DNA of 64,000 bases from Acholeplasmatales bacterium. GTDB lineage: Bacteria; Bacillota_I; Bacilli_A; ML615J-28; CAG-313. Positions within the stretch are counted from its first letter, which is position 1; each line of letters begins with the position of its first letter. Below, in pieces: positions 1-64,000 of the stretch. The stretch spans positions 26,041 through 90,040 of the forward strand of contig DPOU01000008.1 in the NCBI GenBank assembly GCA_003539625.1. Direction: 5' to 3'. The notes below the pieces were generated by a model, which did no database searches, was not told the DNA's origin, and saw only the letters and a list, made by a program, of their open reading frames with translations. A program made the position numbers and the translations under genes.

Positions 1-4
1 ATGT

Positions 5-1252
5 ATGGGATTTATTAAAATACCAGTAAAAGGCATGAATGACTTTATGCCAAGTGAAATGAAATTAAGAGAATATGTAATTAGAGAAATTAAAGATACA
101 TACACAAAGTTTGGCTTTAATATAATAGAAACACCATGTCTTGAACATATTGAAAACTTATGTTCAAAACAAGGTGGCGAAAATGAAAAATTAATATTTA
201 AAGTACTTAAACGTGGCGAAAAACTAGATTATACTAATGTTAAAGAAGAGAATGATTTAGTAGATATGGGATTAAGATATGATTTAACTGTCCCACTATC
301 AAGATATTATTCTAATAATATGGCTAAATTACCAAGTCCATTTAAGTCTTTACAAATCGGTAATGTTTGGCGTGCCGAACGTCCACAAAGAGGTCGCTTT
401 AGACAATTCATTCAATGTGATATTGATATCTTAGGTGAAAAAAGTAATCTTGCGGAAATGGAATTAATTCAAGCAACTACAACTTTACTTAACAAAATCG
501 GCTTTGAAGATTTTAAAGTTAGAATTAATGATCGACGCATCTTAAAAGCAATGGCAAGTTATTGCCAATTACCTGAAGAAAAAAGTGACCAAATCTTCAT
601 CATTCTTGATAAAATTGATAAAATTGGCGTAGCTGGTGTTGAAAAAGAATTACTTGATGCAGGATATGATAGCGTTGCAGTAGCAAACTATATGAAGTTA
701 TTTAAAGATGAAGTATATAGTGGTAATTCAAGTGAATACTTTAAATCATTAGGAATTAATTGTGTTGAACAAAATATTTTAGATAACTTAGACCAAATCA
801 TTGATACTACTAAAGTACTAGCAAATAATAAATTTGAAATTACTTTCGACCCAACATTAGTTAGGGGAATGTCATATTATACTGGACCTATTTTTGAAAT
901 TGAAATGGTAGGACTTGCAAGTAGTGTTGCAGGTGGGGGAAGATATGACAAGATGATTGAAAAATTTACTAATATGAGTGTTCCTGCATGTGGTTTCTCT
1001 ATTGGCTTTGAAAGAATCATTACAATTTTAAAAGAAAAAGAACACAATTTACCAATTGATAATTGTGATAAAGTTGCTATAGTAGTAGATAAAGATATAA
1101 CTAAAGAAGCATTATGTGATGTTTTCCAAGAAGCAAAAGCTTTAAGAGAAAAAGAACATAAACAAGTTTTAGTAGTTTATAAAACAAAGAACTTTAAGTT
1201 CCAAAAAGATAAACTTGCTGAAGAAGGATATAACGAATTAATTTTTAGATAA
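5..1252 (+). CDS. hisS: histidine--tRNA ligase (class II)
   Basis: 415-aa ORF. Class-II HisRS motifs are visible: RYDLTVPLSRYY, WRAERPQRGRFRQFIQCDIDILG, GGGRYDKMI, GFSIGFERI. C-terminal anticodon-binding-like domain. Confidence 0.9.
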   Translation: MGFIKIPVKGMNDFMPSEMKLREYVIREIKDTYTKFGFNIIETPCLEHIENLCSKQGGENEKLIFKVLKRGEKLDYTNVKEENDLVDMGLRYDLTVPLSRYYSNNMAKLPSPFKSLQIGNVWRAERPQRGRFRQFIQCDIDILGEKSNLAEMELIQATTTLLNKIGFEDFKVRINDRRILKAMASYCQLPEEKSDQIFIILDKIDKIGVAGVEKELLDAGYDSVAVANYMKLFKDEVYSGNSSEYFKSLGINCVEQNILDNLDQIIDTTKVLANNKFEITFDPTLVRGMSYYTGPIFEIEMVGLASSVAGGGRYDKMIEKFTNMSVPACGFSIGFERIITILKEKEHNLPIDNCDKVAIVVDKDITKEALCDVFQEAKALREKEHKQVLVVYKTKNFKFQKDKLAEEGYNELIFR

Positions 1253-1253
1253 T

Positions 1254-2366
1254 ATGCAAAAAGAATTTAAACTTAAAATAGCCTTAAGAATAGTAATTGG
1301 TCTATTAGTTACACTAATATTATTAATTGGAATATATGTTATGTATGTATGTTTACAATATTCTCGTATTGAGGATTTGAAATCTTACAAAGATGACATT
1401 AATCAAGTATCAAATGAAAAAGTAAAATATAATACTACATATAAAATAACAACTTACAATATTGGCTTTGGGGCTTATGAACAAAACTTCTCATTCTTTA
1501 TGGATAGTGGCGAATACTTAGATGGAAAAAAGGTAACTGGAAAACTATCAAGAGCAAAATCAAAACAAACAGTATTAACCAATACTAAAGGTGTAATTGA
1601 TACAATAAATAATATTGACCCCGATTTTTGCTTTTTCCAAGAAGTAGATACTAAAGCAAATAGAAGTCACAAAGTAAACCAATATCGAATGTTACAAGAA
1701 AGTCTACTCGGTATGTCAAATGTATATGTATCAAACTTTCATTCTGCATACCTATTCTATCCAATATTTAGTCCACATGGTAAAGTTGAAAGTGGTATTA
1801 CGACCTTTTCTAAATATCAAATGGATGAAGTTGTTCGTCATTCATTAGAAATATCTGATGCATTCCCAACTAAATTCTTTGATTTAGACCGATGCTTTAC
1901 CGCAACTTATATTCCAACTGAAGATGATAAGTATCTAGTTTTAGTAAATGTACATCTTTCTGCTTACGATGAAGGTGGAGTGTATCGAAAAAAACAATGG
2001 GAACAGCTTAATAAGTTCTTAGATGAAGAATATGCAGAAGGAAACTATATAGTATGTGGTGGAGATTTTAACCACGATATTGCAAATAGTGTTGGAGAAT
2101 TCTCTACTGATAGATTAAAGCCAGATTGGGTATATGTATTAAACGAAGAAGATCTAACAGAACACTATACTTTTGCAACTAGTAAAAATGTAGGAACATG
2201 TCGTAGTACGGACACATCATATGAAAAAAATAAAAATTATACTGTTGTTGTAGATGGTTTTATAGTATCTGATAATATCGAAATAAAAATAGTAGAAAAT
2301 ATTGACACAGATTTTATGTACAGTGATCACAATCCTGTAAAGTTAGAATTTAGTATAAAAAAATAA
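1254..2366 (+). CDS. membrane-anchored endonuclease/exonuclease/phosphatase (EEP) family protein
   Basis: 370 aa. N-terminal TM helix, then EEP-like blocks (TYNIGFG, VLVNVHLSA, GGDFNHD, C-terminal SDHNPV). ATG lies 1 nt after the hisS stop. Confidence 0.7.
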   Translation: MQKEFKLKIALRIVIGLLVTLILLIGIYVMYVCLQYSRIEDLKSYKDDINQVSNEKVKYNTTYKITTYNIGFGAYEQNFSFFMDSGEYLDGKKVTGKLSRAKSKQTVLTNTKGVIDTINNIDPDFCFFQEVDTKANRSHKVNQYRMLQESLLGMSNVYVSNFHSAYLFYPIFSPHGKVESGITTFSKYQMDEVVRHSLEISDAFPTKFFDLDRCFTATYIPTEDDKYLVLVNVHLSAYDEGGVYRKKQWEQLNKFLDEEYAEGNYIVCGGDFNHDIANSVGEFSTDRLKPDWVYVLNEEDLTEHYTFATSKNVGTCRSTDTSYEKNKNYTVVVDGFIVSDNIEIKIVENIDTDFMYSDHNPVKLEFSIKK

Positions 2367-2371
2367 ATTGG

Positions 2372-2407
2372 CTGAGTATTTAGAAATATAGCTAAATACT
2401 CAGTTTT
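2372..2407 (+). terminator. rho-independent terminator
   Basis: 11-bp stem CTGAGTATTTA / TAAATACTCAG followed by TTTT. Confidence 0.7.
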
Positions 2408-2523
2408 AAATAATATCATTTGTATTCTAAATGGTTAAATATGCATTCTAATTAATAAATGCTTTTAATATTTAAAATAGTATGATATAATGAAAAAAAG
2501 TAAAATAGAAGAGGAGTTTCTAT

Positions 2524-3828
2524 ATGCTTAGTAGTTTTTTAGCGTGGATAGTTCATACAGATTACACATTTATAAATGTACTAACATGGATTAATCACAT
2601 CTTAGGAATTATAATGCTAGTATTATATGCAAATCAATTTGTTTATATTGTATTATCAATATTTGTTAAACCACGTAGATATAAAGTTGCAAAAACAGAA
2701 CATACCTATGGGTATATTATTTGTGGAAGAAACGAAGAAAAAGTTATTGGTAATTTAATAGATAGCATTTTAAAACAAGATTATCCAAAAGAAAAAATGC
2801 ACATATTTGTATGTGCAGATAATTGTACTGATAATACCGCTAAGGTAGCACGTGAAGCTGGCGCAATAGTTTTTGAAAGAGAAGACCATATACACGTTGG
2901 TAAGAGCTATGCACTTAACTATACACTTGATAAGATTAAAAATGAATATAGTGAATTAGGCATTGAAGCATATATCTTATTTGATGCGGATAACCTAGTT
3001 GGTAAAGACTTTACCAAAGAAATGAATAAAGCATATGATCAAGGATACAAAGTTTTAGCAGGCTTTAGAGATAGTAAAAACTTTGATGATTCTTGGGTAA
3101 GTGCAGGCTCTTCATATATGTTCTATCGTGAATGTTGTCAAGTACATAAAGTAAGAAGTTTCTTTAACACAGGATCATATGTTTCTGGTACTGGCTTTTT
3201 GGTTGATAAAAGTTTAGTAGAAAATGGTTGGAATTATCATACTTTAACTGAAGATATTGAATTTTCTGCCGATTGTGCTTATAAGGGTATAAAAATAGGT
3301 TATGTTTATGATGCTGTATTTTTTGATGAACAACCAACAAAACTTGGCGATTCAATCAAACAAAGACTAAGATGGTGTAAAGGTAATAACCAAGTATTTG
3401 GAAGATTTGGTGGTAAGTTATTAGGTGGTATGTTTAAAAGATTTACTTTTCAAAAATGGAGTATGTTTACACATACAATTCCTGTCCCAGCAATCTCCAC
3501 TATATGGCTTTGCATTTTTCAATTAGCTGGTGGTATATATTGCCTTGCTAATCATTTGCCTAGTGATATATATATTAAGATTATTTTATCAGCAGGATTA
3601 AGTACAATATTTGCACCATTCGTTAGTTGCTTTATTGATGCCATCTTACTGTTAATTCAAACATATAAAAGAACAAGCGGTAATTTCTTTAAAAGATTCT
3701 TATATGCATGTGGATTCGTAATCTTCATAGCTGTATATATCCCAATTACTGTAGTTGCATTATTTAAGAAAAATGTAACTTGGAAACAAATACCACATAA
3801 GGATACAAGAACAATTGAAAAAATATAG
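2524..3828 (+). CDS. processive family-2 glycosyltransferase (membrane-embedded polysaccharide synthase-like)
   Basis: 434 aa. N-terminal TM, GT-A core with FDADN and TEDIEFS, a QRLRW (Q-x-x-R-W) signature, and about 4 C-terminal TM helices. SD gaggag upstream. Confidence 0.8.
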   Translation: MLSSFLAWIVHTDYTFINVLTWINHILGIIMLVLYANQFVYIVLSIFVKPRRYKVAKTEHTYGYIICGRNEEKVIGNLIDSILKQDYPKEKMHIFVCADNCTDNTAKVAREAGAIVFEREDHIHVGKSYALNYTLDKIKNEYSELGIEAYILFDADNLVGKDFTKEMNKAYDQGYKVLAGFRDSKNFDDSWVSAGSSYMFYRECCQVHKVRSFFNTGSYVSGTGFLVDKSLVENGWNYHTLTEDIEFSADCAYKGIKIGYVYDAVFFDEQPTKLGDSIKQRLRWCKGNNQVFGRFGGKLLGGMFKRFTFQKWSMFTHTIPVPAISTIWLCIFQLAGGIYCLANHLPSDIYIKIILSAGLSTIFAPFVSCFIDAILLLIQTYKRTSGNFFKRFLYACGFVIFIAVYIPITVVALFKKNVTWKQIPHKDTRTIEKI

Positions 3829-3854
3829 GTATGCTAGGAAAGCATACCTTTTTT
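3828..3854 (+). terminator. rho-independent terminator
   Basis: Stem GGTATGCT / AGCATACC, then TTTTTT. Confidence 0.7.
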
Positions 3855-3883
3855 CATAAAAAACTTCTATAAAAAATAAAAAA

Positions 3884-3909
3884 GTTCAAAAAGGTATACC
3901 TTTTTGGAC
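3884..3909. repeat. 26-bp palindrome GTTCAAAAAGGTA|TACCTTTTTGGAC (copy A1)
   Basis: The 20-bp core CAAAAAGGTATACCTTTTTG (3887-3906) is a perfect palindrome and is identical to 42873-42892. Confidence 0.85.
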
Positions 3910-3991
3910 ACTTGTTATTATATCATTTTTCGCCTTTATTTGCAACTAAATATATAAATATTATAAAAATTAATTAAAAAATTGAATATTT

Positions 3992-4032
3992 AAAAAGGTA
4001 TCTTTTTTTGGACATAAATGTGTCCAAAAAAA
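3992..4032. repeat. degenerate copy of the same palindrome plus a GGACA/TGTCC hairpin (copy A2)
   Basis: AAAAAGGTATCTTTTTTTGGACA followed by the inverted TGTCCAAAAAAA. Confidence 0.6.
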
Positions 4033-4116
4033 TAAGTGCATTTCAAAAAAACATAGTCATATTTAAAACTTATTTGGGGGCATATTAATAATTTTATTAA
4101 TAAGGAGGTGAGGAAT

Positions 4117-4323
4117 ATGAAAACTGCCGCATATGTATTAGGCATTATTGGCACAATTGCTGTAGGATGGTGTTTAATTCCACTTATATGGTGTATACCT
4201 ATGCTTGTAAAAGTAAAAGCCGCTATGGATGGTAAAGAAAAATTATCAGTAGGTTTTAAGGTATGTTATTTAATATTCGTAAGTTTAATAGGTGGAATAT
4301 TGCTACTTTTTGATAAAGATTAA
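4117..4323 (+). CDS. small two-TM membrane protein, unknown function
   Basis: 68 aa counted from the ATG at 4117, which sits 9 nt after the SD AAGGAGG. The tracked ORF starts at GTG 4108, inside the SD. Two hydrophobic helices. Confidence 0.5.
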   Translation: MKTAAYVLGIIGTIAVGWCLIPLIWCIPMLVKVKAAMDGKEKLSVGFKVCYLIFVSLIGGILLLFDKD

Positions 4324-4340
4324 AAATAGCACTTTTTAAG

Positions 4341-4369
4341 TCAACTTCTAAAAATGAAGTTGATTTTTT
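4341..4369 (+). terminator. rho-independent terminator
   Basis: Stem TCAACTTC / GAAGTTGA, then TTTTTT. Confidence 0.75.
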
Positions 4370-4403
4370 GTTTTTATTATAATAATTATTTTGTGGTAAA
4401 CGA

Positions 4404-4431
4404 CTTGCAAAAGTTATAAAAAGTGCTATAA
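4404..4431 (+). promoter_or_regulatory. sigma-A-type promoter
   Basis: TTGCAA, 16-nt spacer, then TGcTATAAT (extended -10). Confidence 0.55.
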
Positions 4432-4461
4432 TATAGAAAAGTTAGAAGGAAGGAAAATAAA

Positions 4462-4794
4462 ATGAAATTATTTGTTACAGTTTTAGTAGAAGGCGAATAT
4501 ATGCCTAAGATATTAAAGAAATTATCTGAAAACAATTTTCATGGTAGCGTTATGCCTACATTAAGTATTAAAAAGGCATTACTTACTAGTAATGTAGAAC
4601 CAGTACCAATGTTTGGTGGAATTAGTAAAGTAGTTGAATACGATCATTCACCAAGACCTATGGTATTTGTAGTTGTAAAACATGATGAAGAAGTTAAAAC
4701 TTTAGCTCGTTTGATTAATGAAGCTACAGGTGGAATTAAAGATAAAGGATTTATGTATTCTTTACCAATAGATTTCTTAGAAGGTATAGAATAA
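4462..4794 (+). CDS. small soluble protein, unknown function; a possible P-II-like regulatory partner of the antiporter (speculative)
   Basis: 110 aa with no TM helix. SD aggaagga upstream. The stop is 1 nt before the antiporter ATG. Confidence 0.45.
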   Translation: MKLFVTVLVEGEYMPKILKKLSENNFHGSVMPTLSIKKALLTSNVEPVPMFGGISKVVEYDHSPRPMVFVVVKHDEEVKTLARLINEATGGIKDKGFMYSLPIDFLEGIE

Positions 4795-4795
4795 T

Positions 4796-6064
4796 ATGCA
4801 AGTTTTATTAGGTATTGTTCTTGCGCTTGCGGCAGGTTTATTATCAACTAGATTGGTTAAATTAATTCATTTACCAAACGTAACAGGATATTTGGTTGCA
4901 GGACTACTTATTGGTGTCGTTAATATTATTACTTATAAAAGATCAGGCACATATATTTTAGATGTTAAGTCATTATCAATCATCGTAGATTTAGCATTAG
5001 GATTTATTGCTTTCTCTATCGGTGGTGAATTTAAATTAACAAGTTTGAAGAAACTTGGTAAAAGTATATTTACTATTACTTTTTTACAAAGTTTTTTAGC
5101 ATTAGTATTAGTAGATGTTTTTGTTATCGTTGCTTTCTTATGTATGGGAAATTTAAACAATGAAAATGCAGCTTTAGCAATCATTTTAGGTGCAATTGCT
5201 ACAGCAACAGCTCCAGCAGCAACTCTAATGGTTGTTCGTCAATATAAAGCAAAAGGACCTGTAACTGATACATTGCTTCCAGTAGTTGCTTTAGATGATG
5301 CATTTGGGTTAATGTTTTTCTCAATATCATTTGCTATTGCCAAAGCATTAGCAGAAGGAGCAAAGTTAACAGTAATGACAATCTTAGTTTTACCACTTGC
5401 TGAAATAATTTGTTCACTTTTAATTGGGGCTATACTTGGTGCACTATTGTCACTTGCAACAAAGTGGTTTAAGTCACGTGCTAATCGTCTATGCCTTATG
5501 GTTTTATTTGTATTCGCAGGTGTTGTAACTTGTGAATTATTTGAACATTTACAAGCTGCATATAACTTTCCATTTGGTTTATCATCACTATTACTATGTA
5601 TGATGATTGGTGCAATGTTCTGTAATATGTGTGAACAAGCATTGGTAATTATGGATGGTTGTGAACGTTGGACTCCACCTCTATTTATGTTATTCTTCGT
5701 ATTATCAGGCGCAGAACTTGATGTAAGAAATCTAGCAAGTATAGGTGTTGTAGGGGTTGTATATTTAGTAGCAAGATGTGCTGGTAAATATTTTGGTGCA
5801 CGACTTGGTGCAAAAGTAGTACATGCGGATGAAAATGTAACCAAATATTTAGGTCTTACATTGTTCCCACAAGCAGGTGTTGCTATAGGTATGGCTCAAA
5901 TGGTTTCAAATAAATTCAGTGGTAATCCATTAACAGATGGTATTGCAGTAAGCATTATAACAATAGTTCTTTCCGCAACCTTAATATATGAATTGCTTGG
6001 CCCAGTAATTACAAAGATAGCATTACAAAAAGCAGGAGAAATTGACGAATCAACTCTTGCATAA
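4796..6064 (+). CDS. cation:proton antiporter (Na+/H+ exchanger family), TM domain only
   Basis: 422 aa, roughly 11-13 hydrophobic helices, Gly/Ala-rich. No soluble RCK/TrkA domain. Confidence 0.75.
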   Translation: MQVLLGIVLALAAGLLSTRLVKLIHLPNVTGYLVAGLLIGVVNIITYKRSGTYILDVKSLSIIVDLALGFIAFSIGGEFKLTSLKKLGKSIFTITFLQSFLALVLVDVFVIVAFLCMGNLNNENAALAIILGAIATATAPAATLMVVRQYKAKGPVTDTLLPVVALDDAFGLMFFSISFAIAKALAEGAKLTVMTILVLPLAEIICSLLIGAILGALLSLATKWFKSRANRLCLMVLFVFAGVVTCELFEHLQAAYNFPFGLSSLLLCMMIGAMFCNMCEQALVIMDGCERWTPPLFMLFFVLSGAELDVRNLASIGVVGVVYLVARCAGKYFGARLGAKVVHADENVTKYLGLTLFPQAGVAIGMAQMVSNKFSGNPLTDGIAVSIITIVLSATLIYELLGPVITKIALQKAGEIDESTLA

Positions 6065-6105
6065 AAAAACACATTAGATATGATTAAATATCTAATGTTT
6101 TTTTT
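6063..6105. terminator. bidirectional terminator between convergent genes
   Basis: A-run, stem ACATTAGATA / TATCTAATGT, T-run. Confidence 0.75.
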
Positions 6106-6943
6106 ATTCTTTTCTTATTTTTTCATCATAATCATCTAAAAAATTATAATGCATTTTATCATTATGATAACCAACAATGGTGTTTAAATTTACATCATGA
6201 AAACTTCTAAATATATTAATATCACTATTTGGATAATTATTTCTTAGTTGTGCAACAAGAGCTTTAATCTCTTTTCTCTTAGATTTATTTTGTTCATCTG
6301 AATGATTTTCTTCAGTAAATCTACAAGCACATTGTAAAAACTTTAATTCATTATATTTTGCCCATTTTATAATGTTTTCTTCTTTCACTAAGTAAAGCGG
6401 TCTAATTAATTCAAGGCCAGGATAATTTTCACTTGGTAGTTTTGGCATCATTGTTTTATATTCAGCACCATATATCATACTCATTAAGACCGTTTCAATT
6501 ACATCGTCAAAGTGATGCCCTAAAGCAATTTTGTTGCAACCACGTTTTTTTGCATTAGCATATAGATACCCCCTACGCATTCTTGCACATAAATAGCAAG
6601 GAGATTCTTTAATATCATGGACTACATCAAATATGTTAGTTTCAAAAATATCAAGAGGGATATTCAATAATTTAGCATTGTCAGTTAATTCTTTTAAATG
6701 TTTTTCACTGTAGCCTGGATTCATGCAAAGATATATTGCTTCAAATTCAATTGGTCCATGTTTTTGAAATTCTTCCATACATTTTGCCAATAGCATAGAA
6801 TCTTTACCACCTGATATGCATACCGCAACTTTATCACCATCTTTAATTAATTTATATTCGTCAATGGCTCTAACAAATAAACGGTAGATAGTAGGTCTAA
6901 ATTTTGTTATAATTGAATGTTCTATTGTTTGATATTTTTCCAT
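6104..6943 (-). CDS. ttcA: tRNA 2-thiocytidine biosynthesis TtcA-family PP-loop ATPase
   Basis: 279 aa. PP-loop SGGKDS (CISGGKDSMLL), and Cys pairs PCYLCARMRRG and LQCACRF. Confidence 0.8.
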   Translation of the reverse strand: MEKYQTIEHSIITKFRPTIYRLFVRAIDEYKLIKDGDKVAVCISGGKDSMLLAKCMEEFQKHGPIEFEAIYLCMNPGYSEKHLKELTDNAKLLNIPLDIFETNIFDVVHDIKESPCYLCARMRRGYLYANAKKRGCNKIALGHHFDDVIETVLMSMIYGAEYKTMMPKLPSENYPGLELIRPLYLVKEENIIKWAKYNELKFLQCACRFTEENHSDEQNKSKRKEIKALVAQLRNNYPNSDINIFRSFHDVNLNTIVGYHNDKMHYNFLDDYDEKIRKE

Positions 6944-7073
6944 AGCTTTTCCTCGTATTTTTCATATTTATTATACACTAAAAAAAGTAATTTGCAAGAA
7001 ACAAGATTAATTATTGGACATATACATTTTATAATGTTAAAATAAAATAGTAAAATTTGATAGGAGGGCAGTT

Positions 7074-7544
7074 ATGCAAATCAAAAAAACAACTAATGAA
7101 AAAACGTATGTTTATGATGAAAAGTTTTTTAGTGGAAAGAAATCACTAACTATTAATGGTAAGCAATTACAATTAGTGGGTAAGAAAAACTTTGTTGATT
7201 CAGAAACAGGAGAAGAATACTCAGTTAGTGGTTCTTTTATAAAAGGCATTACATTAAATACTAAAAGTGAAGAAATTGTATTAGTTAAAAACAAGTGGTA
7301 TGAATGGATTGTTATCATTCTTCCTATAATTAGTATTGGAGTTGGACTTTTCTGTGGAGCAATAGGTTGTATGCTAAGTGTGTTATTTAGTTTATTATGT
7401 GCCGCTATTAATGCAACAATTTGTAGAAGCGAAAAGATACGTAGTGCAATAGTAAAAGTAATCATAGGTATAGTTACATCCGCAATTTCTACATCTGCTT
7501 GGTTTGGAATATATTGGCTAATTGTGCAAGCAATTTTGAAATAA
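7074..7544 (+). CDS. membrane protein, unknown function
   Basis: 156 aa. Soluble N-terminal half and three C-terminal TM helices. SD taggaggg upstream. Confidence 0.5.
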   Translation: MQIKKTTNEKTYVYDEKFFSGKKSLTINGKQLQLVGKKNFVDSETGEEYSVSGSFIKGITLNTKSEEIVLVKNKWYEWIVIILPIISIGVGLFCGAIGCMLSVLFSLLCAAINATICRSEKIRSAIVKVIIGIVTSAISTSAWFGIYWLIVQAILK

Positions 7545-7649
7545 CAAAATAAAAGGTTTTATTGTTTTCGATAAAGCCTTTTTCTAAAAAAAGGAAGATA
7601 TTTTTTAATGAATTTATTGTAAAGATATAAATATTATGATATAATATTA

Positions 7650-7849
7650 TTGCCTAGAGAGTTCGCCTTTTCACGTATATTTTTTGCGACCCGAACAGAA
7701 CTACTTAGGAAACAAAGTAATAGTGGAGTTGAAAGCCTGCTACGAGTAGGAATCCCGATCTATTAATTTAAGTTTACCACCTTATTTTTAGATGCGGTTG
7801 CGCATCTTGTGATAACGGCTCATCTGGGTATAATTTAGGAGGTTTAAAG
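7650..7849 (+). promoter_or_regulatory. ~200-nt structured 5' leader; candidate riboswitch or attenuator of unknown class
   Basis: Promoter is TTGTAA (7617-7622), 17-nt spacer, TGaTATAAT (7637-7645). The leader is visibly more GC-rich than other spacers. Stem UCGC/GCGA, hairpin GATGCG-GTTG-CGCATC (7791-7806), and ACCACCT (7776-7782) complementary to the SD AGGAGGT (7837-7843) with one mismatch. Confidence 0.3.
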
Positions 7850-8362
7850 ATGAAAGTAGAAAAACTTAGAAAAACTTGTGGCTACATCTTATATATAAAA
7901 AGTATAATAGCTTTAGTAGTAACAATCATCCTTATTTTTGGTGGAATCACTATGGCTATTATGGGAAAACATATGGTAGATAATCCAGGACAAGGTGATA
8001 AAACTGGTTTTGAAGGTGCCGTAGGTTCATGCTCAACAGCTTTTTTTGGTGCGCTTGGAATAGTGTTTGGAATTGTTTCAATAGTTGTAGGTTGCTTGCT
8101 GACTCTAGATGCAATTTTTAGTATGATTCATTCAAGAAGAATTTTAAGAAATGATAGCGATATTGCTAAATCAATAAAGGTTTGTATTGCTACTGAAATA
8201 GTATCTGTTATTGTAGGAATATTTATAACTGTAGCAGGCATAGCAAATATCAAAGAAGCAGTAGGAATAATTTTATTAGTTATCGCAATAATATTGATTG
8301 CTCAATCAATTGCAACAATAGTGTTATTATCTAAATTAAAGAAATTAAATAGTGTTAATTAA
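7850..8362 (+). CDS. four-TM membrane protein, unknown function
   Basis: 170 aa. Strong SD AGGAGG. Gly/Ile/Val-rich helices. Confidence 0.55.
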   Translation: MKVEKLRKTCGYILYIKSIIALVVTIILIFGGITMAIMGKHMVDNPGQGDKTGFEGAVGSCSTAFFGALGIVFGIVSIVVGCLLTLDAIFSMIHSRRILRNDSDIAKSIKVCIATEIVSVIVGIFITVAGIANIKEAVGIILLVIAIILIAQSIATIVLLSKLKKLNSVN

Positions 8363-8394
8363 CACTATTTTTTATAAATAGAGGAGTTTAAATT

Positions 8395-8895
8395 ATGTTT
8401 GAAATAAGAAGAGGAATGCCCGAAGACGCTGAAAAAATAATAAAATATCTTAAAATAATTGGTACTGAAACTGATAATTTAACTTTTGATGGTGGTATAA
8501 GTTTTACTGTTGAACAAGAAAGAGAGTATCTAAATATGGTATATAATTCTTCTCGTAGTTTATACCTTATTGCAGTAGAAAATGATGAGGTAATCGGTTG
8601 TGCTTCTCTTGATACTAGTCTTCGTGAAAGATTAAAACATAGGGGTTCACTTGGTGTATCAGTACAAAAGAAAGCTTGGGGTAAACATATTGGTTCAAGG
8701 TTAATGGAAGAACTTCTAAAGTTTGCAAAAGATACTGCAGGATTAGAAATAATTATGTTAGAAGTTAGAAGTGACAATGAGAGAGCAATAAATTTATACA
8801 AAAAATTTGGTTTTAAAAAACTATGTACCTTAGAAGGTTATATGAAAATTAAGGGTGAATTAACTGATTGTGACCTAATGATGTTAAAATTGTAA
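8395..8895 (+). CDS. GNAT family N-acetyltransferase
   Basis: 166 aa. Acetyl-CoA-binding block VQKKAWGKHIGSRLMEEL and C-terminal AINLYKKFGF. Confidence 0.8.
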   Translation: MFEIRRGMPEDAEKIIKYLKIIGTETDNLTFDGGISFTVEQEREYLNMVYNSSRSLYLIAVENDEVIGCASLDTSLRERLKHRGSLGVSVQKKAWGKHIGSRLMEELLKFAKDTAGLEIIMLEVRSDNERAINLYKKFGFKKLCTLEGYMKIKGELTDCDLMMLKL

Positions 8896-9054
8896 TCACA
8901 TAAATATAAGTGAAGGATTGCTAGTTAAATGGTTAAATCCTTTTTATTTTATAGTATTATAATTGGAAAAAAAAGGTATTTGTGTTAAAATTATGATAGA
9001 TAAATAAATTTTGTTAAATACTAATAGTAAGTTATATATAGGAGGAATACAAAT

Positions 9055-10818
9055 ATGAAATGGGATTTAACTTATCATTTTAAAAATCAAGAAGAGTTTG
9101 AAAAAGCTTTAGAAGAAGTTAACCAAATGGTTGCTAAATTCGGCGAATATGAAGGTAAACTTAATAATGAGGAATCATTTGTTGAATATTGTTTACTATC
9201 AAAAAAATTTGAAGAAGATGCTTCTAGAGTATACCAATATGCATCTTTAAAAAGCGATTTAAATAAGAAAGATGTTGAAAATGCGGCAGCGCTAAATCGT
9301 TGTCAAATGGCTTTATATACATTATCAGAAGTAAGATCATTTGCTGACCCAGAAATATTATCAGTAGGTGAAGAAAAGATAATGGGCTTTATTAATAATC
9401 ATAAAGAAATAGAAGAAGTTAGATTTGCTATGCAAAAACTATTTAGAGGTAGCAAACATGTACTAGATGCTGGAAGTGAAAGATTGCTATCATTGTTTGC
9501 ACCAGTAACTTCATCAGGTGCCGATTTATATAGTGCACTTGCGGTAGGAGATAGTAAAGGTGTAGATGTAAAATTAAAGAATAAAGAAGTTGTTAGTGTA
9601 ACGCAAGGAAATTACATTTCTTTAATTGCAAATTCAAAAGAAGCAAGCGACCGTAAAAAAATATTTGAAGCTGTTTATAAAACATATGATGAACATAAAA
9701 ATACATACGCTACTATCTATAACAATGTATTACAAGATAATAAAGCAAATGCCAAAGCTCGCAATTATGAATCTGTATTAGAAAGCTTTTTATATGATAA
9801 CAATATACCTACTTCAGTATTTACTAACTTAATTGATGTTGCTGGAAATAATAATAAAGCTTTAAAGAAATACATCAAACTTAGAAAAAAAGCTTTAGGA
9901 TTAAAGACCTATCATACATATGATCGTTTCTTAGAATTAGCTCATTCTAATAAACAATATAGTTATGAAGATGCTAAAAATTTATTCTTTACTTCAATAA
10001 AAGATTTCCCAGAAGATTTCAAAGCAAAAGCTCACGAAGTATTAAGAGAAGGCTTTGTTGATGTTGAAGAAAGATTAGGAAAAAGAACTGGTGCATATTC
10101 ATCAAGTGTTGCTAATCTTCATCCATTTATTTTACTTAACTATGATAATACGCTAGACAGTGTATTCACAGTTGCTCATGAAGCAGGTCATTCAATTCAT
10201 TCAATGTATTCTGCTGAAACGCAACCTACAATGTTACAAGATTACACAATATTTGTTGCGGAAATAGCTTCAACATTTAATGAACATGCATTGTTAGATT
10301 ATTTCTTAACTCTTCCTAATGCAACAAAAGAAGAAAAAATAATGGTTATTCAAAAAGCAATTGATGAAATAGTTGGAACATTCTATCGTCAAACATTATT
10401 TGCTGAATATGAATATCTCGCAAATAAAGAAGTTGCCGAAAATAAACCAATTAACCATCAAGTATTATCACAAATTATGATTGATTTATATAAGAAGTAT
10501 TATGGATTAGATATAACTAAAGAAAACTTAAAACAATACGTTTGGGCATATATACCTCATCTATTCTATACACCATTCTATGTATATCAATATGCTACAT
10601 CTTTTGCCGCAAGTTTCAAACTTTATAAAGATGTAAAAGAAAATGTACCTGGTGCCTTTGAAAAATATACAAATTTACTAAAATCAGGGGGATCTAAATA
10701 CCCTGTAGAACAAGTAAAAGAAGCAGGTGTTGACTTCACTAAAAAAGATGCATATATGGCAGTTGTCGAACGTATGGAAACACTTGTTGATGAATTAGAA
10801 AAATTATTGGAGGAATAA
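9055..10818 (+). CDS. pepF: oligoendopeptidase F (M3B metallopeptidase)
   Basis: 587 aa. HEAGHSIH (HExxH) zinc site and typical PepF length and layout. Confidence 0.88.
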   Translation: MKWDLTYHFKNQEEFEKALEEVNQMVAKFGEYEGKLNNEESFVEYCLLSKKFEEDASRVYQYASLKSDLNKKDVENAAALNRCQMALYTLSEVRSFADPEILSVGEEKIMGFINNHKEIEEVRFAMQKLFRGSKHVLDAGSERLLSLFAPVTSSGADLYSALAVGDSKGVDVKLKNKEVVSVTQGNYISLIANSKEASDRKKIFEAVYKTYDEHKNTYATIYNNVLQDNKANAKARNYESVLESFLYDNNIPTSVFTNLIDVAGNNNKALKKYIKLRKKALGLKTYHTYDRFLELAHSNKQYSYEDAKNLFFTSIKDFPEDFKAKAHEVLREGFVDVEERLGKRTGAYSSSVANLHPFILLNYDNTLDSVFTVAHEAGHSIHSMYSAETQPTMLQDYTIFVAEIASTFNEHALLDYFLTLPNATKEEKIMVIQKAIDEIVGTFYRQTLFAEYEYLANKEVAENKPINHQVLSQIMIDLYKKYYGLDITKENLKQYVWAYIPHLFYTPFYVYQYATSFAASFKLYKDVKENVPGAFEKYTNLLKSGGSKYPVEQVKEAGVDFTKKDAYMAVVERMETLVDELEKLLEE

Positions 10819-10825
10819 AATAAAA

Positions 10826-12139
10826 ATGATTGAATTAGTATTGGCAATTATTACAATTGCGTTAGTAGTAATATCACTAACTTTAAATATAATCATACTA
10901 ATTAAAAATTCTCAAAAACAACATGTTAATACTAATCAAGATGAAAGCATAAAAGAAATTACCGGATTAATTAGTAAGGATTTAGATGATAAACTATCTA
11001 AGTTAAGAATCGAATTAAATACTAGTCTAAGTAATTTTCAATCATCATTATCAACAATGACAAAAAATGAATTCACTGGTCAAAATACTCAACAAAAACA
11101 AAATTTTGATAGTATGATTCAAAGTATTACTAGTAATTTAAAAACCTTTAATGATACATTATTAAATAATACAACCACAAGTGAAAATAAACTTGAAAAT
11201 ATTAGAACAACAGTTGAAAAATCAATTCAATCTCTTCAACAAGATAACAGTAAAAAATTAGATGAAATGCGTCAAGTTGTTGATGAAAAATTACAAAAGA
11301 CTTTAGATGATAAACTTGCTCAATCATTTGATATGGTAACCAAGAGCCTTCAAAAAGTTTATGAATCAATAGGTGAAATGCAAACCCTTGCTTCAAGCGT
11401 AGGCGATTTAAAGAAAGTATTAAGTAATGTAAAAACTAGAGGTATTTTGGGTGAAACTCAATTAGGCAATATTTTAGAACAAATTCTTTCAAGTGAACAA
11501 TATGACACAAATGTTGTAACTAAAAAAGGCTCAAAAGATCCAGTTGAATTTGCGATAAAAATGCCAGGTAAAGATAATAGTTTTATATATCTACCAATAG
11601 ATGCCAAATTCCCAATGGATACATATCAGACAGTTCTAGATGCATATGAGACTTCAAATAGTGATAATGTTAAGAGTGCCATAACAGCTTTAAATACTAA
11701 AATTAAAAAATTTGCTAAAGACATTCATGATAAATATATTGATGTACCAAATACAACTGATTTTGGTATAATGTTTTTGCCAATTGAAGGACTATATGCA
11801 GAAGTAGTAAAAAGTGGAGTAACCGAAACTTTACAACGCGATTACAAGATTGTTGTAGCAGGACCAACAACAATGGCAGCTTTATTAAATAGTTTGCAAA
11901 TGGGATTTAAGACTCTAGCAATTCAACAAAGATCACAAGAAGTTTGGAAGATATTAGGGGCTGTAAAAACTGAATTTGATAATTTTGAAGAAGTTTTAAC
12001 AAAGACCCAAGAACGAATTAACCAAGCATCTGATCAATTAGAAAAATTAGTTGGAACTAGAACTAGAAAGATTCAAAAACGTTTAGATGATGTTACAAAA
12101 TTAACTCAAGAAGAAGCAACAAAATTATTAGATGAATAA
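10826..12139 (+). CDS. rmuC: DNA recombination protein RmuC
   Basis: 437 aa. N-terminal TM, long coiled-coil, then RGILGETQLGNILE, YLPIDAKFP and MFLPIEGLY blocks. Confidence 0.85.
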   Translation: MIELVLAIITIALVVISLTLNIIILIKNSQKQHVNTNQDESIKEITGLISKDLDDKLSKLRIELNTSLSNFQSSLSTMTKNEFTGQNTQQKQNFDSMIQSITSNLKTFNDTLLNNTTTSENKLENIRTTVEKSIQSLQQDNSKKLDEMRQVVDEKLQKTLDDKLAQSFDMVTKSLQKVYESIGEMQTLASSVGDLKKVLSNVKTRGILGETQLGNILEQILSSEQYDTNVVTKKGSKDPVEFAIKMPGKDNSFIYLPIDAKFPMDTYQTVLDAYETSNSDNVKSAITALNTKIKKFAKDIHDKYIDVPNTTDFGIMFLPIEGLYAEVVKSGVTETLQRDYKIVVAGPTTMAALLNSLQMGFKTLAIQQRSQEVWKILGAVKTEFDNFEEVLTKTQERINQASDQLEKLVGTRTRKIQKRLDDVTKLTQEEATKLLDE

Positions 12140-12144
12140 TAAAT

Positions 12145-12183
12145 AAAGGTAGAATTCTTACAAAATAAATTCTACCTTTTTTT
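12145..12183 (+). terminator. rho-independent terminator
   Basis: 12-bp stem AAAGGTAGAATT / AATTCTACCTTT, then a T-run. Confidence 0.8.
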
Positions 12184-12287
12184 CATATTTATTAGTATAA
12201 TTGAAACTTAATAATTGGCGAATGCAACTTAGAGTTGCTTGATATTTGTAAATAATTGTAGTAGAATATTAGTGTAAGGAGGGAAAT

Positions 12288-12734
12288 ATGATAGATTTTT
12301 CAAAAGTTGGCAAAGTCATAATGACAAAAAGAAAAGAAAAAAACATGACACAAGATGACCTTGCTAGTCATTTGTATGTAACAAGACAATTGGTATCAAA
12401 ATGGGAAAAAGGAATTGGAGTTCCATCAATAGACGTATTGATAGAACTTACAAAACTATTTTCAATATCAATTGATGAATTACTGTGTCTAAATGAAACA
12501 ATTGAAATAGATGAATCAAATATATTTAGTGGCCATAATAGATTGTCTATTGTTGAAAACATTATAAATGCCAACATAAAAGTAAACTTACCAAACGTCT
12601 TCTATCAGTTTTCACCGACTGAAAGAATGATTGTATTAAAAGCTATAAAGGATAAAAGAATAGTTATAGACATTAATGAATTATATCCTAAACTTACACC
12701 CGGTGAACAATTATTTTTAACAAAGGAGTATTAG
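12288..12734 (+). CDS. XRE-family helix-turn-helix transcriptional regulator
   Basis: 148 aa. N-terminal HTH MTQDDLASHLYVTRQLVSKWEKG...IDELL. Confidence 0.75.
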   Translation: MIDFSKVGKVIMTKRKEKNMTQDDLASHLYVTRQLVSKWEKGIGVPSIDVLIELTKLFSISIDELLCLNETIEIDESNIFSGHNRLSIVENIINANIKVNLPNVFYQFSPTERMIVLKAIKDKRIVIDINELYPKLTPGEQLFLTKEY

Positions 12735-12735
12735 T

Positions 12736-13323
12736 ATGATATTAAAAAAAGTTATTGAAAATGATAAAGAAATATATGTGCCTATTAGTTTTGAAGAAGC
12801 AGTAAAAATACATGATAAAACACAACTAGTTTTTTCTAGTGAAGATGAAGAGGATGAATTTGAAGAATATTTGGATGAATTAGAAGAAGCAGAGGAAGAG
12901 GAAGAAGACGAAGAAGATGATGATGAAGATTTTTTTGATATAAATAATTTATTTTCAAAAGGAGAAAAAAAGAGTTCAAATATAATAGCGTTATTACCAT
13001 TTTTGAGTAGAGAAAAGTTATCAAAAATTGTTGATGGATATATCAACAAAGATCCTAAATATTCAAAGATTAATATAGTTTGTGTATTCCCATTTTTAGG
13101 AAGAGAGGAACTTGATAGATTATTTAAAACATTTGTAAATAACGAAGAATTAAATGACATGGTAACTAAAATTGTACCATTTGTTTCTAGTAGCACAATA
13201 AATGAATTCGTTGATGAATATGTTGAAGGTAAACATCAAAATATTAATATAAAGAAGTTATATCCATTTATGTCAAGAGAAGCTATTTCTAAATTATTCG
13301 ATTATTTAAGTGAAAAAGAATGA
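12736..13323 (+). CDS. acidic repeat protein, unknown function
   Basis: 195 aa. A ~45-aa Glu/Asp tract, then four copies of the PF[LVM][SG][RS]E-type repeat. ATG lies 1 nt after the XRE stop. Confidence 0.55.
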   Translation: MILKKVIENDKEIYVPISFEEAVKIHDKTQLVFSSEDEEDEFEEYLDELEEAEEEEEDEEDDDEDFFDINNLFSKGEKKSSNIIALLPFLSREKLSKIVDGYINKDPKYSKINIVCVFPFLGREELDRLFKTFVNNEELNDMVTKIVPFVSSSTINEFVDEYVEGKHQNINIKKLYPFMSREAISKLFDYLSEKE

Positions 13324-13361
13324 AAAAAAGCGGTTAGATATTTAAATATCTAACTGCTTTT
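13323..13361. terminator. bidirectional terminator between convergent genes
   Basis: A-run, stem GCGGTTAGATATTT / AAATATCTAACTGC, T-run. Confidence 0.75.
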
Positions 13362-13363
13362 AC

Positions 13364-13930
13364 TTATTTAGCTTTTTCTTCATCAGGTCTACGCATAATA
13401 GCTTCATTAAATGATAGTGGTATTGCAAGAACAATACAACATAAACAGCTAACAGCGTTATATGAACCATTATATACAAGTGATTCTGCAAAAGGAGTTG
13501 CCCAGTACCAAACACCAGATAAAGTTTGTGATAAAGTCTTTAATGCAAATCCAATAATTATACCAGTTACTATATATATGATTTTTAAAGTTTTACTTTC
13601 AGTAGTTTTATTGGCAAGAGCAGTAAGAGCACCTACAGCGCCTACTAATAAGTAAGGTATAACGTAATCTAACATTACTTGAACAGGGTGAATTAAGTAA
13701 CTAGATTTTGCCCATATTAATTGAATACTACCAACTAATAAACCACATAGCAAACCACCCTTAAAGTCATATTTGTATGCGGCAATAAGAATTGGAAGAC
13801 AAGCAATACTAATACTTCCACCATTAAGCCATGCAAAACTTAAGAAAGCTCCACATAATAAATCAAAAACTAGTCCTAGTGCAGCAAGAATACTTACTTC
13901 GACTATTAAGCGAATTGTGTTTTTTCTCAT
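13364..13930 (-). CDS. thiT: ECF-transporter S component for thiamine (ThiT)
   Basis: 188 aa, 6 TM helices. Sits directly downstream of a TPP riboswitch. Confidence 0.8.
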   Translation of the reverse strand: MRKNTIRLIVEVSILAALGLVFDLLCGAFLSFAWLNGGSISIACLPILIAAYKYDFKGGLLCGLLVGSIQLIWAKSSYLIHPVQVMLDYVIPYLLVGAVGALTALANKTTESKTLKIIYIVTGIIIGFALKTLSQTLSGVWYWATPFAESLVYNGSYNAVSCLCCIVLAIPLSFNEAIMRRPDEEKAK

Positions 13931-14096
13931 TTTAACCTCCTAAAAAACAAAAATTCTTTGGTCAATCCAAAGAACAGTGCCAAGAAATATGCAACATATT
14001 GCATACTATTCCCTACGCTAGCATTATCTAGATCAGGTTTTGGGTCGTTAACTAAATAACCTCTCAGCAGATGCTCCCCATTAGGATATCAATTCC
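13931..14096 (-). promoter_or_regulatory. TPP (THI-box) riboswitch with a terminator expression platform
   Basis: The minus strand reads GGGGAGCAUCUGCUGAGAG...ACCCAAAACCUGAUCUAGAUAAUGCUAGCGUAGGGA (aptamer about 14005-14086). The attenuator is stem TTCTTTGG / CCAAAGAA plus a U-run (13942-13974). A -10 TATAAT lies at 14103-14108 on the minus strand. Confidence 0.88.
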
Positions 14097-14117
14097 GCTA
14101 ACATTATACACTAATTA

Positions 14118-14150
14118 AAGAAAAAGATAAAGCAAGGCGCTTTATCTTTT
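14118..14150 (-). terminator. rho-independent terminator of the CHAP hydrolase gene
   Basis: Stem AGATAAAGC / GCTTTATCT with a T-run on the minus strand. Confidence 0.65.
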
Positions 14151-14156
14151 ATAATA

Positions 14157-15824
14157 TTAATCTACTTTTTGTTTTTCAGCAACTTCAGTCCACCAATATG
14201 TACCATCGGCTTTTTGGTCTTTAATCCAACTAAAATCTTCTCTTTCTTTTGAGTATTCAGGATATTTTGGATGAGCGTATCCAGTAATACGTGCATCATT
14301 TAATGACCAACGCTTAATTGCTACTTGGTCTGAAGTATTGCCTTCAATCGTATATAAATATTTATCATCAGCATAAATGGCTATACCAGTATGTGACATA
14401 CCACTACTTAAGAAAAATATAATATCACCAGTAACAGGTTTATAGTTTTCCGCATATTGTTTACTACTTACGCCACTTTCTAGAGCCTCAGTAAATGTAT
14501 AATCTTGAACGAAGTGCATAATACCTTTTTCAGTACACCATTTCATACCAGTGTAACAACCTTGATATTTACAAAGAATGTCATTAGTTAAACCTGCTTG
14601 ATACCAACACCAAGATACGAACATTGCACACCAAGGTGCACCATTATTAGGATACCATTCGCCATATTTTTGAATATTATCGCCCGTTTCATGAGTTCCG
14701 TTTTCTTCTAAAGCAACATGAATAAATCTACTAATATAATCAGCTTCACCAATACCAGATACATTTAGATAATAATGTACAACATTTTGTTTATCATTGT
14801 TTGGATAAGCATAAATAGAAACATATCCTTCAGAAACTGCAGTAACAACACCACCTTCTGATACAACTGCGACTTTGCTATTTGTTGAAACCCAAGTAAG
14901 GTTACGGTTGTTACTAGAAAGAGTATTTGTAAGTTGCATAGTTTCGCGAGCTTTCATTGAGCCATTTGGATTGGCGCCATAAATAACAAGATTTGTTTTA
15001 GCATTAACGATGGTTATTTTACAACTTGTAACAATTCTTGGATCTTTCTTAGATGTAAGAGTAACTGTTTCTGTACCATATCCTATAGCTTTTATAGAAT
15101 TATCAGAAGCAACTTCTAATATTTTATCACTACCAAATGTAATAGTATAATCAGAGACTGATTCTAATGAATCTTTAAAGTATAAGTAACTAATATCATC
15201 TTTAGCCATTCTTTCATAAGTTGTATAAACAGTAGGTGCTTTATCAATAACTTCAAAGTTAAATTCTATGAAATAATTAGGGTCTGAAATTAAGTATGCT
15301 TCAACATCAGTATTACCAACAGCTAAAGCTTGTATTCTACCATAATTGTCAATACTTATAATATCTTCATCATAAATGATAAATTCAAAATCACTTGGTT
15401 CATAATCTTTAAAATCTATATATGTTTGTTGACCTATTTCTAAGTAGTTAATATTAAGTACATATTTAATACCATCGCAAGTATTACATCTATCACATAT
15501 ATTTACATGATAAGTATCATCATATAACCAATCATGTCCAAGAGCAGGTATTTCCTTAAAAGTAGTATAATCACATCTAGAACAAGTATCATAAGCATTA
15601 TGTCCACTAGTTGTACAATTAGCTTCTACCTTTTCATGATGTACTAAATCATGTCCTAAAGGTTCTCCTTCAGTGTAACCACATTTTGTACATGTTTTAG
15701 GGGCAGTACAAGTTGCTGCAGCATATGTATGACTTGTACAAACCTGATTATTCTTTTTGCAACTAGTTAGTGTGCAAAAGCTAAAAACTAAAAAGATTGC
15801 TAAAAAGCAAATTTTTCTTTTCAT
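14157..15824 (-). CDS. lipoprotein peptidoglycan hydrolase: Cys-rich repeats + Big_2-like Ig domains + C-terminal CHAP domain
   Basis: Start taken at the second ATG, 7 nt after GGAGG. Lipobox LTSC. Big_2-like ALAVGNTDVEAY, AIGYGTETVTL and VTAVSEGYVSIYAY. CHAP Cys box GAPWCAMFVSWCW, His box MSHTGIAIY, and TIEGNTSD. Confidence 0.8.
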   Translation of the reverse strand: MKRKICFLAIFLVFSFCTLTSCKKNNQVCTSHTYAAATCTAPKTCTKCGYTEGEPLGHDLVHHEKVEANCTTSGHNAYDTCSRCDYTTFKEIPALGHDWLYDDTYHVNICDRCNTCDGIKYVLNINYLEIGQQTYIDFKDYEPSDFEFIIYDEDIISIDNYGRIQALAVGNTDVEAYLISDPNYFIEFNFEVIDKAPTVYTTYERMAKDDISYLYFKDSLESVSDYTITFGSDKILEVASDNSIKAIGYGTETVTLTSKKDPRIVTSCKITIVNAKTNLVIYGANPNGSMKARETMQLTNTLSSNNRNLTWVSTNSKVAVVSEGGVVTAVSEGYVSIYAYPNNDKQNVVHYYLNVSGIGEADYISRFIHVALEENGTHETGDNIQKYGEWYPNNGAPWCAMFVSWCWYQAGLTNDILCKYQGCYTGMKWCTEKGIMHFVQDYTFTEALESGVSSKQYAENYKPVTGDIIFFLSSGMSHTGIAIYADDKYLYTIEGNTSDQVAIKRWSLNDARITGYAHPKYPEYSKEREDFSWIKDQKADGTYWWTEVAEKQKVD

Positions 15825-15969
15825 AATTCCTCCAGTAATTTTCATTAATTGTTTCTACCACTATATTATATCAAAAAAATGTCTAAAAAACAAGATTATA
15901 TAGACTAGTTATAATGCAATTAAACAAAAAAAATTAAAAAATATTGTATAATAATTATGTGAGGTGTTA

Positions 15970-16761
15970 ATGATGAAAAAAATTTTAACATGGTTTTTAT
16001 TAATATTTACAATGCTTCTTGTTGGATGTACAGAAGAAGATAAAATCACTTTACCTGACTTAACAGGAAAGTCTAGAGATGAAATAACTGAAACACTAGA
16101 AAAAAGTAATATAAGCTATACTTTTAAATTTGCGGAAAAAATAATTAATTCGGATGATGAATTAGATAAATTTGTTTCATATGGACATGGATTACAAGTA
16201 GGCAGCAGTATAAGTAAAGATGAAAAAGTTGTAGTTTATACAACAGTATTACCACTTACTGAAAATCATACATCAGAGGTTAAAATAGATTTCGAATGGG
16301 AAAATAAAAGTTTCATTGAAGATGGGGTAGGTCAAGTTACTTTGAATTATTGTGTTGATGGTGATACCGCATCTTTTAGAGATATAAAGACTGGACAAAT
16401 AATTAAATTACGTTTTTTAGGAATAAACACTAGAGAAAGTACTATTGAAGAAGAACCTTGGGGTAAGGCCGCATCAGATTATGTTAAGGCAAGATTAAAA
16501 AATGCCAAAACAATAATACTTGATGCTAATGGTGCTACCAAAGATATTTACGGTAGATATCTTGGTTTAGTATGGGTAGATGGTATATTGCTTAATCTAG
16601 AAATAATTGATCAAGCATATAGTAATTCAACTCTTAGTATTTCAGATAGTCGTTATGGTGAAGTATTTATGAAAGCATCTATTGCGGCAAAAAAGACAGG
16701 ACGAAGATTTTTCGGTGAAATCGATCCTGATTATGACTATGAAAATAAACGTTTCAAGTAG
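15970..16761 (+). CDS. lipoprotein thermonuclease (SNase-like) with a small N-terminal PASTA-like domain
   Basis: Lipobox LVGC. LPDLTGKSRDEITETL resembles PASTA. SNase blocks VDGDTASFRD, LRFLGINTRES and GRYLGLVWVDG. Confidence 0.75.
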   Translation: MMKKILTWFLLIFTMLLVGCTEEDKITLPDLTGKSRDEITETLEKSNISYTFKFAEKIINSDDELDKFVSYGHGLQVGSSISKDEKVVVYTTVLPLTENHTSEVKIDFEWENKSFIEDGVGQVTLNYCVDGDTASFRDIKTGQIIKLRFLGINTRESTIEEEPWGKAASDYVKARLKNAKTIILDANGATKDIYGRYLGLVWVDGILLNLEIIDQAYSNSTLSISDSRYGEVFMKASIAAKKTGRRFFGEIDPDYDYENKRFK

Positions 16762-16767
16762 GTTAAG

Positions 16768-17409
16768 ATGAAATACACAACAATTATATTTGATTTAGAT
16801 GGAACGTTGTTAGATACATTAGAAGACTTAACAGATAGTGTAAATTATGCACTCAAAAAATATAATTACCCAACACATACAATAGATGAAGTAAGATATA
16901 TGGTAGGTAGTGGAATTAAGGTATTAATTGAAAGAGCAATACCCAAAGGTGCAACTAATTTCGATGAGGTCTATCAAGCTTTTCTAGATAATTATAAAAT
17001 AAATAGAACCAATAAAACCAAGCCATATCCAGAAGTTTTTGAAACACTAGAAACATTAAAAAAAATGAATGTGAAAATGGCAATTGTATCTAATAAATAT
17101 CAAGATGGAGTAACAGGAATTTGTAAACCAATATTTGGTAAATATATCGATGTTATGATTGGTGAAAAACCAGGTATTGCTAAAAAACCTAGTAAAGATA
17201 TGGTAATGTTAGCTATTAAAATGTTAGATGCTGATATAAATAAAACTATATATGTTGGTGATAGTGACATTGATATTTTTACCGCAAACAATTCTGGCAT
17301 TGATTGCATAGGTGCAAGTTGGGGATTTAGAGGAGAAGCATTTCTAAGAGAAATGAAAGCAACCTATATTGCCAAAAAATTTTCAGATATTATAGACATA
17401 GTAAAATAG
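16768..17409 (+). CDS. HAD-superfamily phosphatase (phosphoglycolate phosphatase / PpaX-like)
   Basis: 213 aa. Motif I IIFDLDGTLLDT, motif II VSNK, motif III/IV K...VGDSDIDI. Confidence 0.8.
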   Translation: MKYTTIIFDLDGTLLDTLEDLTDSVNYALKKYNYPTHTIDEVRYMVGSGIKVLIERAIPKGATNFDEVYQAFLDNYKINRTNKTKPYPEVFETLETLKKMNVKMAIVSNKYQDGVTGICKPIFGKYIDVMIGEKPGIAKKPSKDMVMLAIKMLDADINKTIYVGDSDIDIFTANNSGIDCIGASWGFRGEAFLREMKATYIAKKFSDIIDIVK

Positions 17410-17427
17410 CCAAATAGGCTATTTCAG

Positions 17428-17463
17428 ACTGTTGACAAACTTTTGTTTGTCAACAGTATTTTT
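17428..17463 (+). terminator. rho-independent terminator
   Basis: 13-bp stem ACTGTTGACAAAC / GTTTGTCAACAGT, then ATTTTT. Confidence 0.8.
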
Positions 17464-17607
17464 ATGTAGGTATACTTAATTGAAGCATTTATTTTGTAAG
17501 CTAAGTTTAAAAATATAAATGTCATTATATATATATTAAAAACACATAAATTATTGCTTTTTTAAAAAAATATGCTATAATATACTCATAGAAAAGAGGA
17601 ACTAAAA

Positions 17608-19701
17608 ATGAATAAAAGAAGAATACTATTATTAATATTTGTTTTAGCAATGTCTCTTATGACATTTACTAGCTGTAAGAAAAATTCAGGTTGTAAACAT
17701 ACTTTCCAAGAAGCTACATGTTTAGAACCAAAGAAATGTACAAAGTGTGGACTTACTGAAGGAAATGCACTAGGACATGAGTGGGTAGATGCAACATGCC
17801 AAGCACCAAAAACTTGTTCAAGATGTGGATTAACTGAAGGTGAAAAATTAGAACATAATTTTATCCCCGCAACATATGAAAGACCATCTATATGTTCAAT
17901 GTGTAACAAAGAAACTGGATTATCATTAATAGATGGAGAAGTTTGGAATGTTTTAGATAATGATATAACTGGTAAGATTGATTTACCAGAAGTTATTGGT
18001 GAAGCAACCATAACTTGGAAATCATCAGACCACAATGTCTTATTAGATAACGGAATGCCAGTTGCTGGAGAAGATGGTAGAGAAGTAACTCTTTATGCTA
18101 CTGTAACTGTAAATGGAAAAACATTTGTTAATAGTTATGATATTGTCTTAGGTGAAGTAGTTGCTGATAAAGAAATGTATGATTATGCCTATAAATTTTA
18201 TGGTGCACCATTATCTAATGCAACTTCAACAAACATTGATTTATTAACAATGGATTATAGTGGATATTCTGTAATGTATGAAAGTTTAAATGAAGAAATA
18301 GTTACATCTAAAGGTGTTGTTACACAATCTACTAAAGTACAAACTGCTATAATGAATGTATATATTATCAAAGATGGTATAGTAGTTGTATATCCTACAA
18401 CTATAACTGTTGTATCATTTAATGCAGCACAAAGATTTGAATTACTTGAACCAGCTATTGATCAAAAAATTAAGGACTTTCAAGAAGGTGAAATTGCTAC
18501 TCTTCCAGTATATAATAATGAATATGATGTTGAATTAGTATGGACTGCCAATGTCCCTGAATTCATTATGTTAGGCGATGAGTTATTAACTCCTTTTGAA
18601 AAAACAGATGTAAGATTGAAATGTGTCTTAAAATATGGAACTGAAAGTACTACATTGTTTTATGAAATATACAATGTAGGTGGACAAATTACTAAAGAAG
18701 AATATTTACAAAAGATTTTAGATTACTATTGCAAAATTGAATTAAAAGGATCGATCAACCACTTACACAAAGAATATAATGATGAACTATATTTAGATTA
18801 TCAAGAACGTATTAATTCTTATGGAGTATTGAATTTATTTAAAACGGTTAAACCAGTAGTAAATCAATCATATTTAATCGATGTAACACGTAATGATTTT
18901 ATTGCAAGATTCTTTGGATCAGGAACTTTAGGAACTGTTTATAAACCAAGTGTTTCACAAGCTATTTTGAATGAAAGATTTTATAAAGGATATCAAATGC
19001 CAAATACTCAAAATGTATTATGGATTGTAGTACATGAAAGTGCAATGACAGTTGATGGTCAAACAGCAGAGTACCTAGCAAAAATGCAATATAGATATGC
19101 ATTTGAAACAGGAGGAAGAGAAGCCTCATGGAATTATCAAGTTGATGCATATGGAATATATCAAAGCTTTGCGGACAACGTAATTTGTTGGCATGCTAGT
19201 GATGGTACAGTAACACCAGGTACTGGTAATAACAATGGTATTGGTATTGAAATGTGTGTAAACCAAGATGGTAACTATGAAGGAACTCTAGCAAATAATG
19301 CTAAATTAGTTGCATCACTTATGTTAAAGTATAATCTAAATTTAGATAATGTAAAACGTCATCATGATATGGATCCAAAAGGAAAAGAATGCCCAAGTTA
19401 TTTAATTAGAACAGGACGTTATGAAGAATTTGTAGAAATGATAAGAATGGAATATATATTACAAAAGTATTTTAGTGATGCAGAAGTAAACTTTGAATTA
19501 AGTACTGATGAATACAATAATACAGAAGATGTATTAAAGAATTTATTTAGAGAAGGAATTAACGGATTATATTATAACTTACCAGTTGAAGTTGAAAAAC
19601 ACGTTAATTTTAAAGTTATTGCAAAAATATCTGATAAAGTGTATGAATCAAATTCAACAATTAAATTATTGCCTGACAGAAAAGAGGAAGACAATGCTTA
19701 A
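17608..19701 (+). CDS. lipoprotein N-acetylmuramoyl-L-alanine amidase (amidase_2/PGRP fold) with Cys-rich N-terminal repeats
   Basis: 697 aa. Lipobox FTSC. Two CxxCG-TEG repeats. C-terminal amidase_2 blocks WIVVHESAMT, WHASDG, NNNGIGIEMC and RHHDM..KECPS. Confidence 0.8.
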   Translation: MNKRRILLLIFVLAMSLMTFTSCKKNSGCKHTFQEATCLEPKKCTKCGLTEGNALGHEWVDATCQAPKTCSRCGLTEGEKLEHNFIPATYERPSICSMCNKETGLSLIDGEVWNVLDNDITGKIDLPEVIGEATITWKSSDHNVLLDNGMPVAGEDGREVTLYATVTVNGKTFVNSYDIVLGEVVADKEMYDYAYKFYGAPLSNATSTNIDLLTMDYSGYSVMYESLNEEIVTSKGVVTQSTKVQTAIMNVYIIKDGIVVVYPTTITVVSFNAAQRFELLEPAIDQKIKDFQEGEIATLPVYNNEYDVELVWTANVPEFIMLGDELLTPFEKTDVRLKCVLKYGTESTTLFYEIYNVGGQITKEEYLQKILDYYCKIELKGSINHLHKEYNDELYLDYQERINSYGVLNLFKTVKPVVNQSYLIDVTRNDFIARFFGSGTLGTVYKPSVSQAILNERFYKGYQMPNTQNVLWIVVHESAMTVDGQTAEYLAKMQYRYAFETGGREASWNYQVDAYGIYQSFADNVICWHASDGTVTPGTGNNNGIGIEMCVNQDGNYEGTLANNAKLVASLMLKYNLNLDNVKRHHDMDPKGKECPSYLIRTGRYEEFVEMIRMEYILQKYFSDAEVNFELSTDEYNNTEDVLKNLFREGINGLYYNLPVEVEKHVNFKVIAKISDKVYESNSTIKLLPDRKEEDNA

Positions 19702-20614
19702 AAAAGAATTATCAAATTACATTTTAATTAGTGAAGAAGTACAAGAAGCACTTAAAAACAATAAACCAATTGTTGCATTAGAATCAACAATTATATCACA
19801 CGGAATGCCTTATCCTCAAAACAAGGAAACAGCATTAGAATGCGAAAAAATAATAAGAAGTAATGGTGCTGTCCCCGCAACAATTGCAATCATTAAAGGT
19901 AAACTTTGTGTAGGTTTAACTGAAGAACAAATAGAATACATTGCAAAAGAAGGACACAAAGTAGTTAAAACTTCAAGAAGAGATATCCCAGTAATTGTTG
20001 CTGAAGAATTGAATGGCGCAACAACTGTTAGCGCAACAATGTATATTGCTAGTTTAGTTGGTATTAAAATATTTGCTACAGGGGGTATTGGTGGTGTTCA
20101 TCGTGGTGCCGAAGTTACCATGGATATATCTGCCGACCTTGATGAATTTGCTAAAACTAATGTTGCAGTAATTTGCGCAGGTGCTAAAGCAATTCTTGAT
20201 TTACCTAAAACATTAGAATATTTAGAAACTAAAGGTGTTCCAGTAATTGGATACCAAACAGAATATCTACCAGCTTTCTATACTAGAACTAGCCCTTACA
20301 AAGTAGATTATCGTATTGATACTCCTGAAGAAATTGCAAAAATTCTTAAAACTAAATGGGATTTAGGTTTAAGTGGTGGAGTATTAATTACTAACCCTAT
20401 TCCTGCTAAATATTCATTAGATGAAAAAGTAATGAATGATGCAATTGATGAAGCACTTAGAAGAATGAATGAATTAAATATCAAAGGTAAAGAAACAACA
20501 CCATATTTACTTGCAACAATTAAAGATATTACTGGTGGTGAAAGTCTAGCATCAAATATTGAGTTGGTATTTAATAATTGTAAATTAGCCGCTCAAATAG
20601 CAAAGGATATGTAG
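19694..20614 (+). CDS. psuG: pseudouridine-5'-phosphate glycosidase
   Basis: Start at ATG 19694 (SD aaagaggaag), overlapping the amidase stop. ALESTIISHGMPYPQN and GGIGGVHRG blocks. Confidence 0.88.
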   Translation: MLKKELSNYILISEEVQEALKNNKPIVALESTIISHGMPYPQNKETALECEKIIRSNGAVPATIAIIKGKLCVGLTEEQIEYIAKEGHKVVKTSRRDIPVIVAEELNGATTVSATMYIASLVGIKIFATGGIGGVHRGAEVTMDISADLDEFAKTNVAVICAGAKAILDLPKTLEYLETKGVPVIGYQTEYLPAFYTRTSPYKVDYRIDTPEEIAKILKTKWDLGLSGGVLITNPIPAKYSLDEKVMNDAIDEALRRMNELNIKGKETTPYLLATIKDITGGESLASNIELVFNNCKLAAQIAKDM

Positions 20615-20616
20615 TA

Positions 20617-21285
20617 ATGAAGTTTAAAACTTTCTTGATGATGTATCGCAATATTATTATTTTAGTATGGTGGATTATCATTTTAGTTATCTTTAAAGTA
20701 ACAACTAATTTTGTCTTTAAAAATGGTCTTTCAATTCTATTCATATTACTATTAGTCGTATTGCCTATAACTCTCTACATTATAACTACAATTCATAAAC
20801 AACAATTAATTAAAAAGAAAAAGCGTAAAAAAATTAGATATATTGCTAGATTAAATGAAGATATTGAAAACAAGCAATTTCAAAAATCATTAATTGTACC
20901 TTTAGAAGAATTAGTTGGAAAAACTGAATTCACAAAAGAAGAAGAGAATATCATTGTTGATAGTAAAAATATATCGATAATTTTCAATAAATATAAAGCT
21001 AAACTTGTTGTTAAAAATACCCTAGTAGAATATAACTTCTATTATTCAAGCAGACTAGAAGTAATGACATCATACGATAGTAGGTTTTATCAATATCATG
21101 AAACTAATTATTTATATTTTGCTCTTATAAACTTAGTTAAAAATTTGATTTCAGAACCACTTATTTATGAGGTAAACAAAAAGAAGTATTCTCTTACAAC
21201 TTTAAATAGTAATATTATTTTGTATCAAAACAAACATTTAAAGAAAAATAAGACTATCGTAAAAGAAGAAATTAATTTGAAATAG
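20617..21285 (+). CDS. membrane protein, unknown function
   Basis: 222 aa. Two N-terminal TM helices, a KKKKRKK linker and a soluble C-terminal domain. Confidence 0.5.
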   Translation: MKFKTFLMMYRNIIILVWWIIILVIFKVTTNFVFKNGLSILFILLLVVLPITLYIITTIHKQQLIKKKKRKKIRYIARLNEDIENKQFQKSLIVPLEELVGKTEFTKEEENIIVDSKNISIIFNKYKAKLVVKNTLVEYNFYYSSRLEVMTSYDSRFYQYHETNYLYFALINLVKNLISEPLIYEVNKKKYSLTTLNSNIILYQNKHLKKNKTIVKEEINLK

Positions 21286-21290
21286 TAACT

Positions 21291-21320
21291 AAAAACATTA
21301 GATTCTATCTAATGTTTTTT
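21291..21320 (+). terminator. rho-independent terminator
   Basis: Stem AACATTAGAT / ATCTAATGTT, then TTTT. Confidence 0.75.
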
Positions 21321-21414
21321 ATACAATATCATGAAAATTAAATATATCAAAAAATAAAGTAATTGCATACTTAATAAATAAAATATTAAATTATTGTATA
21401 ATAATATAAAATAA

Positions 21415-21446
21415 ACCAATAAAAACGAAAAGTAATTTGTTTATTA
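21415..21446 (+). promoter_or_regulatory. candidate ECF-sigma-dependent promoter, copy 1
   Basis: ACCAATAAAAA-N9-ATTTGTTTATTA, ending 13 nt before the sigma-factor ATG. The same two blocks with the same spacing occur at 23015-23046. Confidence 0.5.
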
Positions 21447-21459
21447 ATAGAGGGAAAAA

Positions 21460-21993
21460 ATGAGCAGAATAGACACTAATGAAATGCATAAAATCATTGT
21501 TGAATTAAAGAATAACAATATGGATGTCTTTGATGAATTTTATGAATTAACTAAACGGCAAGTTTATGTATCAATATTAAGTATTGTTAAAAATAAAACT
21601 ATCAGTGATGATATTATGCAAGAAACATATATGAGATTTTTAAATAACATTCATAAGTATAAAGAAAAAACTAATGTAGTTGCGTTTATTGTAACAATTG
21701 CAAGAAATCTCGCAATTAATGAATATAACAAGCAAAAGAAAGAAGTATTCTATGATTTCAGCACATATGAAGATACATATATTGTTGAAAAAGAAAAAGA
21801 TACTCCTCTTCTTGACATAGTTTACGATACTTTATCTGGTGATGAATTACAAGTATTTATTATGCATGTTATTGATGAACTAAAACACCGAGAAATCGCC
21901 AAAATAATGAAAAAGCCATTAGGAACGATAACTTGGCTTTACAACAAAGCGATAAAAAAAGTAAAAGAAAGGATAGGTGATGATAATGAGTAA
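21460..21993 (+). CDS. ECF-type sigma-70 family RNA polymerase sigma factor
   Basis: 177 aa. Region 2 DIMQETYMRFL..., region 4 HTH HREIAKIMKKPLGTITWLYNKAIKKV. Confidence 0.85.
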   Translation: MSRIDTNEMHKIIVELKNNNMDVFDEFYELTKRQVYVSILSIVKNKTISDDIMQETYMRFLNNIHKYKEKTNVVAFIVTIARNLAINEYNKQKKEVFYDFSTYEDTYIVEKEKDTPLLDIVYDTLSGDELQVFIMHVIDELKHREIAKIMKKPLGTITWLYNKAIKKVKERIGDDNE

Positions 21994-23008
21994 GTATGAT
22001 CAATTTATTGAAGATTTAAATAAAGAAGTTGATAATATGAATATAAGTAATGTTTCAATATATGTAAAAGCAAAACGTAAAGAAACAAAGAAAACTAAAC
22101 CAGTATTTTTTAGATCAAAACTTGTCCCAATAAGTTGCTTTAGTATAGTTTTAGTAATAGTTCTTGTTCTTACAGTATTAAATATAGGAAATAATACTGA
22201 AGGGCCTATTAAAAACAAAGTTAAAGTTCCGACAATTGCAACTTCAATAGAAGAAGCCTATGCTTTTGAAATGATGGCTGCAGGTAACTTGCTTTATTCA
22301 TCATCTACACAAACTAACACCAGAATCAAAAAGCGTTCTTTATCAAGAAATAATGTTAATCTAAATGATGTTGCAACAAAAATTAATGAACATTATTTAA
22401 CCATTAAACAAATGCTTTCAAAAGAAAAGGTAAAATATGAAATCCTTCAAAATGATGATGGAACATACGAAAACAAAATGATTATTCAAGCGTTTTTCAA
22501 TAGCGAATTAGATCTTCAATATACTATTTATTTTAATAAGACTAAAGTTTTAAAACACGAAGATAATGAAGAATTATTTAATATAGAGGGTATTATTACT
22601 ATTGATAATAAAACATATCAAGTATTTGGTGAAATAGAATCTGAAGAAGACGAGATAGAAACTAAAATTAAAGTTGTAACTGGTGAAAATGAATACTTTG
22701 TCATCGAACAAGAAAAAGAAGTAGACGAAGAAGAATTTGTTTATACTTCATACATAAACAACAAAAAGCAAAATGAATATTCAATATCATATGAAGTAGA
22801 AGATAATGAAATAGAAATTAAGATTGAAATGTTGACAAATGGTAAAGTTGAAAAACTAGTTTCAAAAATAGAAAATAATGAAATTATCTTAAAGGTAAAC
22901 TTTACAACTTATCAAGGTAAAGTTGAAGTAATAGATGATGTTTCTTCTATTAAATACTACTTTATTGAAGAAAATACAACAATTGAAAAAAAATTAATAA
23001 AAAAATAA
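21980..23008 (+). CDS. single-pass membrane protein, putative anti-sigma factor
   Basis: Overlaps the sigma gene by 14 nt. Short cytoplasmic N-terminus, one TM (LVPISCFSIVLVIVLVLTVL), and a Glu-rich extracytoplasmic domain. Confidence 0.55.
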   Translation: MIMSKYDQFIEDLNKEVDNMNISNVSIYVKAKRKETKKTKPVFFRSKLVPISCFSIVLVIVLVLTVLNIGNNTEGPIKNKVKVPTIATSIEEAYAFEMMAAGNLLYSSSTQTNTRIKKRSLSRNNVNLNDVATKINEHYLTIKQMLSKEKVKYEILQNDDGTYENKMIIQAFFNSELDLQYTIYFNKTKVLKHEDNEELFNIEGIITIDNKTYQVFGEIESEEDEIETKIKVVTGENEYFVIEQEKEVDEEEFVYTSYINNKKQNEYSISYEVEDNEIEIKIEMLTNGKVEKLVSKIENNEIILKVNFTTYQGKVEVIDDVSSIKYYFIEENTTIEKKLIKK

Positions 23009-23014
23009 AAATTT

Positions 23015-23046
23015 ACCAATAAAAATAATCTTTCATTTGTTTATTA
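23015..23046 (+). promoter_or_regulatory. candidate ECF-sigma-dependent promoter, copy 2
   Basis: ACCAATAAAAA-N9-ATTTGTTTATTA upstream of the lipoprotein gene. The flanking blocks are identical to copy 1. Confidence 0.5.
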
Positions 23047-23066
23047 GTTGAATGGAGGATAAAAAC

Positions 23067-23966
23067 ATGAAAAAAGTATTTTTAACATTAATTTTAACAA
23101 TTGGAGCAGTATTAATTTTTACATCATGCACCAAAAAGCAGAAGATTAAAACTGACAGATTTGATGATCAAACTATCAATATGTCATATCAAGCTCTATC
23201 ATCAATTAAGATGCTAGAAACAAAAGAAGAATATACTACTGTTAAGCGCTTAAGTAACCGAGTAGCAAATCAAGAAGTAGTAGAGAAAGAAGTTATCGAT
23301 AAATATTTAGGTTTAATGCAAGAGTTATTAAATGATAATGGAGGGTTTAAAACTGAAACAAAGGTTTCAGATAAACCAGAATATAGTAATTTAGTTGAAA
23401 TCACAACAAGAAATTTTCAAAATCAAACAGTAGTATATTCATTGTATTACAATGAAATATCATCAGAAATTAAAACAGAAATTGACGAAGATGATTTAAC
23501 TGAAGAAATTGAAACAGAAAAAAGAATTAGTGGTATTGCAATAGTTGGTGAAAAAGAATTTATTCTTGAAGGTATTGTTAAGGAAGAAAAAGAAAATGAT
23601 GAAGTAGAAAACGAATCAATCTTTAAAATTATTGAAGATGAAAATAATTATGTGATAGTTCAAGAAGAAATAGAAACTGAACAAAATGAATATACCCACG
23701 AATATAAATATACTATCGTAAGTAATGGTAAAAAAGTGAATGAAGTTGAGTTAGAACTAGAACAAGAAAATGGTGAATTATCAGTAGAATTAAAAGAAGT
23801 AAGTAACAATACTAAAACTTCATACAAGTTTAAAGTAAAAGAAGAAAAGGGATATAAGTATATTAAGGTAGAAGTAAAAGAGGGTAATAACGTAACAAAC
23901 ATTAAAGTACGCTTAATTCTAAATACGGAAACCAATACATATACTTATGAATATAAATATATATAG
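23067..23966 (+). CDS. lipoprotein paralogous to the anti-sigma ectodomain
   Basis: Start at ATG 23067, after GGAGG. Lipobox FTSC. Shares blocks with 21980-23008 (Y-[TS]-[IL]-Y-[FY]-N; ENEYFVIEQE versus ENNYVIVQEE). Confidence 0.6.
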   Translation: MKKVFLTLILTIGAVLIFTSCTKKQKIKTDRFDDQTINMSYQALSSIKMLETKEEYTTVKRLSNRVANQEVVEKEVIDKYLGLMQELLNDNGGFKTETKVSDKPEYSNLVEITTRNFQNQTVVYSLYYNEISSEIKTEIDEDDLTEEIETEKRISGIAIVGEKEFILEGIVKEEKENDEVENESIFKIIEDENNYVIVQEEIETEQNEYTHEYKYTIVSNGKKVNEVELELEQENGELSVELKEVSNNTKTSYKFKVKEEKGYKYIKVEVKEGNNVTNIKVRLILNTETNTYTYEYKYI

Positions 23967-23968
23967 TG

Positions 23969-24005
23969 TAAAAAAAACTCATTGAATTTATCAATGAGTT
24001 TTTCT
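23969..24005. terminator. bidirectional terminator between convergent genes
   Basis: A-run, stem AAACTCATTGA / TCAATGAGTTT, T-run. Confidence 0.8.
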
Positions 24006-24489
24006 AAATTTCTTTTAAAATGTAAAAACTATATTCTGGCATATCAACCGAAACTTCTAAATCAATTTCATCATTACAGTTAAAACAATAATAGGTTTTA
24101 TTAGCTATATCACTAGGTAGTGTTAAATCAATTTCATTTTTACTAGGATTTAAGATAATAATGAAATCTTTGTCTGAAGTTTTTAATCTGCCAATTAGAT
24201 AATCATTAGTGATTTGGTAAGTTTCAAAACCAATAATTATATTATCTTCAATAATATCTTTAATGAAACTAATATATATGTTAGAATCATTACTTAAATC
24301 AAAGATTGAATAATTAAATAGGTAGATTGTCATTATTGCAATCATTCTTTGATCTATTTTTGAAGTTTGCGAAATATTTACAATATCGTTTAACAAGGAA
24401 CTATTTACATTTTTTACTAAATTAGCAAAATCTAAATAATTTAACTTATCACTTACATATTCATCAACGATGTTTACTAGTCTATTCAT
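24004..24489 (-). CDS. small cytoplasmic protein, unknown function (C-terminus resembles the terminal beta-domain of GH13 enzymes)
   Basis: 161 aa. Has its own SD gaggtg. No signal peptide. Confidence 0.45.
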   Translation of the reverse strand: MNRLVNIVDEYVSDKLNYLDFANLVKNVNSSLLNDIVNISQTSKIDQRMIAIMTIYLFNYSIFDLSNDSNIYISFIKDIIEDNIIIGFETYQITNDYLIGRLKTSDKDFIIILNPSKNEIDLTLPSDIANKTYYCFNCNDEIDLEVSVDMPEYSFYILKEI

Positions 24490-24652
24490 AATTCACCTCA
24501 AAGTTATTTTATCATATAAAAGGATAAAAATCAATAGAAAATGAAATGTAAAAGGGAAAATAAATTTTCATAGACAAATGATATGACTTTTTTTGTATTT
24601 TTTAGTATAATATTAAAATTGTAAAGAATATAAGAAAAAGAGGTAGTAGTAT

Positions 24653-25243
24653 ATGGATTTAAAAAGTAAAGATGGATGGTTAGAGGTTGTTTGTGGCTGT
24701 ATGTTTGCGGGAAAAACTGAAGAATTAATTAGACGTATTAACCGTATAAAATATGCTAAAAAAGATATAATCGTTTTTAAACCAATAATTGATGATAGAT
24801 ATGATAAAAAACAAGTAGTTTCACATTCAAATCAACGTGTAGATTCAATCCCTGTAAAAGACTCAACTGAAGTATTACAACATATAAAAAAACTACCTTA
24901 TGCGGTGGCATTTGATGAAGCACAATTCTTTGATGCTGGCTTAATTGAAATTATTGAAAGACTTGCTAATTCTGGCGTAAGAGTAATTGTAGCAGGATTA
25001 GACCAAGACTTTAGAGGGAATCCATTTGGCATTATGCCTGAACTTATGGCAAGAGCTGAGTACGTTACTAAACTTCAAGGTATATGTATGGTTTGTGGTG
25101 ACCCCGCAACTCGCACTCAACGTTTGATAAATGGTCATCCAGCAGATTATGATGATCCAACAATTTTAGTTAGCGCATCTGAAAAATACGAATCGCGTTG
25201 TAGACACTGTCACCAAGTTCCTCATCGTGCATATGAAAAATAA
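24653..25243 (+). CDS. tdk: thymidine kinase
   Basis: 196 aa. P-loop GCMFAGKTEEL, FDEAQFF, and zinc ribbon CMVCG...CRHCH. Confidence 0.9.
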   Translation: MDLKSKDGWLEVVCGCMFAGKTEELIRRINRIKYAKKDIIVFKPIIDDRYDKKQVVSHSNQRVDSIPVKDSTEVLQHIKKLPYAVAFDEAQFFDAGLIEIIERLANSGVRVIVAGLDQDFRGNPFGIMPELMARAEYVTKLQGICMVCGDPATRTQRLINGHPADYDDPTILVSASEKYESRCRHCHQVPHRAYEK

Positions 25244-25688
25244 AGATGATAATTATTATATGAGCTTAGCTTTAAAAGAAGCAAGTAAAGCTTATTTAGA
25301 AGATGAAGTACCTGTCGGTGCTGTTCTTGTAGTAGGTGATAAAGTAATTGCTAAAGCACATAATGAGAGGCAAAAAAAGCATGATGTTTTAGGACATGCA
25401 GAAGTGAAGGTAATTCAAAAAGCCTCAAAGAAATTAAACGCTTGGATCTTAGATAATGCAACATTATATGTTACATTAGAACCATGTCTTATGTGTGCGG
25501 GTGCTATTCTTCAAGCAAGAATAAAAAGAGTTGTCTTCGCAACGAAAGAACCAAAGTTTGGCGTAGTTGAAAGTAAAATGAAAATTTTTGACGAAAAGTT
25601 TAATCACAAGGTTGAAGTAACAGGAGGAGTTCTTGAAGAAAAATCAAGTGATTTATTAAAGCAATTCTTTAAATCAAAAAGATCATAA
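25227..25688 (+). CDS. tadA: tRNA adenosine(34) deaminase
   Basis: 153 aa. HAE and PCLMCAG zinc motifs. Overlaps the tdk 3' end. The start could instead be ATG 25233. Confidence 0.88.
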   Translation: MHMKNKDDNYYMSLALKEASKAYLEDEVPVGAVLVVGDKVIAKAHNERQKKHDVLGHAEVKVIQKASKKLNAWILDNATLYVTLEPCLMCAGAILQARIKRVVFATKEPKFGVVESKMKIFDEKFNHKVEVTGGVLEEKSSDLLKQFFKSKRS

Positions 25689-25715
25689 AAAAGAAAAAAC
25701 TACCATTTTAAAAAA

Positions 25716-25744
25716 TTGACAAAATTAAAAAAATATAGTATAAT
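25716..25744 (+). promoter_or_regulatory. consensus sigma-A promoter of the SRP RNA
   Basis: TTGACA (25716-25721), 17-nt spacer, TATAAT (25739-25744). Confidence 0.8.
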
Positions 25745-25751
25745 GCTATTG

Positions 25752-25864
25752 TAATCTCAACTTAGATACCTTCATCCAAGGTTCCATGGTGAACCAGGTC
25801 AGGTCTTGATCGAAGCAGCCTTAAGCTTATGTAACTTGTGGGTGGGGGGATCTAAGTTGAGATT
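25752..25864 (+). ncRNA. ffs: signal recognition particle RNA (small, 4.5S-type)
   Basis: Terminal helix TCTCAACTTAGAT / ATCTAAGTTGAGA. Domain IV core ACCAGGUCAGGUC....GAAGCAGCC. GC-rich island in an AT-rich spacer. Confidence 0.85.
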
Positions 25865-25885
25865 TTAACATATATGGAGGTAGAC

Positions 25886-27661
25886 ATGAAGAGAAAAACA
25901 TTATATTTAATGATAGCGTTAATATTGATTTCTAGTATGTTAACTAGTTGTAAAAAGGAAAAATATACCATTACTTATGAAAATGGTAGTGATATAAATA
26001 CCATTACGATAGATGGTGGTAGTCTTGCTACTAATAAAGAAGTTTCAAAAACAGGATATAGATTTATTGGTTGGTATGATGGCGATGTACAATTTGACTT
26101 TTCTAAACCAGTAAAGAAAGATACTAAATTAGTTGCCAAATTTGAAGCAATCAATTACCAAATAACATATGAAAATGATGGTAACAGTGTAAATAATCCA
26201 ACATCATATAATATAGAAACAGAAGACATAATTTTATTAAATCCTACCAAGGAAGGATATAAATTTCTAGGTTGGTATGATGGTGATACTAAAGTAGAAA
26301 AAATTACTAAAGGGACAACTGGTGATATTAAACTTGTTGCTAGATTCCATGAGGCACACAAAGTAACAATTAAATGGGGTGCTGAATTTGAAGATGAAAT
26401 AATATATGTAATTAATGGTGAATTGCTTGATGAACCTGAAACAAAGATTAGAGATGGCTATGTACTTAAGTGTTTTGAACAAAATGGTAGAGAATACGAT
26501 TTTGATAAAGAAGTATATAACGATATTGAACTTGTTGCGGTATGGCTAAAATATTATCAAATAACTATTAATTGGAACGTTGATGATGCAAAAACCATAA
26601 TCCAAGTGCCTGAAGGTGTAACATTAAAACAATTCGGTGCAATTGAAAAGCCAACAAAAGAAGGTTTTGTGTTTGCTAATTATTATGAAGATAAAAATTT
26701 AACTATTTTATTTGGCTTAGAAAAAGAAGTAACCAGCAATATGGAATTATATGCAAGATGGTATGAAAAATATACAATCAACTACGAATTAAATGGTGGC
26801 ACTTGCACAGGATTAATATATGAATATACAGTGTTCGATAAAAAAACAAATATACCACTAGCTAAAAAAGAAGGATATTTCTTTAGAGGCTGGTACAATA
26901 ATCCAGAATTTAATGGAAGTAGAATTTATCGATTTGATGATACAACTACTGGTAATTTTACTCTTTTTGCAAAATGGGAAGAAGCTAATTTAAAAAATTC
27001 ATACATAAGTTTCTTAGGTGATAGTATTTCAACTTATTACAGTTATACACCATTTACTAATGAAGAAAATTCTTGTTATTATCCAAAATATCACGAATTA
27101 ACAGTTGAGCAAACTTGGTGGATGATGACTAGAAATCAATTAGGCTGTAAACTAGGAATTAACAATTCATATAGCGGTACTTGTGTAATGAACAAGTACG
27201 GAAAAAATTCAACCGAAAACATTTCAAGATTAGAAAAATCGCGTAGACTTGATAATTTACCACCTGACATTATGGTTGTATTTATGGGGATGAATGATTC
27301 ACTTGCTGAAGGAGTAGGAGTTGCTCCAAGTGATTTCAAAACTTCATATCGAAATATGATTAATAATATATATAAATTATATCCAGATGTTAAATTGTTC
27401 TTATGTACTATTAGCTTTGAAGTAAATAGAAATAGTCAAAGTTATTATGAAGAACACGTTAAAAATACAGCCGCACTAAATCAAGTAATAATTGATTTGT
27501 CAGTAGAATATAATTTACCACTTATTGATTTTAGAAATGCTTTCAATACACGTGATTACTTAGCTGATACTGTTCACCCTAATGTACTTGGTATGGCAGA
27601 ATTAGCAAAAGTTGCAGTAGGCACAATTAGAGAGTATTTTGACAATTTAGAAAATAATTAA
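25886..27661 (+). CDS. lipoprotein with five Listeria-Bacteroides (InlB B-type) repeats and a C-terminal SGNH/GDSL hydrolase
   Basis: Start at ATG 25886, after GGAGG. Lipobox LTSC. Five G[YF]xFxGWY...L.A[KR][FW] repeats. SGNH blocks FLGDSIS, GMND and DTVHPN. Confidence 0.75.
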   Translation: MKRKTLYLMIALILISSMLTSCKKEKYTITYENGSDINTITIDGGSLATNKEVSKTGYRFIGWYDGDVQFDFSKPVKKDTKLVAKFEAINYQITYENDGNSVNNPTSYNIETEDIILLNPTKEGYKFLGWYDGDTKVEKITKGTTGDIKLVARFHEAHKVTIKWGAEFEDEIIYVINGELLDEPETKIRDGYVLKCFEQNGREYDFDKEVYNDIELVAVWLKYYQITINWNVDDAKTIIQVPEGVTLKQFGAIEKPTKEGFVFANYYEDKNLTILFGLEKEVTSNMELYARWYEKYTINYELNGGTCTGLIYEYTVFDKKTNIPLAKKEGYFFRGWYNNPEFNGSRIYRFDDTTTGNFTLFAKWEEANLKNSYISFLGDSISTYYSYTPFTNEENSCYYPKYHELTVEQTWWMMTRNQLGCKLGINNSYSGTCVMNKYGKNSTENISRLEKSRRLDNLPPDIMVVFMGMNDSLAEGVGVAPSDFKTSYRNMINNIYKLYPDVKLFLCTISFEVNRNSQSYYEEHVKNTAALNQVIIDLSVEYNLPLIDFRNAFNTRDYLADTVHPNVLGMAELAKVAVGTIREYFDNLENN

Positions 27662-27680
27662 AGGAAAGTAGAAGAAACGA

Positions 27681-28343
27681 ATGAATAAAAATATATTAGT
27701 GCCAGTTATATCTTTTTGTATTTTTTTGCTATCAACAGTTACAAGTTATATTTTGAAAAACTATACGTTAACTACTAAAGCATTATTAATAACTGCCGCA
27801 ATCATAATTGCTATTAGCATCATAATTGCAATTGTTTTAAGAAAACTGGTAATTGGAAAAATATTACCGATGATGCTAAATAGTATAGCATTGGGATTTG
27901 CGATTAGAGCTTGGCATATATATAAGGAATACGATTTGTCACTTATTGAAATATTATTACCACTTATCATAATAATGGCATATCTATTAATTATCATTGC
28001 TATTTCCAACATTCCAGTTGTAAAAAATAATGATACTTTATTTGGTATACTTATCACAATAATATTTGTATCTACTATTGTTGCATATATCATAATAGTC
28101 AACAATGTAAAAACAAATTGGTTCTCAACCTTTGGTTATTATTTAATTGTTCAAATAGGAATAATAATAGGATATTTTGTAATTAGAGAAGGCGATGAAA
28201 ATATTATTGATGTAATGTTGTATTCTTCATATACGGTAATAATAGTTGTTATAATCATTGCCATCATTATTGGAGGAGCCGATTCATTAGATTTAGATGT
28301 TCCTGTTAATGGCGAAGGAAAAAAGAAAAAGAAAAATGTTTAA
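27681..28343 (+). CDS. polytopic membrane protein, unknown function
   Basis: 220 aa, about 6 Ile-rich TM helices, Lys-rich C-terminal tail. Confidence 0.5.
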   Translation: MNKNILVPVISFCIFLLSTVTSYILKNYTLTTKALLITAAIIIAISIIIAIVLRKLVIGKILPMMLNSIALGFAIRAWHIYKEYDLSLIEILLPLIIIMAYLLIIIAISNIPVVKNNDTLFGILITIIFVSTIVAYIIIVNNVKTNWFSTFGYYLIVQIGIIIGYFVIREGDENIIDVMLYSSYTVIIVVIIIAIIIGGADSLDLDVPVNGEGKKKKKNV

Positions 28344-28347
28344 AACT

Positions 28348-28373
28348 AAACTACTCTTTTGAGTAGTTTTTTT
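28348..28373 (+). terminator. rho-independent terminator
   Basis: Stem AAACTACTC / GAGTAGTTT, then a T-run. Confidence 0.75.
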
Positions 28374-28425
28374 ACGTAAAAAAAATTCCCCATCGTAGTA
28401 TTTATGAGAAAGGGGAGGACTTTAC

Positions 28426-30414
28426 ATGAAAAAAATTTATTTACTTATATTATGTGCAATAAACTTATTAGTTTTTTGTACAATATCTAAAAGAATATTT
28501 GCAAGTGTAGATATTCAAAATGTTAAAAAAACAATGATTGCTGAGGTTGGTAGTATAAAACCTAAAGACTTAGAATATGAAGGTTACCAAATAGTTTCAT
28601 CAAATATTAACTTTAATAGAAGTGGTGATTATCAAGTCGTATATAGAAATGAAGAAACAAATAATAGTTGCTTTAAAATAGTAAAACTAAAGGATAAAAA
28701 AGACTTAGAAGGACAAATCTCTTATGCTAAAACTACTAATCTAGAAATAGGGGGAATAACAAATGGTACTTTTCAAAAGGTAATTAAAGATAATCAAAAT
28801 AACTATTATATTGCGTATATAAATGAAGTAATAATAGATCAAGAAGAATTGTATGATATTTGTGTTGCCAAGATATATGATAATACAATAATATATCAAA
28901 AAACTATTTTCGAAAAAGAAAAAGGTTTAATTGTTGATATGTTAGTTGATGAAGACAAGTTAGTTATTCTACTTGAAAAAGAAGGAACTAGTAAAACAAA
29001 TGATGTATTTCTATATATTTTAGATGATAAAGGTGAAATACTAAATTTTCAACAGTTTATTGGAAGTGGCATAAATCATGCAATAAAATTATTACAAGAT
29101 ATTACATCCTATTACATTGTAGGTGAAACAACATCTACCGATTATGATTATAATTTTTCACACAAATATAGATGTGGGGTTGTTTTTATTGTCGATAAAG
29201 AGCAGCCAGAACGTTTTACATATTATTCAGTTATTGATGAGAACTATGATGTTACTGTAAACGATGCTTGTATATGCGATGACAAACTGTATGTTTCAAC
29301 TACTATATATAATAAGGAAATAAGAGCTCGCCAATTAGAACTATATGTATTCGATAATATTAGATATGAGTATTATGATAAATCATTATTATTTATAACA
29401 TTGACAAAAACATTGCTGAAAATGAGTTGTGATAATAATGATCAATTAGTAATGGTGTTTGAAGACTATGATGAAGAAAAATCTGGTATGTCACAATATG
29501 TATATATAGTAGATCAAATGCTAAACAAAACATTAGTGTATAAAACAAATTGTTATCGAGCAGAAAATACCAATTTAGTAGATTTTGTAGCAGTAGATAA
29601 TAATGATTATATCTTTTTGTATCATTTATATAATTCAAAAGAACTCAACAAATATGGTTATTTATACCAAGTAGTTAGCAATAATAAAGTATTATTTGAA
29701 ATTGAAAAATATAGCGAGAATGATTCAATTGGAGGTCTTGTTGAAAATAACTATGACGAATTAATATTTAATAATAGAAATAGTTTGAAAATTGATGGTA
29801 TAGATTATAGCTATTTAAATTCGCATGGGACATTAGTTATCAACAATCCTAGTGATACAATTACTTTACCAGTATTGTATGCGGGGGGAGAAAAATGCCA
29901 AATAGATGAAGAAAAATCAACCATTATTTCGCCAACTAGTCAGTTTGGATCATATATTGCAAGATATTATTTTACTAATAAAGATATTGAATATATTTAC
30001 ATAGAAAATATAAGAATTAACCCCTATTGTAATCTTAGAGATAAAGGGCTATATGATACTGATGTTAAAATTAATTTCAATGGGACAGCTACTCTTAATC
30101 ATCAAAGCATTGAATCAGGTTATGAAATATCTAAACCAGGTAGTTATACATTAGAACTAAAGGGCAAAGATGATGAAAAATTTGAAATAAATTTTGAAGT
30201 TGCAAATATATCAAATCGTGAAATTATTGAAGATGATATCGTGCCGGAGATAGAAGAAATTAAAACAAGAGATGACAAAGAAATAAAAAAAGCTATCATA
30301 GAAGAAAGTATAGATCTTAATGATATTAAGAAGAAAACTAAAAACAATTTGTGGTATGTACTACTACCAATTGCTTTTGCCATAGCATTTGTTTTAGTAC
30401 TTAAAAAGAGGTAA
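28426..30414 (+). CDS. tail-anchored surface protein, unknown function
   Basis: 662 aa. Signal peptide, then a large ectodomain, then a C-terminal TM plus KKR. No LPXTG. Confidence 0.55.
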   Translation: MKKIYLLILCAINLLVFCTISKRIFASVDIQNVKKTMIAEVGSIKPKDLEYEGYQIVSSNINFNRSGDYQVVYRNEETNNSCFKIVKLKDKKDLEGQISYAKTTNLEIGGITNGTFQKVIKDNQNNYYIAYINEVIIDQEELYDICVAKIYDNTIIYQKTIFEKEKGLIVDMLVDEDKLVILLEKEGTSKTNDVFLYILDDKGEILNFQQFIGSGINHAIKLLQDITSYYIVGETTSTDYDYNFSHKYRCGVVFIVDKEQPERFTYYSVIDENYDVTVNDACICDDKLYVSTTIYNKEIRARQLELYVFDNIRYEYYDKSLLFITLTKTLLKMSCDNNDQLVMVFEDYDEEKSGMSQYVYIVDQMLNKTLVYKTNCYRAENTNLVDFVAVDNNDYIFLYHLYNSKELNKYGYLYQVVSNNKVLFEIEKYSENDSIGGLVENNYDELIFNNRNSLKIDGIDYSYLNSHGTLVINNPSDTITLPVLYAGGEKCQIDEEKSTIISPTSQFGSYIARYYFTNKDIEYIYIENIRINPYCNLRDKGLYDTDVKINFNGTATLNHQSIESGYEISKPGSYTLELKGKDDEKFEINFEVANISNREIIEDDIVPEIEEIKTRDDKEIKKAIIEESIDLNDIKKKTKNNLWYVLLPIAFAIAFVLVLKKR

Positions 30415-30418
30415 TAAT

Positions 30419-32614
30419 ATGAAGAAAAAACTATTCATAATTGCTATTCTTTTTAGTATTTTTTCGTTTATAAGTTTAAAAGCTCTTTCCTCAAAAGCCG
30501 CCAGTAATATTAACAAACCAATTGTTAATATAGTAGAAGAACAAAAAATAGTGAAAAATAATATTCAAAAAATAATTGATAATAATGTCTACTTGGCAAA
30601 TAATAATACATATTTTATTAATGAAAATATTATTATCGAAGGTAAAATAAATAATTATATATATAATAAAGATAGTATAATATTTACAATTAAAGAGTCA
30701 GATGGCACCATTATATGTAAATATAATCAAACATTAAAGGATAAACAATTAATTGATAAACTACCAATAACCATTAATGACATGGTTGTTTATAATGAAC
30801 AATTGATTGTTGTTGGGGAAGAAAAAAATGATGCATGCATTTACACATATACCATAGATGGTACACAAATAAACAAATATCAGTATGGTGGAAATGCTAA
30901 AGAAAGCTTTTTGAAAATTCAAATTAGTGGTAATTATATATATTTAATAGGTCAAAAAAATGGAATAAGTGAGGGAAGTATATTCAAAAATGTCGGTAAT
31001 GATGAGGATATAAAACCATTCATAATTAGAATGAATTCTTCATTTAAGATAGTAAATGAGTTTTATATTAATGAAAAAACAAAGCTCGAAAAGATAAAAA
31101 ACTTTGCTTTTAATAGTAATATTAGCTTTACAATTGAAACTTTTGATAAACGATTTTTTCACTACGAATTAGATAATGAATTAAAATTAATAAAGCATTA
31201 TGAATTATTACCCCCAATCAAATATAAAGATATTACTAAATTAAACAATAATTGTTATTTATTAGAAACACTTAATACTTACTATTTAGGATTTAAATTA
31301 TCAAACTCTTGGCATTTAATTCCTTTAACTGATATTGATGAAATAAATTATACCAATTTAATAAATGGTAATGTAATAATTACAAACTATTCTAATAATC
31401 AAATAAAAACATATAAAATTAGTGAATATCACATAGAGTATATCAATGACTTTATATATCAATATCCCTATTTAAATTATCAATCAACTAACCATTTCAA
31501 AGTTGAATCTTATCTTGAAGATTTGGAATTTATATATGATAGTGTTGCAAACCAATCGATTAATCTCCAAAAATCAAATACTTATATTGCTAAGTACTAT
31601 GCAATTAAACAAGATGGAACTAGGTTAGACATAGAAACTAACTATATTGTTCAGCCATTTATTAATATAGTTGATGAAGGAGTTTATCCAGTAGGTTATA
31701 AATTATTGTTTACTGATGAAGTTATGGTAAATGATACCAAAGCTATAAATGGTGAATCATTAAATAGTGTTGGAACCTATCAACTAAAACATAATGGTAA
31801 AAGTTATAAAATATATGTTAAAGAAAAAACATATCACAATTTTGATAAAGATTATCTAGAAGCTGATTACATATTAACAAAAGATGATAATGCAATATAT
31901 AAAGTAATTTTAAGCACTAATAAACAAATAAAAAGGGTCATAGTAAATGAAAAAGATTATCCATTTATTCAAAACAATGATGAACTAATACTAAATTTTG
32001 CCTTGGGTGGTAATGATTTTATAAGTTATTACATAGATAGTGTAGTATTTAGTGATGATACAACATTAAAAATAAATCAGTATTATAAACTAAAACGAGT
32101 ATCAACCTACCCTATTTTAAAACTAACTTATGAAAATGACACTTTAAACTATCAAATCAATGATGAAGATAAAACCATATTTGATGTTGTTGTTAAAATG
32201 TATAAAGAAACTACATTGTTAGAAGAAGTTCACACTTTTTTAGAAGATACTAATATTAACTTTAATGTTGACGCAAACAAAGTTGAGGTATTGGTTAGAT
32301 ACCATTTGGAAGGAAAAACCATTGAAGAAGTTAACTTAATTGACTTAGTTGCAACCAAAAAATCAAAGAAGGATAATAATCTCGAATTAACCTTTGGAAA
32401 AAATAATGATATGATAGAAAACATAAAAATAAAAGTAAATGAAGACAGTTTAAAAGTAAAAAATGTGAGTGCCCAAAAAATTGACTTAACTAAAGCTTAT
32501 CAAACTAACGACAATAAATTAATTTGTTATATTTCGATAATAATCACTATAATTCTTGCGATAATTATTATTTCGGTAATTATTAGAAGACACATCAAAA
32601 AAAGCGAACATTAG
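30419..32614 (+). CDS. tail-anchored surface protein, paralog of 28426-30414
   Basis: 731 aa with the same architecture. Shared module [GN][ST]YIA[RK]YY...G[ST]Y.L..GK. Begins 4 nt after the preceding stop. Confidence 0.55.
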   Translation: MKKKLFIIAILFSIFSFISLKALSSKAASNINKPIVNIVEEQKIVKNNIQKIIDNNVYLANNNTYFINENIIIEGKINNYIYNKDSIIFTIKESDGTIICKYNQTLKDKQLIDKLPITINDMVVYNEQLIVVGEEKNDACIYTYTIDGTQINKYQYGGNAKESFLKIQISGNYIYLIGQKNGISEGSIFKNVGNDEDIKPFIIRMNSSFKIVNEFYINEKTKLEKIKNFAFNSNISFTIETFDKRFFHYELDNELKLIKHYELLPPIKYKDITKLNNNCYLLETLNTYYLGFKLSNSWHLIPLTDIDEINYTNLINGNVIITNYSNNQIKTYKISEYHIEYINDFIYQYPYLNYQSTNHFKVESYLEDLEFIYDSVANQSINLQKSNTYIAKYYAIKQDGTRLDIETNYIVQPFINIVDEGVYPVGYKLLFTDEVMVNDTKAINGESLNSVGTYQLKHNGKSYKIYVKEKTYHNFDKDYLEADYILTKDDNAIYKVILSTNKQIKRVIVNEKDYPFIQNNDELILNFALGGNDFISYYIDSVVFSDDTTLKINQYYKLKRVSTYPILKLTYENDTLNYQINDEDKTIFDVVVKMYKETTLLEEVHTFLEDTNINFNVDANKVEVLVRYHLEGKTIEEVNLIDLVATKKSKKDNNLELTFGKNNDMIENIKIKVNEDSLKVKNVSAQKIDLTKAYQTNDNKLICYISIIITIILAIIIISVIIRRHIKKSEH

Positions 32615-32685
32615 AAATTTTGCCGTTGTTCTTGTAAAAAAAATGCTAGTGTGGTATACTAACATTAAAGAAGGAGGCAGTAAGA

Positions 32686-35600
32686 ATGTTCCAATACTTA
32701 TATGTACAAACTGAATATTCTATTTTACAAAGTGCTTGTAAAATCAAGCCTCTAATTGAAAAGCTAAAAGAACAACAGTTACATTCTTGTGCGATTGTTG
32801 ATGAAGGTACAATGTATGGCACCATTAAGTTTTATCAAGAGTGCAATAAGAATAATATTAAGCCAGTAATTGGCTTAAAAGTAAAATATCATTATAACGA
32901 TAAAACCAACAACTTAGTACTACTTGCAATTAACAACTTTGGTTACCAAAATTTAATGAAGATTTCAAGTAGATTACAACTAACTAACAACAACATTGAT
33001 TTTGAATATTTACAAAAAACAACTATGGGATTAATCGCAATACTCCCATATGAAGAATCACTTGTTCAAAAATATCTAGAACGAAATGATGCTAAAAATG
33101 CTATTCAAACATTAGAATTATTAAGAGAAATATATAGCGATTTTTATATTGGTTTAGGAATAAAAAGTATTACCAATTCTAATTTTATTGATAATTATTT
33201 CAAACTATTAAAAAACTACAATTATCAATTTGTAGCACTACCTAAAGTAAGCTTCATAAATGAAAGTGACTATGATGCTTACACTACACTAAAAGCTATA
33301 AAGAATAACGGTGTTTTGGTTGAGGGAATCGAAAATGATAAAAATAATTATCTACATGATGTAAAAAGTGTGGAAACAATTTATTATAATCATTATGATA
33401 TGCTTGAAAATACTTCTAAAATAGCTAACATGTGTAATGTACAAATAGAATTTGGTAAATATCAGTTACCACTATATGAATCAGGCTTAGATAGTTTTGC
33501 CTATTTAAAAGAACTGTGTTCAATAGGTCTTGAAAAAAGAATGCAAAACTTTGAGTATTCATATGATAAAAGAAAATATTATGATCGCTTAAATTATGAA
33601 CTTAATGTCATTAATGAAATGGGCTTTTCTGACTATTTTTTGATTGTTTATGATTATGTTAAATATGCTAAGAAGAATAACATATTTGTTGGACCGGGAA
33701 GAGGTTCTGCCCCAGCTTCACTTGTTGCTTATTCTTTGGGAATAACGGAAATTGATCCGCTATATTATAACTTGTTATTTGAAAGATTTTTAAATAAAGA
33801 ACGTTTATCTATGCCAGATATCGATATCGACTTTCCAGATGATAGACGCGATGAAGTAATTCGCTATGTTGGAAAAAAATATGGTAAGAACAGAGTTGCG
33901 CACATATTAACTTTTGGTACATTTAAAATTAGGCAAGCTATAAATGATTGCGCAAGAGTATTTAAATTAAATGATGTTAAAACAAAAGAAATATATAAAC
34001 ATTTACAAGCTGTAAACACCTATAAAGTATATGATAACCCATCATTAAAAACCTTAATTGAAGCAAGTAGTGATTTACAATTATTAATGAACAATTATGA
34101 AGACATTAATAAAGTGCTAACAATTGCTTGTAAGATTCAAGACATACCTAGAAACATTTCTACCCATGCAGCAGGAATAGTTATAACCAAATTTGATTTA
34201 GTTAATTATACACCACTTGATGAAGGATTAGATGAGATATATCAAACTCAATATGAAGCTAAAGATTTAGAAGCTTTAGGACTATTAAAGATGGACTTTT
34301 TAGGATTAAAGAATCTTACAAACATTGCGAAAACTATTGAATTAATAAGAAAAGATATACCTGACTTTACTCTCCCTAAAAATGAAAATGATTATGATAC
34401 ATACAAGATGATGCGTGAAGGTGATTTGACGGGAGTTTTCCAATTAGAATCGGCGGGGATGCGAAAAGTAATAATGCAACTTAAAACATCTACCTTTGAT
34501 GATATTACACATGCATTAGCACTATATAGACCTGGACCAATGGATATAATACCAAGCTTTATTAGAAGAAAATTTAATGAAGAAAAAGTTGAATACCCTC
34601 ATAAAGATTTAGAACCAATTTTAAAAGAAACTTATGGTATGATTGTATATCAAGATCAAATTATGTTAATTGCTTGTAAATTTGCGGGATACACGTTAGG
34701 TAGAGCAGATATCTTAAGAAGAGCAGTTTCAAAAAAGAAAAAAGAAGTCTTAGAACAAGAAAGAATAAACTTTGTTGAATCATCAGTAAACAGAGGATAT
34801 TCAAGTGATACTGCTAATATGATATATGATTATATTGTTAAATTTGCGGACTACGGATTTAATAAAGCTCATAGTGTTGCTTACGCAAAAATCGCATATC
34901 TTACTGCGTATTTGAAATGCCATTACTTTGCGTATTATATGTCGACACTTATGACCTCTTTTATGGGAAGTTCTTCTGAAATGTTAGAATATACTAAAGA
35001 AGCAACAAAAAAGAATGTTGAGGTATTAAATCCTAACATCAAACTTAGTACTGATGAATTTGAAGTTATAAATGGAAAAATATATTTCCCATTATCCATC
35101 ATTAAGGGGTTAGGAGAAATAAAAACTAAACAGTGTATTGAAGAAAGAACAAAGGTTCAGTTTAAAGACTATGAAGACTTTGTTGAAAGAACTAAAGATT
35201 TTCTAGCCATATCACTTCTTGAAAATATAATATATAGTGGAGCGCTAGATGATTTTGGGCTAACTAAAAAGGCAATGATTGAAAACTTAAAATCTATTAT
35301 TGATCGTTCAAACTATGGATTTATAAAAGATATGATTAAAACTGATTATACTGATGAAGAATTTAGTTATGGGATATTACAAGAAAAAGAATTAGAAGTA
35401 ATTGGAATAAATATAAAGTATAATTTTTACCAACAATTTGCTAGTTTTTATAGTAAATATAATTTAGTAAAAATAGCAAATCTAAGCGAAAACAAAGAAG
35501 CAAGAACTATCGGTACAGTAAAGAGAGTAAGAGAAACAAAAACAAAAAATAACGAAACAATGGCATTTGTCGAAATAACCGATGACACGTCAAATATTGA

Positions 35601-35733
35601 GATAGTATTATTCCCTATGATTTATCAACAAATAGGAAAATTACAAAACGGAATGATTTTAATGATTTCTGGAAAGACCCAAAAAAGAATGACGCTACAA
35701 ATCATTGTTGATCGTTTCAAAATAATATCATAA
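32686..35733 (+). CDS. dnaE: DNA polymerase III alpha subunit (DnaE type)
   Basis: 1015 aa. N-terminal PHP domain, GRGSAPASLVAYSLGIT, PDIDIDF, HAAGIVI, and an OB fold at the C-terminus. Confidence 0.92.
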   Translation: MFQYLYVQTEYSILQSACKIKPLIEKLKEQQLHSCAIVDEGTMYGTIKFYQECNKNNIKPVIGLKVKYHYNDKTNNLVLLAINNFGYQNLMKISSRLQLTNNNIDFEYLQKTTMGLIAILPYEESLVQKYLERNDAKNAIQTLELLREIYSDFYIGLGIKSITNSNFIDNYFKLLKNYNYQFVALPKVSFINESDYDAYTTLKAIKNNGVLVEGIENDKNNYLHDVKSVETIYYNHYDMLENTSKIANMCNVQIEFGKYQLPLYESGLDSFAYLKELCSIGLEKRMQNFEYSYDKRKYYDRLNYELNVINEMGFSDYFLIVYDYVKYAKKNNIFVGPGRGSAPASLVAYSLGITEIDPLYYNLLFERFLNKERLSMPDIDIDFPDDRRDEVIRYVGKKYGKNRVAHILTFGTFKIRQAINDCARVFKLNDVKTKEIYKHLQAVNTYKVYDNPSLKTLIEASSDLQLLMNNYEDINKVLTIACKIQDIPRNISTHAAGIVITKFDLVNYTPLDEGLDEIYQTQYEAKDLEALGLLKMDFLGLKNLTNIAKTIELIRKDIPDFTLPKNENDYDTYKMMREGDLTGVFQLESAGMRKVIMQLKTSTFDDITHALALYRPGPMDIIPSFIRRKFNEEKVEYPHKDLEPILKETYGMIVYQDQIMLIACKFAGYTLGRADILRRAVSKKKKEVLEQERINFVESSVNRGYSSDTANMIYDYIVKFADYGFNKAHSVAYAKIAYLTAYLKCHYFAYYMSTLMTSFMGSSSEMLEYTKEATKKNVEVLNPNIKLSTDEFEVINGKIYFPLSIIKGLGEIKTKQCIEERTKVQFKDYEDFVERTKDFLAISLLENIIYSGALDDFGLTKKAMIENLKSIIDRSNYGFIKDMIKTDYTDEEFSYGILQEKELEVIGINIKYNFYQQFASFYSKYNLVKIANLSENKEARTIGTVKRVRETKTKNNETMAFVEITDDTSNIEIVLFPMIYQQIGKLQNGMILMISGKTQKRMTLQIIVDRFKIIS

Positions 35734-35746
35734 AAGGAGAATTAAA

Positions 35747-36628
35747 ATGCGAGTACTTTGCTTTGATATTGGTGGAACCAATGTAAAATATGGAGTTATA
35801 GAAAACGAACAATTTATAGAAAAAGGTTTATTTGACACAGAAGCACAATTAGGTAAAGAGGTATTAGATGGTAAACTAGTTAAGATTGCCAAAGAAATGA
35901 AAGAAAAATACCAAATCGAAGGTATTGGAATTTCTTGTGCTGGTAGCGTTAACTTTGAAAAAGCATATATATCAATCGCGCCAGATGCGTTACCTACTTT
36001 CTCAGATTGGGATTTTAGAAAACTATTTATAGAAAATGTTGGATTAGACTGTATAGCAGATAATGACGTAAATAGTTTTGCGAAAGCAGAATGTGTAAAA
36101 GGAGCAGCCGAAGATTATGACCACTTTATTGTAATAACAATTGGTACAGGTATTGGTGGTGCCATTGTTATGAATGATGAAATATGGCGTGGTAAGAACT
36201 ATAATGCGGGGGAAGTTGGTAGAGTATTAATTGGTAATGCCAAGTGGGAGAGTGTTGCCTCAACATCAGCTTTAATAAAAGATGCAAGACGTGCAGGTTT
36301 AGATGTTAAAAATGGTATTGAACTATTCAAATTATACGATGATCATGACGACATTGCTATGGCAGTAGTAAATCGTTTCTATGATTTATTAGGTACAGGT
36401 ATGGCTAACTTAGTATATGTATTTAATCCTGAAGCTATAGTTGTTGGTGGTGGAATTTCCAAACGTGAAGGGCTTGCGGAAATCTTAGAAAAATATATGA
36501 ATTCACATCTTTCATATGGATTTAGAAATACTGCTAAAGTTGTTAGTGCCACATTTAAAAATGATGGTGGTATGCTTGGTGCTTATTATAACTTTTTAGA
36601 ATATGTAAATAAAAACGGAGGAGAATAA
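35747..36628 (+). CDS. ROK family sugar kinase (glucokinase-like)
   Basis: 293 aa. FDIGGTNVKYG ATP-binding N-terminus, TIGTGIGGA, and GEVG. Confidence 0.8.
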   Translation: MRVLCFDIGGTNVKYGVIENEQFIEKGLFDTEAQLGKEVLDGKLVKIAKEMKEKYQIEGIGISCAGSVNFEKAYISIAPDALPTFSDWDFRKLFIENVGLDCIADNDVNSFAKAECVKGAAEDYDHFIVITIGTGIGGAIVMNDEIWRGKNYNAGEVGRVLIGNAKWESVASTSALIKDARRAGLDVKNGIELFKLYDDHDDIAMAVVNRFYDLLGTGMANLVYVFNPEAIVVGGGISKREGLAEILEKYMNSHLSYGFRNTAKVVSATFKNDGGMLGAYYNFLEYVNKNGGE

Positions 36629-38334
36629 TGGATAAAAAAACATTAGAAAAAATTAAACAATGGCAAGAATTTAAGGAACTTGATCCAGATTTAAAAAAAG
36701 AACTAGATAGTATATCAAATGATGAAGCTGCATTAATGGATGCTTTCTACAACGATATTGCGTTTGGAACTGGTGGTTTAAGAGGTGTTCTTGGTGTAGG
36801 TACTGACCGAATGAATATATATGTAGTTAGAAAATGTACACTAGGCTTTTTAAACTATATGATAAAACGTTATCCTAATATTAAAAATATGGGTGTTGCA
36901 ATATCATATGATTGTCGTAAAAATAGTTATCTATTCGCTAAACATGCGGCAGAAGTTATTGCAAGTAATGGAGTAAAGGCATATCTTTATACTTCAATTC
37001 GTTCTACTCCTCAACTAAGCTTTACCGTACGTAATTTAAAATGTGCTGGTGGTATTATGATTACTGCAAGTCATAATCCACCAAAATATAATGGTTATAA
37101 AATATATGATCATGAAGGATGCCAATTAGTACCAGATTTAGCAGATTTAGTTATTGAAGAAATTGAAAAAATAAGAGATATGTTTCATATTGAAACAATG
37201 TCATTTGATGAACTTGTTGCCTCAGGTATGATTCAAATGATTGATGAATTAGTTGATAAACCATACTTAGAAGCATTAAAAACTATACCTGTTCAACCTG
37301 TAAAAAAGAACAATATTAAAATTGTATATACACCACTTCATGGAACTGGTGCTTCTCACATGGTAGAACTATTAACTGGTGAAGGTTATACTGTATATCC
37401 AGTAGAAGAACAAATGGTTCCAGATGGTAATTTCTCAACATTGAAATCACCTAACCCAGAAGAACCAAGTGCATTTGAATATGCCATTCGCTTAGGCAAA
37501 AAAGTTGATGCGGACATATTAGTTGCAACAGATCCTGATGCGGACAGAATGGGTATTGCCGCAAAAGATTCAAAGGGCGAATATGTTTTATTAACAGGTA
37601 ATCAAACTGGTGCAATATTATTAGATTATTTAGGTAAATTCAAAAAACCAAAAACCCATGGTGTAGTATTCAATACAATTGTTACTTCAAATTTTGCAAA
37701 AGCAATTTGTGAAAAATACAATTTAAAATTAGTACAAACTTTAACAGGTTTTAAATACATCGGTGAACAAGCCGCATTACTTGAAAATAGCACTGATGAA
37801 GAATTCTTCTTTGGTTATGAAGAATCTTATGGTTATGTAATAAAAGACTTTGTTCGTGATAAAGATTCTTTCCAAGCAACTCTTTTATTATCAGAAGTTG
37901 CTTCATACTACAAAGAACATGGCAAGACATTAATCCAAGTATTGTATGATTTGTTTGAAGAATTTGGCTACTATTTAGAAGGTGTTCACAACATTGGCCT
38001 TGCGGGAATAGAAGGTAGCAAACGAATAGAAAAAATTATGCGTTATTTCCAAAGCGCTGATTTAACTAGTCTTGCGGGAAAACATATTAAAACTTTTGAA
38101 GATTACGACAAATTAATTAAAACTGAAAATGGCAAAGAAAGTAAACTTACTCTACCTCAATCATTTGTTTTGAAATATATATTTGATGATGGTGGTTGGT
38201 TTGTTCTTAGACCATCAGGAACTGAACCAAAATTGAAAATATATATCGCAATTAAGGGTAAGACAGAAGAAGAATCAAGAGCTTTAATAGCAACATTAAA
38301 ACAAGAAATTTTAAATATTATTGATAGAATCTAA
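36628..38334 (+). CDS. phosphoglucomutase / phospho-sugar mutase
   Basis: 568 aa. Active-site [13 protein letters not shown] and a DPDADR metal loop. TAATG overlap with the ROK gene. Confidence 0.88.
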
Positions 38335-38345
38335 TGAGGAAAAAT

Positions 38346-39665
38346 ATGAAGGTAACTTTAAATTATAAAAATGCTCTTTCTTTTGTAAGTGAAGAAGCAT
38401 TAAATCAAAATAAAGAAAATGTTCTAAAGGCATACAAAACTTTAGTAAATAAAACTGGTGAAGGCAATGACTTCTTAGGTTGGATTGAATATCCTAAAAA
38501 CTATGATAAAGAAGAATTTGCACGAATCAAAAAAGCTGCAGAAAAAATTAGAAGCAATAGTGAAGTGTTAGTAGTTATTGGTATTGGTGGATCATATCTT
38601 GGTGCCAAGGCAGTAATAGAAGCATTAAAACCATATTTTTCTACTAAAAAAGATCTAGAAATAGTGTTTGCGGGAAATTCACTTTCTTCAACATATTTAA
38701 ATCAATTATTAACATATCTTGAAAATAAAGACTTTTCAGTAAATGTTATTTCAAAATCAGGAACAACAACTGAACCTGCCATTGCTTTTAGACTTTGCAA
38801 AGAATTATTAATAAAGAAATATCATGAAAAAGCTGCAGAAAGAATATTTGCAACAACTGATGCTAAAAAAGGTGCATTACGAAATCTTGCAACACAAGAA
38901 GGATATGAAACTTTTGTAGTTCCAGATGACATTGGTGGAAGATATTCATGGTTCACCGCAGTAGGCCTATTGCCAATTGCTTGTGCAGGAATTGATATTG
39001 ATGCATTGATGAAAGGATCTTATGATGCAATGAATGATTGCGTAAACAATGGATATGATAGTAACGACGCAATGAAATATGCAAACATGAGAAACCTATT
39101 ATATAAAACAAAACAAATTGAAATTCTAGTAAACTTTGAACCTAGATTGGCTTACATCAGCGAATGGTGGAAACAATTATATGGTGAATCAGAAGGTAAA
39201 GACCATAAAGGTTTATTTCCAGCTAGTTTAGTATATTCAACAGATTTACATTCTATGGGCCAATACGTACAAGAAGGTAAAGGATTAATGTTTGAAACTG
39301 TCTTGAACGTATTAAATCCTGAAGAAAATTTAATACTAAGAAAAGAAGCTGAAGACTTAGATCAACTTAATTATTTAGATCAAACTAAGATGGACAGTGT
39401 TGCTAAAAAAGCAATGCAAGGTACAATACTTGCTCATGTAGATGGCGGGGTCCCTAATCTTGTACTAGAAGTAGAAGAAATGGATGCATATCATTTAGGA
39501 TATTTATTATATTTCTTTATGTTTGCTTGTGGTGTAAGTGGTTATATGCTAGGTGTTAATCCATTCAATCAACCAGGTGTTGAAGCATACAAAAAGAATA
39601 TGTTTGCATTACTTGGTAAACCAGGTTATGAAGAATTATCAAAACAATTAAAAAATAGATTATAA
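38346..39665 (+). CDS. pgi: glucose-6-phosphate isomerase
   Basis: About 439 aa from ATG 38346 ([14 protein letters not shown], typical Firmicute Pgi N-terminus). [23 protein letters not shown] and GESEGK blocks. Confidence 0.9.
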
Positions 39666-39674
39666 TATAAAACT

Positions 39675-39714
39675 AACTAGGTGTAGATTACTAATTTACA
39701 CCTAGTTGTTTTTT
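39675..39714 (+). terminator. rho-independent terminator
   Basis: 11-bp stem AACTAGGTGTA / TACACCTAGTT, then GTTTTTT. Confidence 0.8.
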
Positions 39715-39812
39715 ACAAAAGATGTTAAAATGTAATAAATTAACAAGCAATAAATTCCTAAATTAAAATATATAACTTGAAAAACATTCTAAATTATGAT
39801 AAAATGTCTTGA

Positions 39813-41880
<2,068 letters not shown>

Positions 41881-41958
41881 ATTATATATCTAATTTAAAA
41901 CAACGAAAACGTTTTCATGTCGAATAATTAAACATTCGTTTGCTTTTTGACGGAAAAG

Positions 41959-41967
41959 TGGTATAAT
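41959..41967 (+). promoter_or_regulatory. extended -10 promoter element upstream of the first SipW-type peptidase
   Basis: TGgTATAAT. No well-spaced -35 element. Confidence 0.4.
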
Positions 41968-42027
41968 ATAACAGTCAAGACTGTTATTATTTGCCTCATG
42001 TAAAAAAATGAAAGAGGTAATGCAAAA

Positions 42028-42687
42028 ATGAACAACAAAAAAATATCTAAACAAACCATAATTGGAATAATATTAATAGCAATATTTTTGCCAATAATAG
42101 TAGTCAATATGGTAATCGTGATTAAAGGGGCGGTTAATCCAACTAAATTTCCAATGGTATTTGGTAGAGCGCCACTTATCGTTGAATCAGATTCAATGAC
42201 AATTGATCGTAAAGCACGCACAGGTGCTTTCAATAAAGGGGACCTAATCTTTATTAAAAAAGTCAATCCAGAAACACTTAAGAAAGATGACATAATTACT
42301 TACTACAGTGCAGATGGTTCGATAATTACACACAGAATTGCGGAAGCCCCATTTTATGAAGAAGGAAAATTAACCTTTAATACAAAAGGTGATTTCAATT
42401 CTCCTGTAGTGGTAAGTGTTCCAGCTGAAGATGTAATTGGATTATATACTGGTAGAATTCCAAAAATGGGAAAGGTTGCAATGTTTTTGCAAACTCCATG
42501 GGGAGTAATAGTTTTATTAGGAATTCCTCTACTAGTTATATTTTTGATTGACTTTTTCAATAAACGCAAAGCTGATCAAGGAGCTCAAGCAAAAATAGCT
42601 GAACTTGAAGCAAAGCTTGCAGAACAAAATAATACAACTGATGTAAATACTAATAAGAGTGAAGACAAAGAAAAACAAGAGGAGTAA
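42028..42687 (+). CDS. sipW: SipW-type (ER/archaeal-type, S26B) signal peptidase I, copy 1
   Basis: 219 aa. N-terminal TM, Ser box VESDSM, GDLIFIKK, His box ITHRI, TKGDFN box, a second TM near the C-terminus, then a coiled and charged tail. Confidence 0.8.
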   Translation: MNNKKISKQTIIGIILIAIFLPIIVVNMVIVIKGAVNPTKFPMVFGRAPLIVESDSMTIDRKARTGAFNKGDLIFIKKVNPETLKKDDIITYYSADGSIITHRIAEAPFYEEGKLTFNTKGDFNSPVVVSVPAEDVIGLYTGRIPKMGKVAMFLQTPWGVIVLLGIPLLVIFLIDFFNKRKADQGAQAKIAELEAKLAEQNNTTDVNTNKSEDKEKQEE

Positions 42688-42797
42688 AAAAATAAGATTG
42701 ACACACTTGTTTCTTGATAATTGAATAAAAAGTAGGGGTTTATACATTAATTGTGTATAAATTGAATTCATTAACCGCTGTTCACTTAAGCTTACAC

Positions 42798-42851
42798 AAA
42801 AACCTGTTTAAACTCCAGCATTATTTTTCAATGAAGTTTAGCAGGTTTTTT
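42798..42851 (+). terminator. terminator-like long hairpin after sipW copy 1
   Basis: AAAACCTGTTTAAACT ... AGTTTAGCAGGTTTTTT (imperfect ~14-bp stem, 20-nt loop, T-run). Confidence 0.5.
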
Positions 42852-42869
42852 ATATGCTTTTAGCATATA

Positions 42870-42894
42870 GTCCAAAAAGGTATACCTTTTTGTA
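42870..42894. repeat. palindrome GTCCAAAAAGGTA|TACCTTTTTG (copy B1)
   Basis: The 20-bp perfect palindrome at 42873-42892 is identical to 3887-3906. Confidence 0.85.
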
Positions 42895-42986
42895 TTGCTT
42901 AAATTAGCTAAATTTATATATTTTCCAACAAATTTTATACAGTTATACACCACTTTTCAACAAAAATTAGCAAAAATAATATAGTT

Positions 42987-43029
42987 AAAAAAGGTATACT
43001 TTTCTAGCAGTAAAGGTATACCTTTTTTG
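42987..43029. repeat. two degenerate tandem copies of the same palindrome (B2a, B2b)
   Basis: AAAAAAGGTATACTTTTC (lacks 1 nt) and AAAGGTATACCTTTTTTG, 25 bp apart. Together they form an inverted repeat. Confidence 0.65.
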
Positions 43030-43212
43030 CACCCCAAAAAATGGGAAATTAACAAAATATTTATATTATTAAATTATTATAATAATATATATAGGCATCT
43101 ATTTTTAGATGAACCTCACCGTAGGGTGAGTTTAAAGTTGATATCAACGTGGCCACACACGATGATATATATTAAATAAACAAATACTTAAAAAATTTAA
43201 AGGAGAATTAAA

Positions 43213-43797
43213 ATGAAGAAAAATAGAATTTTAATTGCTGGTGTAATCACTGCATTCGTTGCATTAATTACATTATCTTTAGTTTCAGGTACTTGGGCTA
43301 AATATACTAGCAAAGTACAAGGCTCTGATACTGCAAGAGTAGCAAAATGGTCATTTAATTATAATGGTGCAGCTTTAAATTCAGAAACCATTACTATTGA
43401 TTTATTTAAGGATAATTATGATGGAACAGTAGTAGCAGAAAATAAAGTTGTTGCTCCAGGCACTAAAGGTCAAACAAAATTTGAATTAAAGAACATGGGT
43501 GAAGTTAAAGCAAATGCACAAATTGTTTTAGAAATTACAAATTTAAATGAAATTCCACTTACATATAAAGTTGATGGTGTAGCACAAGAAGTAACTGGTG
43601 GAAAAATTATAATTGATGCGGTTGAATTAGGAATTGGTGCAGAAGCTAAAACTATTACTTTATCTTGGGAATGGCCATTTGAAACAAAAGATACTGGCGG
43701 TAATATTATTGGTGATACTACTGATACTAATTTAGGTAAAGAAGGAACAGCAACAGTAACTGTTAAAGCAACTGTTACTTTCACTCAAGTTGACTAA
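43213..43797 (+). CDS. TasA/camelysin/BsaA-like secreted protein with a SipW-type signal peptide; putative major fibre subunit
   Basis: 194 aa. SD AAAGGAGA. Basic n-region plus h-region, then SGTWA-KYTS. VAPGTKGQTKFELKNMGEV strand pair. Ends TVKATVTFTQVD. Confidence 0.65.
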   Translation: MKKNRILIAGVITAFVALITLSLVSGTWAKYTSKVQGSDTARVAKWSFNYNGAALNSETITIDLFKDNYDGTVVAENKVVAPGTKGQTKFELKNMGEVKANAQIVLEITNLNEIPLTYKVDGVAQEVTGGKIIIDAVELGIGAEAKTITLSWEWPFETKDTGGNIIGDTTDTNLGKEGTATVTVKATVTFTQVD

Positions 43798-43847
43798 TTC
43801 AAAGAGTATAAAATAATTAGTAAATAAATTCAGTTAATTAATTAACA

Positions 43848-43907
43848 AGCCACAAAACAAAACATTAATACAAGAACAAAGATAAAATTGTGGCTTTATC
43901 TTTGTTC
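43848..43907 (+). terminator. nested hairpins after the putative major-subunit gene (partial terminator or attenuator)
   Basis: 13-bp stem GAACAAAGATAAA / TTTATCTTTGTTC. Alternative stem AAGCCACAA / TTGTGGCTT. Only a weak T-run follows. Confidence 0.45.
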
Positions 43908-44026
43908 CAACTGTTTTGTAAAAAGTAAGAATAGTGATATATATCACATTCTTAACAAAGTATATTATTTATATTGGTATATTTTGTTAAGAATATATAT
44001 GAATAACATTAAGGGGAGTATGTAAT

Positions 44027-44845
44027 ATGAGAAATATAGATAAGAAAATACTCAGTTATTATTTGTATTTTAGAACAATAAAAGATTATGACAAAAAAGT
44101 TGTAGCACGAGTTAAAGGAAACACAATATTATCAAATGATGAAGAATTCTTGGAAAATGTTTCTAGTGGTAAGTACGGCTTACAAATGGATGAGAGTTTA
44201 AAATACAATATATATAGTATTAAAAATAACAAAGTTGTAGCAAAAGTAGATAAACATTTAAATACCTATTCACTTAATGGAGTTTACTCAGGTACTTTGT
44301 ATGACATGACTAAATTCTTAAGAATTGTTGTTGGATGTATTGTCCTAGCATTAATAACTATATGTTTAGTTTTTACTAATATTGCTAAAACAAGTTCTGA
44401 TGTAAAACCTATATCATTAATTGTGAGTGAGATTGATGGTGGGATTGTAAGTACAGAATGGAACATTTTTGGAAAATATAAAGATGACAAGGTTATTTAT
44501 CCAGGTAAGAAAGGTGAATATTATTTTGAATTAATAAATAAAAATTCAAAAGCATTAAATATTGATATAAATTTAGATGAAGTAAATGAATATAGTATTC
44601 CGATGATATTTAAATTAAATTTGCATGAAAGTGATAATTCAAATATAAATGACTACTATGTACCTGCAAATAGTTTGGAACTAAATAATATTTATATTCC
44701 CGCAAACAGTTCAAGAATATTTAAATTAGAATGGTATTGGAAAAATAGTGGCACAAACGATAAAGATGATACACAAATTGCTTCTACAGGACTTGCCACA
44801 TATACAGTAAAAATAACTGTTAAATCAGTATTAGTATACGAATAA
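44027..44845 (+). CDS. type-II membrane protein: cytoplasmic N-domain + TM + TasA-like ectodomain (putative fibre anchor or assembly factor)
   Basis: 272 aa. About 95 aa lie before the TM (FLRIVVGCIVLALITICLVF). The ectodomain shares YPGKKGEYYFELINKNSKA and KLEWYWK...ATYTVKITVKSV with the 43213 product. Confidence 0.55.
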   Translation: MRNIDKKILSYYLYFRTIKDYDKKVVARVKGNTILSNDEEFLENVSSGKYGLQMDESLKYNIYSIKNNKVVAKVDKHLNTYSLNGVYSGTLYDMTKFLRIVVGCIVLALITICLVFTNIAKTSSDVKPISLIVSEIDGGIVSTEWNIFGKYKDDKVIYPGKKGEYYFELINKNSKALNIDINLDEVNEYSIPMIFKLNLHESDNSNINDYYVPANSLELNNIYIPANSSRIFKLEWYWKNSGTNDKDDTQIASTGLATYTVKITVKSVLVYE

Positions 44846-44867
44846 AATTTTGAAAGGGGGTACCCTA

Positions 44868-47138
44868 ATGACTAAAAAAATAAAAATTAAAAAAGCTTAT
44901 ATCTTTGCGTTTGCTTTTGTGGTACTTGTTGTATTACTAGCTATTAGTGGTACCAAAAGTAGCAAAACAGATGCTAAGTATTTTACGGAATTAGATAGTG
45001 ATGCTACAACAGCCCATGTTGCAAAATGGGACATAAAAGGTGTAACTAAAAGAGATGGCAAATCTATTAATCTTGCTGCAGGTTTCAGTAAAAAACTAAA
45101 TGAGGGAGATACAGGAAGTTGGTATTTTCAAATTTCTAATTATTCGGAAGTTTATGCGGCAATATCTAAGCGTTCTAAAATACGTTTTAGATTAGACAAT
45201 GATGGCTATACAGATACTAGTGTTAACGAAATAAAATGGGATTTTTTAGAAGATCTTTCAAATAATCCGATAGAAAATCCAATAAGTTTTGAAGTTAACA
45301 TATACAATTCAAGTGTTGAAAATTTATTAACTTATCAATTAAAAAGCAATCCATCAGAAGTTATTTCATATGACGCCTATTCGCAATTAACAAATAAAGC
45401 AGATTATGATGAAGTTATAAATTCTAATGTTGCGAATTGCGAGTTATTCAAAACTTCAAGTTCACTAACATTTAAAAAAGCCTTCGAAAAAGATGAAAAT
45501 GGTAAAACGATATATTTCTATTATGCTGATTTAAGTTTTGAAAATATTACCGATAGCCAATTAGATGAAATATTAAAACTTGGTTTAGGTGATACCAGAG
45601 AAGACGTGACAATGCAAATAAAATGGAATATCGGTCAAAACGTAGGTGGCGGTTCTATCAGCAACAATACTTACAAAATATATGAACTAACCGACAATCT
45701 TTTAAACGCAACTTATAAAAGTTATGAATTAGTTAAAAATAATTCAATATATATATCATATGATTTGGTTGAAAATGCTAATGAATATAAATATTACTAT
45801 GTTAGTAATTCATCTTCTTCAGTAGTTAAAAACGGATATGGTGCTAATGTTGAATATAACGGAAGTTATCTAAATGTAAGTAGTTATTCTAATTTGGTTG
45901 ATTATTATAATAATTATACTAGTGAACCAACATTTAGTTTACAATCCATTACATTCGACTACTATGATAATAAATGGAATTCAAAAGATGCAACAATAAG
46001 TGCGTTATCATCCAAAAAATATAGTGAATTGACCATTGATGATATTGCTAAATTAGAAAGCTGTTCAGTATATGAAACACATTATTTTGCTTATAACTAT
46101 TCAACTGCCGATTTAAATAACTACGCTAATTATATGAATTATAAAAATTATAAATCATTTATCGAGAACACAAAATTCATAACAAATGATGCTACTAGAA
46201 CATTTGATGTTAATAAATATCAAATTACAGATAGAGTAACTGCTACAGGTAATGATTATATTGTTACAAGTGTTAGTAGTCTTAATGCTAAACAATATTT
46301 AGATACATTTAAAAATAATGAACCAGTTTTTACAATAGCTAATAAAGAAGTTACATTTAGTGAATTAACTACTAGTGATATTACAACAATTACAAGCGAT
46401 ACCTATAGTAATTTAGTTTATAATCAATATTTAAAATTTTTAAATGATTGTAAATATGAGTCTAATAATAATTCGCTTGGTGCCACATCTAAAGCTAAGA
46501 TAAAAGAATACTATGAAATAGGTACAACGACATATTGTATTGTAACATTTGACAATGATGCTAAAACGTATTTAGATGGATTAACAAATAATGAACCTGC
46601 ATTTATATTTAATGCAACGACCGTTTATTATAGTGATTTAACTCCAACTCAGAAGAATTTACTAAATAGTTATAACGATACAAATACACTTACTGATTTA
46701 AAAAATTTAGTAGATAAATATCGTTATTTAGAACATTATAATTATCTTACTAAATCAACAACAATTGAGGAATCATTTGTTATTGATGGTAAAACTTATT
46801 ATATAGTTTCTACTAAACTTAACTTGTATGAATATAATGTATATTTCCACTCTAATCCTATTGGAGAACCATTATTTACTTTTACTAATGCGTTAGGGAA
46901 AGAAATAACTGTAAGATATAAACTATTAACTACAGAACAAAAAAATACGATAATGGGTTATACAGTTTCAACTAATCCAACCTATAGTGAATTAACAAAA
47001 ATGATTGAAAAATTAACTTTAGAACAATATGAAAAGTTTGTTTTAGATAATATAAAAGCAATGACTAATGCATCATATTTGGAATATGGTTTAAAGTGTA
47101 GAATTGAATTTGAACTATATGTAGAACAGGTTGACTAA
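44868..47138 (+). CDS. TasA-like protein carrying a ~400-aa tandem-repeat insertion
   Basis: Start at ATG 44868, after AAAGGGGG. Signal helix, then DAKYFTE and TAHVAKWDI. Four repeats, each containing N-EP-x-F. Ends RIEFELYVEQVD. Confidence 0.6.
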   Translation: MTKKIKIKKAYIFAFAFVVLVVLLAISGTKSSKTDAKYFTELDSDATTAHVAKWDIKGVTKRDGKSINLAAGFSKKLNEGDTGSWYFQISNYSEVYAAISKRSKIRFRLDNDGYTDTSVNEIKWDFLEDLSNNPIENPISFEVNIYNSSVENLLTYQLKSNPSEVISYDAYSQLTNKADYDEVINSNVANCELFKTSSSLTFKKAFEKDENGKTIYFYYADLSFENITDSQLDEILKLGLGDTREDVTMQIKWNIGQNVGGGSISNNTYKIYELTDNLLNATYKSYELVKNNSIYISYDLVENANEYKYYYVSNSSSSVVKNGYGANVEYNGSYLNVSSYSNLVDYYNNYTSEPTFSLQSITFDYYDNKWNSKDATISALSSKKYSELTIDDIAKLESCSVYETHYFAYNYSTADLNNYANYMNYKNYKSFIENTKFITNDATRTFDVNKYQITDRVTATGNDYIVTSVSSLNAKQYLDTFKNNEPVFTIANKEVTFSELTTSDITTITSDTYSNLVYNQYLKFLNDCKYESNNNSLGATSKAKIKEYYEIGTTTYCIVTFDNDAKTYLDGLTNNEPAFIFNATTVYYSDLTPTQKNLLNSYNDTNTLTDLKNLVDKYRYLEHYNYLTKSTTIEESFVIDGKTYYIVSTKLNLYEYNVYFHSNPIGEPLFTFTNALGKEITVRYKLLTTEQKNTIMGYTVSTNPTYSELTKMIEKLTLEQYEKFVLDNIKAMTNASYLEYGLKCRIEFELYVEQVD
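45850..47080 (+). repeat. in-frame tandem coding repeats (four units; the last three spaced 273 nt apart)
   Basis: The GAACC(A/T) codons for the E-P of the EP-x-F motif sit at 45924, 46320, 46593 and 46866, giving spacings of 396, 273 and 273 nt. Confidence 0.75.
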
Positions 47139-47140
47139 TT

Positions 47141-47716
47141 ATGGCTAGAAAAATCTTTCGTGTTTTTGAAACCATTATCTTTATTGTTATGATTATTATA
47201 ATTATCTTGTGTTGTATATATATTGTAAAAAGAAAAATTGATAAAGAGAATCCAACTAAAATGTTAGGCCATTATACTTTTGTGGTTATATCTGATAGTA
47301 TGTATAATCCAGAATATAAAGAATCAATTTCTAGAGGTGATATGGTTTTTGTAAAACCTAGAAAGAATGCAGAATACCAAGTAGGCATGATTGTAGCGTA
47401 TCAAAAACCAGGCGATAGTAAACCAACTACGCATCAAATAATTGCTAGAAATGGCGATATGGTTATAACAAAAGGAATAAATGCTAATAATGATCCTGAT
47501 CCTGAATTTGATGTCAACTATATTATAGGTGAGGTAACTTCAGTTTGGCGAGGATATTCAAAAACGGTAAATTGGATAAAATCACCTATTGGAATTGTAA
47601 CTATTGCGCTTATTGGTTTTATACTAATTGAAGGTTTAAATTTAATTGATAAATATTTAAAGAAAGTAGAAGGAAAAACTACTTCAAATAAAGAAGAAGT
47701 AGAACAAAATAAATAA
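47141..47716 (+). CDS. SipW-type signal peptidase I, copy 2 (divergent)
   Basis: 191 aa. N-terminal TM, VISDSM, GDMVFVKP, THQIIA, TKGINANND, C-terminal TM. ATG lies 2 nt after the preceding stop. Confidence 0.75.
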   Translation: MARKIFRVFETIIFIVMIIIIILCCIYIVKRKIDKENPTKMLGHYTFVVISDSMYNPEYKESISRGDMVFVKPRKNAEYQVGMIVAYQKPGDSKPTTHQIIARNGDMVITKGINANNDPDPEFDVNYIIGEVTSVWRGYSKTVNWIKSPIGIVTIALIGFILIEGLNLIDKYLKKVEGKTTSNKEEVEQNK

Positions 47717-47730
47717 GAAAGGGGAAGAGG

Positions 47731-48423
47731 ATGTTAAAGAGTATTTTAAAAACTAAAAAAATATTGTATGTGTTTTTATATGTAGTATTTGTTTTTGTCG
47801 TGTATTTAACATCATCGACTCTAGCAAAATACAGTACTAAACAAGATCCTAGTGGAAACTTTAATATTGGTGATAAGTTATATTTCTGTTATGAACGTGG
47901 TGATTTATATCGTAATAATCAAGTTATAATTGGAGTTCCAATTAATGAATATATTTATGATGAAAATGGTAAAGTGATTGAAGAAGTAAGAAGAATTGAA
48001 ACAATGAATGTTGCGCCAGCAGATACACTAACATATCATTTTAGTGTTGCAAATGTGAATGAAGCAACAGGTGAACAAAATGGTGTAGCAGGATATTTTA
48101 AGATTTCCGCAACTTCTATATTAAGTATGCCCGCATATCGTAATCCTGATGGAACATCACAAGCAAAAACTTGGAACATTGCATGTACAATTTCTTATCG
48201 AAAAGTATATAAAAATGGTACCAAAACGCAATTTAAAAATTTAACAAGTGATGCAAATATTGATTTACCAGTCTATGATGAAAATGACGATAGCACATTT
48301 ATGAAGTATGAATTTCAAGTATATGTAGTATTAGATGATCAAGTAAGAGCAAGTTCAGATGACGATTACGTTGACGCAACATCTACAATATATTTGTTTA
48401 TTGATGCTACTAATAATGATTAG
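47731..48423 (+). CDS. TasA-like secreted protein (putative minor subunit)
   Basis: 230 aa. Signal helix, then STLAKYSTKQ. VAPADTLTYHFSVANVN strand pair. C-terminal TSTIYLFIDAT. Confidence 0.5.
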   Translation: MLKSILKTKKILYVFLYVVFVFVVYLTSSTLAKYSTKQDPSGNFNIGDKLYFCYERGDLYRNNQVIIGVPINEYIYDENGKVIEEVRRIETMNVAPADTLTYHFSVANVNEATGEQNGVAGYFKISATSILSMPAYRNPDGTSQAKTWNIACTISYRKVYKNGTKTQFKNLTSDANIDLPVYDENDDSTFMKYEFQVYVVLDDQVRASSDDDYVDATSTIYLFIDATNND

Positions 48424-48434
48424 GAGGTGCTACG

Positions 48435-49601
48435 ATGAATTTAAAAAAGAAATTCTTTTGTTTACTGACAGTATTAGTAATAATAAGTGGAGTATTGTTT
48501 GCAATGCTAATCAATAGCATTCCTAAACCAGCTGAAATTGAAGGTAAATATATTAAAAGTGAAAAAGATGAAATTAGAGGATATTATACTTCGTTGTACT
48601 TTGATTATACTGGACAAAATTCAGTAGTTGTATTAGAAAATGGTGTAAGTTATGCATCGTTTAAATTAACGAATTATATTGGTGAAGATGTAACCAAACG
48701 TGATATTGAATATAATATAACAACAGTTAAAAAGTTTTATGACGCAAAAGGTAATGAAATAACTAACCCTGATGGTAGTGAGGACTTATATGTATTAGAT
48801 GTATGGGGAACTCCTCAAAAGGTTGGCAATGATACTTGCAAATACGAATTTAAAGTAGTAAGTAATGATGGTGAAAAAAGAGGTGACAACTATCTATTTT
48901 CTTATGAAACTAGTGGTAGCATCTCAATAGGTAAAACTCATAACTTAACAGTTGGAATTAAAAGAAAAAGTGATGTTGAAGAATTGAAAGATACAATAGA
49001 ACATATATCTATTGTAGTCCAACTTAATAAACCATATACACAAGTATATGTTATCAATATGATAGTATCTAATCGTTTAATTGCTTTTTCACAAATTGAT
49101 AATACTTTATTTGATATTGATTTTAAGACATTACAAATTCAAACCGCAAACGTATTTTCACATGCGGGGAAAGATGAAAGATATTCACCAGATGGAACTA
49201 GTCTATACGATGGTAAAGCATTTTTAGTAGAACTTACATGGAAAAATTTAATTTTTAATGAAGATGATTTAAATAAAATACATAATGGCTTTGATTTAGA
49301 ATTACAAGAAAAACTGTTAAGTGGTGATGCAAGTAATATAGATATAAGCAAACCTTATGTTTTTAGTATTACTAGTTCAAATAAATCATCAGGAACGCTG
49401 GTTTTATATATACCACAAGCTGCAGATTTTAGCCTTGATTTTTTACCAACAAATCAAAGTGACTATGAAATTAAGGCCAAAGTAAAAGTTTGTATGAAAG
49501 ATAATGAATATAAGTTATATGATACTAGTCTTGGTGGTTATGAAATGGTAGATGATTACATTATTGTAATGTCAAGTGATAAAACAAAAATTACAAAATA
49601 A
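48435..49601 (+). CDS. secreted or anchored protein with the [AG]KY motif (putative two-domain minor subunit)
   Basis: 388 aa. SD AGGAGG. Signal/TM helix, then IEGKYIKSE. Composition is beta-rich. Confidence 0.45.
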   Translation: MNLKKKFFCLLTVLVIISGVLFAMLINSIPKPAEIEGKYIKSEKDEIRGYYTSLYFDYTGQNSVVVLENGVSYASFKLTNYIGEDVTKRDIEYNITTVKKFYDAKGNEITNPDGSEDLYVLDVWGTPQKVGNDTCKYEFKVVSNDGEKRGDNYLFSYETSGSISIGKTHNLTVGIKRKSDVEELKDTIEHISIVVQLNKPYTQVYVINMIVSNRLIAFSQIDNTLFDIDFKTLQIQTANVFSHAGKDERYSPDGTSLYDGKAFLVELTWKNLIFNEDDLNKIHNGFDLELQEKLLSGDASNIDISKPYVFSITSSNKSSGTLVLYIPQAADFSLDFLPTNQSDYEIKAKVKVCMKDNEYKLYDTSLGGYEMVDDYIIVMSSDKTKITK

Positions 49602-49621
49602 ATAAGAAAGGAGAGCTACCT

Positions 49622-52600
49622 ATGAAAAATAGCTCCAAAAGAATATATATTATTGGTTCCTTTATTATGGTATTGCTAATTGGATTGAGCATTTTTCTAA
49701 TTGGTATGTTATCCAATAATACAAAGAAACCTCAAGCCGAAGATGGTTCAGTATACTATACTATAAAGGTTCCTAAAATAACTGTAGTTTCAATATATGT
49801 AACTGGACAAGGAGTAAATAAAACTTCTTCAACATTATATGAAGACACATATACAGTAGAAGAGGGTACAAAAGTTGTATTAAGAGCAGTGAATGAAACC
49901 AAAATATTTACTAATTGGTTAATAACTGATGAAACTGAAACAACTATTATTGATAATACATCAACAACTGCTCGACTTGAAATAACCCCTAATCAAAATC
50001 TTGTTGTAAGTGTTAACCGTCGTGATCCATTAATAAGTGATTATGGGAAATATATGGCAAATAGCTTTGTATTAACAAAAGATAGTGAATTCTTACTTCT
50101 TCAAAAAATATTTGATGCGGGAGAAGACATTTCAAAGATAACTAATGTCATTGATGCATATGAGTACTTCTTCAAAGAAAGTAGCGATTATCAAAATGAA
50201 ACTAATAAAGTTTCTGCTATAGCAAATAAATATTTTGATATTATCCAAAATGGTTATTATTTAGTATCACACAGTTTTTCTATTTTAAATGGTGGCTTTG
50301 AAGGAATAGGCAATGAAACATATCCTTTCAAGGGTGTCATCTGTGGATTGAATAATAATAGTATATCTAATTTATTTTTAACAATTACTGATGTAGCGGA
50401 AACAGAAACAGGAAATCTATATCGTGGTTTGTTTAAAATCATTGATAATAATGCCTTAATTAGAAATCTTAACATTAATATGTCAATTGGTGTAAATGAT
50501 ACCACTAATAGTACTGGTGTTGATAATGTTTATGCGGGGGGAGTTGCAGGTATAAATAATGGTGCGATTATCATAAATTCTAAAGTTACAACTAGACATT
50601 CAATAATCTGTCAAAATGCTAATATATATGCAGGAAGTATTGCGGGGATGACTAATAACGGAAGTATCGATGATATAAGTGACATAACTTGCAATCAAGC
50701 AAATTCTGCTTGGATAATTGAAACAAAAGCAATAGATAAAAATATATATGCTGGTGTTGTTTCAGGAAAAGCAATTAACACTTATGTAAAGAAAATAGTT
50801 GTTAAAGCAGATAATTTTTCAATCGGCACAAGAAATAATTCTAGTAATGTTTATAGTAGTTCAACAAATATATATTTAGGAACATTATTTGGACAATATA
50901 TTGCAGAAAGTCCAATGAGATTAGAAAATATAGATGTAAACTCAAATGATAGCGTAAATTATCGAGCATTAATTTCAACAGGTAATGCATATGTAAGTCC
51001 ATTTATAGGATATATTAATGCAAGTTCAGATATTATAATTGGTAAAGTAACTCTAAATTTTGGTAAAGCTAAAGCAATGTTTAATGCAACTACAATTGAT
51101 TTAAATAGTAAAGGAAACGTGTACGTTGGTGGATTAGCTGCTAAAGTTGAAGGTAATAATTTGAAAGCTAATGATGATTTTAAATTGTTTATTACAAAAG
51201 AATCAATTGATGGTAAATCATATAATAAATATGGTTCATTATTTACTGGTAATGTAACAATTGAAGCAATGCAAAATGGAACTGGTGATGGAAGTACTTA
51301 TGGAAAAGCCATAACAGGTGGTCTTATTGCAAAGGGATATTTTGATATAAATGGTGATGTAAATAAAAAATCAGAAATTATTTTAAATGATCAATCATCA
51401 ACCTTAAATATCAAATCAATACAATCTTCTACCGCAAGCACTACAAATAGTAATAAATCAGATATTGAACATTGTATTTCAGGATTAGTATTTGGTATTA
51501 TTAGTGAAAATTCTATAAAAGGTTATAATTTCGAATATATTAACATATATGCGAATAATGCAAATATAATTTCAACACGTGAACTTGATTCAAGAAATGT
51601 TGGTGATTTACACACAAGTGGATTTGTGACATATGCAAATGGCGGTACTTTCTCAAACATAAAGATGTTGTTAAATAAGAATGTAATGGAATCAAATAGC
51701 TTATCATATGCAGTTCAATATGGTTCTAGTGCTAGTAGTATAGAAGGAAATAATACTTTTACATCTTCATTTATTGCTGAGGCAAAGGGTGCTACTGTAG
51801 ATAATATTTTAATAACTAGCTATGATTATGAAAAAGAAGAAGAAATTGGAACGGATTTAAAAATATCAGCGATTCAAAATTCACAAACTGGTCAAGTTAA
51901 CAAAAACTATTATTGTGAAAACTATGTTGGTGGTTTAATTGGTAGATTATTTGATACAAATGTAACAAATTGTATATATTATGGTTCATTAAGTGAAGAT
52001 GATTATATTCAAATGCAAGGACATCAAAGTCCGGACTCAGCTTTTATTGGTGGATTAATAGGCTTTATTAAAAATAGTTCAACTGTAACTATAAGTAGCA
52101 ACAGAATAATTAATGTAACAATTTATGGTTCCGCAACTTCAACTAATGCTTCCTATAGTAATCCTGATATATATGTTGGTGGTGTGATTGGAGCTGCATA
52201 TTTTGAAAATTCTAGTATTGCTAGAACAATAAAACTAGATGATAACTATTTATGTAACTGTGATATAGTAGGTATTGGAAATGAAAGAATAGAAGTTTAT
52301 GTTGGTGGTATAATAGCTGGACTTACTTGGGCAAGTTCTACAACTACTATAAGTAATTGCTATGTATATGGATCAAAAATAGTTGCAACAACTAGTGGTA
52401 TAAAAAATAATGGTCATGGTAAAGCATATGCAGGTGGTATTTGCCCTTATGTATTTTCAGCTTCAAGAGTCGTTGTTAAAAACTCAGTTGTTATTAGTAC
52501 AGAGATAAAATCAACAAGTCAAAGTGAAGCAGCATATGCGTATGGTTTAACTGGCGGAAATGGCAAAGCAAATAGTACCATTAATAATTGCTATACAAAT

Positions 52601-55600
52601 GCAGATATTTCAGCAAGTGGAAGTAATGGTTCATATGTATATCCAATTGCTGATGCTTTAAATAATAATTCTGCTGCCAATTATTATGTAAAACAAAACA
52701 TTACTAATATTACTTCTAGTACATATGGGACAGCTTTAGATTTTTCTACTAAATCATTCACAACTTCACAAGCAGTTGATATTTTTACTGAAATGGAAAA
52801 TTCAGACAAATATAGTAATAAATATTATCCAATAATTAAAGGAAAAGATAAATTTGAGGTAGCTTATAATTCCGGGAGCGTGACTACAATTAGTCGTATT
52901 AAAACTAATGTAACTGATGTTGCTGAAATTTGGATTAATGCTAAATCAAGTGGTTCAAGTAGTAGACCAAATAATAGCATATGGGTTTCTAAAGATACAA
53001 TTTTTGATGATGGTTGGTTCAAACTAGGTGAAGTAATGCTTGTGTCAGGAACATCATCAAATGATGCTTATATAACTGATTACCGAATAACTTATTCTAA
53101 AGATGATGCACTATATGAATATAAAGATGGCATGTTTGTCAATAAAAACTATCCATATAATAGTGTTGAAAAAATAGGTTATGAAGAAGCTGATACAAAC
53201 GAACTATTTAATGGTAAAAAAATTCATAAAGAAATTACAATTAAATTAATCGATAGAATGCCAAATTTAAATATTGGTTTTACTTCAACAGGTACATCAT
53301 CAAGTGAATATCAACCAGTTTTCTATGATAAAGATGGCAATGAAATTACTAATTTTTCTTTAGAATATTTTGGTGTATATAACTACGAGTATATTGAAAA
53401 TACCAATTTATGTACTTATGAGTTTACTTTTGTTCCTAATATCGACTATATGCAAAATAATACATTCTATCTACAATTTAAAGTAGGTAGTAGTGATCAA
53501 TACTCTTTAGAAATTATTAAGATAAATTTAATTTGTAATACTATAAATTTAGTTGGTGGTACATATGTAGATTATACAAAACCATTAAACTATGATGAAG
53601 AAAATATTGGAACAAGCGGTAAACCATATTTGATTAGAAAGGGTAGTACTACTAAATTTATCCCAATCATAACAAGAGGAAATGATGAAAATAATACTAG
53701 ATTAATTGATGAATTAAATGTTGATAAAGTAACTTATTCAGTAGATGGTGGTGGAACTATTAATGCCAATGGTGAATTTAAGGCAAATGCTAATGATTCT
53801 TCAACTACAACATATATAGTTACAATAAAATTAAAGAATTCTGATGTATCAATAAAATTATACTTTAAATTAGTTGATAAATATGATGTAACGTATGCAT
53901 CAATAGGCTCAACAATCGATGCCTTGACTTACGCGACAAGTGATGCAAATTACTACATTTTGAAGAGTACAAATCTAGAACATTATGGCGGATTCCCTAA
54001 AAAATTTGACGTTGCTATTGGCAGTGTTACATATGATTTGAATGAAATAATTACTAAAGGATGGATATATGACAAAACTGGTCAAACTATTAATGCTTGG
54101 GATGTAGATGTAGAATATTACGAATTGCGCATTCCTCAAAATAGTATAACTGGTACTATTAACATTGATATTGAATTAAACATTGTATATTCAATTAATT
54201 TTGAACTTCAATGTGAAAACTTTAATCCTAATTTTAGTGGAAATAAGAGTAAAACATTTAAAGTAATTGCTGGAACAAAATTTGGTGAATATTTTACTGA
54301 TAAAATACAAAAAGAAATTAGTTCTTGGGTAGATTCAGCTAGAGTATTTGGTTACGTGCCAAATGGCTTTTATCTTGTTGATTCCGCAAATACCGTAGAA
54401 TCATATGGCGACAGTTTAGATAAAATTATTGAAAATAACATTGAAATTCAAACATCATATTCGTTCTATGCAAGATGGAGCTTCTTAATAGAAATAATTG
54501 AAGCACCAGGTACCAATGTTGTAACAAGTTTCCCTGATAGCTTTATGTATAAATATGGTAAAGATATTAGTGCAGAAATGACTGATGAAGAAATTGCGGC
54601 AATAAAAAAATACAACGAAAGCTTGAGTTTAAATCGCGCAGTAACTATTCCTATTAACAATAATAGAGGTTATATTTTTACAATTGTAAAAGATAAAGGA
54701 TTTATTGGAGAAGCTGAAGTTAAAGCATACATTGTATCAAAAGATTCTAATTCTTCAACTGAAAAAATAATCAAAGAAATAAATGTTGAAAAATATCATG
54801 AGAATATGTATTTGTATTACATAGCTCCTGAAAAAATAACTGGATATCTAGTAATTGTAACGTCAGTAAGTAATTCTGAAATAATTGTTGGTGAGAATAC
54901 CGCAAAAGTTTCGGATGAAATTCTCCCTGAAGATGGTATCTATACATTTAAATATATAGTTAATCATCGCAATACAGAAGATAGTAAGAGTTACATATAT
55001 GATAGTGGTTTAACAAATCGTTCTAGTAATTTAAGCTTAACAAAAGACTTATTAATTCAATTTATGAAACAAACTTATGATTTAACTGGAAGAGTTATAA
55101 ATGCAGATAAACGTAATTTACCAGCTGGCACAACAATAAAAGTATTCTATAATAAATATGTAAATGGAACAAAAAACGATGCGGATACTACGGTTGGTAT
55201 ATATACTGTTACAAGCAAAAAAGGCATATCTGAAGTTAAACTTAGTGAATTTACTAAATTGAACAAAAATGAAAAAGCATTTGAAGATATTACTTTTGAA
55301 GAATTACTTGGTGATAATGAAAGTGTATCTGAAGTATATTACTTTGTAATAACACCACCTAATGGTTACAATATGTATGATGACGAGGGCTATATTGACA
55401 ATAATATGATTTATGTTGGATATTTAGATGAAGCGCGTGAAGATAGATATGTTCACGGAGTAAGATCAAAAGAGGGGTTGGCTAATATTCCTCTAGAAGA
55501 CCAAGATATCTCGCATATAACTGAACCATTATTATTTGAAACTTCATGCCAACAAAAGCTATATTCAGTTACTCCTTCTCGTAATACTACACTTGTAAAA

Positions 55601-56401
55601 AATAGCAATATTAATTATACTTTTACTGATTATACTAAATATTCAATAATTTCGTTTGATATCTTAAATGCTGATGTAATGTTAAATGATGGAATTATAA
55701 AAATGTATGATGATGTAAATAAAAATTCTATAATTAAATCTCACGAAATTATTAATGGTATTTTAGAATTAGAGTTAGTATTAGGATATGGTAAAGGCGA
55801 TATTGTAATATATGCAAGTAAAACAGGAAGTAGTGATAGCTATGTACATGTTGCAACAATAACTGTCGATGATTTTAATTACAAAACATATAAAGTAACT
55901 TTTGATGCAAGTGAAGACTACCATTATTTTATGATTGATAATGCGTCTCAAAATGAAATACACTTGTCAAAAATTGGATATTCAGAAATAAATAAGGGAT
56001 TGTTGTATGAATTTAAAGTATCTGATTTAGTCCAAAAAACAACAAGTGGGACAACTTACACAGTTATGAAAGATATCGTAGGTGATTCAAGACACGATGG
56101 TAAGAGTTTTATTCTAGCAATTCAATATAAAAATGGTAATGATATTGTTAGTAATTTACCAAGTACTGGTATATCAATTACAATTAATGGGGTAACATAT
56201 TTACCTTATGAAAATGACTTACCAGGAAGGCATACTGCTTATTATGATTTATCAAGTATCTTAAAAGATTTAGATTTATCTAGTATTGAAATTACAATTA
56301 ACATACCAGATGGCTATACAATTTCAACAATAGAATTGTTGGAAGCTAAGTCTATTCAAAAGCCTTCAATGGCAGAAATTAGAACAATTTATACATTTTA
56401 A
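49622..56401 (+). CDS. giant N-terminally anchored surface protein with a GLUG-like beta-helix repeat region
   Basis: 2,259 aa. One TM at residues ~9-30. FEGIGNETYPFKGVICG entry motif. At least 9 repeats of Y-[AV]-G-G-[LIV]-[AI]-[GA], several followed by N-C-[IY]-Y (ENYVGGLIGRLFDTNVTNCIYYG, VYVGGIIAGL...ISNCYVYG). A ~1,200-aa beta-rich C-terminal half. No LPXTG. Confidence 0.6.
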   Translation: MKNSSKRIYIIGSFIMVLLIGLSIFLIGMLSNNTKKPQAEDGSVYYTIKVPKITVVSIYVTGQGVNKTSSTLYEDTYTVEEGTKVVLRAVNETKIFTNWLITDETETTIIDNTSTTARLEITPNQNLVVSVNRRDPLISDYGKYMANSFVLTKDSEFLLLQKIFDAGEDISKITNVIDAYEYFFKESSDYQNETNKVSAIANKYFDIIQNGYYLVSHSFSILNGGFEGIGNETYPFKGVICGLNNNSISNLFLTITDVAETETGNLYRGLFKIIDNNALIRNLNINMSIGVNDTTNSTGVDNVYAGGVAGINNGAIIINSKVTTRHSIICQNANIYAGSIAGMTNNGSIDDISDITCNQANSAWIIETKAIDKNIYAGVVSGKAINTYVKKIVVKADNFSIGTRNNSSNVYSSSTNIYLGTLFGQYIAESPMRLENIDVNSNDSVNYRALISTGNAYVSPFIGYINASSDIIIGKVTLNFGKAKAMFNATTIDLNSKGNVYVGGLAAKVEGNNLKANDDFKLFITKESIDGKSYNKYGSLFTGNVTIEAMQNGTGDGSTYGKAITGGLIAKGYFDINGDVNKKSEIILNDQSSTLNIKSIQSSTASTTNSNKSDIEHCISGLVFGIISENSIKGYNFEYINIYANNANIISTRELDSRNVGDLHTSGFVTYANGGTFSNIKMLLNKNVMESNSLSYAVQYGSSASSIEGNNTFTSSFIAEAKGATVDNILITSYDYEKEEEIGTDLKISAIQNSQTGQVNKNYYCENYVGGLIGRLFDTNVTNCIYYGSLSEDDYIQMQGHQSPDSAFIGGLIGFIKNSSTVTISSNRIINVTIYGSATSTNASYSNPDIYVGGVIGAAYFENSSIARTIKLDDNYLCNCDIVGIGNERIEVYVGGIIAGLTWASSTTTISNCYVYGSKIVATTSGIKNNGHGKAYAGGICPYVFSASRVVVKNSVVISTEIKSTSQSEAAYAYGLTGGNGKANSTINNCYTNADISASGSNGSYVYPIADALNNNSAANYYVKQNITNITSSTYGTALDFSTKSFTTSQAVDIFTEMENSDKYSNKYYPIIKGKDKFEVAYNSGSVTTISRIKTNVTDVAEIWINAKSSGSSSRPNNSIWVSKDTIFDDGWFKLGEVMLVSGTSSNDAYITDYRITYSKDDALYEYKDGMFVNKNYPYNSVEKIGYEEADTNELFNGKKIHKEITIKLIDRMPNLNIGFTSTGTSSSEYQPVFYDKDGNEITNFSLEYFGVYNYEYIENTNLCTYEFTFVPNIDYMQNNTFYLQFKVGSSDQYSLEIIKINLICNTINLVGGTYVDYTKPLNYDEENIGTSGKPYLIRKGSTTKFIPIITRGNDENNTRLIDELNVDKVTYSVDGGGTINANGEFKANANDSSTTTYIVTIKLKNSDVSIKLYFKLVDKYDVTYASIGSTIDALTYATSDANYYILKSTNLEHYGGFPKKFDVAIGSVTYDLNEIITKGWIYDKTGQTINAWDVDVEYYELRIPQNSITGTINIDIELNIVYSINFELQCENFNPNFSGNKSKTFKVIAGTKFGEYFTDKIQKEISSWVDSARVFGYVPNGFYLVDSANTVESYGDSLDKIIENNIEIQTSYSFYARWSFLIEIIEAPGTNVVTSFPDSFMYKYGKDISAEMTDEEIAAIKKYNESLSLNRAVTIPINNNRGYIFTIVKDKGFIGEAEVKAYIVSKDSNSSTEKIIKEINVEKYHENMYLYYIAPEKITGYLVIVTSVSNSEIIVGENTAKVSDEILPEDGIYTFKYIVNHRNTEDSKSYIYDSGLTNRSSNLSLTKDLLIQFMKQTYDLTGRVINADKRNLPAGTTIKVFYNKYVNGTKNDADTTVGIYTVTSKKGISEVKLSEFTKLNKNEKAFEDITFEELLGDNESVSEVYYFVITPPNGYNMYDDEGYIDNNMIYVGYLDEAREDRYVHGVRSKEGLANIPLEDQDISHITEPLLFETSCQQKLYSVTPSRNTTLVKNSNINYTFTDYTKYSIISFDILNADVMLNDGIIKMYDDVNKNSIIKSHEIINGILELELVLGYGKGDIVIYASKTGSSDSYVHVATITVDDFNYKTYKVTFDASEDYHYFMIDNASQNEIHLSKIGYSEINKGLLYEFKVSDLVQKTTSGTTYTVMKDIVGDSRHDGKSFILAIQYKNGNDIVSNLPSTGISITINGVTYLPYENDLPGRHTAYYDLSSILKDLDLSSIEITINIPDGYTISTIELLEAKSIQKPSMAEIRTIYTF

Positions 56402-56406
56402 AAAAG

Positions 56407-56437
56407 AACGTCAATCTTTAAAGAGGTTGACGTTTTT
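56407..56437 (+). terminator. rho-independent terminator ending the locus
   Basis: Stem AACGTCAA / TTGACGTT, then TTTT. Confidence 0.7.
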
Positions 56438-56487
56438 GAAAAAATGTGTATAATATATGTAATAAAATGATGTTGGGAGGAGCTATA

Positions 56488-57069
56488 GTGAAAAAAAGAA
56501 ATGAAAAGACTTTTAACAAAAAGAAAAATGAAATAATGGAAATAAGTTATGATTGTTATGCCGAACACGGATTAGCTGGAACAGGGATTAAAACAGTAAT
56601 GGATGCGTGTGGAATGTCTAAGGCAAGTATATATACATATTTCGATAGTATTGATGATTTAATACTTCAATCTACAGCTCATTTTATGATTGAAACTGAG
56701 TTAGCTTATATGAGATTAGCACCTAAGAAAATAGAAGATGTTGATAAATTTATTGATGAAACCCCATATTGGGCTAGTAAAAAATATGGTAAGAAATATC
56801 GACTCATGTACCAAATATATACACATCCCAAATATGTTGATTATGGTAAGAAATTCTTTGATGGTGTAAATAATAGATATATTGAATATTCTGAAACGCT
56901 TGAGAAAAATTTAGGAATACCCAAAGATGAACTATTGCCACTAATTTTTATATTCGTAAATGCAACAATTCACTACTCAGTATTTGAGGATGATTTCTAT
57001 TTAAAAGTTCAATTACAGCTAGTGAAAATGGCAATGGCACAATTAAGTGAAAAATATTTGAAAAAATAA
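56488..57069 (+). CDS. TetR/AcrR family transcriptional regulator
   Basis: Probable GTG start at 56488, 7 nt after GGGAGG. HTH GTGIKTVMDACGMSKASIYTYF. Confidence 0.75.
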   Translation: MKKRNEKTFNKKKNEIMEISYDCYAEHGLAGTGIKTVMDACGMSKASIYTYFDSIDDLILQSTAHFMIETELAYMRLAPKKIEDVDKFIDETPYWASKKYGKKYRLMYQIYTHPKYVDYGKKFFDGVNNRYIEYSETLEKNLGIPKDELLPLIFIFVNATIHYSVFEDDFYLKVQLQLVKMAMAQLSEKYLKK

Positions 57070-57169
57070 TTTTAAAAAACTAACAAAATTGTTACTTTTG
57101 TTGTTGATTTTAATAACAATAAGTATTAAAATAATAGTGCTTTATTAATTATAAAAAAGGAGAATCTTA

Positions 57170-57751
57170 ATGAACAAAGTTAAAAAATTTTTTACAAAGC
57201 TTAAATGGGAAAGTATTATTGCCGCAATATTAGCAATTGTAGTTGGTGTTTTGTTTATTATATTACCTAAAGATTCAGCTGATGTATTATGCTTGATTGC
57301 GGGAATATTATTAATTTGCGCTGGTGCTTTTACACTTGTTGCCTATATTTTTAGTGGTTTCTTTCTTGGAGCTCACTTATTAATAGTAGGCATAATGCTT
57401 ATACTTCTTGGTACTTTCTGTTTGACAAATCCAGAAAATATTATGAAAGTATTAACAGTGTTATTTGGTTTATACATTGTTATTGATGGTACTACATCAA
57501 TTGTTGATAGTGTATATTGTGCAAAAGCAAAAATCAAGGGTTGGGGATTATTATTAGTACTTGCTATCCTTTCAATTGGACTTGGTACTGCCGTAATGTT
57601 TTCAACATTCGATACAATTATGATATTTGCAGGATGCTCATTAATTATTGACGGTGTATGCGATATTATCGAAACCATTGTATTTAGCCACAAGATTAAA
57701 GAAGCTAAGAAGAAATTATTAGAAGGAAGCAAAATTATTGATATAGAATAA
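57170..57751 (+). CDS. DUF308/HdeD-like membrane protein
   Basis: 193 aa. Six TM helices built from repeated G-x-rich helix pairs. Confidence 0.55.
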   Translation: MNKVKKFFTKLKWESIIAAILAIVVGVLFIILPKDSADVLCLIAGILLICAGAFTLVAYIFSGFFLGAHLLIVGIMLILLGTFCLTNPENIMKVLTVLFGLYIVIDGTTSIVDSVYCAKAKIKGWGLLLVLAILSIGLGTAVMFSTFDTIMIFAGCSLIIDGVCDIIETIVFSHKIKEAKKKLLEGSKIIDIE

Positions 57752-57758
57752 TTGAAAG

Positions 57759-57787
57759 TGTCTCTAAATTATTTAGAGACATTTTTT
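57759..57787 (+). terminator. rho-independent terminator
   Basis: Stem TGTCTCTAAA / TTTAGAGACA, then TTTTTT. Confidence 0.8.
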
Positions 57788-57832
57788 CTTCTATTAATAA
57801 TAACTAGTTCATATAATTAAGTGGTGATTAAT

Positions 57833-58927
57833 ATGCAAAAACACAAAATAGATTACAGTATTTTAATCGTAGTATCTATCTTAATAATATTTGGATTATT
57901 AATGGTATATAGTGCTAGTAATGTTGTTGCTTCCTATAAATATGATGATAAAGCATACTTTTTAAAAAGACAATTAATTTTTGCGATTATTGGTTTTTTC
58001 TGTATGATTTTAATGATTCATGTTGATATAAAGAAAATTTATAAATATACTATTTGGATATATTTAACTTCACTAGTATTGTTAATTTTAGTTTTGATAC
58101 CAGGAATTGGTCAAGTAAGAGGTGGCGCAAGAAGTTGGATTGGCATTGGTGCTTTTTCAATTCAGCCATCAGAATTTATGAAGCTAACAAGTATTTTATT
58201 AGTTGCTAAATGTTTAAATATTGAACAAAAAAACATAAAAAAACTATGGCCATTTTGTAGAACTCTTTTAATTATTATTTTTGCTTTTGGACTAATAATG
58301 TTACAACCCGATTTTGGAACTGGTTTAGTATTAGTTTTATCATGTGTGTTATTACTATTTAATGCGGGGGGAAGACTTAAATATTTTTTGATATTAATTG
58401 GAGCAGGATTAGTTGGAATAGTAGTTCTAATTGCAAGTGCTCCATATCGCTTAAATCGTATTTTTGCATTTATCAATCCTTGGAGTGATCCATTAGGTAG
58501 CGGATTTCAAGGTATTCAATCAATGTTTGCTATAGCACCAAGTGGATTATTTGGGTTAGGTTATAACAATAGTATGCAAAAACATTTTTTCTTACCTGAA
58601 CCACAAAATGATTTTGTTTTTGCGATAGTTTGTGAAGAATTTGGTTTAATTGGTGGTGGACTATTAATAGTAGGTTTTTTCTTTTTGATAATTAAGATAT
58701 TAAAAATAGCTATAAGTGTAGATGATAACTACTTAAAACTTCTAGCAATGGGAATAAGTATATCTTTATTTGTCCAAGTATTTATTAATATAGGAGTTGT
58801 AATAGGATTACTACCAGTAACAGGAATTACTCTTCCCATAATATCTTACGGGGGATCAAGTTTGGTACTTACCCTAATGTTTTTAGGCCTTGCTTTAAAT
58901 ATTAGCCAGTATACTGAGGAGTACTAA
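57833..58927 (+). CDS. ftsW: SEDS-family peptidoglycan glycosyltransferase (FtsW/RodA/SpoVE)
   Basis: About 364 aa. PSEFMK, QPDFGT and LPVTGITLPIISYGGSS blocks. Confidence 0.85.
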   Translation: MQKHKIDYSILIVVSILIIFGLLMVYSASNVVASYKYDDKAYFLKRQLIFAIIGFFCMILMIHVDIKKIYKYTIWIYLTSLVLLILVLIPGIGQVRGGARSWIGIGAFSIQPSEFMKLTSILLVAKCLNIEQKNIKKLWPFCRTLLIIIFAFGLIMLQPDFGTGLVLVLSCVLLLFNAGGRLKYFLILIGAGLVGIVVLIASAPYRLNRIFAFINPWSDPLGSGFQGIQSMFAIAPSGLFGLGYNNSMQKHFFLPEPQNDFVFAIVCEEFGLIGGGLLIVGFFFLIIKILKIAISVDDNYLKLLAMGISISLFVQVFINIGVVIGLLPVTGITLPIISYGGSSLVLTLMFLGLALNISQYTEEY

Positions 58928-58928
58928 T

Positions 58929-59990
58929 ATGAAGAAAATATTATTTACAGGTGGAGGAACCCTTGGACATATATATCCTGCTATTAGTTTTATAAGAAAA
59001 ATAAAAGAAAAATATCCTAACACATATATTATTTATTTTGCAACTACAAAAGACCAAAAATATAGTGTTTTAAAAGAACCATTAATTGATGAAATTTATT
59101 ACTTTGAAGTTTCAGGCATTCCTACCAATAAATTAAAAATTTTTAAAGCTTTTATTAAAAATGTAAAAGCTTATAATAAAATGCAAAAAATAATAAAACA
59201 AAATGAAATATCACTTTGTATTGGAATGGGTGGTTATATAAGTGGTATAACAATTATGGCATGTAATAGAAATAAAATTCCAGCCGTAATTCATGAACAA
59301 AACAGTAGAATTGGTTTTGCTAATAAACTAGTATTAAATAAAGTAGATAAAATCTTTACATCATTTGAAAATACAATAGTTCCAATAAAATATGAGAGTA
59401 AAATAGAATGCATTGGTAATCCAAGATATGATATAGCTAAAATGGCTCCTCAATCAAAGTATCGTAATAAATATCAAATATTAATTACTTCGGGGAGTTT
59501 AGGCTCAAAAGTAATCAATGATATTGCGATAGGCTTTTTAAATAGTGATTTTTCTAAAAAATTTACGACTACTCTAATAACGGGTTCAAAATATTATGAT
59601 GATGTTATAAAGAATGTATTACCTGGTAACCATTATCAAATAAAACCTTTTTCAGATCAAATGTTAAAAGAAATGGGACTTGCGGGGATAGTAATATCAA
59701 GGGCAGGTTCCACAACACTATTTGAAATATTAGCCCTAAAATGTGCTGCTATTGTAATTCCATCACCCAATGTTACTAATAACCATCAATATTATAATGC
59801 TAAGAGTTTAGAAGAAAAAGGGTTAATCTATATGTTAGAAGAAACCGCATTAAAAGATAACTTAGAGAAAGCTTTAGAAGATATCTTGAAAAAGTATGAT
59901 GAAATAATGATGAATTTAGATAAATATACTTTAAACAATGTATCTGATAGTTTCTTAGAAAAAATAAAATTATATATAGAGGGGGATTAA
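58929..59990 (+). CDS. murG: undecaprenyldiphospho-muramoylpentapeptide beta-N-acetylglucosaminyltransferase
   Basis: 353 aa. GGTLGHIYPA, IHEQN and SRAGSTTLFE blocks. Confidence 0.88.
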   Translation: MKKILFTGGGTLGHIYPAISFIRKIKEKYPNTYIIYFATTKDQKYSVLKEPLIDEIYYFEVSGIPTNKLKIFKAFIKNVKAYNKMQKIIKQNEISLCIGMGGYISGITIMACNRNKIPAVIHEQNSRIGFANKLVLNKVDKIFTSFENTIVPIKYESKIECIGNPRYDIAKMAPQSKYRNKYQILITSGSLGSKVINDIAIGFLNSDFSKKFTTTLITGSKYYDDVIKNVLPGNHYQIKPFSDQMLKEMGLAGIVISRAGSTTLFEILALKCAAIVIPSPNVTNNHQYYNAKSLEEKGLIYMLEETALKDNLEKALEDILKKYDEIMMNLDKYTLNNVSDSFLEKIKLYIEGD

Positions 59991-59995
59991 ATATA

Positions 59996-60898
59996 ATTGA
60001 TTCATTTATAAAATATATTGACACTAATCAACTGGGTACAGTTGAAAAGAATAAAACATTTAAAGAACTTACCACTCTTAAAATTGGTGGGCTAATTAAG
60101 TGTTTATATATACCTAATACTCTTGATGATTTAATAAAAGCTTATAAATATATAATTAAAAATGATTTAAATTTCTTTATTATAGGAAATGGTTCAAATG
60201 TTCTAGCAAGTGATGAAGAATATAATGGAATTGTTATAAAACTCAACAAACTCAATAAAATTACGCAAATAGCAAAAGAATCATTTTTAGTAGATGCGGG
60301 GGCAAACGGAACTAAAGTTTCTTTAGAACTAGCAAAACTAGGCTACACTAATATGGAATTTCTTGCGACAATTCCTGGAACAATTGGGGGATTAGTTTTT
60401 ATGAATGCGGGGGCATATGGACAAGAGATTAAAGATATTGTTCAAGAAGTTACTTTTCTTGATGAATTAGGGAATTTAATTACTAAAAATATTTCAGAAT
60501 TAAATATGCAGTATCGTAGTAGTATATTTAAAGAAAAAAAGACAATCATTACGCAAGTAATGTTAAAACTAAATAAATTATCAAATAATTTATTACCATT
60601 AGAAAAAATTAAAACATACAAACAACTAAGAAAAAATACTCAACCTATTAATAACTATACAGCTGGTTCAACCTTTGAAAATCCAAAAGGCATGAAAGCT
60701 TGGGAGTTAATAGAAAATATGGGATTTAAGGGCTATCAAATAAATGGCGCAATGGTTAGTTATAAACATGCAAATTTCTTAATAAATTATCATAATGCTA
60801 GATACATTGATATGATTAAACTAATAAAAGAAATACAAGAAAAAGCTAAAAATGATTATGACATATCATTAGTATGTGAATGGGTTATTGTTAAATGA
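59996..60898 (+). CDS. murB: UDP-N-acetylenolpyruvoylglucosamine reductase, with a non-canonical start codon
   Basis: The reading frame is open from 59951. The N-terminal FAD domain (TTLKIGG, IIGNGSNVL) lies upstream of the first ATG at 60353. No in-frame ATG, GTG or TTG occurs before that. SD GAGGGGGA at 59979-59986, then ATA (59993) and ATT (59996). Confidence 0.75.
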   Translation: MDSFIKYIDTNQLGTVEKNKTFKELTTLKIGGLIKCLYIPNTLDDLIKAYKYIIKNDLNFFIIGNGSNVLASDEEYNGIVIKLNKLNKITQIAKESFLVDAGANGTKVSLELAKLGYTNMEFLATIPGTIGGLVFMNAGAYGQEIKDIVQEVTFLDELGNLITKNISELNMQYRSSIFKEKKTIITQVMLKLNKLSNNLLPLEKIKTYKQLRKNTQPINNYTAGSTFENPKGMKAWELIENMGFKGYQINGAMVSYKHANFLINYHNARYIDMIKLIKEIQEKAKNDYDISLVCEWVIVK

Positions 60899-60950
60899 TA
60901 GCCCATTCATTTTTAATTAACTTTAATATAATAAAATTGGAGGTAATAAA

Positions 60951-61367
60951 ATGTATAATCACATAAACTTTTTTGACCTAAATAAATTAGGCCAAAATAA
61001 AAATCAATTAGAAAAAACAAATATTGAAATTGTAACACCTATTGAAGCATTATCTAAAGGAAATATGGATAAAAACTTATATAACCAATTTGAAAACTAT
61101 CAACCAGTATTATTAAACAAAAATAATCCTAATGATATGTTGAAAGCTTATAATTTCATGCTAATTGATTTACAACTTTATTTAGATGTTCATCCTGAAG
61201 ATGAAAATGTAAAAGAACTATTCAATGAATATGTTAGAAGATGGCATGAAACAAAAGAAAATGTTCAAAAAATCAATGGACCTTTGTATCTTGCTTCAAC
61301 AGCTGATTCTCAAAATTTAAATTGGGATTGGCAAAAAAAATGGCCTTTTGAGGGGAAGATGAACTAA
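60951..61367 (+). CDS. cotJB: CotJB-family protein with a CotJA-like N-terminal extension
   Basis: 138 aa. CotJB signature LIDLQLYLDVHPEDE. N-terminal PIEALSKGNMDKNLYNQFENY resembles the CotJA motif. Confidence 0.6.
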   Translation: MYNHINFFDLNKLGQNKNQLEKTNIEIVTPIEALSKGNMDKNLYNQFENYQPVLLNKNNPNDMLKAYNFMLIDLQLYLDVHPEDENVKELFNEYVRRWHETKENVQKINGPLYLASTADSQNLNWDWQKKWPFEGKMN

Positions 61368-61924
61368 TGGTAGCTTATTTAAAAATGTTAGAGTATCCTT
61401 TAAACATCACAAAAAAAGACTTAAAAATGGCTAAATTAATTGCAAGCCAATATGGCGGTCCTCAAGGAGAACTTGGTGCCGCAATCCGTTATTTAAATCA
61501 AAGATTAACAATGCCAGATGATTATGGTAGAAGTCTATTAAATGATATAGGAATAGAAGAACTAGCACATATCGAAATGTTACAAACAATGATGATGATG
61601 TTAATGAAAGATGCAACTATTGAAGAAATAAAAGCAGCAGGTTTAGAAAACCATTATACAGAACATGGGAAAGATATCTTCCCTGAAAATGAATCTGGTG
61701 TATCATTTACAACCGATTATATATCTTCAACTGGAGATGTAATCGCAAATATAGTTGAAGATATGGCAGCAGAACAAAAAGCAAGAGCAATTTATGAAAA
61801 TTTAATTAGGTTAACTGATAATGAAGAAGTACTACAACCCCTATTGTTTTTAAGACAACGGGAAATAGTACATTATCAAAGATTTAAAGAATTATTAGAA
61901 CATTACAAAAAAATGGGTTATTAA
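61367..61924 (+). CDS. cotJC: CotJC (manganese-catalase-family spore coat protein)
   Basis: 185 aa. SQYGGPQGELGAAIRYLNQR and EELAHIEM blocks. TAATG overlap with the upstream gene. Confidence 0.8.
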   Translation: MVAYLKMLEYPLNITKKDLKMAKLIASQYGGPQGELGAAIRYLNQRLTMPDDYGRSLLNDIGIEELAHIEMLQTMMMMLMKDATIEEIKAAGLENHYTEHGKDIFPENESGVSFTTDYISSTGDVIANIVEDMAAEQKARAIYENLIRLTDNEEVLQPLLFLRQREIVHYQRFKELLEHYKKMGY

Positions 61925-62033
61925 AAAACACAAGCAATTATCTGTATTTTTAAAAGAAAAAATAGTATAATAAATATGTTATTAGAAATTAGGAATAATA
62001 ACAAATCTATAAGAATATGAGGAAAAGAGATTT

Positions 62034-62501
62034 ATGGCAAAACTTAAAAATGTTAACAAAAATTTAGTTAATGCAATCCTATACATCTTAGTAGGTATCT
62101 TATTCATTATTTTCAAAGGTAGCGTATTAAATTGGTTATTTACAATCGTAGGTATCCTATTTATAGTATTTGGTGTTATTGATGTTTTAAATAAAAATCT
62201 TACATCAGGTGTTGTTAGTATCGCTATTGGTATTGTATTAATTTTAGGCGGATGGTTATTCGTTGAAATCGTGCTAATCGTATTTGGTGTATTAATCGCA
62301 GTTAAAGGTGTAATTGCATTATTAGATGCAGTTAAAGCAAAGAACGTTGCAAATATTTTGGTTGCCGTAGTTACTGTTGCTGTTGGCGTTATGCTAATAA
62401 TCAGTAAATGGGTAATGTTAGACTGGTTCTTTATTGCTTTAGGTGTCATCTTCATCATTAATGGTGCATTAGCATTATTTGGCAAAAAACTAGTTAAATA
62501 A
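62034..62501 (+). CDS. small polytopic membrane protein (DUF308-like)
   Basis: 155 aa. Four or five Gly/Ile/Val-rich TM helices. Confidence 0.5.
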   Translation: MAKLKNVNKNLVNAILYILVGILFIIFKGSVLNWLFTIVGILFIVFGVIDVLNKNLTSGVVSIAIGIVLILGGWLFVEIVLIVFGVLIAVKGVIALLDAVKAKNVANILVAVVTVAVGVMLIISKWVMLDWFFIALGVIFIINGALALFGKKLVK

Positions 62502-62514
62502 GAAAAGAAAAAAG

Positions 62515-62538
62515 ATCCACTTTGAAGTGGATTTTTTT
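62515..62538 (+). terminator. rho-independent terminator
   Basis: Stem ATCCACTT / AAGTGGAT, then TTTTTT. Confidence 0.75.
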
Positions 62539-62726
62539 CTTAATTTATCTTAAAAAAGCAATACTCTTTCCAAACAATTTAACATAATAAAATATACAAT
62601 TTTTTAGTAAAAAAAATATGCAAAATCTTGTTATAAATACATAAAAAATGTTATAATTAAACACGTCTACATTAGAGAAAGTTTTGTAGATAATTTAGAA
62701 TAAAAAAACTAGTGAAGGGAAAAATT

Positions 62727-63983
62727 ATGGCAAAGAAAGAAATTTTAGAAAACAATGAAAACCAATTGACTAAGGAAGAAAAGTATCAACTTGCAAAAGA
62801 ATGCTTTGAAAAAGAAGATTATGAACAAGCAGTAAGTTTTTATGAACAAGCTGCAAAATTAGACTGCGCAGATGCAGAATATGAATTAGCACAATTATAT
62901 CAAGCTGGTGTAGGAGTTGCTAAAGACGAGAAGAAAGCTGCATATTATTTTGAACTTGCAGCAATGTTAGAACACGCAGAAGCACAAAATGCGATTGGAG
63001 ATTGTTTCTATTATGGACAAGGCGTGCCAAGAAACTATAAAAAGGCTGTTTATTGGTATAGACAAGCCGCAAATAAAGGACATGAATATGCACTTGAAAG
63101 TATAGCAAATTGCTATTATCGCGGTGAAGGTGTAGTTCAAAATTATGAACAAGCAATTAAATATTTCACTGAAGCAGCTGAAAAAGGAAGCGTTTGGGCT
63201 AACTACTATTTAGGTGAATGTTATTACTACGCAAAAGGTGTAGAAAAAGATGAAGTAAAAGCTGCTGAATATTATACAAAAGCTGCAGAAGCAGGAAATA
63301 CACTTGCACAATCAAGTTTAGGTGATTGCTATTTCTATGGTAATGGTGTAGCTAAAGATTTTGAACAAGCTGTTAAATACTATACAATGGCTGCAGATTC
63401 AGGAAATGAATGGGCTTTAAATAAATTAGCAAATTGCTATTACTATGGCGATGGTGTAGAACAAGATGAAGCTAAAGCAATTGAATACTTTACTAAATCT
63501 GCAGAAGCAGGTAATAAAAATTCAATGTGCCGTTTAGGTGATTGCTACTACTATGGTAGAGGTGCTGAACAAAACTACGAAAAAGCATTTGAATACTATA
63601 CAATGGCTGCAGAAGCAGGACATAACGTTGCTAAATGTAATTTAGGTAACTGCTATTTTAACGGTTATGGTGTAGAACAAAACTATGAAAAAGCAGTTGA
63701 ATTATATTTACAAGCTGCAGAACAAAATGTTGAAAGTGCATATAACAAATTAGGTGATTGCTATACATATGGTTATGGTGTAGAACAAAACTATGAAAAA
63801 GCAATTGAATGGTATACAAAGGCCGCTGAAAAAGGTAATGCATGGGCCCAAGACAATCTTGGTAGTTTCTATGAATATGGAAAAGGCGTTGAAAAAGATA
63901 TTAACAAAGCAATTGAATGGTATACAAAGGCTGCTTCAAAAGGCAACAAACACGCTAATACACGTCTTTCAAGATTAAAATAA
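62727..63983 (+). CDS. Sel1-like repeat (SLR/TPR) protein
   Basis: About 418 aa from ATG 62727. Roughly 11 tandem ~36-aa units of the form A..YY..AA..G...A...LG.CY..G.GV..[DN]...A..[WY]Y. Confidence 0.85.
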   Translation: MAKKEILENNENQLTKEEKYQLAKECFEKEDYEQAVSFYEQAAKLDCADAEYELAQLYQAGVGVAKDEKKAAYYFELAAMLEHAEAQNAIGDCFYYGQGVPRNYKKAVYWYRQAANKGHEYALESIANCYYRGEGVVQNYEQAIKYFTEAAEKGSVWANYYLGECYYYAKGVEKDEVKAAEYYTKAAEAGNTLAQSSLGDCYFYGNGVAKDFEQAVKYYTMAADSGNEWALNKLANCYYYGDGVEQDEAKAIEYFTKSAEAGNKNSMCRLGDCYYYGRGAEQNYEKAFEYYTMAAEAGHNVAKCNLGNCYFNGYGVEQNYEKAVELYLQAAEQNVESAYNKLGDCYTYGYGVEQNYEKAIEWYTKAAEKGNAWAQDNLGSFYEYGKGVEKDINKAIEWYTKAASKGNKHANTRLSRLK

Positions 63984-64000
63984 TAAATGTTAATAGACTA

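Follow-up and report, generated by a model that had tools for sequence, protein, structure and literature searches.

A conserved gene cassette of gut Firmicutes with two SipW-type signal peptidases and a putative TasA/BsaA-like surface fibre

Eight co-directional open reading frames (g1-g8) were confirmed at positions 42028-56401 of the window, a 64,000-nt stretch of an Acholeplasmatales genome, where they are accompanied by a structured RNA element and three copies of a palindrome (Table 1). A preliminary description made from the sequence alone had reported eight such genes with the last six tightly packed, and both the coordinates and the spacing agree with it: the intergenic gaps are, in order, 525, 229, 22, 2, 14, 11 and 20 nt.

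Table 1. Positions and assignments of the genes and non-coding elements of the locus (window coordinates).
Feature	Position	Strand	Length	Assignment
g1	42028..42687	+	219 aa	SPase A, SipW/archaeal-ER-type signal peptidase I; TIGR02228 match
Palindrome AAGGTATAC(C/T)TT, three copies	42877-42888, 42991-43002, 43013-43024 (inside 42877..43024)			
g2	43213..43797	+	194 aa	Putative major subunit; leader, beta-sandwich body
RNA element after g2	43848..43907	+		Structured RNA element; terminator-like scan, covariance
g3	44027..44845	+	272 aa	Putative membrane anchor, acceptor-only subunit; g2-like ectodomain
g4	44868..47138	+	756 aa	g2-like minor subunit with large insertion
g5	47141..47716	+	191 aa	SPase B, second SipW/archaeal-type signal peptidase I; TIGR02228 match
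g6	47731..48423	+	230 aa	Divergent "B-type" minor subunit
g7	48435..49601	+	388 aa	"C-type" adaptor; leader, tandem beta-sandwich domains
g8	49622..56401	+	2,259 aa	Giant secreted protein, putative adhesin; weakly GLUG-like repeats

Hydrophobic N- and C-terminal segments are found in the products of both g1 and g5, and g1 has N- and C-terminal TM segments plus a charged cytoplasmic tail. The motifs VESDSM, GDLIFIK, ITHRI and TKGDFN of g1 correspond to VISDSM, GDMVFVK, TTHQII and TKGINAN of g5. The two had been described from these boxes as SipW/ER-archaeal enzymes distinct from LepB, and this assignment holds. Both exceed the cutoff of TIGR02228 (72.8 bits for g1 and 62.8 for g5; cutoff 51.85), and a LepB-type identity was rejected, as the bacterial-type model TIGR02227 reached only E 0.03 with g1 and did not match g5. 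Pfam Peptidase_S26 scored 23.7 on g5 against a cutoff of 22.9, and g1 matches SEC11A/C (E 2e-4), its His and TKGD boxes being in register. Scores with the Bacillus SipW equivalog model (76.5 for g1, 40 for g5) fall under its cutoff of 190, so neither enzyme is orthologous to B. subtilis SipW.

The Ser (S-M), His and TKGDxN boxes are conserved across 147 enzymes, 72 of the upstream type and 75 of the downstream type; the Asp of TKGD is replaced by Ile in g5 and in 10 of the 75 downstream-type enzymes. Best matches between loci stayed within the same class in every case (72/72 and 75/75), and the median identity between the two partner peptidases of one locus is 33%. Both are present in 49 of the 57 loci that have enough flanking sequence. 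By sequence comparison, SPase A and SPase B belong to separate lineages, both old, and in most related loci their genes flank those of the subunits.

The g2 leader ends in SGTWA/KYTS (the slash marks the predicted cut). The family of this protein comprised 984 members in one search and 8,145 clusters at 50% identity in another, with no Pfam match and no names among its members; it is thus as large as many Pfam families, yet lacks annotation. Conservation is highest in the cleavage box and the N-terminal strand, with 80% identity in the box and 41% in the body. Position 30 is Lys in 91% and Arg in 9% of members, and the C-terminal Q-V-D is invariant. An AF2 monomer model reached a pLDDT of 79.5 overall and 84-94 in the body; residues 27-40, at about 50-60, have no place in it. 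This segment is comparable to the donor segment of BsaA, residues 28-38, which is disordered in the monomer (PMC11580942).

When the g2 model was searched with Foldseek, the top PDB match was the TasA fibre (8aur_A; E 7.4e-4, probability 1.00, TMq only 0.37), which was also the sole PDB fold match at E<=1e-3; the remaining matches were generic beta-sandwiches and pilin domains. For the likeness to TasA that had been proposed for the small proteins, this modest fold match of g2 is an ambiguous sign, and profile models did not detect it. Peptidase_M73 (PF12389) did not match g2, g3, g4, g6 or g7 at E<=1, whereas all TasA relatives found by search carry this domain. The SipW-cognate signal-peptide model TIGR04088 matched no protein in the window and only 1 of 38 g2 relatives, weakly (E 0.039); NCBIfam models of SipW-exported families did not match the locus proteins, nor did the g2 profile match PDB sequences, TasA included. 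In hhalign, the g2 alignment (A1) met the TasA/CalY alignment (A7) in leader columns 1-32 only, at 31% probability, pairing LVSGTWAKYT of g2 with LVGGGTWAAFN of TasA. The best local match between the mature parts (APGTKG..N.sEV vs KPGD..N.GSLAI, E 0.37) was not significant.

The g2, g4, g6 and g7 products all have a leader followed by a [small]-[KR]-Y motif, which their orthologues keep, in agreement with the special leader noted earlier for four products. The sharing of TA[RH]VAKW and a terminal QVD by two products was likewise verified; these are g2 and g4, and the motifs are conserved in both families. Five related substrates had been proposed. As judged from sequence profiles, g2, g3, g4 and g6 are true paralogues with one common beta-sandwich domain; g7 does not belong with them.

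The g3 product consists of a cytoplasmic N-domain of ~90 aa, one TM segment (residues 91-124, from hydropathy) and a g2-like ectodomain that has neither a [KR]Y site nor the N-terminal strand region. Its similarity to g2 (BLAST E 3e-11; hhalign 98.0%) covers g2 mature columns 58-169 only, and the cleavage motif is absent from its orthologues. Clostridia loci have a TM-anchored g2-like protein at the same position. In g4, for which an alternative TTG start exists at 44850, the leader end TDA/KYFTE is followed by TAHVAKW and the C-terminal end is EQVD; hhalign on the mature parts alone joined g2 and g4 at 96.8% over columns 1-90, the N-terminal half, and 12 orthologues of 379-501 aa keep AKY, VAKWD and VEQVD. 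The g6 leader ends in STLA/KYSTK. Its direct similarity to g2 in hhalign is confined to the leader, and clostridial "B" subunits connect the two, matching g6 at 96.3% over 157 columns and g2 at 99.4%.

The leader of g7 ends in EG/KYIKSE and precedes an unplaced N-terminal segment and tandem beta-sandwich domains (AF2 pLDDT 83.8; <50 at residues 32-51). A paralogous relation to the TasA-like subunits was rejected, as hhalign of the mature parts gave 0.2% and only the leader and cleavage motif are held in common. The protein is instead a tandem Ig-like adaptor that matches clostridial C at 97.7% over 216 columns, and in four loci (L017, L018, L019, L073) the giant protein carries a fused C-domain (E about 1e-46). 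Foldseek matches included MSCRAMM, Als, AgI/II, CfaB and BcpA modules; the top 50 were tandem sandwiches of adhesins or pilins and did not include TapA. No match to the TapA model TIGR04087 was obtained, and the A2 profile used for g7 found nothing relevant among PDB sequences. Any likeness to TapA or AbpB would be functional only, comprising a leader, a free N-terminal strand and several sandwiches.

The g8 product had been described as an anchored, GLUG-like beta-helix protein. Its length of 2,259 aa stands; the anchor and the repeat assignment fared less well. Orthologues in nine collinear loci have AxA-type cleavable leaders, and g8 probably has a cleaved ordinary leader itself. It has no C-terminal anchor: an LPSTG at residue 2179 lacks a hydrophobic tail and is no sorting signal. 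Pfam Glug (PF07581) did not match the whole protein and remained below its cutoff of 20.5 bits on 500-aa segments (19.0 and 17.1 bits), and PDB sequences gave no match. One clostridial-type giant protein bears a Pfam Beta_helix domain.

The genes proved to be strongly co-conserved. A collinear g1-g8 block was found in at least nine species-level genomes (L001, L002, L006, L008, L009, L011, L022, L035, L068), and the core cassette is present in Erysipelotrichaceae and, widely, in Clostridia. Its general order is SPase A, major subunit, TM-anchored subunit, SPase B, subunit B, protein C and giant protein; in 42 of 61 loci a giant ORF follows. The locus is the local version of a seven- to eight-gene cassette conserved in hundreds of gut Firmicutes species, both Bacilli and Clostridia, with the cultured strains Lachnoclostridium sp. 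An138 and Ventrimonas faecis CLA-AP-H27 among them. Its composition is thus not peculiar to the source genome, contrary to the preliminary description, which knew of no parallel; as that description had supposed, a literature search found no published functional account of the gene set.

The element downstream of g2 contains a 13-bp hairpin (43874-43907) whose loop, AUUGUGGC at 43887-43894, has its complement in an upstream arm, GCCACAA (43849-43855). The GUGGC of the loop is conserved: a strict hairpin with a GTGG loop occurs in 30 of 78 loci, against a background of 3.2%, and covariance-model matches lie solely after g2 homologues. In the hairpin alignment 94.3% of cells were paired, compared with 49.9% in shuffles, and all ten pairs covary (10/10). 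Of 13 Bacilli-type loci, 11 show complementarity between loop and upstream arm, and compensatory variants occur among them. Rfam gave no match to the region at E<=1 within 41000-57500. This covarying GUGGC-loop hairpin is a candidate new cis-regulatory RNA.

Taken together, these data favour, on balance, the view that the locus encodes a sortase-independent cell-surface fibre which works in the manner of TasA and BsaA and is built from a separate, large and unnamed protein family. No sortase or prepilin signals were found in the locus proteins, and the subunits do not have a C-terminal LPxTG with a hydrophobic, positively charged tail. We infer polymerisation by donor strands. Export would be via Sec, with the leader holding each subunit at the membrane until a cut ahead of K-Y releases ~10-15 residues at its N-terminus; these would enter the sandwich of a neighbour as donor strand, so that g2 would polymerise into the shaft. 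The last g2 strand would be taken up by g3, which would hold the fibre at the membrane as its base, since it has an acceptor domain and a TM helix and has neither donor strand nor cleavage site. Thus g3, and not g8 as had been claimed, is likely to be the anchor. The far end would be capped by g7, which would carry the giant adhesin g8 and is placed at the tip because of its free N-terminal strand, its different body and, in some genomes, its fusion with the giant protein. The g4 and g6 products may be minor subunits of shaft or tip. The peptidases probably differ in the substrates or the steps that they serve, and the hairpin downstream of g2 probably keeps the major subunit in large excess over the minor ones. 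The polarity and the roles given to the two peptidases are conjecture. Counted against the fibre model is that the source genome offers no evident way for g8 to attach to the fibre.

That the cassette is instead an export and processing module for surface or matrix proteins that remain monomers or form a loose complex, with no donor-strand fibre, seems unlikely to us. Such a module would fit the lack of sequence homology between the mature domain and TasA, the weak fold match of g2, and the resemblance of g7- and g8-type proteins to ordinary monomeric adhesin modules. Four features weigh against it, each of them usual in a fibre system and difficult to account for with monomers: g2 is most conserved in the N-terminal segment that finds no place in the monomer model, an acceptor-only, membrane-anchored paralogue exists, the terminal Q-V-D of g2 is invariant, and the gene of a small, presumably abundant subunit is followed by a conserved hairpin.

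Within the fibre model, the polymer could be locked covalently, donor-strand insertion being followed by a spontaneous intermolecular isopeptide bond. BsaA sets the precedent, combining donor-strand exchange with an N35-K74-E56 lock (PMC11580942), and K45 (93%), N94 (99%) and E97 (92%) are conserved in the g2 family. We consider this variant improbable. No Asn or Lys is invariant in the unplaced donor segment of g2 (residues 30-40), the hairpin turn that bears N94, S96 and E97 is also present in lock-free TasA, and K45 is in the confidently modelled part of g2, so any bond there could be intramolecular. With BsaA compared by description only, no clear equivalent of its N-E-K lock was seen in g2. 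A spore- or envelope-associated coat or appendage in place of a vegetative adhesive fibre is very improbable: TasA was reportedly first described as a spore-associated protein, its homologues are named "spore coat-associated protein N" in several sources and many cassette hosts are Clostridia, but small-genome, low-GC lineages of gut Bacilli have the cassette in complete form, its neighbours in the window are housekeeping and not sporulation genes, and the giant adhesin-like partner and membrane anchor favour the vegetative cell surface.

The known SipW-dependent TasA/BsaA fibres come from a few model species and have one peptidase and one to three substrates. The preferred donor-strand fibre resembles B. 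subtilis tapA-sipW-tasA in that a SipW-type peptidase gene adjoins the substrate genes, the leader ends in GTWA and the subunit is a beta-sandwich. It differs in having two peptidases of distinct lineages instead of one, in the cleavage context (A/KYTS in g2, A/AFND in TasA), in a mature g2 domain without detectable sequence homology to PF12389, and in possessing a TM-anchored acceptor-only paralogue, additional minor subunits, a giant protein and an invariant C-terminal QVD. TapA has been proposed to start or anchor the TasA fibre by strand complementation (PMC9674648, PMC10151520).

Also similar is C. perfringens sipW-bsaA-bsaB-bsaC, a single operon for a SipW peptidase, a number of remote TasA-like paralogues and a secreted partner of larger size (PMC7395162, PMC11580942). 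In the model proposed for BsaA, assembly takes place at the membrane, with the incoming subunit still attached through its leader (PMC7395162, PMC11580942). That system has one peptidase, however, and its partner BsaC is a 70-kDa vWA protein, compared with a 2,000-aa repeat protein here. Multi-paralogue BsaA/TasA operons beside signal peptidases have already been remarked on in general terms (PMC11580942). The AbpA/AbpB bundling pili of Pyrobaculum are put together from a TasA-like jelly-roll subunit by donor strands, with neither chaperone nor usher, much as is proposed here, but have no dedicated peptidase, different accessory genes and an archaeal host (PMC9245690). AbpB, a multi-domain beta-sandwich protein of ~400 aa, was proposed as first-strand donor and adhesin, and for AbpB/TapA an initiator or adhesin role like the one suggested here for g7 has been put forward (PMC9245690). 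By analogy, g7 together with g8 may play the part of AbpB.

Chaperone-usher, type V and sortase-dependent pili are alike in polarity logic only, with a tip adhesin or adaptor, a major shaft subunit and a base subunit that terminates or anchors, their fibre ends being subunits without a donor strand or without a usable groove. The present locus, unlike these, has no chaperone, usher, sortase or LPxTG signal, belongs to a monoderm host and uses SipW-type peptidases. A wider proposal, which we put forward as no more than tentative, is that the cassette defines a distinct and widespread class of sortase-independent Gram-positive pili in gut Firmicutes: a membrane-grown donor-strand g2 shaft, a polarity set by an acceptor-only, TM-anchored g3-type base and a donor-only g7-type tip with a giant, fast-evolving adhesin, two specialised, non-redundant SipW-type peptidases for different subunits or steps, and a new pseudoknot-like GUGGC-loop RNA behind the major-subunit gene setting stoichiometry. 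If true, a pilus type of many gut commensals would have been wholly missed by current annotation; its built-in anchor, tip adaptor and giant variable adhesin would bear on colonisation, aggregation and attachment to host or particles. The conserved pair of peptidase lineages also raises a testable question, that of division of labour among bacterial ER-type signal peptidases.

The g1-g2 spacer is unusually long at 525 nt and holds all three palindrome copies of Table 1. Allowing <=2 mismatches, 11 matches were found in the window, compared with 4.0+-1.7 in shuffles, and 3 of them cluster in this spacer, where they are possibly operator sites or a repeat element.

Eight co-directional open reading frames, g1 to g8, were found where the preliminary description had placed them, and every motif that it quoted is present in the sequence. 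Successive intergenic gaps from g1 to g8 measure 525, 229, 22, 2, 14, 11 and 20 nt, and G+C content is about 28% over the entire window, with composition unbroken at the locus. Hydropathy analysis placed hydrophobic segments at both the N- and C-termini of g1 and g5, a single N-terminal segment in each of g2, g4, g6, g7 and g8, and one internal segment (residues 91-124) in g3. Sortase and prepilin routes were excluded for the locus proteins by inspection of signals and hydropathy. Pfam and NCBIfam scans of the eight products and 38 g2 relatives returned no family for the non-peptidase proteins, and promoter-like matches across the locus were no more frequent than in shuffled sequence. A lipoprotein-like ORF (leader ...LLTNCSC) immediately 5′ of g1 is syntenic with the cassette in the closest of the related loci (L numbers) only, namely L001, L003, L009 and L011, at 51-53% identity, and is probably a neighbour as opposed to a component of the system. 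A TetR-like ORF lies immediately 3′ of g8.

Coordinates of features in the window and, where prefixed, in related loci
Feature	Position	Strand	Size or detail
g1, SPase A	start 42028	+	219 aa
g2, putative major subunit	start 43213	+	194 aa
g3, putative TM anchor	start 44027	+	272 aa
g4, putative minor subunit	start 44868	+	756 aa
g5, SPase B	start 47141	+	191 aa
g6, putative minor subunit (B-type)	start 47731	+	230 aa
g7, putative adaptor (C-type)	start 48435	+	388 aa
g8, giant secreted protein	start 49622	+	2,259 aa
RNA element	43848-43907		upstream arm 43849-43855, hairpin 43874-43907, loop 43887-43894
Lipoprotein-like ORF	40957-41880		307 aa
TetR-like ORF	56446-57069		
g2 5′ UTR	43108-43170		
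AAGGTATACCTT, g1-g2 spacer	42877-42888, 42991-43002, 43013-43024		one copy with 1 mismatch
AAGGTATACCTT, near 3.9 kb	3891-3902, 3839-3850		
g3 cytoplasmic N-domain	44027-44300		residues 1-90
g8 LPSTG	56157-56171		residues 2179-2183
Tandem g2 paralogues	L063:8029-14354, L075:134-5988, L002:1178-3294		
C-giant fusion	L017:12473-20591		Clostridia MAG
C-giant fusion	L018:12483-20600		Clostridia MAG
C-giant fusion	L019:12544-20600		Clostridia MAG
C-giant fusion	L073:4355-12865		Clostridia MAG

The assignment of SPase A and SPase B to the SipW/archaeal-ER type of signal peptidase was borne out by TIGR02228, which scored 72.8 bits for g1 and 62.8 bits for g5 against a curated cutoff of 51.85. Neither enzyme matched the bacterial LepB-type model, both scored far under the Bacillus SipW equivalog cutoff, and g1 aligned with human SEC11A/C with its His and TKGD boxes in register. 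The Ser-Met nucleophile box, the His and TKGDxN are kept in the 72 "upstream" (SPase A-position) and 75 "downstream" (SPase B-position) enzymes of 80 related loci; in g5 and 10 of the 75 downstream enzymes the TKGD Asp is replaced by Ile, with Ser and His retained. The equivalent Asp in B. subtilis SipW is reportedly important for activity. Because of this replacement, SPase B may differ in activity or may use another acidic residue (NNDPD comes next).

For 147 of 147 enzymes the best match in another locus belonged to the same positional class, and median identity was 33% to the partner peptidase of the same locus versus 58% to the best orthologue elsewhere. Sequence comparison rules out a recent duplication as the source of SPase A and SPase B. 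The two lineages are separate and, of the 57 loci whose flanks are long enough, 49 carry both enzymes; the system is therefore defined in part by a conserved pair of specialised SipW-type peptidases. Gene order, with SPase A beside g2 and SPase B beside the clostridial counterparts of g6 and g7 (B and C, respectively) and the giant protein, suggests that one peptidase belongs to a shaft module and the other to a tip module.

With each species represented by a single genome, 262 loci were detected. Most are in gut MAGs of uncultured Bacilli or belong to Clostridia, Oscillospiraceae, Lachnospiraceae and Erysipelotrichaceae. Among the Bacilli are records named "Staphylococcus sp. CAG:324" and "Coprobacillus sp. 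CAG:698", and others labelled Mollicutes or Tenericutes. Cultured carriers include Lachnoclostridium sp. An138 and Ventrimonas faecis CLA-AP-H27 (loci L046 and L069). The animal hosts of cassette carriers are human, ruminant, chicken, rabbit and mouse. Co-conservation of the eight genes was upheld, as the g1-g8 order is collinear in L001, L002, L006, L008, L009, L011, L022, L035 and L068, and is found in truncated form in L003, L005 and L007. Because flanking genes are syntenic in the closest relatives only, g1-g8 is taken to be the conserved unit. The general order of the cassette is SPase A, g2, a TM-anchored g2-like protein, SPase B, B (motif A[RK]Y..VAKF..EQxD), C (motif AKY..FYFxSD) and the giant protein, to which g4 is an addition of the window. 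The closest relative of the window, L011 (JAMPDF010000004.1), carries a complete cassette; its phosphoglucomutase-like and phosphoglucose-isomerase-like ORFs and tgt are 73-90% identical in amino acids to those of the window and are arranged in an identical order. Its label, "MAG: Prevotella sp.", can almost certainly be put down to an error in binning or labelling, and the same may hold for several other loci, labelled Muribaculaceae or Paludibacteraceae.

A word-indexed search detected 984 relatives of g2 at E≤1e-3, none of which carries a Pfam domain or a name, and an exhaustive profile search expanded the family to 8,145 clusters (50% identity) at E≤1e-3, or 4,618 at E≤1e-10. The sole source name for any cassette protein is "hypothetical protein". 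Residues T27, A29, K/R30, Y31, A44, W46, A81-P82-G83, N94, V98, W152, W154, D171, Q192 and a C-terminal D/N194 are invariant or nearly so in 244 aligned members, and mean identity is 80% in the cleavage box (residues 25-33) versus 41% in the mature body. Neither the g2 sequence alone nor the g2 profile retrieved anything useful from PDB sequences. In an AF2 model (pLDDT 79.5 overall, 84-94 at residues 81-194), residues 27-40, which take in the cleavage site as well as the conserved KYTS... segment, were unplaced in the monomer (pLDDT ~50-60). In some loci g2 paralogues are arrayed in tandem, three to six at a time, and include forms of ~620-650 aa bearing C-terminal extensions, a pattern suggestive of diversification of the shaft subunit, whether antigenic or functional.

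The TasA/BsaA-like character proposed for the small products was not recovered by HMM searches: no window protein matched Peptidase_M73, TapA or the SipW-cognate signal model, and TIGR04088 gave a weak match in 1 of 38 g2 relatives. When the g2 family was compared by hhalign with a TasA/CalY alignment whose members all bear PF12389, only the leaders matched (LVS-GTWAKYT with LVGGGTWAAFN, probability 31%), so g2 was not filed under PF12389. The best local match between mature parts paired APGTKG..N.sEV with KPGD..N.GSLAI, which is the expected motif, at E 0.37. In a Foldseek search with the g2 model, the TasA fibre structure 8aur_A ranked first (E 7.4e-4, probability 1.00), although TMq was 0.37; it was the sole PDB fold match at E≤1e-3, followed by generic sandwiches and pilin domains. 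Thus, g2 is not TasA-like as judged by sequence, and the likeness of its modelled fold is suggestive. In BsaA, residues 28-38 form the donor strand and are unplaced in the monomer (PMC11580942); in the predicted model, g2 residues 27-40 behave in the same way. By analogy, the system would work like TasA/BsaA. There was no clear support for a BsaA-style isopeptide triad or lock in g2, as no Asn or Lys is invariant within the donor segment.

The "five related substrates" of the preliminary description share a leader, but a common domain is present in four only. The g3 ectodomain is a g2 paralogue (BLAST E 3e-11; hhalign 98% with leaders removed), and because the alignment spans g2 mature columns 58-169 only, g3 lacks the N-terminal strand region. 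Its orthologues have a cytoplasmic N-domain of ~90-100 aa followed by a TM helix, with no [KR]Y site, the predicted leader cleavage motif. This N-domain is conserved among Bacilli-type orthologues, shows by eye two alike motifs (KVVA[RK]V...N.Y.L...Y.G) and matched no Pfam family over residues 1-90; the cytoplasmic part of Clostridia-type anchors is far shorter than that of Bacilli-type g3. The g4 protein matched the N-terminal half of mature g2 (hhalign 96.8%), and its orthologues retain AKY...VAKWD as well as VEQVD at the C-terminal end; g4 is therefore a g2-like domain interrupted by a large insertion. Its length is 756 aa in the window versus 379-501 aa in 12 orthologues; by eye, the extra part resembles about four degenerate ~90-aa units (...YLD.[FL].NNEP.F....V.[FY]S[ED]LT...), for which BLAST self-comparison and TRF gave no significant support. 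Direct homology of g6 to g2 was confined to the leader (hhalign 0.7% on mature parts). However, g6 is homologous over its full length to clostridial B subunits (96.3%), which in turn match g2 (99.4%), and is tied to g2 through them.

No such bridge was found for g7, which scored 0.2% against g2 with leaders removed and was not rescued through clostridial proteins; it belongs with the clostridial C family (97.7% over 216 columns). A g7 profile found nothing useful among PDB sequences. The g7 model (pLDDT 83.8, pTM 0.73) has pLDDT <50 at residues 32-51, at and past the cleavage site, and Foldseek matched it to modules of adhesins and pilins with tandem Ig-like domains (led by Cnm at 3e-8, followed by Als, ClfB/SdrE, AgI/II, CfaB and BcpA). 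In four loci (L017, L018, L019 and L073), a giant protein of 2,685-2,837 aa starts with a complete C-family domain (E ~1e-46) that retains the SKY cleavage motif; such fusions link g7-type and g8-type proteins functionally. Of 61 loci, 42 have a protein of at least 1,000 aa after the cassette. Orthologues of g8 are restricted to the nine Bacilli-type loci, and g8 is not homologous to the clostridial giants; among the latter, Pfam Beta_helix is present in one and weak Listeria-Bacteroides repeats in two. No relative of g8 was found among PDB sequences, and the GLUG-like character earlier ascribed to it fell below threshold. Nor was a sorting signal found that would make g8 an anchored protein, as had been proposed, and the leaders of its orthologues are of AxA type and lack [KR]Y. 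An LPSTG pentapeptide, 80 residues before the C-terminus, is followed by neither a hydrophobic segment nor a basic tail and was rejected as a sortase signal.

Taken together, the topology of these parts would yield a self-consistent polarity, assigned by which part has a strand, a groove or a TM helix. The g7 protein, with a strand to donate and a different body, would form the tip and bear g8; g2, with both strand and groove, would form the shaft; and g3, with a groove only and an uncleaved TM helix, would be the base or anchor, with g4 and g6 as minor subunits. Growth would occur at the membrane, where a new, leader-tethered subunit would receive the strand of the previous one, as in the BsaA model (PMC11580942). 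Polymerisation of g2, which we infer, is the central claim.

The closest described systems are tapA-sipW-tasA, sipW-bsaA-bsaB-bsaC, B. cereus tasA/calY and the archaeal AbpA/AbpB pili. The general multi-paralogue idea is not new, since PMC11580942 already describes BsaA/TasA relatives as highly divergent and points to operons that combine signal peptidases with more than one paralogue, "suggesting... heteropolymers"; g2 relatives may be among the 2,172 BsaA-like proteins catalogued there. We found no literature description of the two-peptidase cassette, the family to which g2 belongs, the conserved pairing of two peptidase lineages, an acceptor-only membrane anchor, the C adaptor, its fusion to giant proteins or the RNA element described below. 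Family size, total absence of annotation and a clear, testable architecture make the system worth following up.

A 13-bp hairpin with loop ATTGTGGC lies 77 nt 3′ of the g2 stop codon. Mean best ΔG was -20.5 kcal/mol after g2 homologues versus -10.9 inside the gene, and 30 of 78 loci have a perfect hairpin (at least 7 bp, GTGG in the loop) no further than 220 nt past g2, versus 3.2% of random windows. Among loci L001-L079, the element sits just 3′ of the g2 homologue in many from Bacilli and Clostridia. No sequence relationship links the stems, the loops share the consensus nnGTGGCn, and covariance models matched this post-g2 position alone in 1.3 Mb. In a model-based alignment fitted to the structure, 94.3% of paired cells were complementary, compared with 49.9% for shuffles and no more than 44% for slid controls, and 10 of 10 pairs had double-sided changes. 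All 13 Bacilli-type sequences contain the hairpin, and 11 of these also have, 28-40 nt upstream, a segment complementary to 6-9 nucleotides of the loop (chance 1.9%). The upstream arm is GCCACAA in the window, and loop and arm vary in a compensatory manner elsewhere (GTGGA with TCCAC, GTGGCC with GGCCAC, GTGGCT with AGCCAC). No Rfam family matched the hairpin, and no riboswitch or other known RNA was found in the g1-g2 spacer or across the locus. The hairpin is a candidate for a new cis-regulatory RNA, an attenuator or a processing/stability element. Together with the upstream arm, it may form a pseudoknot, or alternative helices that serve as an attenuator separating the major-subunit gene from the remainder of the operon.

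The g2 5′ UTR contains a GC-rich hairpin, CTCACC-GTAG-GGTGAG, and a second small hairpin topped by the palindromic GTGGCCAC. A second GTGGC in this UTR was rejected as a conserved element (0 of 74 other loci) and may be genome-specific or due to chance. The perfect palindrome AAGGTATACCTT occurs three times in the unusually long 525-nt g1-g2 spacer and again near 3.9 kb; allowing up to 2 mismatches, there are 11 copies in the window versus 4.0±1.7 in shuffles. They may act as an operator recognised by a dimeric regulator, or may belong to a small repeat element.

Follow-up and report, generated by a model that had tools for sequence, protein, structure and literature searches.

A giant GLUG-type β-helix protein closes a SipW-type signal peptidase operon in an uncultured gut bacterium and is a candidate adhesive component of a surface assembly

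The window analysed here, a 64,000-nt stretch of contig DPOU01000008.1 from an uncultured small-genome gut bacterium (Acholeplasmatales bacterium), encodes a protein of 2,259 residues. Since the same small partners and a dedicated signal peptidase are encoded beside it in every case, this giant is probably the adhesive element of a surface-fibre system not described before. In a more specific form, the proposal is that it is Sec-exported to the cell surface and serves a SipW-dependent surface assembly as its ligand-binding (adhesive) component; we give this about an even chance. We infer export, surface retention, fibre formation, contact with partners and ligand binding for this system, the last by analogy, as what likeness of fold suggests.

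The giant gene and its operon

The giant gene is real and not a chance frame, given an open frame of 6.8 kb that runs without interruption in DNA of 28% G+C and the existence of full-length homologues, which are found in at least 23 loci of uncultured gut Bacilli. It lies in an operon of 14.4 kb, in a genome of 1.42 Mb, with the following members:

42028..42687, + strand: sipW1, archaeal/SipW-type signal peptidase I (TIGR02228, 72.8 bits)
43213..43797, + strand: f194, small exported protein (GTWA-KY), candidate for the major subunit
44027..44845, + strand: f272, membrane helix in its interior, f194-like domain at its C-terminus
44850..47138, + strand: f762, A-K-Y protein, conserved at both ends, variable and expanded in between
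47141..47716, + strand: sipW2, second archaeal/SipW-type signal peptidase I (TIGR02228, 62.8 bits; Pfam S26)
47731..48423, + strand: f230, exported A-K-Y protein, N-terminal half homologous to f194
48435..49601, + strand: f388, exported, G/S-[KR]-Y junction, always immediately 5′ of the giant
49622..56401, + strand: the giant gene (P0001), 2,259 aa, ATG start, closing the operon

The spacing of 20 nt between the giant and the preceding gene, as claimed in the sequence-only reading, is exact: the stop of f388 ends at 49601, and the gap carries the Shine-Dalgarno sequence AAAGGAGAG. A terminator-like hairpin lies 3′ of f194, at 43874-43907. The f194 profile matches positions 44480-44824, within f272 (E 1.9e-12), and the comparison of f230 with f194 gives an hhalign probability of 95.3%. 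Both peptidases exceed the TIGR02228 cut-off of 51.85 bits; with the Bacillus SipW equivalog model, they score 76.5 (sipW1) and 40 bits (sipW2), both under its cut-off of 190. They are additional to the single LepB-type signal peptidase of the genome and give the operon the dedicated SipW-type peptidase that belongs to TasA-type systems.

Conservation and distribution

The cassette has the conserved order f762, sipW2, f230, f388, giant, with the giant last. The genes f230 and f388 are immediately upstream of the giant in 23 of 23 related loci. In 20 of these, the sequence extends 4 kb or more upstream; 19 of the 20 also have f762, and 18 have a sipW2-like gene. Of the 106 genomes of the order, 22 contain the giant core, and exactly these 22 contain f388. 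With adjacency and co-occurrence both perfect, the description of the giant as the terminal gene of a conserved operon holds.

The f194-type genes are distributed more widely, in 35 of the 106 genomes, and 13 genomes contain f194-like genes and no such giant, so that the f194 system can do without it. Other f194/SipW loci encode instead an unrelated protein of 2,607 aa or a GLUG protein of 1,388 aa. The giant is part of a sub-cassette with its own SipW, and not of every f194-type locus.

At the equivalent locus, genomes of the same genus have an empty site or a C-terminal relic (G009), and the whole operon has been gained or lost as a unit. Among 1.84 billion cluster representatives, only 43 contain the core module of the giant, nearly always at the same place within proteins of 1,900-2,900 aa. 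The patchiness of the giant family (22 of 106 genomes) was counted against the assembly reading.

Domain structure of the giant

The order of domains is a signal or anchor helix, an Ig-like domain, a helical cap, a GLUG-type β-helix, β-sandwiches, a jelly-roll and a final β-sandwich. The N-terminal half was modelled with AlphaFold from aa 36 to 1110 (model mb6627d8ca791, pLDDT 88.9, pTM 0.88) and the assignments beyond aa 1080 draw on a second model, m438b15aa4f3f:

49622..49738, + strand: N-terminal basic residues, hydrophobic helix of 22 aa (aa 10-31) and polar spacer to PQA (aa 37-39); signal anchor or cleavable signal peptide
49751..50026, + strand: predicted Ig-like β-sandwich, aa ~44-135 (strands at model residues 10-99, pLDDT ~90)
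50081..50248, + strand: predicted segment of four helices, aa ~154-209, placed before the β-helix or capping it, with a conserved DYGKYM just upstream
50255..52696, + strand: predicted right-handed parallel β-helix, aa ~212-1025 (~800 aa)
51902..52501, + strand: tile aa 761-960, scoring 27.5 bits with Pfam GLUG (PF07581) in 3 stretches, above the cut-off
52859..55642, + strand: predicted array of β-sandwich (Ig-like) domains with a few α/β inserts, aa ~1080-2007; generic multi-Ig matches
54239..55408, + strand: the family's best-conserved core, aa 1540-1929, with blocks EAPGT, KYHENMYLYY and TPPNG, exclusive to this family
55643..56002, + strand: predicted galactose-binding-like or CBM32/discoidin-like jelly-roll, aa ~2008-2127 (VIA Z 8.6-10.1)
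56003..56398, + strand: predicted C-terminal β-sandwich, RHDGK and KPAMGEVR blocks conserved; still present in the G009 relic

Signal peptide or membrane anchor

As the sequence-only reading had it, the giant contains a single hydrophobic stretch, aa 10-31, with the sequence IIGSFIMVLLIGLSIFLIGMLS. Its further description as membrane-anchored is not established, because an Ala-containing junction resembling a signal-peptidase I site follows the hydrophobic run, at a distance of 7-13 residues, in 24 of 24 sequences of the family. An alternative that we consider unlikely is that the giant is a stand-alone surface protein, tethered in the membrane by an uncleaved N-terminal helix that anchors a long stalk. 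The small proteins would then serve as helpers in export, folding or wall passage, or form a separate product, and would not make up a fibre bearing the giant. In favour of this, the hydrophobic run is long (16-25 residues across homologues and 22 here), nearer to a membrane helix than to a typical signal core. Moreover, the junction of the window's giant is P-Q-A, and under the usual -3/-1 rule, Pro at -3 makes a poor signal-peptidase site. There is no wall-sorting signal or sortase, and no f194-like domain was found in the giant, so no docking site was identified on it. Against this tether stand the Ala junction beyond the helix, conserved in all 24 sequences, and the company of f230, f388 and sipW2, perfect in both co-occurrence and adjacency, which argues for a joint product.

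Concerning wall anchoring, the string LPXTG is not absent, as had been stated, since LPSTG occurs at aa 2179; nevertheless, the absence of an LPXTG signal stands, as this string is internal, not conserved and not followed by a hydrophobic tail, and no sortase (PF04203) was found in the genome, which is 94% complete. The giant is thus without the LPXTG-type wall anchoring of the M26 IgA1 metalloproteases. Nor is it devoid of an [AG]KY motif: GKY is present at aa 142-144, within the conserved DYGKYM, away from the signal sequence.

The GLUG-type β-helix

The AlphaFold tile model has an Ig-like domain, then the helical cap and then the β-helix of ~800 aa; the Ig-like module expected after the N-terminal helix is therefore seen, and the earlier placing of the β-helix, at about nt 50290-52850, agrees with the model, which has it at nt 50255-52696. 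The region said to open with FEGIGNETYPFKGVICG does begin there, at aa 226 (nt 50297). As for the repeats, the literal pattern Y-[AV]-G-G-[LIV]-[AI]-G occurs three times (aa 304, 768 and 851) and not nine, nine being reached with a looser pattern. There is a single N-C-[IY]-Y, at aa 783, where several had been reported; N-C-x-x follows a unit four times.

The assignment to the GLUG type is supported by fold and, on one tile only, by profile. PF07581, with a gathering score of 20.5 bits, gives 27.5 bits (E 3.5e-6) on the 200-aa tile 761-960, the best-conserved portion of the N-terminal half; a tile of 450 aa reaches 19.0 bits, and the tile aa 231-630 reaches 14.3. It did not match the whole giant at E up to 0.01, and at that E it matched one of 24 N-terminal-half fragments of the family. 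In structure searches, the best matches to the N-terminal model are 7uvk (Z 16.8 and 16.2), 6xjb (16.3), 6xja_P (16.2), 3n6z (15.3) and 7jgj (14.9), so that the modelled fold is like the solved GLUG domains, those of 3N6Z and the N-terminal domain of IgA1 proteases, at Z 14.9-16.8. These alignments cover 262-288 residues (288 of 339 for 3n6z), with rmsd 3.0-3.8 and 15-16% identity, and they fall in the C-terminal part of the giant's helix, from ~aa 564 onward. Most generic β-helices score Z 12.7-13.2 or less, and the Vag8 autotransporter passenger, at Z 14.9, is level with one IgA1-protease entry.

The giant shares with the M26 IgA1 proteases of S. pneumoniae (6XJA, 6XJB, 7JGJ) and G. haemolysans (7UVK), and with BACOVA_03286 (3N6Z), a right-handed helix with G-G-[LIV]-x-G rungs, but its helix is about three times longer (~800 versus ~290 aa). 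Unlike its GLUG relatives, it continues into ~1,200 aa of β-sandwich domains, and its gene is in a SipW operon. The top structural matches might suggest an IgA1-protease-like enzyme, or another protease acting on host proteins, but this idea is close to refuted. The matches are confined to the non-catalytic helix (chain residues ~778-1079), HExxH and HxxEH are absent throughout the 2,259 aa, Pfam and NCBIfam searches of the giant returned no peptidase family, and its C-terminal half shows β-sandwich arrays only. Unlike the M26 enzymes, the giant has no M26 catalytic domains, HExxH, LPXTG signal or G5 domain. The β-helix of the pneumococcal IgA1 protease is itself non-catalytic, touching the IgA1 Fab and gating the active site (PMC7695701).

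The C-terminal half and a possible enzymatic role

The ~1,200 aa in which no motif had been recognised can be refined, through structure matches, to β-sandwich domains and a CBM32/discoidin-like jelly-roll. The latter, aa 2008-2127, has no Pfam match with the whole protein or with tiles. In the model, it has the β-jelly-roll fold of CBM32, CBM6 and discoidin (~120-150 residues); it matches CBM32, CBM6, CBM36 and discoidin over 100-115 residues, with rmsd 2.5-3.0 and modest Z, and galactose-binding-like proteins make up most of the best 50 rows in two structure searches.

A β-helix together with a CBM-like domain also invites the idea of a surface carbohydrate-active enzyme, with the helix as polysaccharide lyase, hydrolase or epimerase and the jelly-roll as its CBM, as in tailspike depolymerases and PL6/GH28. 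Many rows of Z 9-13 are indeed lyases, polygalacturonases, alginate epimerases and phage depolymerases, and the best-conserved part of the helix contains an invariant polar patch (Q752, N753, E766, H801, D805 and D849). We regard this as quite improbable: the closest folds, the non-catalytic IgA1-protease helices and 3n6z, lie ~2.5-3.5 Z above most enzymes, and searches of the tiles up to E 10 gave no match to the Pfam models for pectate lyase, GH28, Beta_helix or NosD. So far, no catalytic constellation has been recognised.

Relation to known fibre and pilus systems

Searched up to E 10, PF12389 (TasA/camelysin) matched none of the 15 f194 homologues and nothing across the genome, with the B. 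subtilis positive control detected; it did not match the giant either. A PDB profile search returned nothing relevant. The sole link to TasA found, a language-model (Atlas feature) match at rank 27 with score 0.95, is a lead only; the signal end of the small proteins is presumably similar to that of TasA. Accordingly, the name "fibre operon" is not established: the small proteins match no TasA/camelysin model, and only the SipW-type peptidases were identified.

The B. subtilis tapA-sipW-tasA system produces TasA fibres by donor-strand exchange (PMC9674648). Like it, the present operon has SipW-type peptidases beside small exported β-rich proteins, whose hydrophobic segment closes with G-T-W-A followed by an aromatic residue, and minor accessory subunits, here putative, are encoded beside a likely major one. 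Unlike it, the operon has two peptidases, five proteins of the [AGS]-[KR]-Y or a related type and no PF12389 match, and its giant partner of 2,259 aa has no counterpart there. As a functional analogy only, chaperone-usher and sortase pili also have a large binding protein at the operon end, minor subunits, one likely major subunit and a hairpin after its gene; unlike them, this operon has no chaperone, usher or sortase, and the giant shows no recognisable pilin domain.

SipW-family peptidases of uncharacterised Bacillota have also been proposed as pilus-assembly factors in CoCoPALM, the McrBC-linked signal-peptidase/pilus loci (PMC11090510), which the present locus resembles in having such peptidases. 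It was rejected as a CoCoPALM locus, since such loci have an McrB-like GTPase and an McrC homologue beside the peptidases and no McrB-like GTPase is near this operon: the genome's 10 AAA_5 matches all lie on contigs other than the window's, and none is among the window ORFs scanned.

A proposed role for the giant

In the proposed adhesive assembly, the sub-cassette f762, sipW2, f230, f388 and giant would bring its own signal peptidase and three exported proteins with [AGS]-[KR]-Y junctions. We propose that f762, f230 and f388 hold or present the giant on the cell, possibly on an f194 shaft, through TasA-like strand complementation, and that its β-helix and jelly-roll would bind the target, either a glycan or a protein, which may belong to the gut environment or to another cell. 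Carried to its full extent, the idea would be that of a heteromeric Gram-positive pilus, free of sortase and chaperone, with f194 as shaft, f272 as membrane base and f762, f230 and f388 as adaptors which, served by their own SipW paralogue, couple the GLUG/CBM adhesin by donor-strand complementation; in this complete form, we find it rather doubtful. Were the pilus reading true, the TasA lineage would have its own counterpart of the chaperone-usher tip fibrillum, with giant "cargo" genes that would be interchangeable among species.

The giant gene and its N-terminus

By far the longest open reading frame of the window, with an ATG start and 2,259 codons, is the last of eight genes in the order sipW1, f194, f272, f762, sipW2, f230, f388 and giant. 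The sipW genes encode archaeal/SipW-type signal peptidases, and the f-genes encode small proteins named by their lengths. The giant gene is real, conserved and unannotated. The operon features with which we are concerned are the following.

42688-43212: gap of 525 nt between sipW1 and f194
43874-43907: 13-bp terminator-like hairpin with a T-rich tail (consensus match only), between f194 and f272
44027-44845, + strand: f272
44850-47138, + strand: f762
49622-56401, + strand: the giant gene

The stop of f388 and the start of the giant are separated by 20 nt, with AAAGGAGAG lying 5′ of the giant ATG. The protein has one hydrophobic stretch, at aa 10-31, from which the sequence-only reading had called it membrane-anchored. 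In the giant and 23 homologues, where the pattern match succeeded, a hydrophobic run of 16-25 residues is followed by a polar spacer of 7-13 residues, which ends in Ala just ahead of the first strand of an Ig-like domain. Typical junctions (marked by a slash) are V-N-A/A, V-S-A/A and L-S-A/G, that of the window giant being P-Q-A/E; the two sequences missed by the pattern both read T-x-S-A/G by eye. Because this conserved Ala junction looks like a signal-peptidase I site, membrane anchoring is not established. The helix may also be an uncleaved anchor, being long and, in the window giant, followed by a junction with Pro at -3.

The repeat unit that had suggested a β-helix exists, but its frequency was overstated: three copies fit the literal pattern, and the nine units counted are reached only with a relaxed G-G-[LIVF]. 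The N-C-[IY]-Y string said to follow several units occurs once, and N-C-x-x four times. Two motifs reported as absent do occur, both out of context: an unconserved, tail-less LPSTG at aa 2179, and GKY at aa 142-144 within a conserved DYGKYM. A thioester or isopeptide bond was considered and set aside, the sole C-Q string (aa 1976) being unconserved. Between 42000 and 56500, a search for tandem repeats found two short two-copy arrays and nothing else.

A GLUG-like β-helix in the N half

The whole giant names no family in Pfam or NCBIfam, and PDB sequence-profile searches with both halves gave no match. On the tile comprising aa 761-960, Pfam GLUG reaches 27.5 bits (cut-off 20.5; E 3.5e-6) over three stretches; the score falls on larger tiles, and GLUG appears at E 0.01 in only one of 24 homologous N-half fragments. 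Thus, membership of the GLUG family by sequence is borderline.

An AlphaFold2 model of aa 36-1110, resting on 24 homologues, is confident, with a pLDDT of 88.9 and a pTM of 0.88, and it comprises an Ig-like sandwich (aa ~44-135), a helical segment (aa ~154-209) and a single continuous β-helix running to about aa 1025; FEGIGNETYPFKGVICG begins at aa 226. Foldseek returned no match at E ≤0.001 (top, 3n6z at E 0.01). Structural alignment was clearer: when the Foldseek candidates were aligned with VIA, those at the top were the IgA1 proteases of G. haemolysans and S. pneumoniae and BACOVA_03286 (Z 15.3-16.8, 262-288 residues aligned), with tailspikes, alginate epimerases and polygalacturonases at Z 10-13. 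The ranking was the same in an independent structural search across 48,161 representatives: 7uvk (16.2), 3n6z (15.3) and 7jgj (14.9), the Vag8 passenger also scoring 14.9 and the next entry 12.7. With the best structural matches of the model and the profile match on the tile, we regard a GLUG β-helix nature of the giant as supported.

Does this resemblance extend to proteolysis? BACOVA_03286 (3n6z), among the best fold matches of the N half, is annotated as a putative IgA1 protease. However, the giant has neither an HExxH motif nor a peptidase family match, and a protease function is nearly excluded. The segment of the IgA1 protease chains aligned to the giant is their N-terminal β-helix, to which no catalysis is ascribed: it makes contact with the IgA1 Fab and gates the active site (PMC7695701). 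Since HExxH and any peptidase family match are missing, the giant shares the binding module of an IgA1 protease and not its enzyme.

The C half and a conserved core

The model of aa 1070-2259 (pLDDT 79.8, pTM 0.52) is a chain of β-sandwich domains with a few helices. With it, Foldseek found generic multi-Ig proteins only (complement C5, α2-macroglobulins, gp210, GhpA and a pilin). The structural searches with this half bear on aa ~2008-2127, the rest of the model being barely covered. In two of them this region matched galactose-binding-like jelly-rolls, namely CBM32, CBM6, CBM36, CBM29, reelin subrepeats, gingipain adhesin domains and discoidin (Z 8.6-10.1, 100-115 residues aligned). It might be proposed from the CBM matches, and from the alignments of the N half to epimerases and polygalacturonases, that the giant is a carbohydrate-active enzyme; with the N half best matched by the IgA1-protease helices and BACOVA_03286, we consider this quite improbable.

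The best-conserved blocks of the family are at aa 1600-1640, 1720-1800 and 1880-1920, and the least conserved region is aa 920-1280. When aa 1540-1929, the core, was run by HMMER against the full set of 1.84 billion cluster representatives, no more than 43 proteins came up at E ≤0.001, and 38 of these reached 1e-30 or better; with few exceptions they measure 1,900-2,900 aa and match at the same relative position. By this search, the core is private to a narrow family. An Atlas look-up of the core was uninformative, with scores of at most 0.84 to generic Gram-positive surface-domain clusters only.

A cassette conserved with the giant

A word-indexed search with the giant yielded 71 clusters including its own, most of them full length, and their source names read only "hypothetical protein". 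Flg_new repeats are present in C-terminal extensions of four of the 71. Two further coding regions of the window are recorded here.

25874-27661: 595-aa protein with four Flg_new (Listeria-Bacteroides) repeats and a GDSL lipase/esterase domain, directly 3′ of the SRP RNA (25763-25857)
28426-32614: two large open reading frames of 662 and 731 aa, upstream of dnaE, that match no family at E ≤0.001

Among species-representative genomes, 23 loci carry a giant relative, in MAGs labelled Bacilli, Mollicutes, Anaeroplasmataceae, Erysipelotrichaceae, "Staphylococcus sp. CAG:324", "Coprobacillus sp. CAG:698" and Clostridia, the last a single MAG at 25% identity. We searched these loci by tblastn with the operon proteins of the window. 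Homologues of f230 and f388 lie directly upstream of the giant at all 23, and at the Clostridia locus f230- and f388-like genes precede a giant of 4,240 aa. Where at least 4 kb of upstream DNA is available, f762 is found at 19 of 20 loci and a sipW2-like gene between f762 and f230 at 18. The genes sipW1, f194 and f272 usually lie ahead of this f762-giant cassette; they are downstream of it at one locus (L017) and elsewhere at another (L019). From this layout, the operon consists of module A (sipW1, f194, f272) and module B (f762, sipW2, f230, f388, giant).

Across the 106 genomes scanned of the order to which the organism belongs, the giant core is present in 22 (15 of the 67 of high quality), and f388 in exactly those 22. 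The place of the giant at the end of a conserved SipW cassette is supported. With companions so constant, a stand-alone tethered surface protein, for which the long N-terminal hydrophobic stretch would speak, keeps some weight as an unlikely alternative.

The f194 profile reaches further, to 35 of the 106 genomes, that is, the 22 and 13 others, nine of these at E 1e-23 or better. Five of the 13 were inspected at the locus. In one (L035:558-8381, - strand), sipW, f194-like genes and a second sipW are followed by an unrelated 2,607-aa open reading frame rich in G-G rungs (BLASTP best E 0.4; no Pfam match). Another (L038:12339-16502, + strand) encodes, 1.8 kb downstream of an f194-like gene, a protein of 1,388 aa that GLUG matches strongly (E 4.5e-25). 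A third has the operon without a large gene, and the remaining two a sipW1-like or f194-like match only. The arrangement, seen at three loci, is compatible with a shared f194/SipW base on which the large partner can be exchanged.

Peptidases, small proteins and the fibre premise

Both sipW1 and sipW2 exceed the cut-off of TIGR02228 (72.8 and 62.8 bits; cut-off 51.85), the archaeal/SipW type, and fall under the Bacillus SipW equivalog cut-off. One ordinary LepB-type enzyme is encoded elsewhere in the genome, and no sortase was found in it. A hydrophobic segment ending in [AGS]-[KR]-Y is common to f194, f762 and f230, with a variant in f388. That of f194 ends in G-T-W-A-K-Y, the G-T-W-A of which may resemble the end of the TasA signal.

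Within the window, the f194 profile picks up two further regions, the C-terminal domain of f272 and the N half of f230. By hhalign, f194 and f230 are related at 95.3% probability; with f388 the alignment covers the signal region only (17%), and with both halves of the giant nothing was found. The f194 family has no meaningful match in Pfam, NCBIfam or PDB. The description of these genes as a fibre operon is not established: the SipW-type peptidases are identified, but by sequence the small proteins match neither TasA/camelysin nor solved structures, and the sole computed link to TasA is one language-model neighbour, at rank 27.

Two of the small proteins have peculiarities of their own. The window f762 exceeds its homologues, which have 379-501 aa, by ~350 aa; conservation is confined to its first ~280 and last ~120 residues, with repeated Y-S-E-L-T-like helical segments in between. 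In f272, a ~95-aa N-terminal part is followed by a membrane helix ending in I-A-K-T and then by an f194-like domain; f272 is a candidate for the membrane base of the assembly or for another SipW substrate.

The hairpin after f194 would fit a major subunit made in excess, and it may be an attenuator setting subunit ratios. Near the operon, Rfam identified neither a riboswitch nor any other RNA family, and in the sipW1-f194 gap it gave no match at E ≤1; a promoter scan was not above shuffles (114 found, 120.9 expected). Elsewhere, two RNAs lie above the Rfam gathering threshold.

7648-7834: 6S RNA
13993-14090, - strand: TPP riboswitch

Gain and loss of the operon

The operon is flanked by tgt-g307 (g307 being the gene 5′ of it) on one side and by (TetR, DUF308) spoVE-murG on the other. 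We compared this site in three same-genus genomes that lack the operon. In one, g307 adjoins spoVE; in another, a 726-aa gene lies between them. In the third (L039:2790-3587), a 266-codon open frame between g307 and a 730-aa gene lacks an N-terminal signal and matches only aa 2024-2257 of the giant (42% identity, E 1e-45). We read this frame as a deletion relic, although it could instead be a C-terminal fragment put to new use. Judged from gene order, the operon occupies a fixed place in the chromosome as an accessory unit, and at least one deletion relic of it exists. The giant does not represent an unrelated insertion into the operon, a possibility that had been allowed for.

Three features in this part of the window are recorded for themselves.

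57821-58927: SpoVE-like gene (421 bits, below the spoVE model cut-off of 448.8)
60353-60898: murB-like open reading frame of 181 aa (MurB_C and the end of the FAD-binding domain)
60951-61924: cotJB and a cotJC-like Mn-catalase gene

The 363 nt upstream of the murB-like frame contain no + strand open reading frame of at least 40 aa, and the gene may be truncated or reflect an assembly error. The genome, of 1.42 Mb, may be that of a very small spore-former.

A proposed assembly and its significance

How might these products work together? According to PMC9674648, SipW cleavage leaves TasA with an N-terminal strand that inserts into the next subunit, and fibres form in this way; the first strand may come from TapA. 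Strand insertion is a feature of TasA, which we borrow here as a model. Export of the giant by Sec would be the first step, and SipW2 would mature f762, f230 and f388. These would then associate with the giant, for which the conserved core (aa 1540-1930) is the candidate docking region, and the β-helix and jelly-roll would be presented as binding surfaces. Anchoring, fibre formation and adhesion are inferences.

The main texts searched describe no SipW operon with a giant β-helix protein; among the papers listed for GLUG none was relevant, and SipW, adhesin and TasA-like themes led to TasA and biofilm work only. The contig of this operon has no McrB-like gene, such as marks the McrBC-linked signal-peptidase/pilus loci called CoCoPALM. 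That name appears in the literature searched only in an eLife paper and its preprint; in the former the system is only named, its description being deferred (PMC11090510).

The bacteria in which the operon occurs are uncultured Bacilli of the gut, their genomes measuring 1.2-2.5 Mb, and this genome, in which no sortase was found, devotes about 1% of its DNA to the operon. Within one genus the site may carry the operon, be empty or retain a relic, a pattern suggestive of niche- or host-dependent selection. Should the cassette prove to be a fibre that displays a giant GLUG/CBM protein, the range of TasA-type assemblies would widen from scaffolds of the biofilm matrix to pili that present adhesins. 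It would then also open a way to study how a little-known section of the gut microbiota attaches to hosts or particles, through an antigen, a binding domain for glycan arrays and markers of presence and absence.
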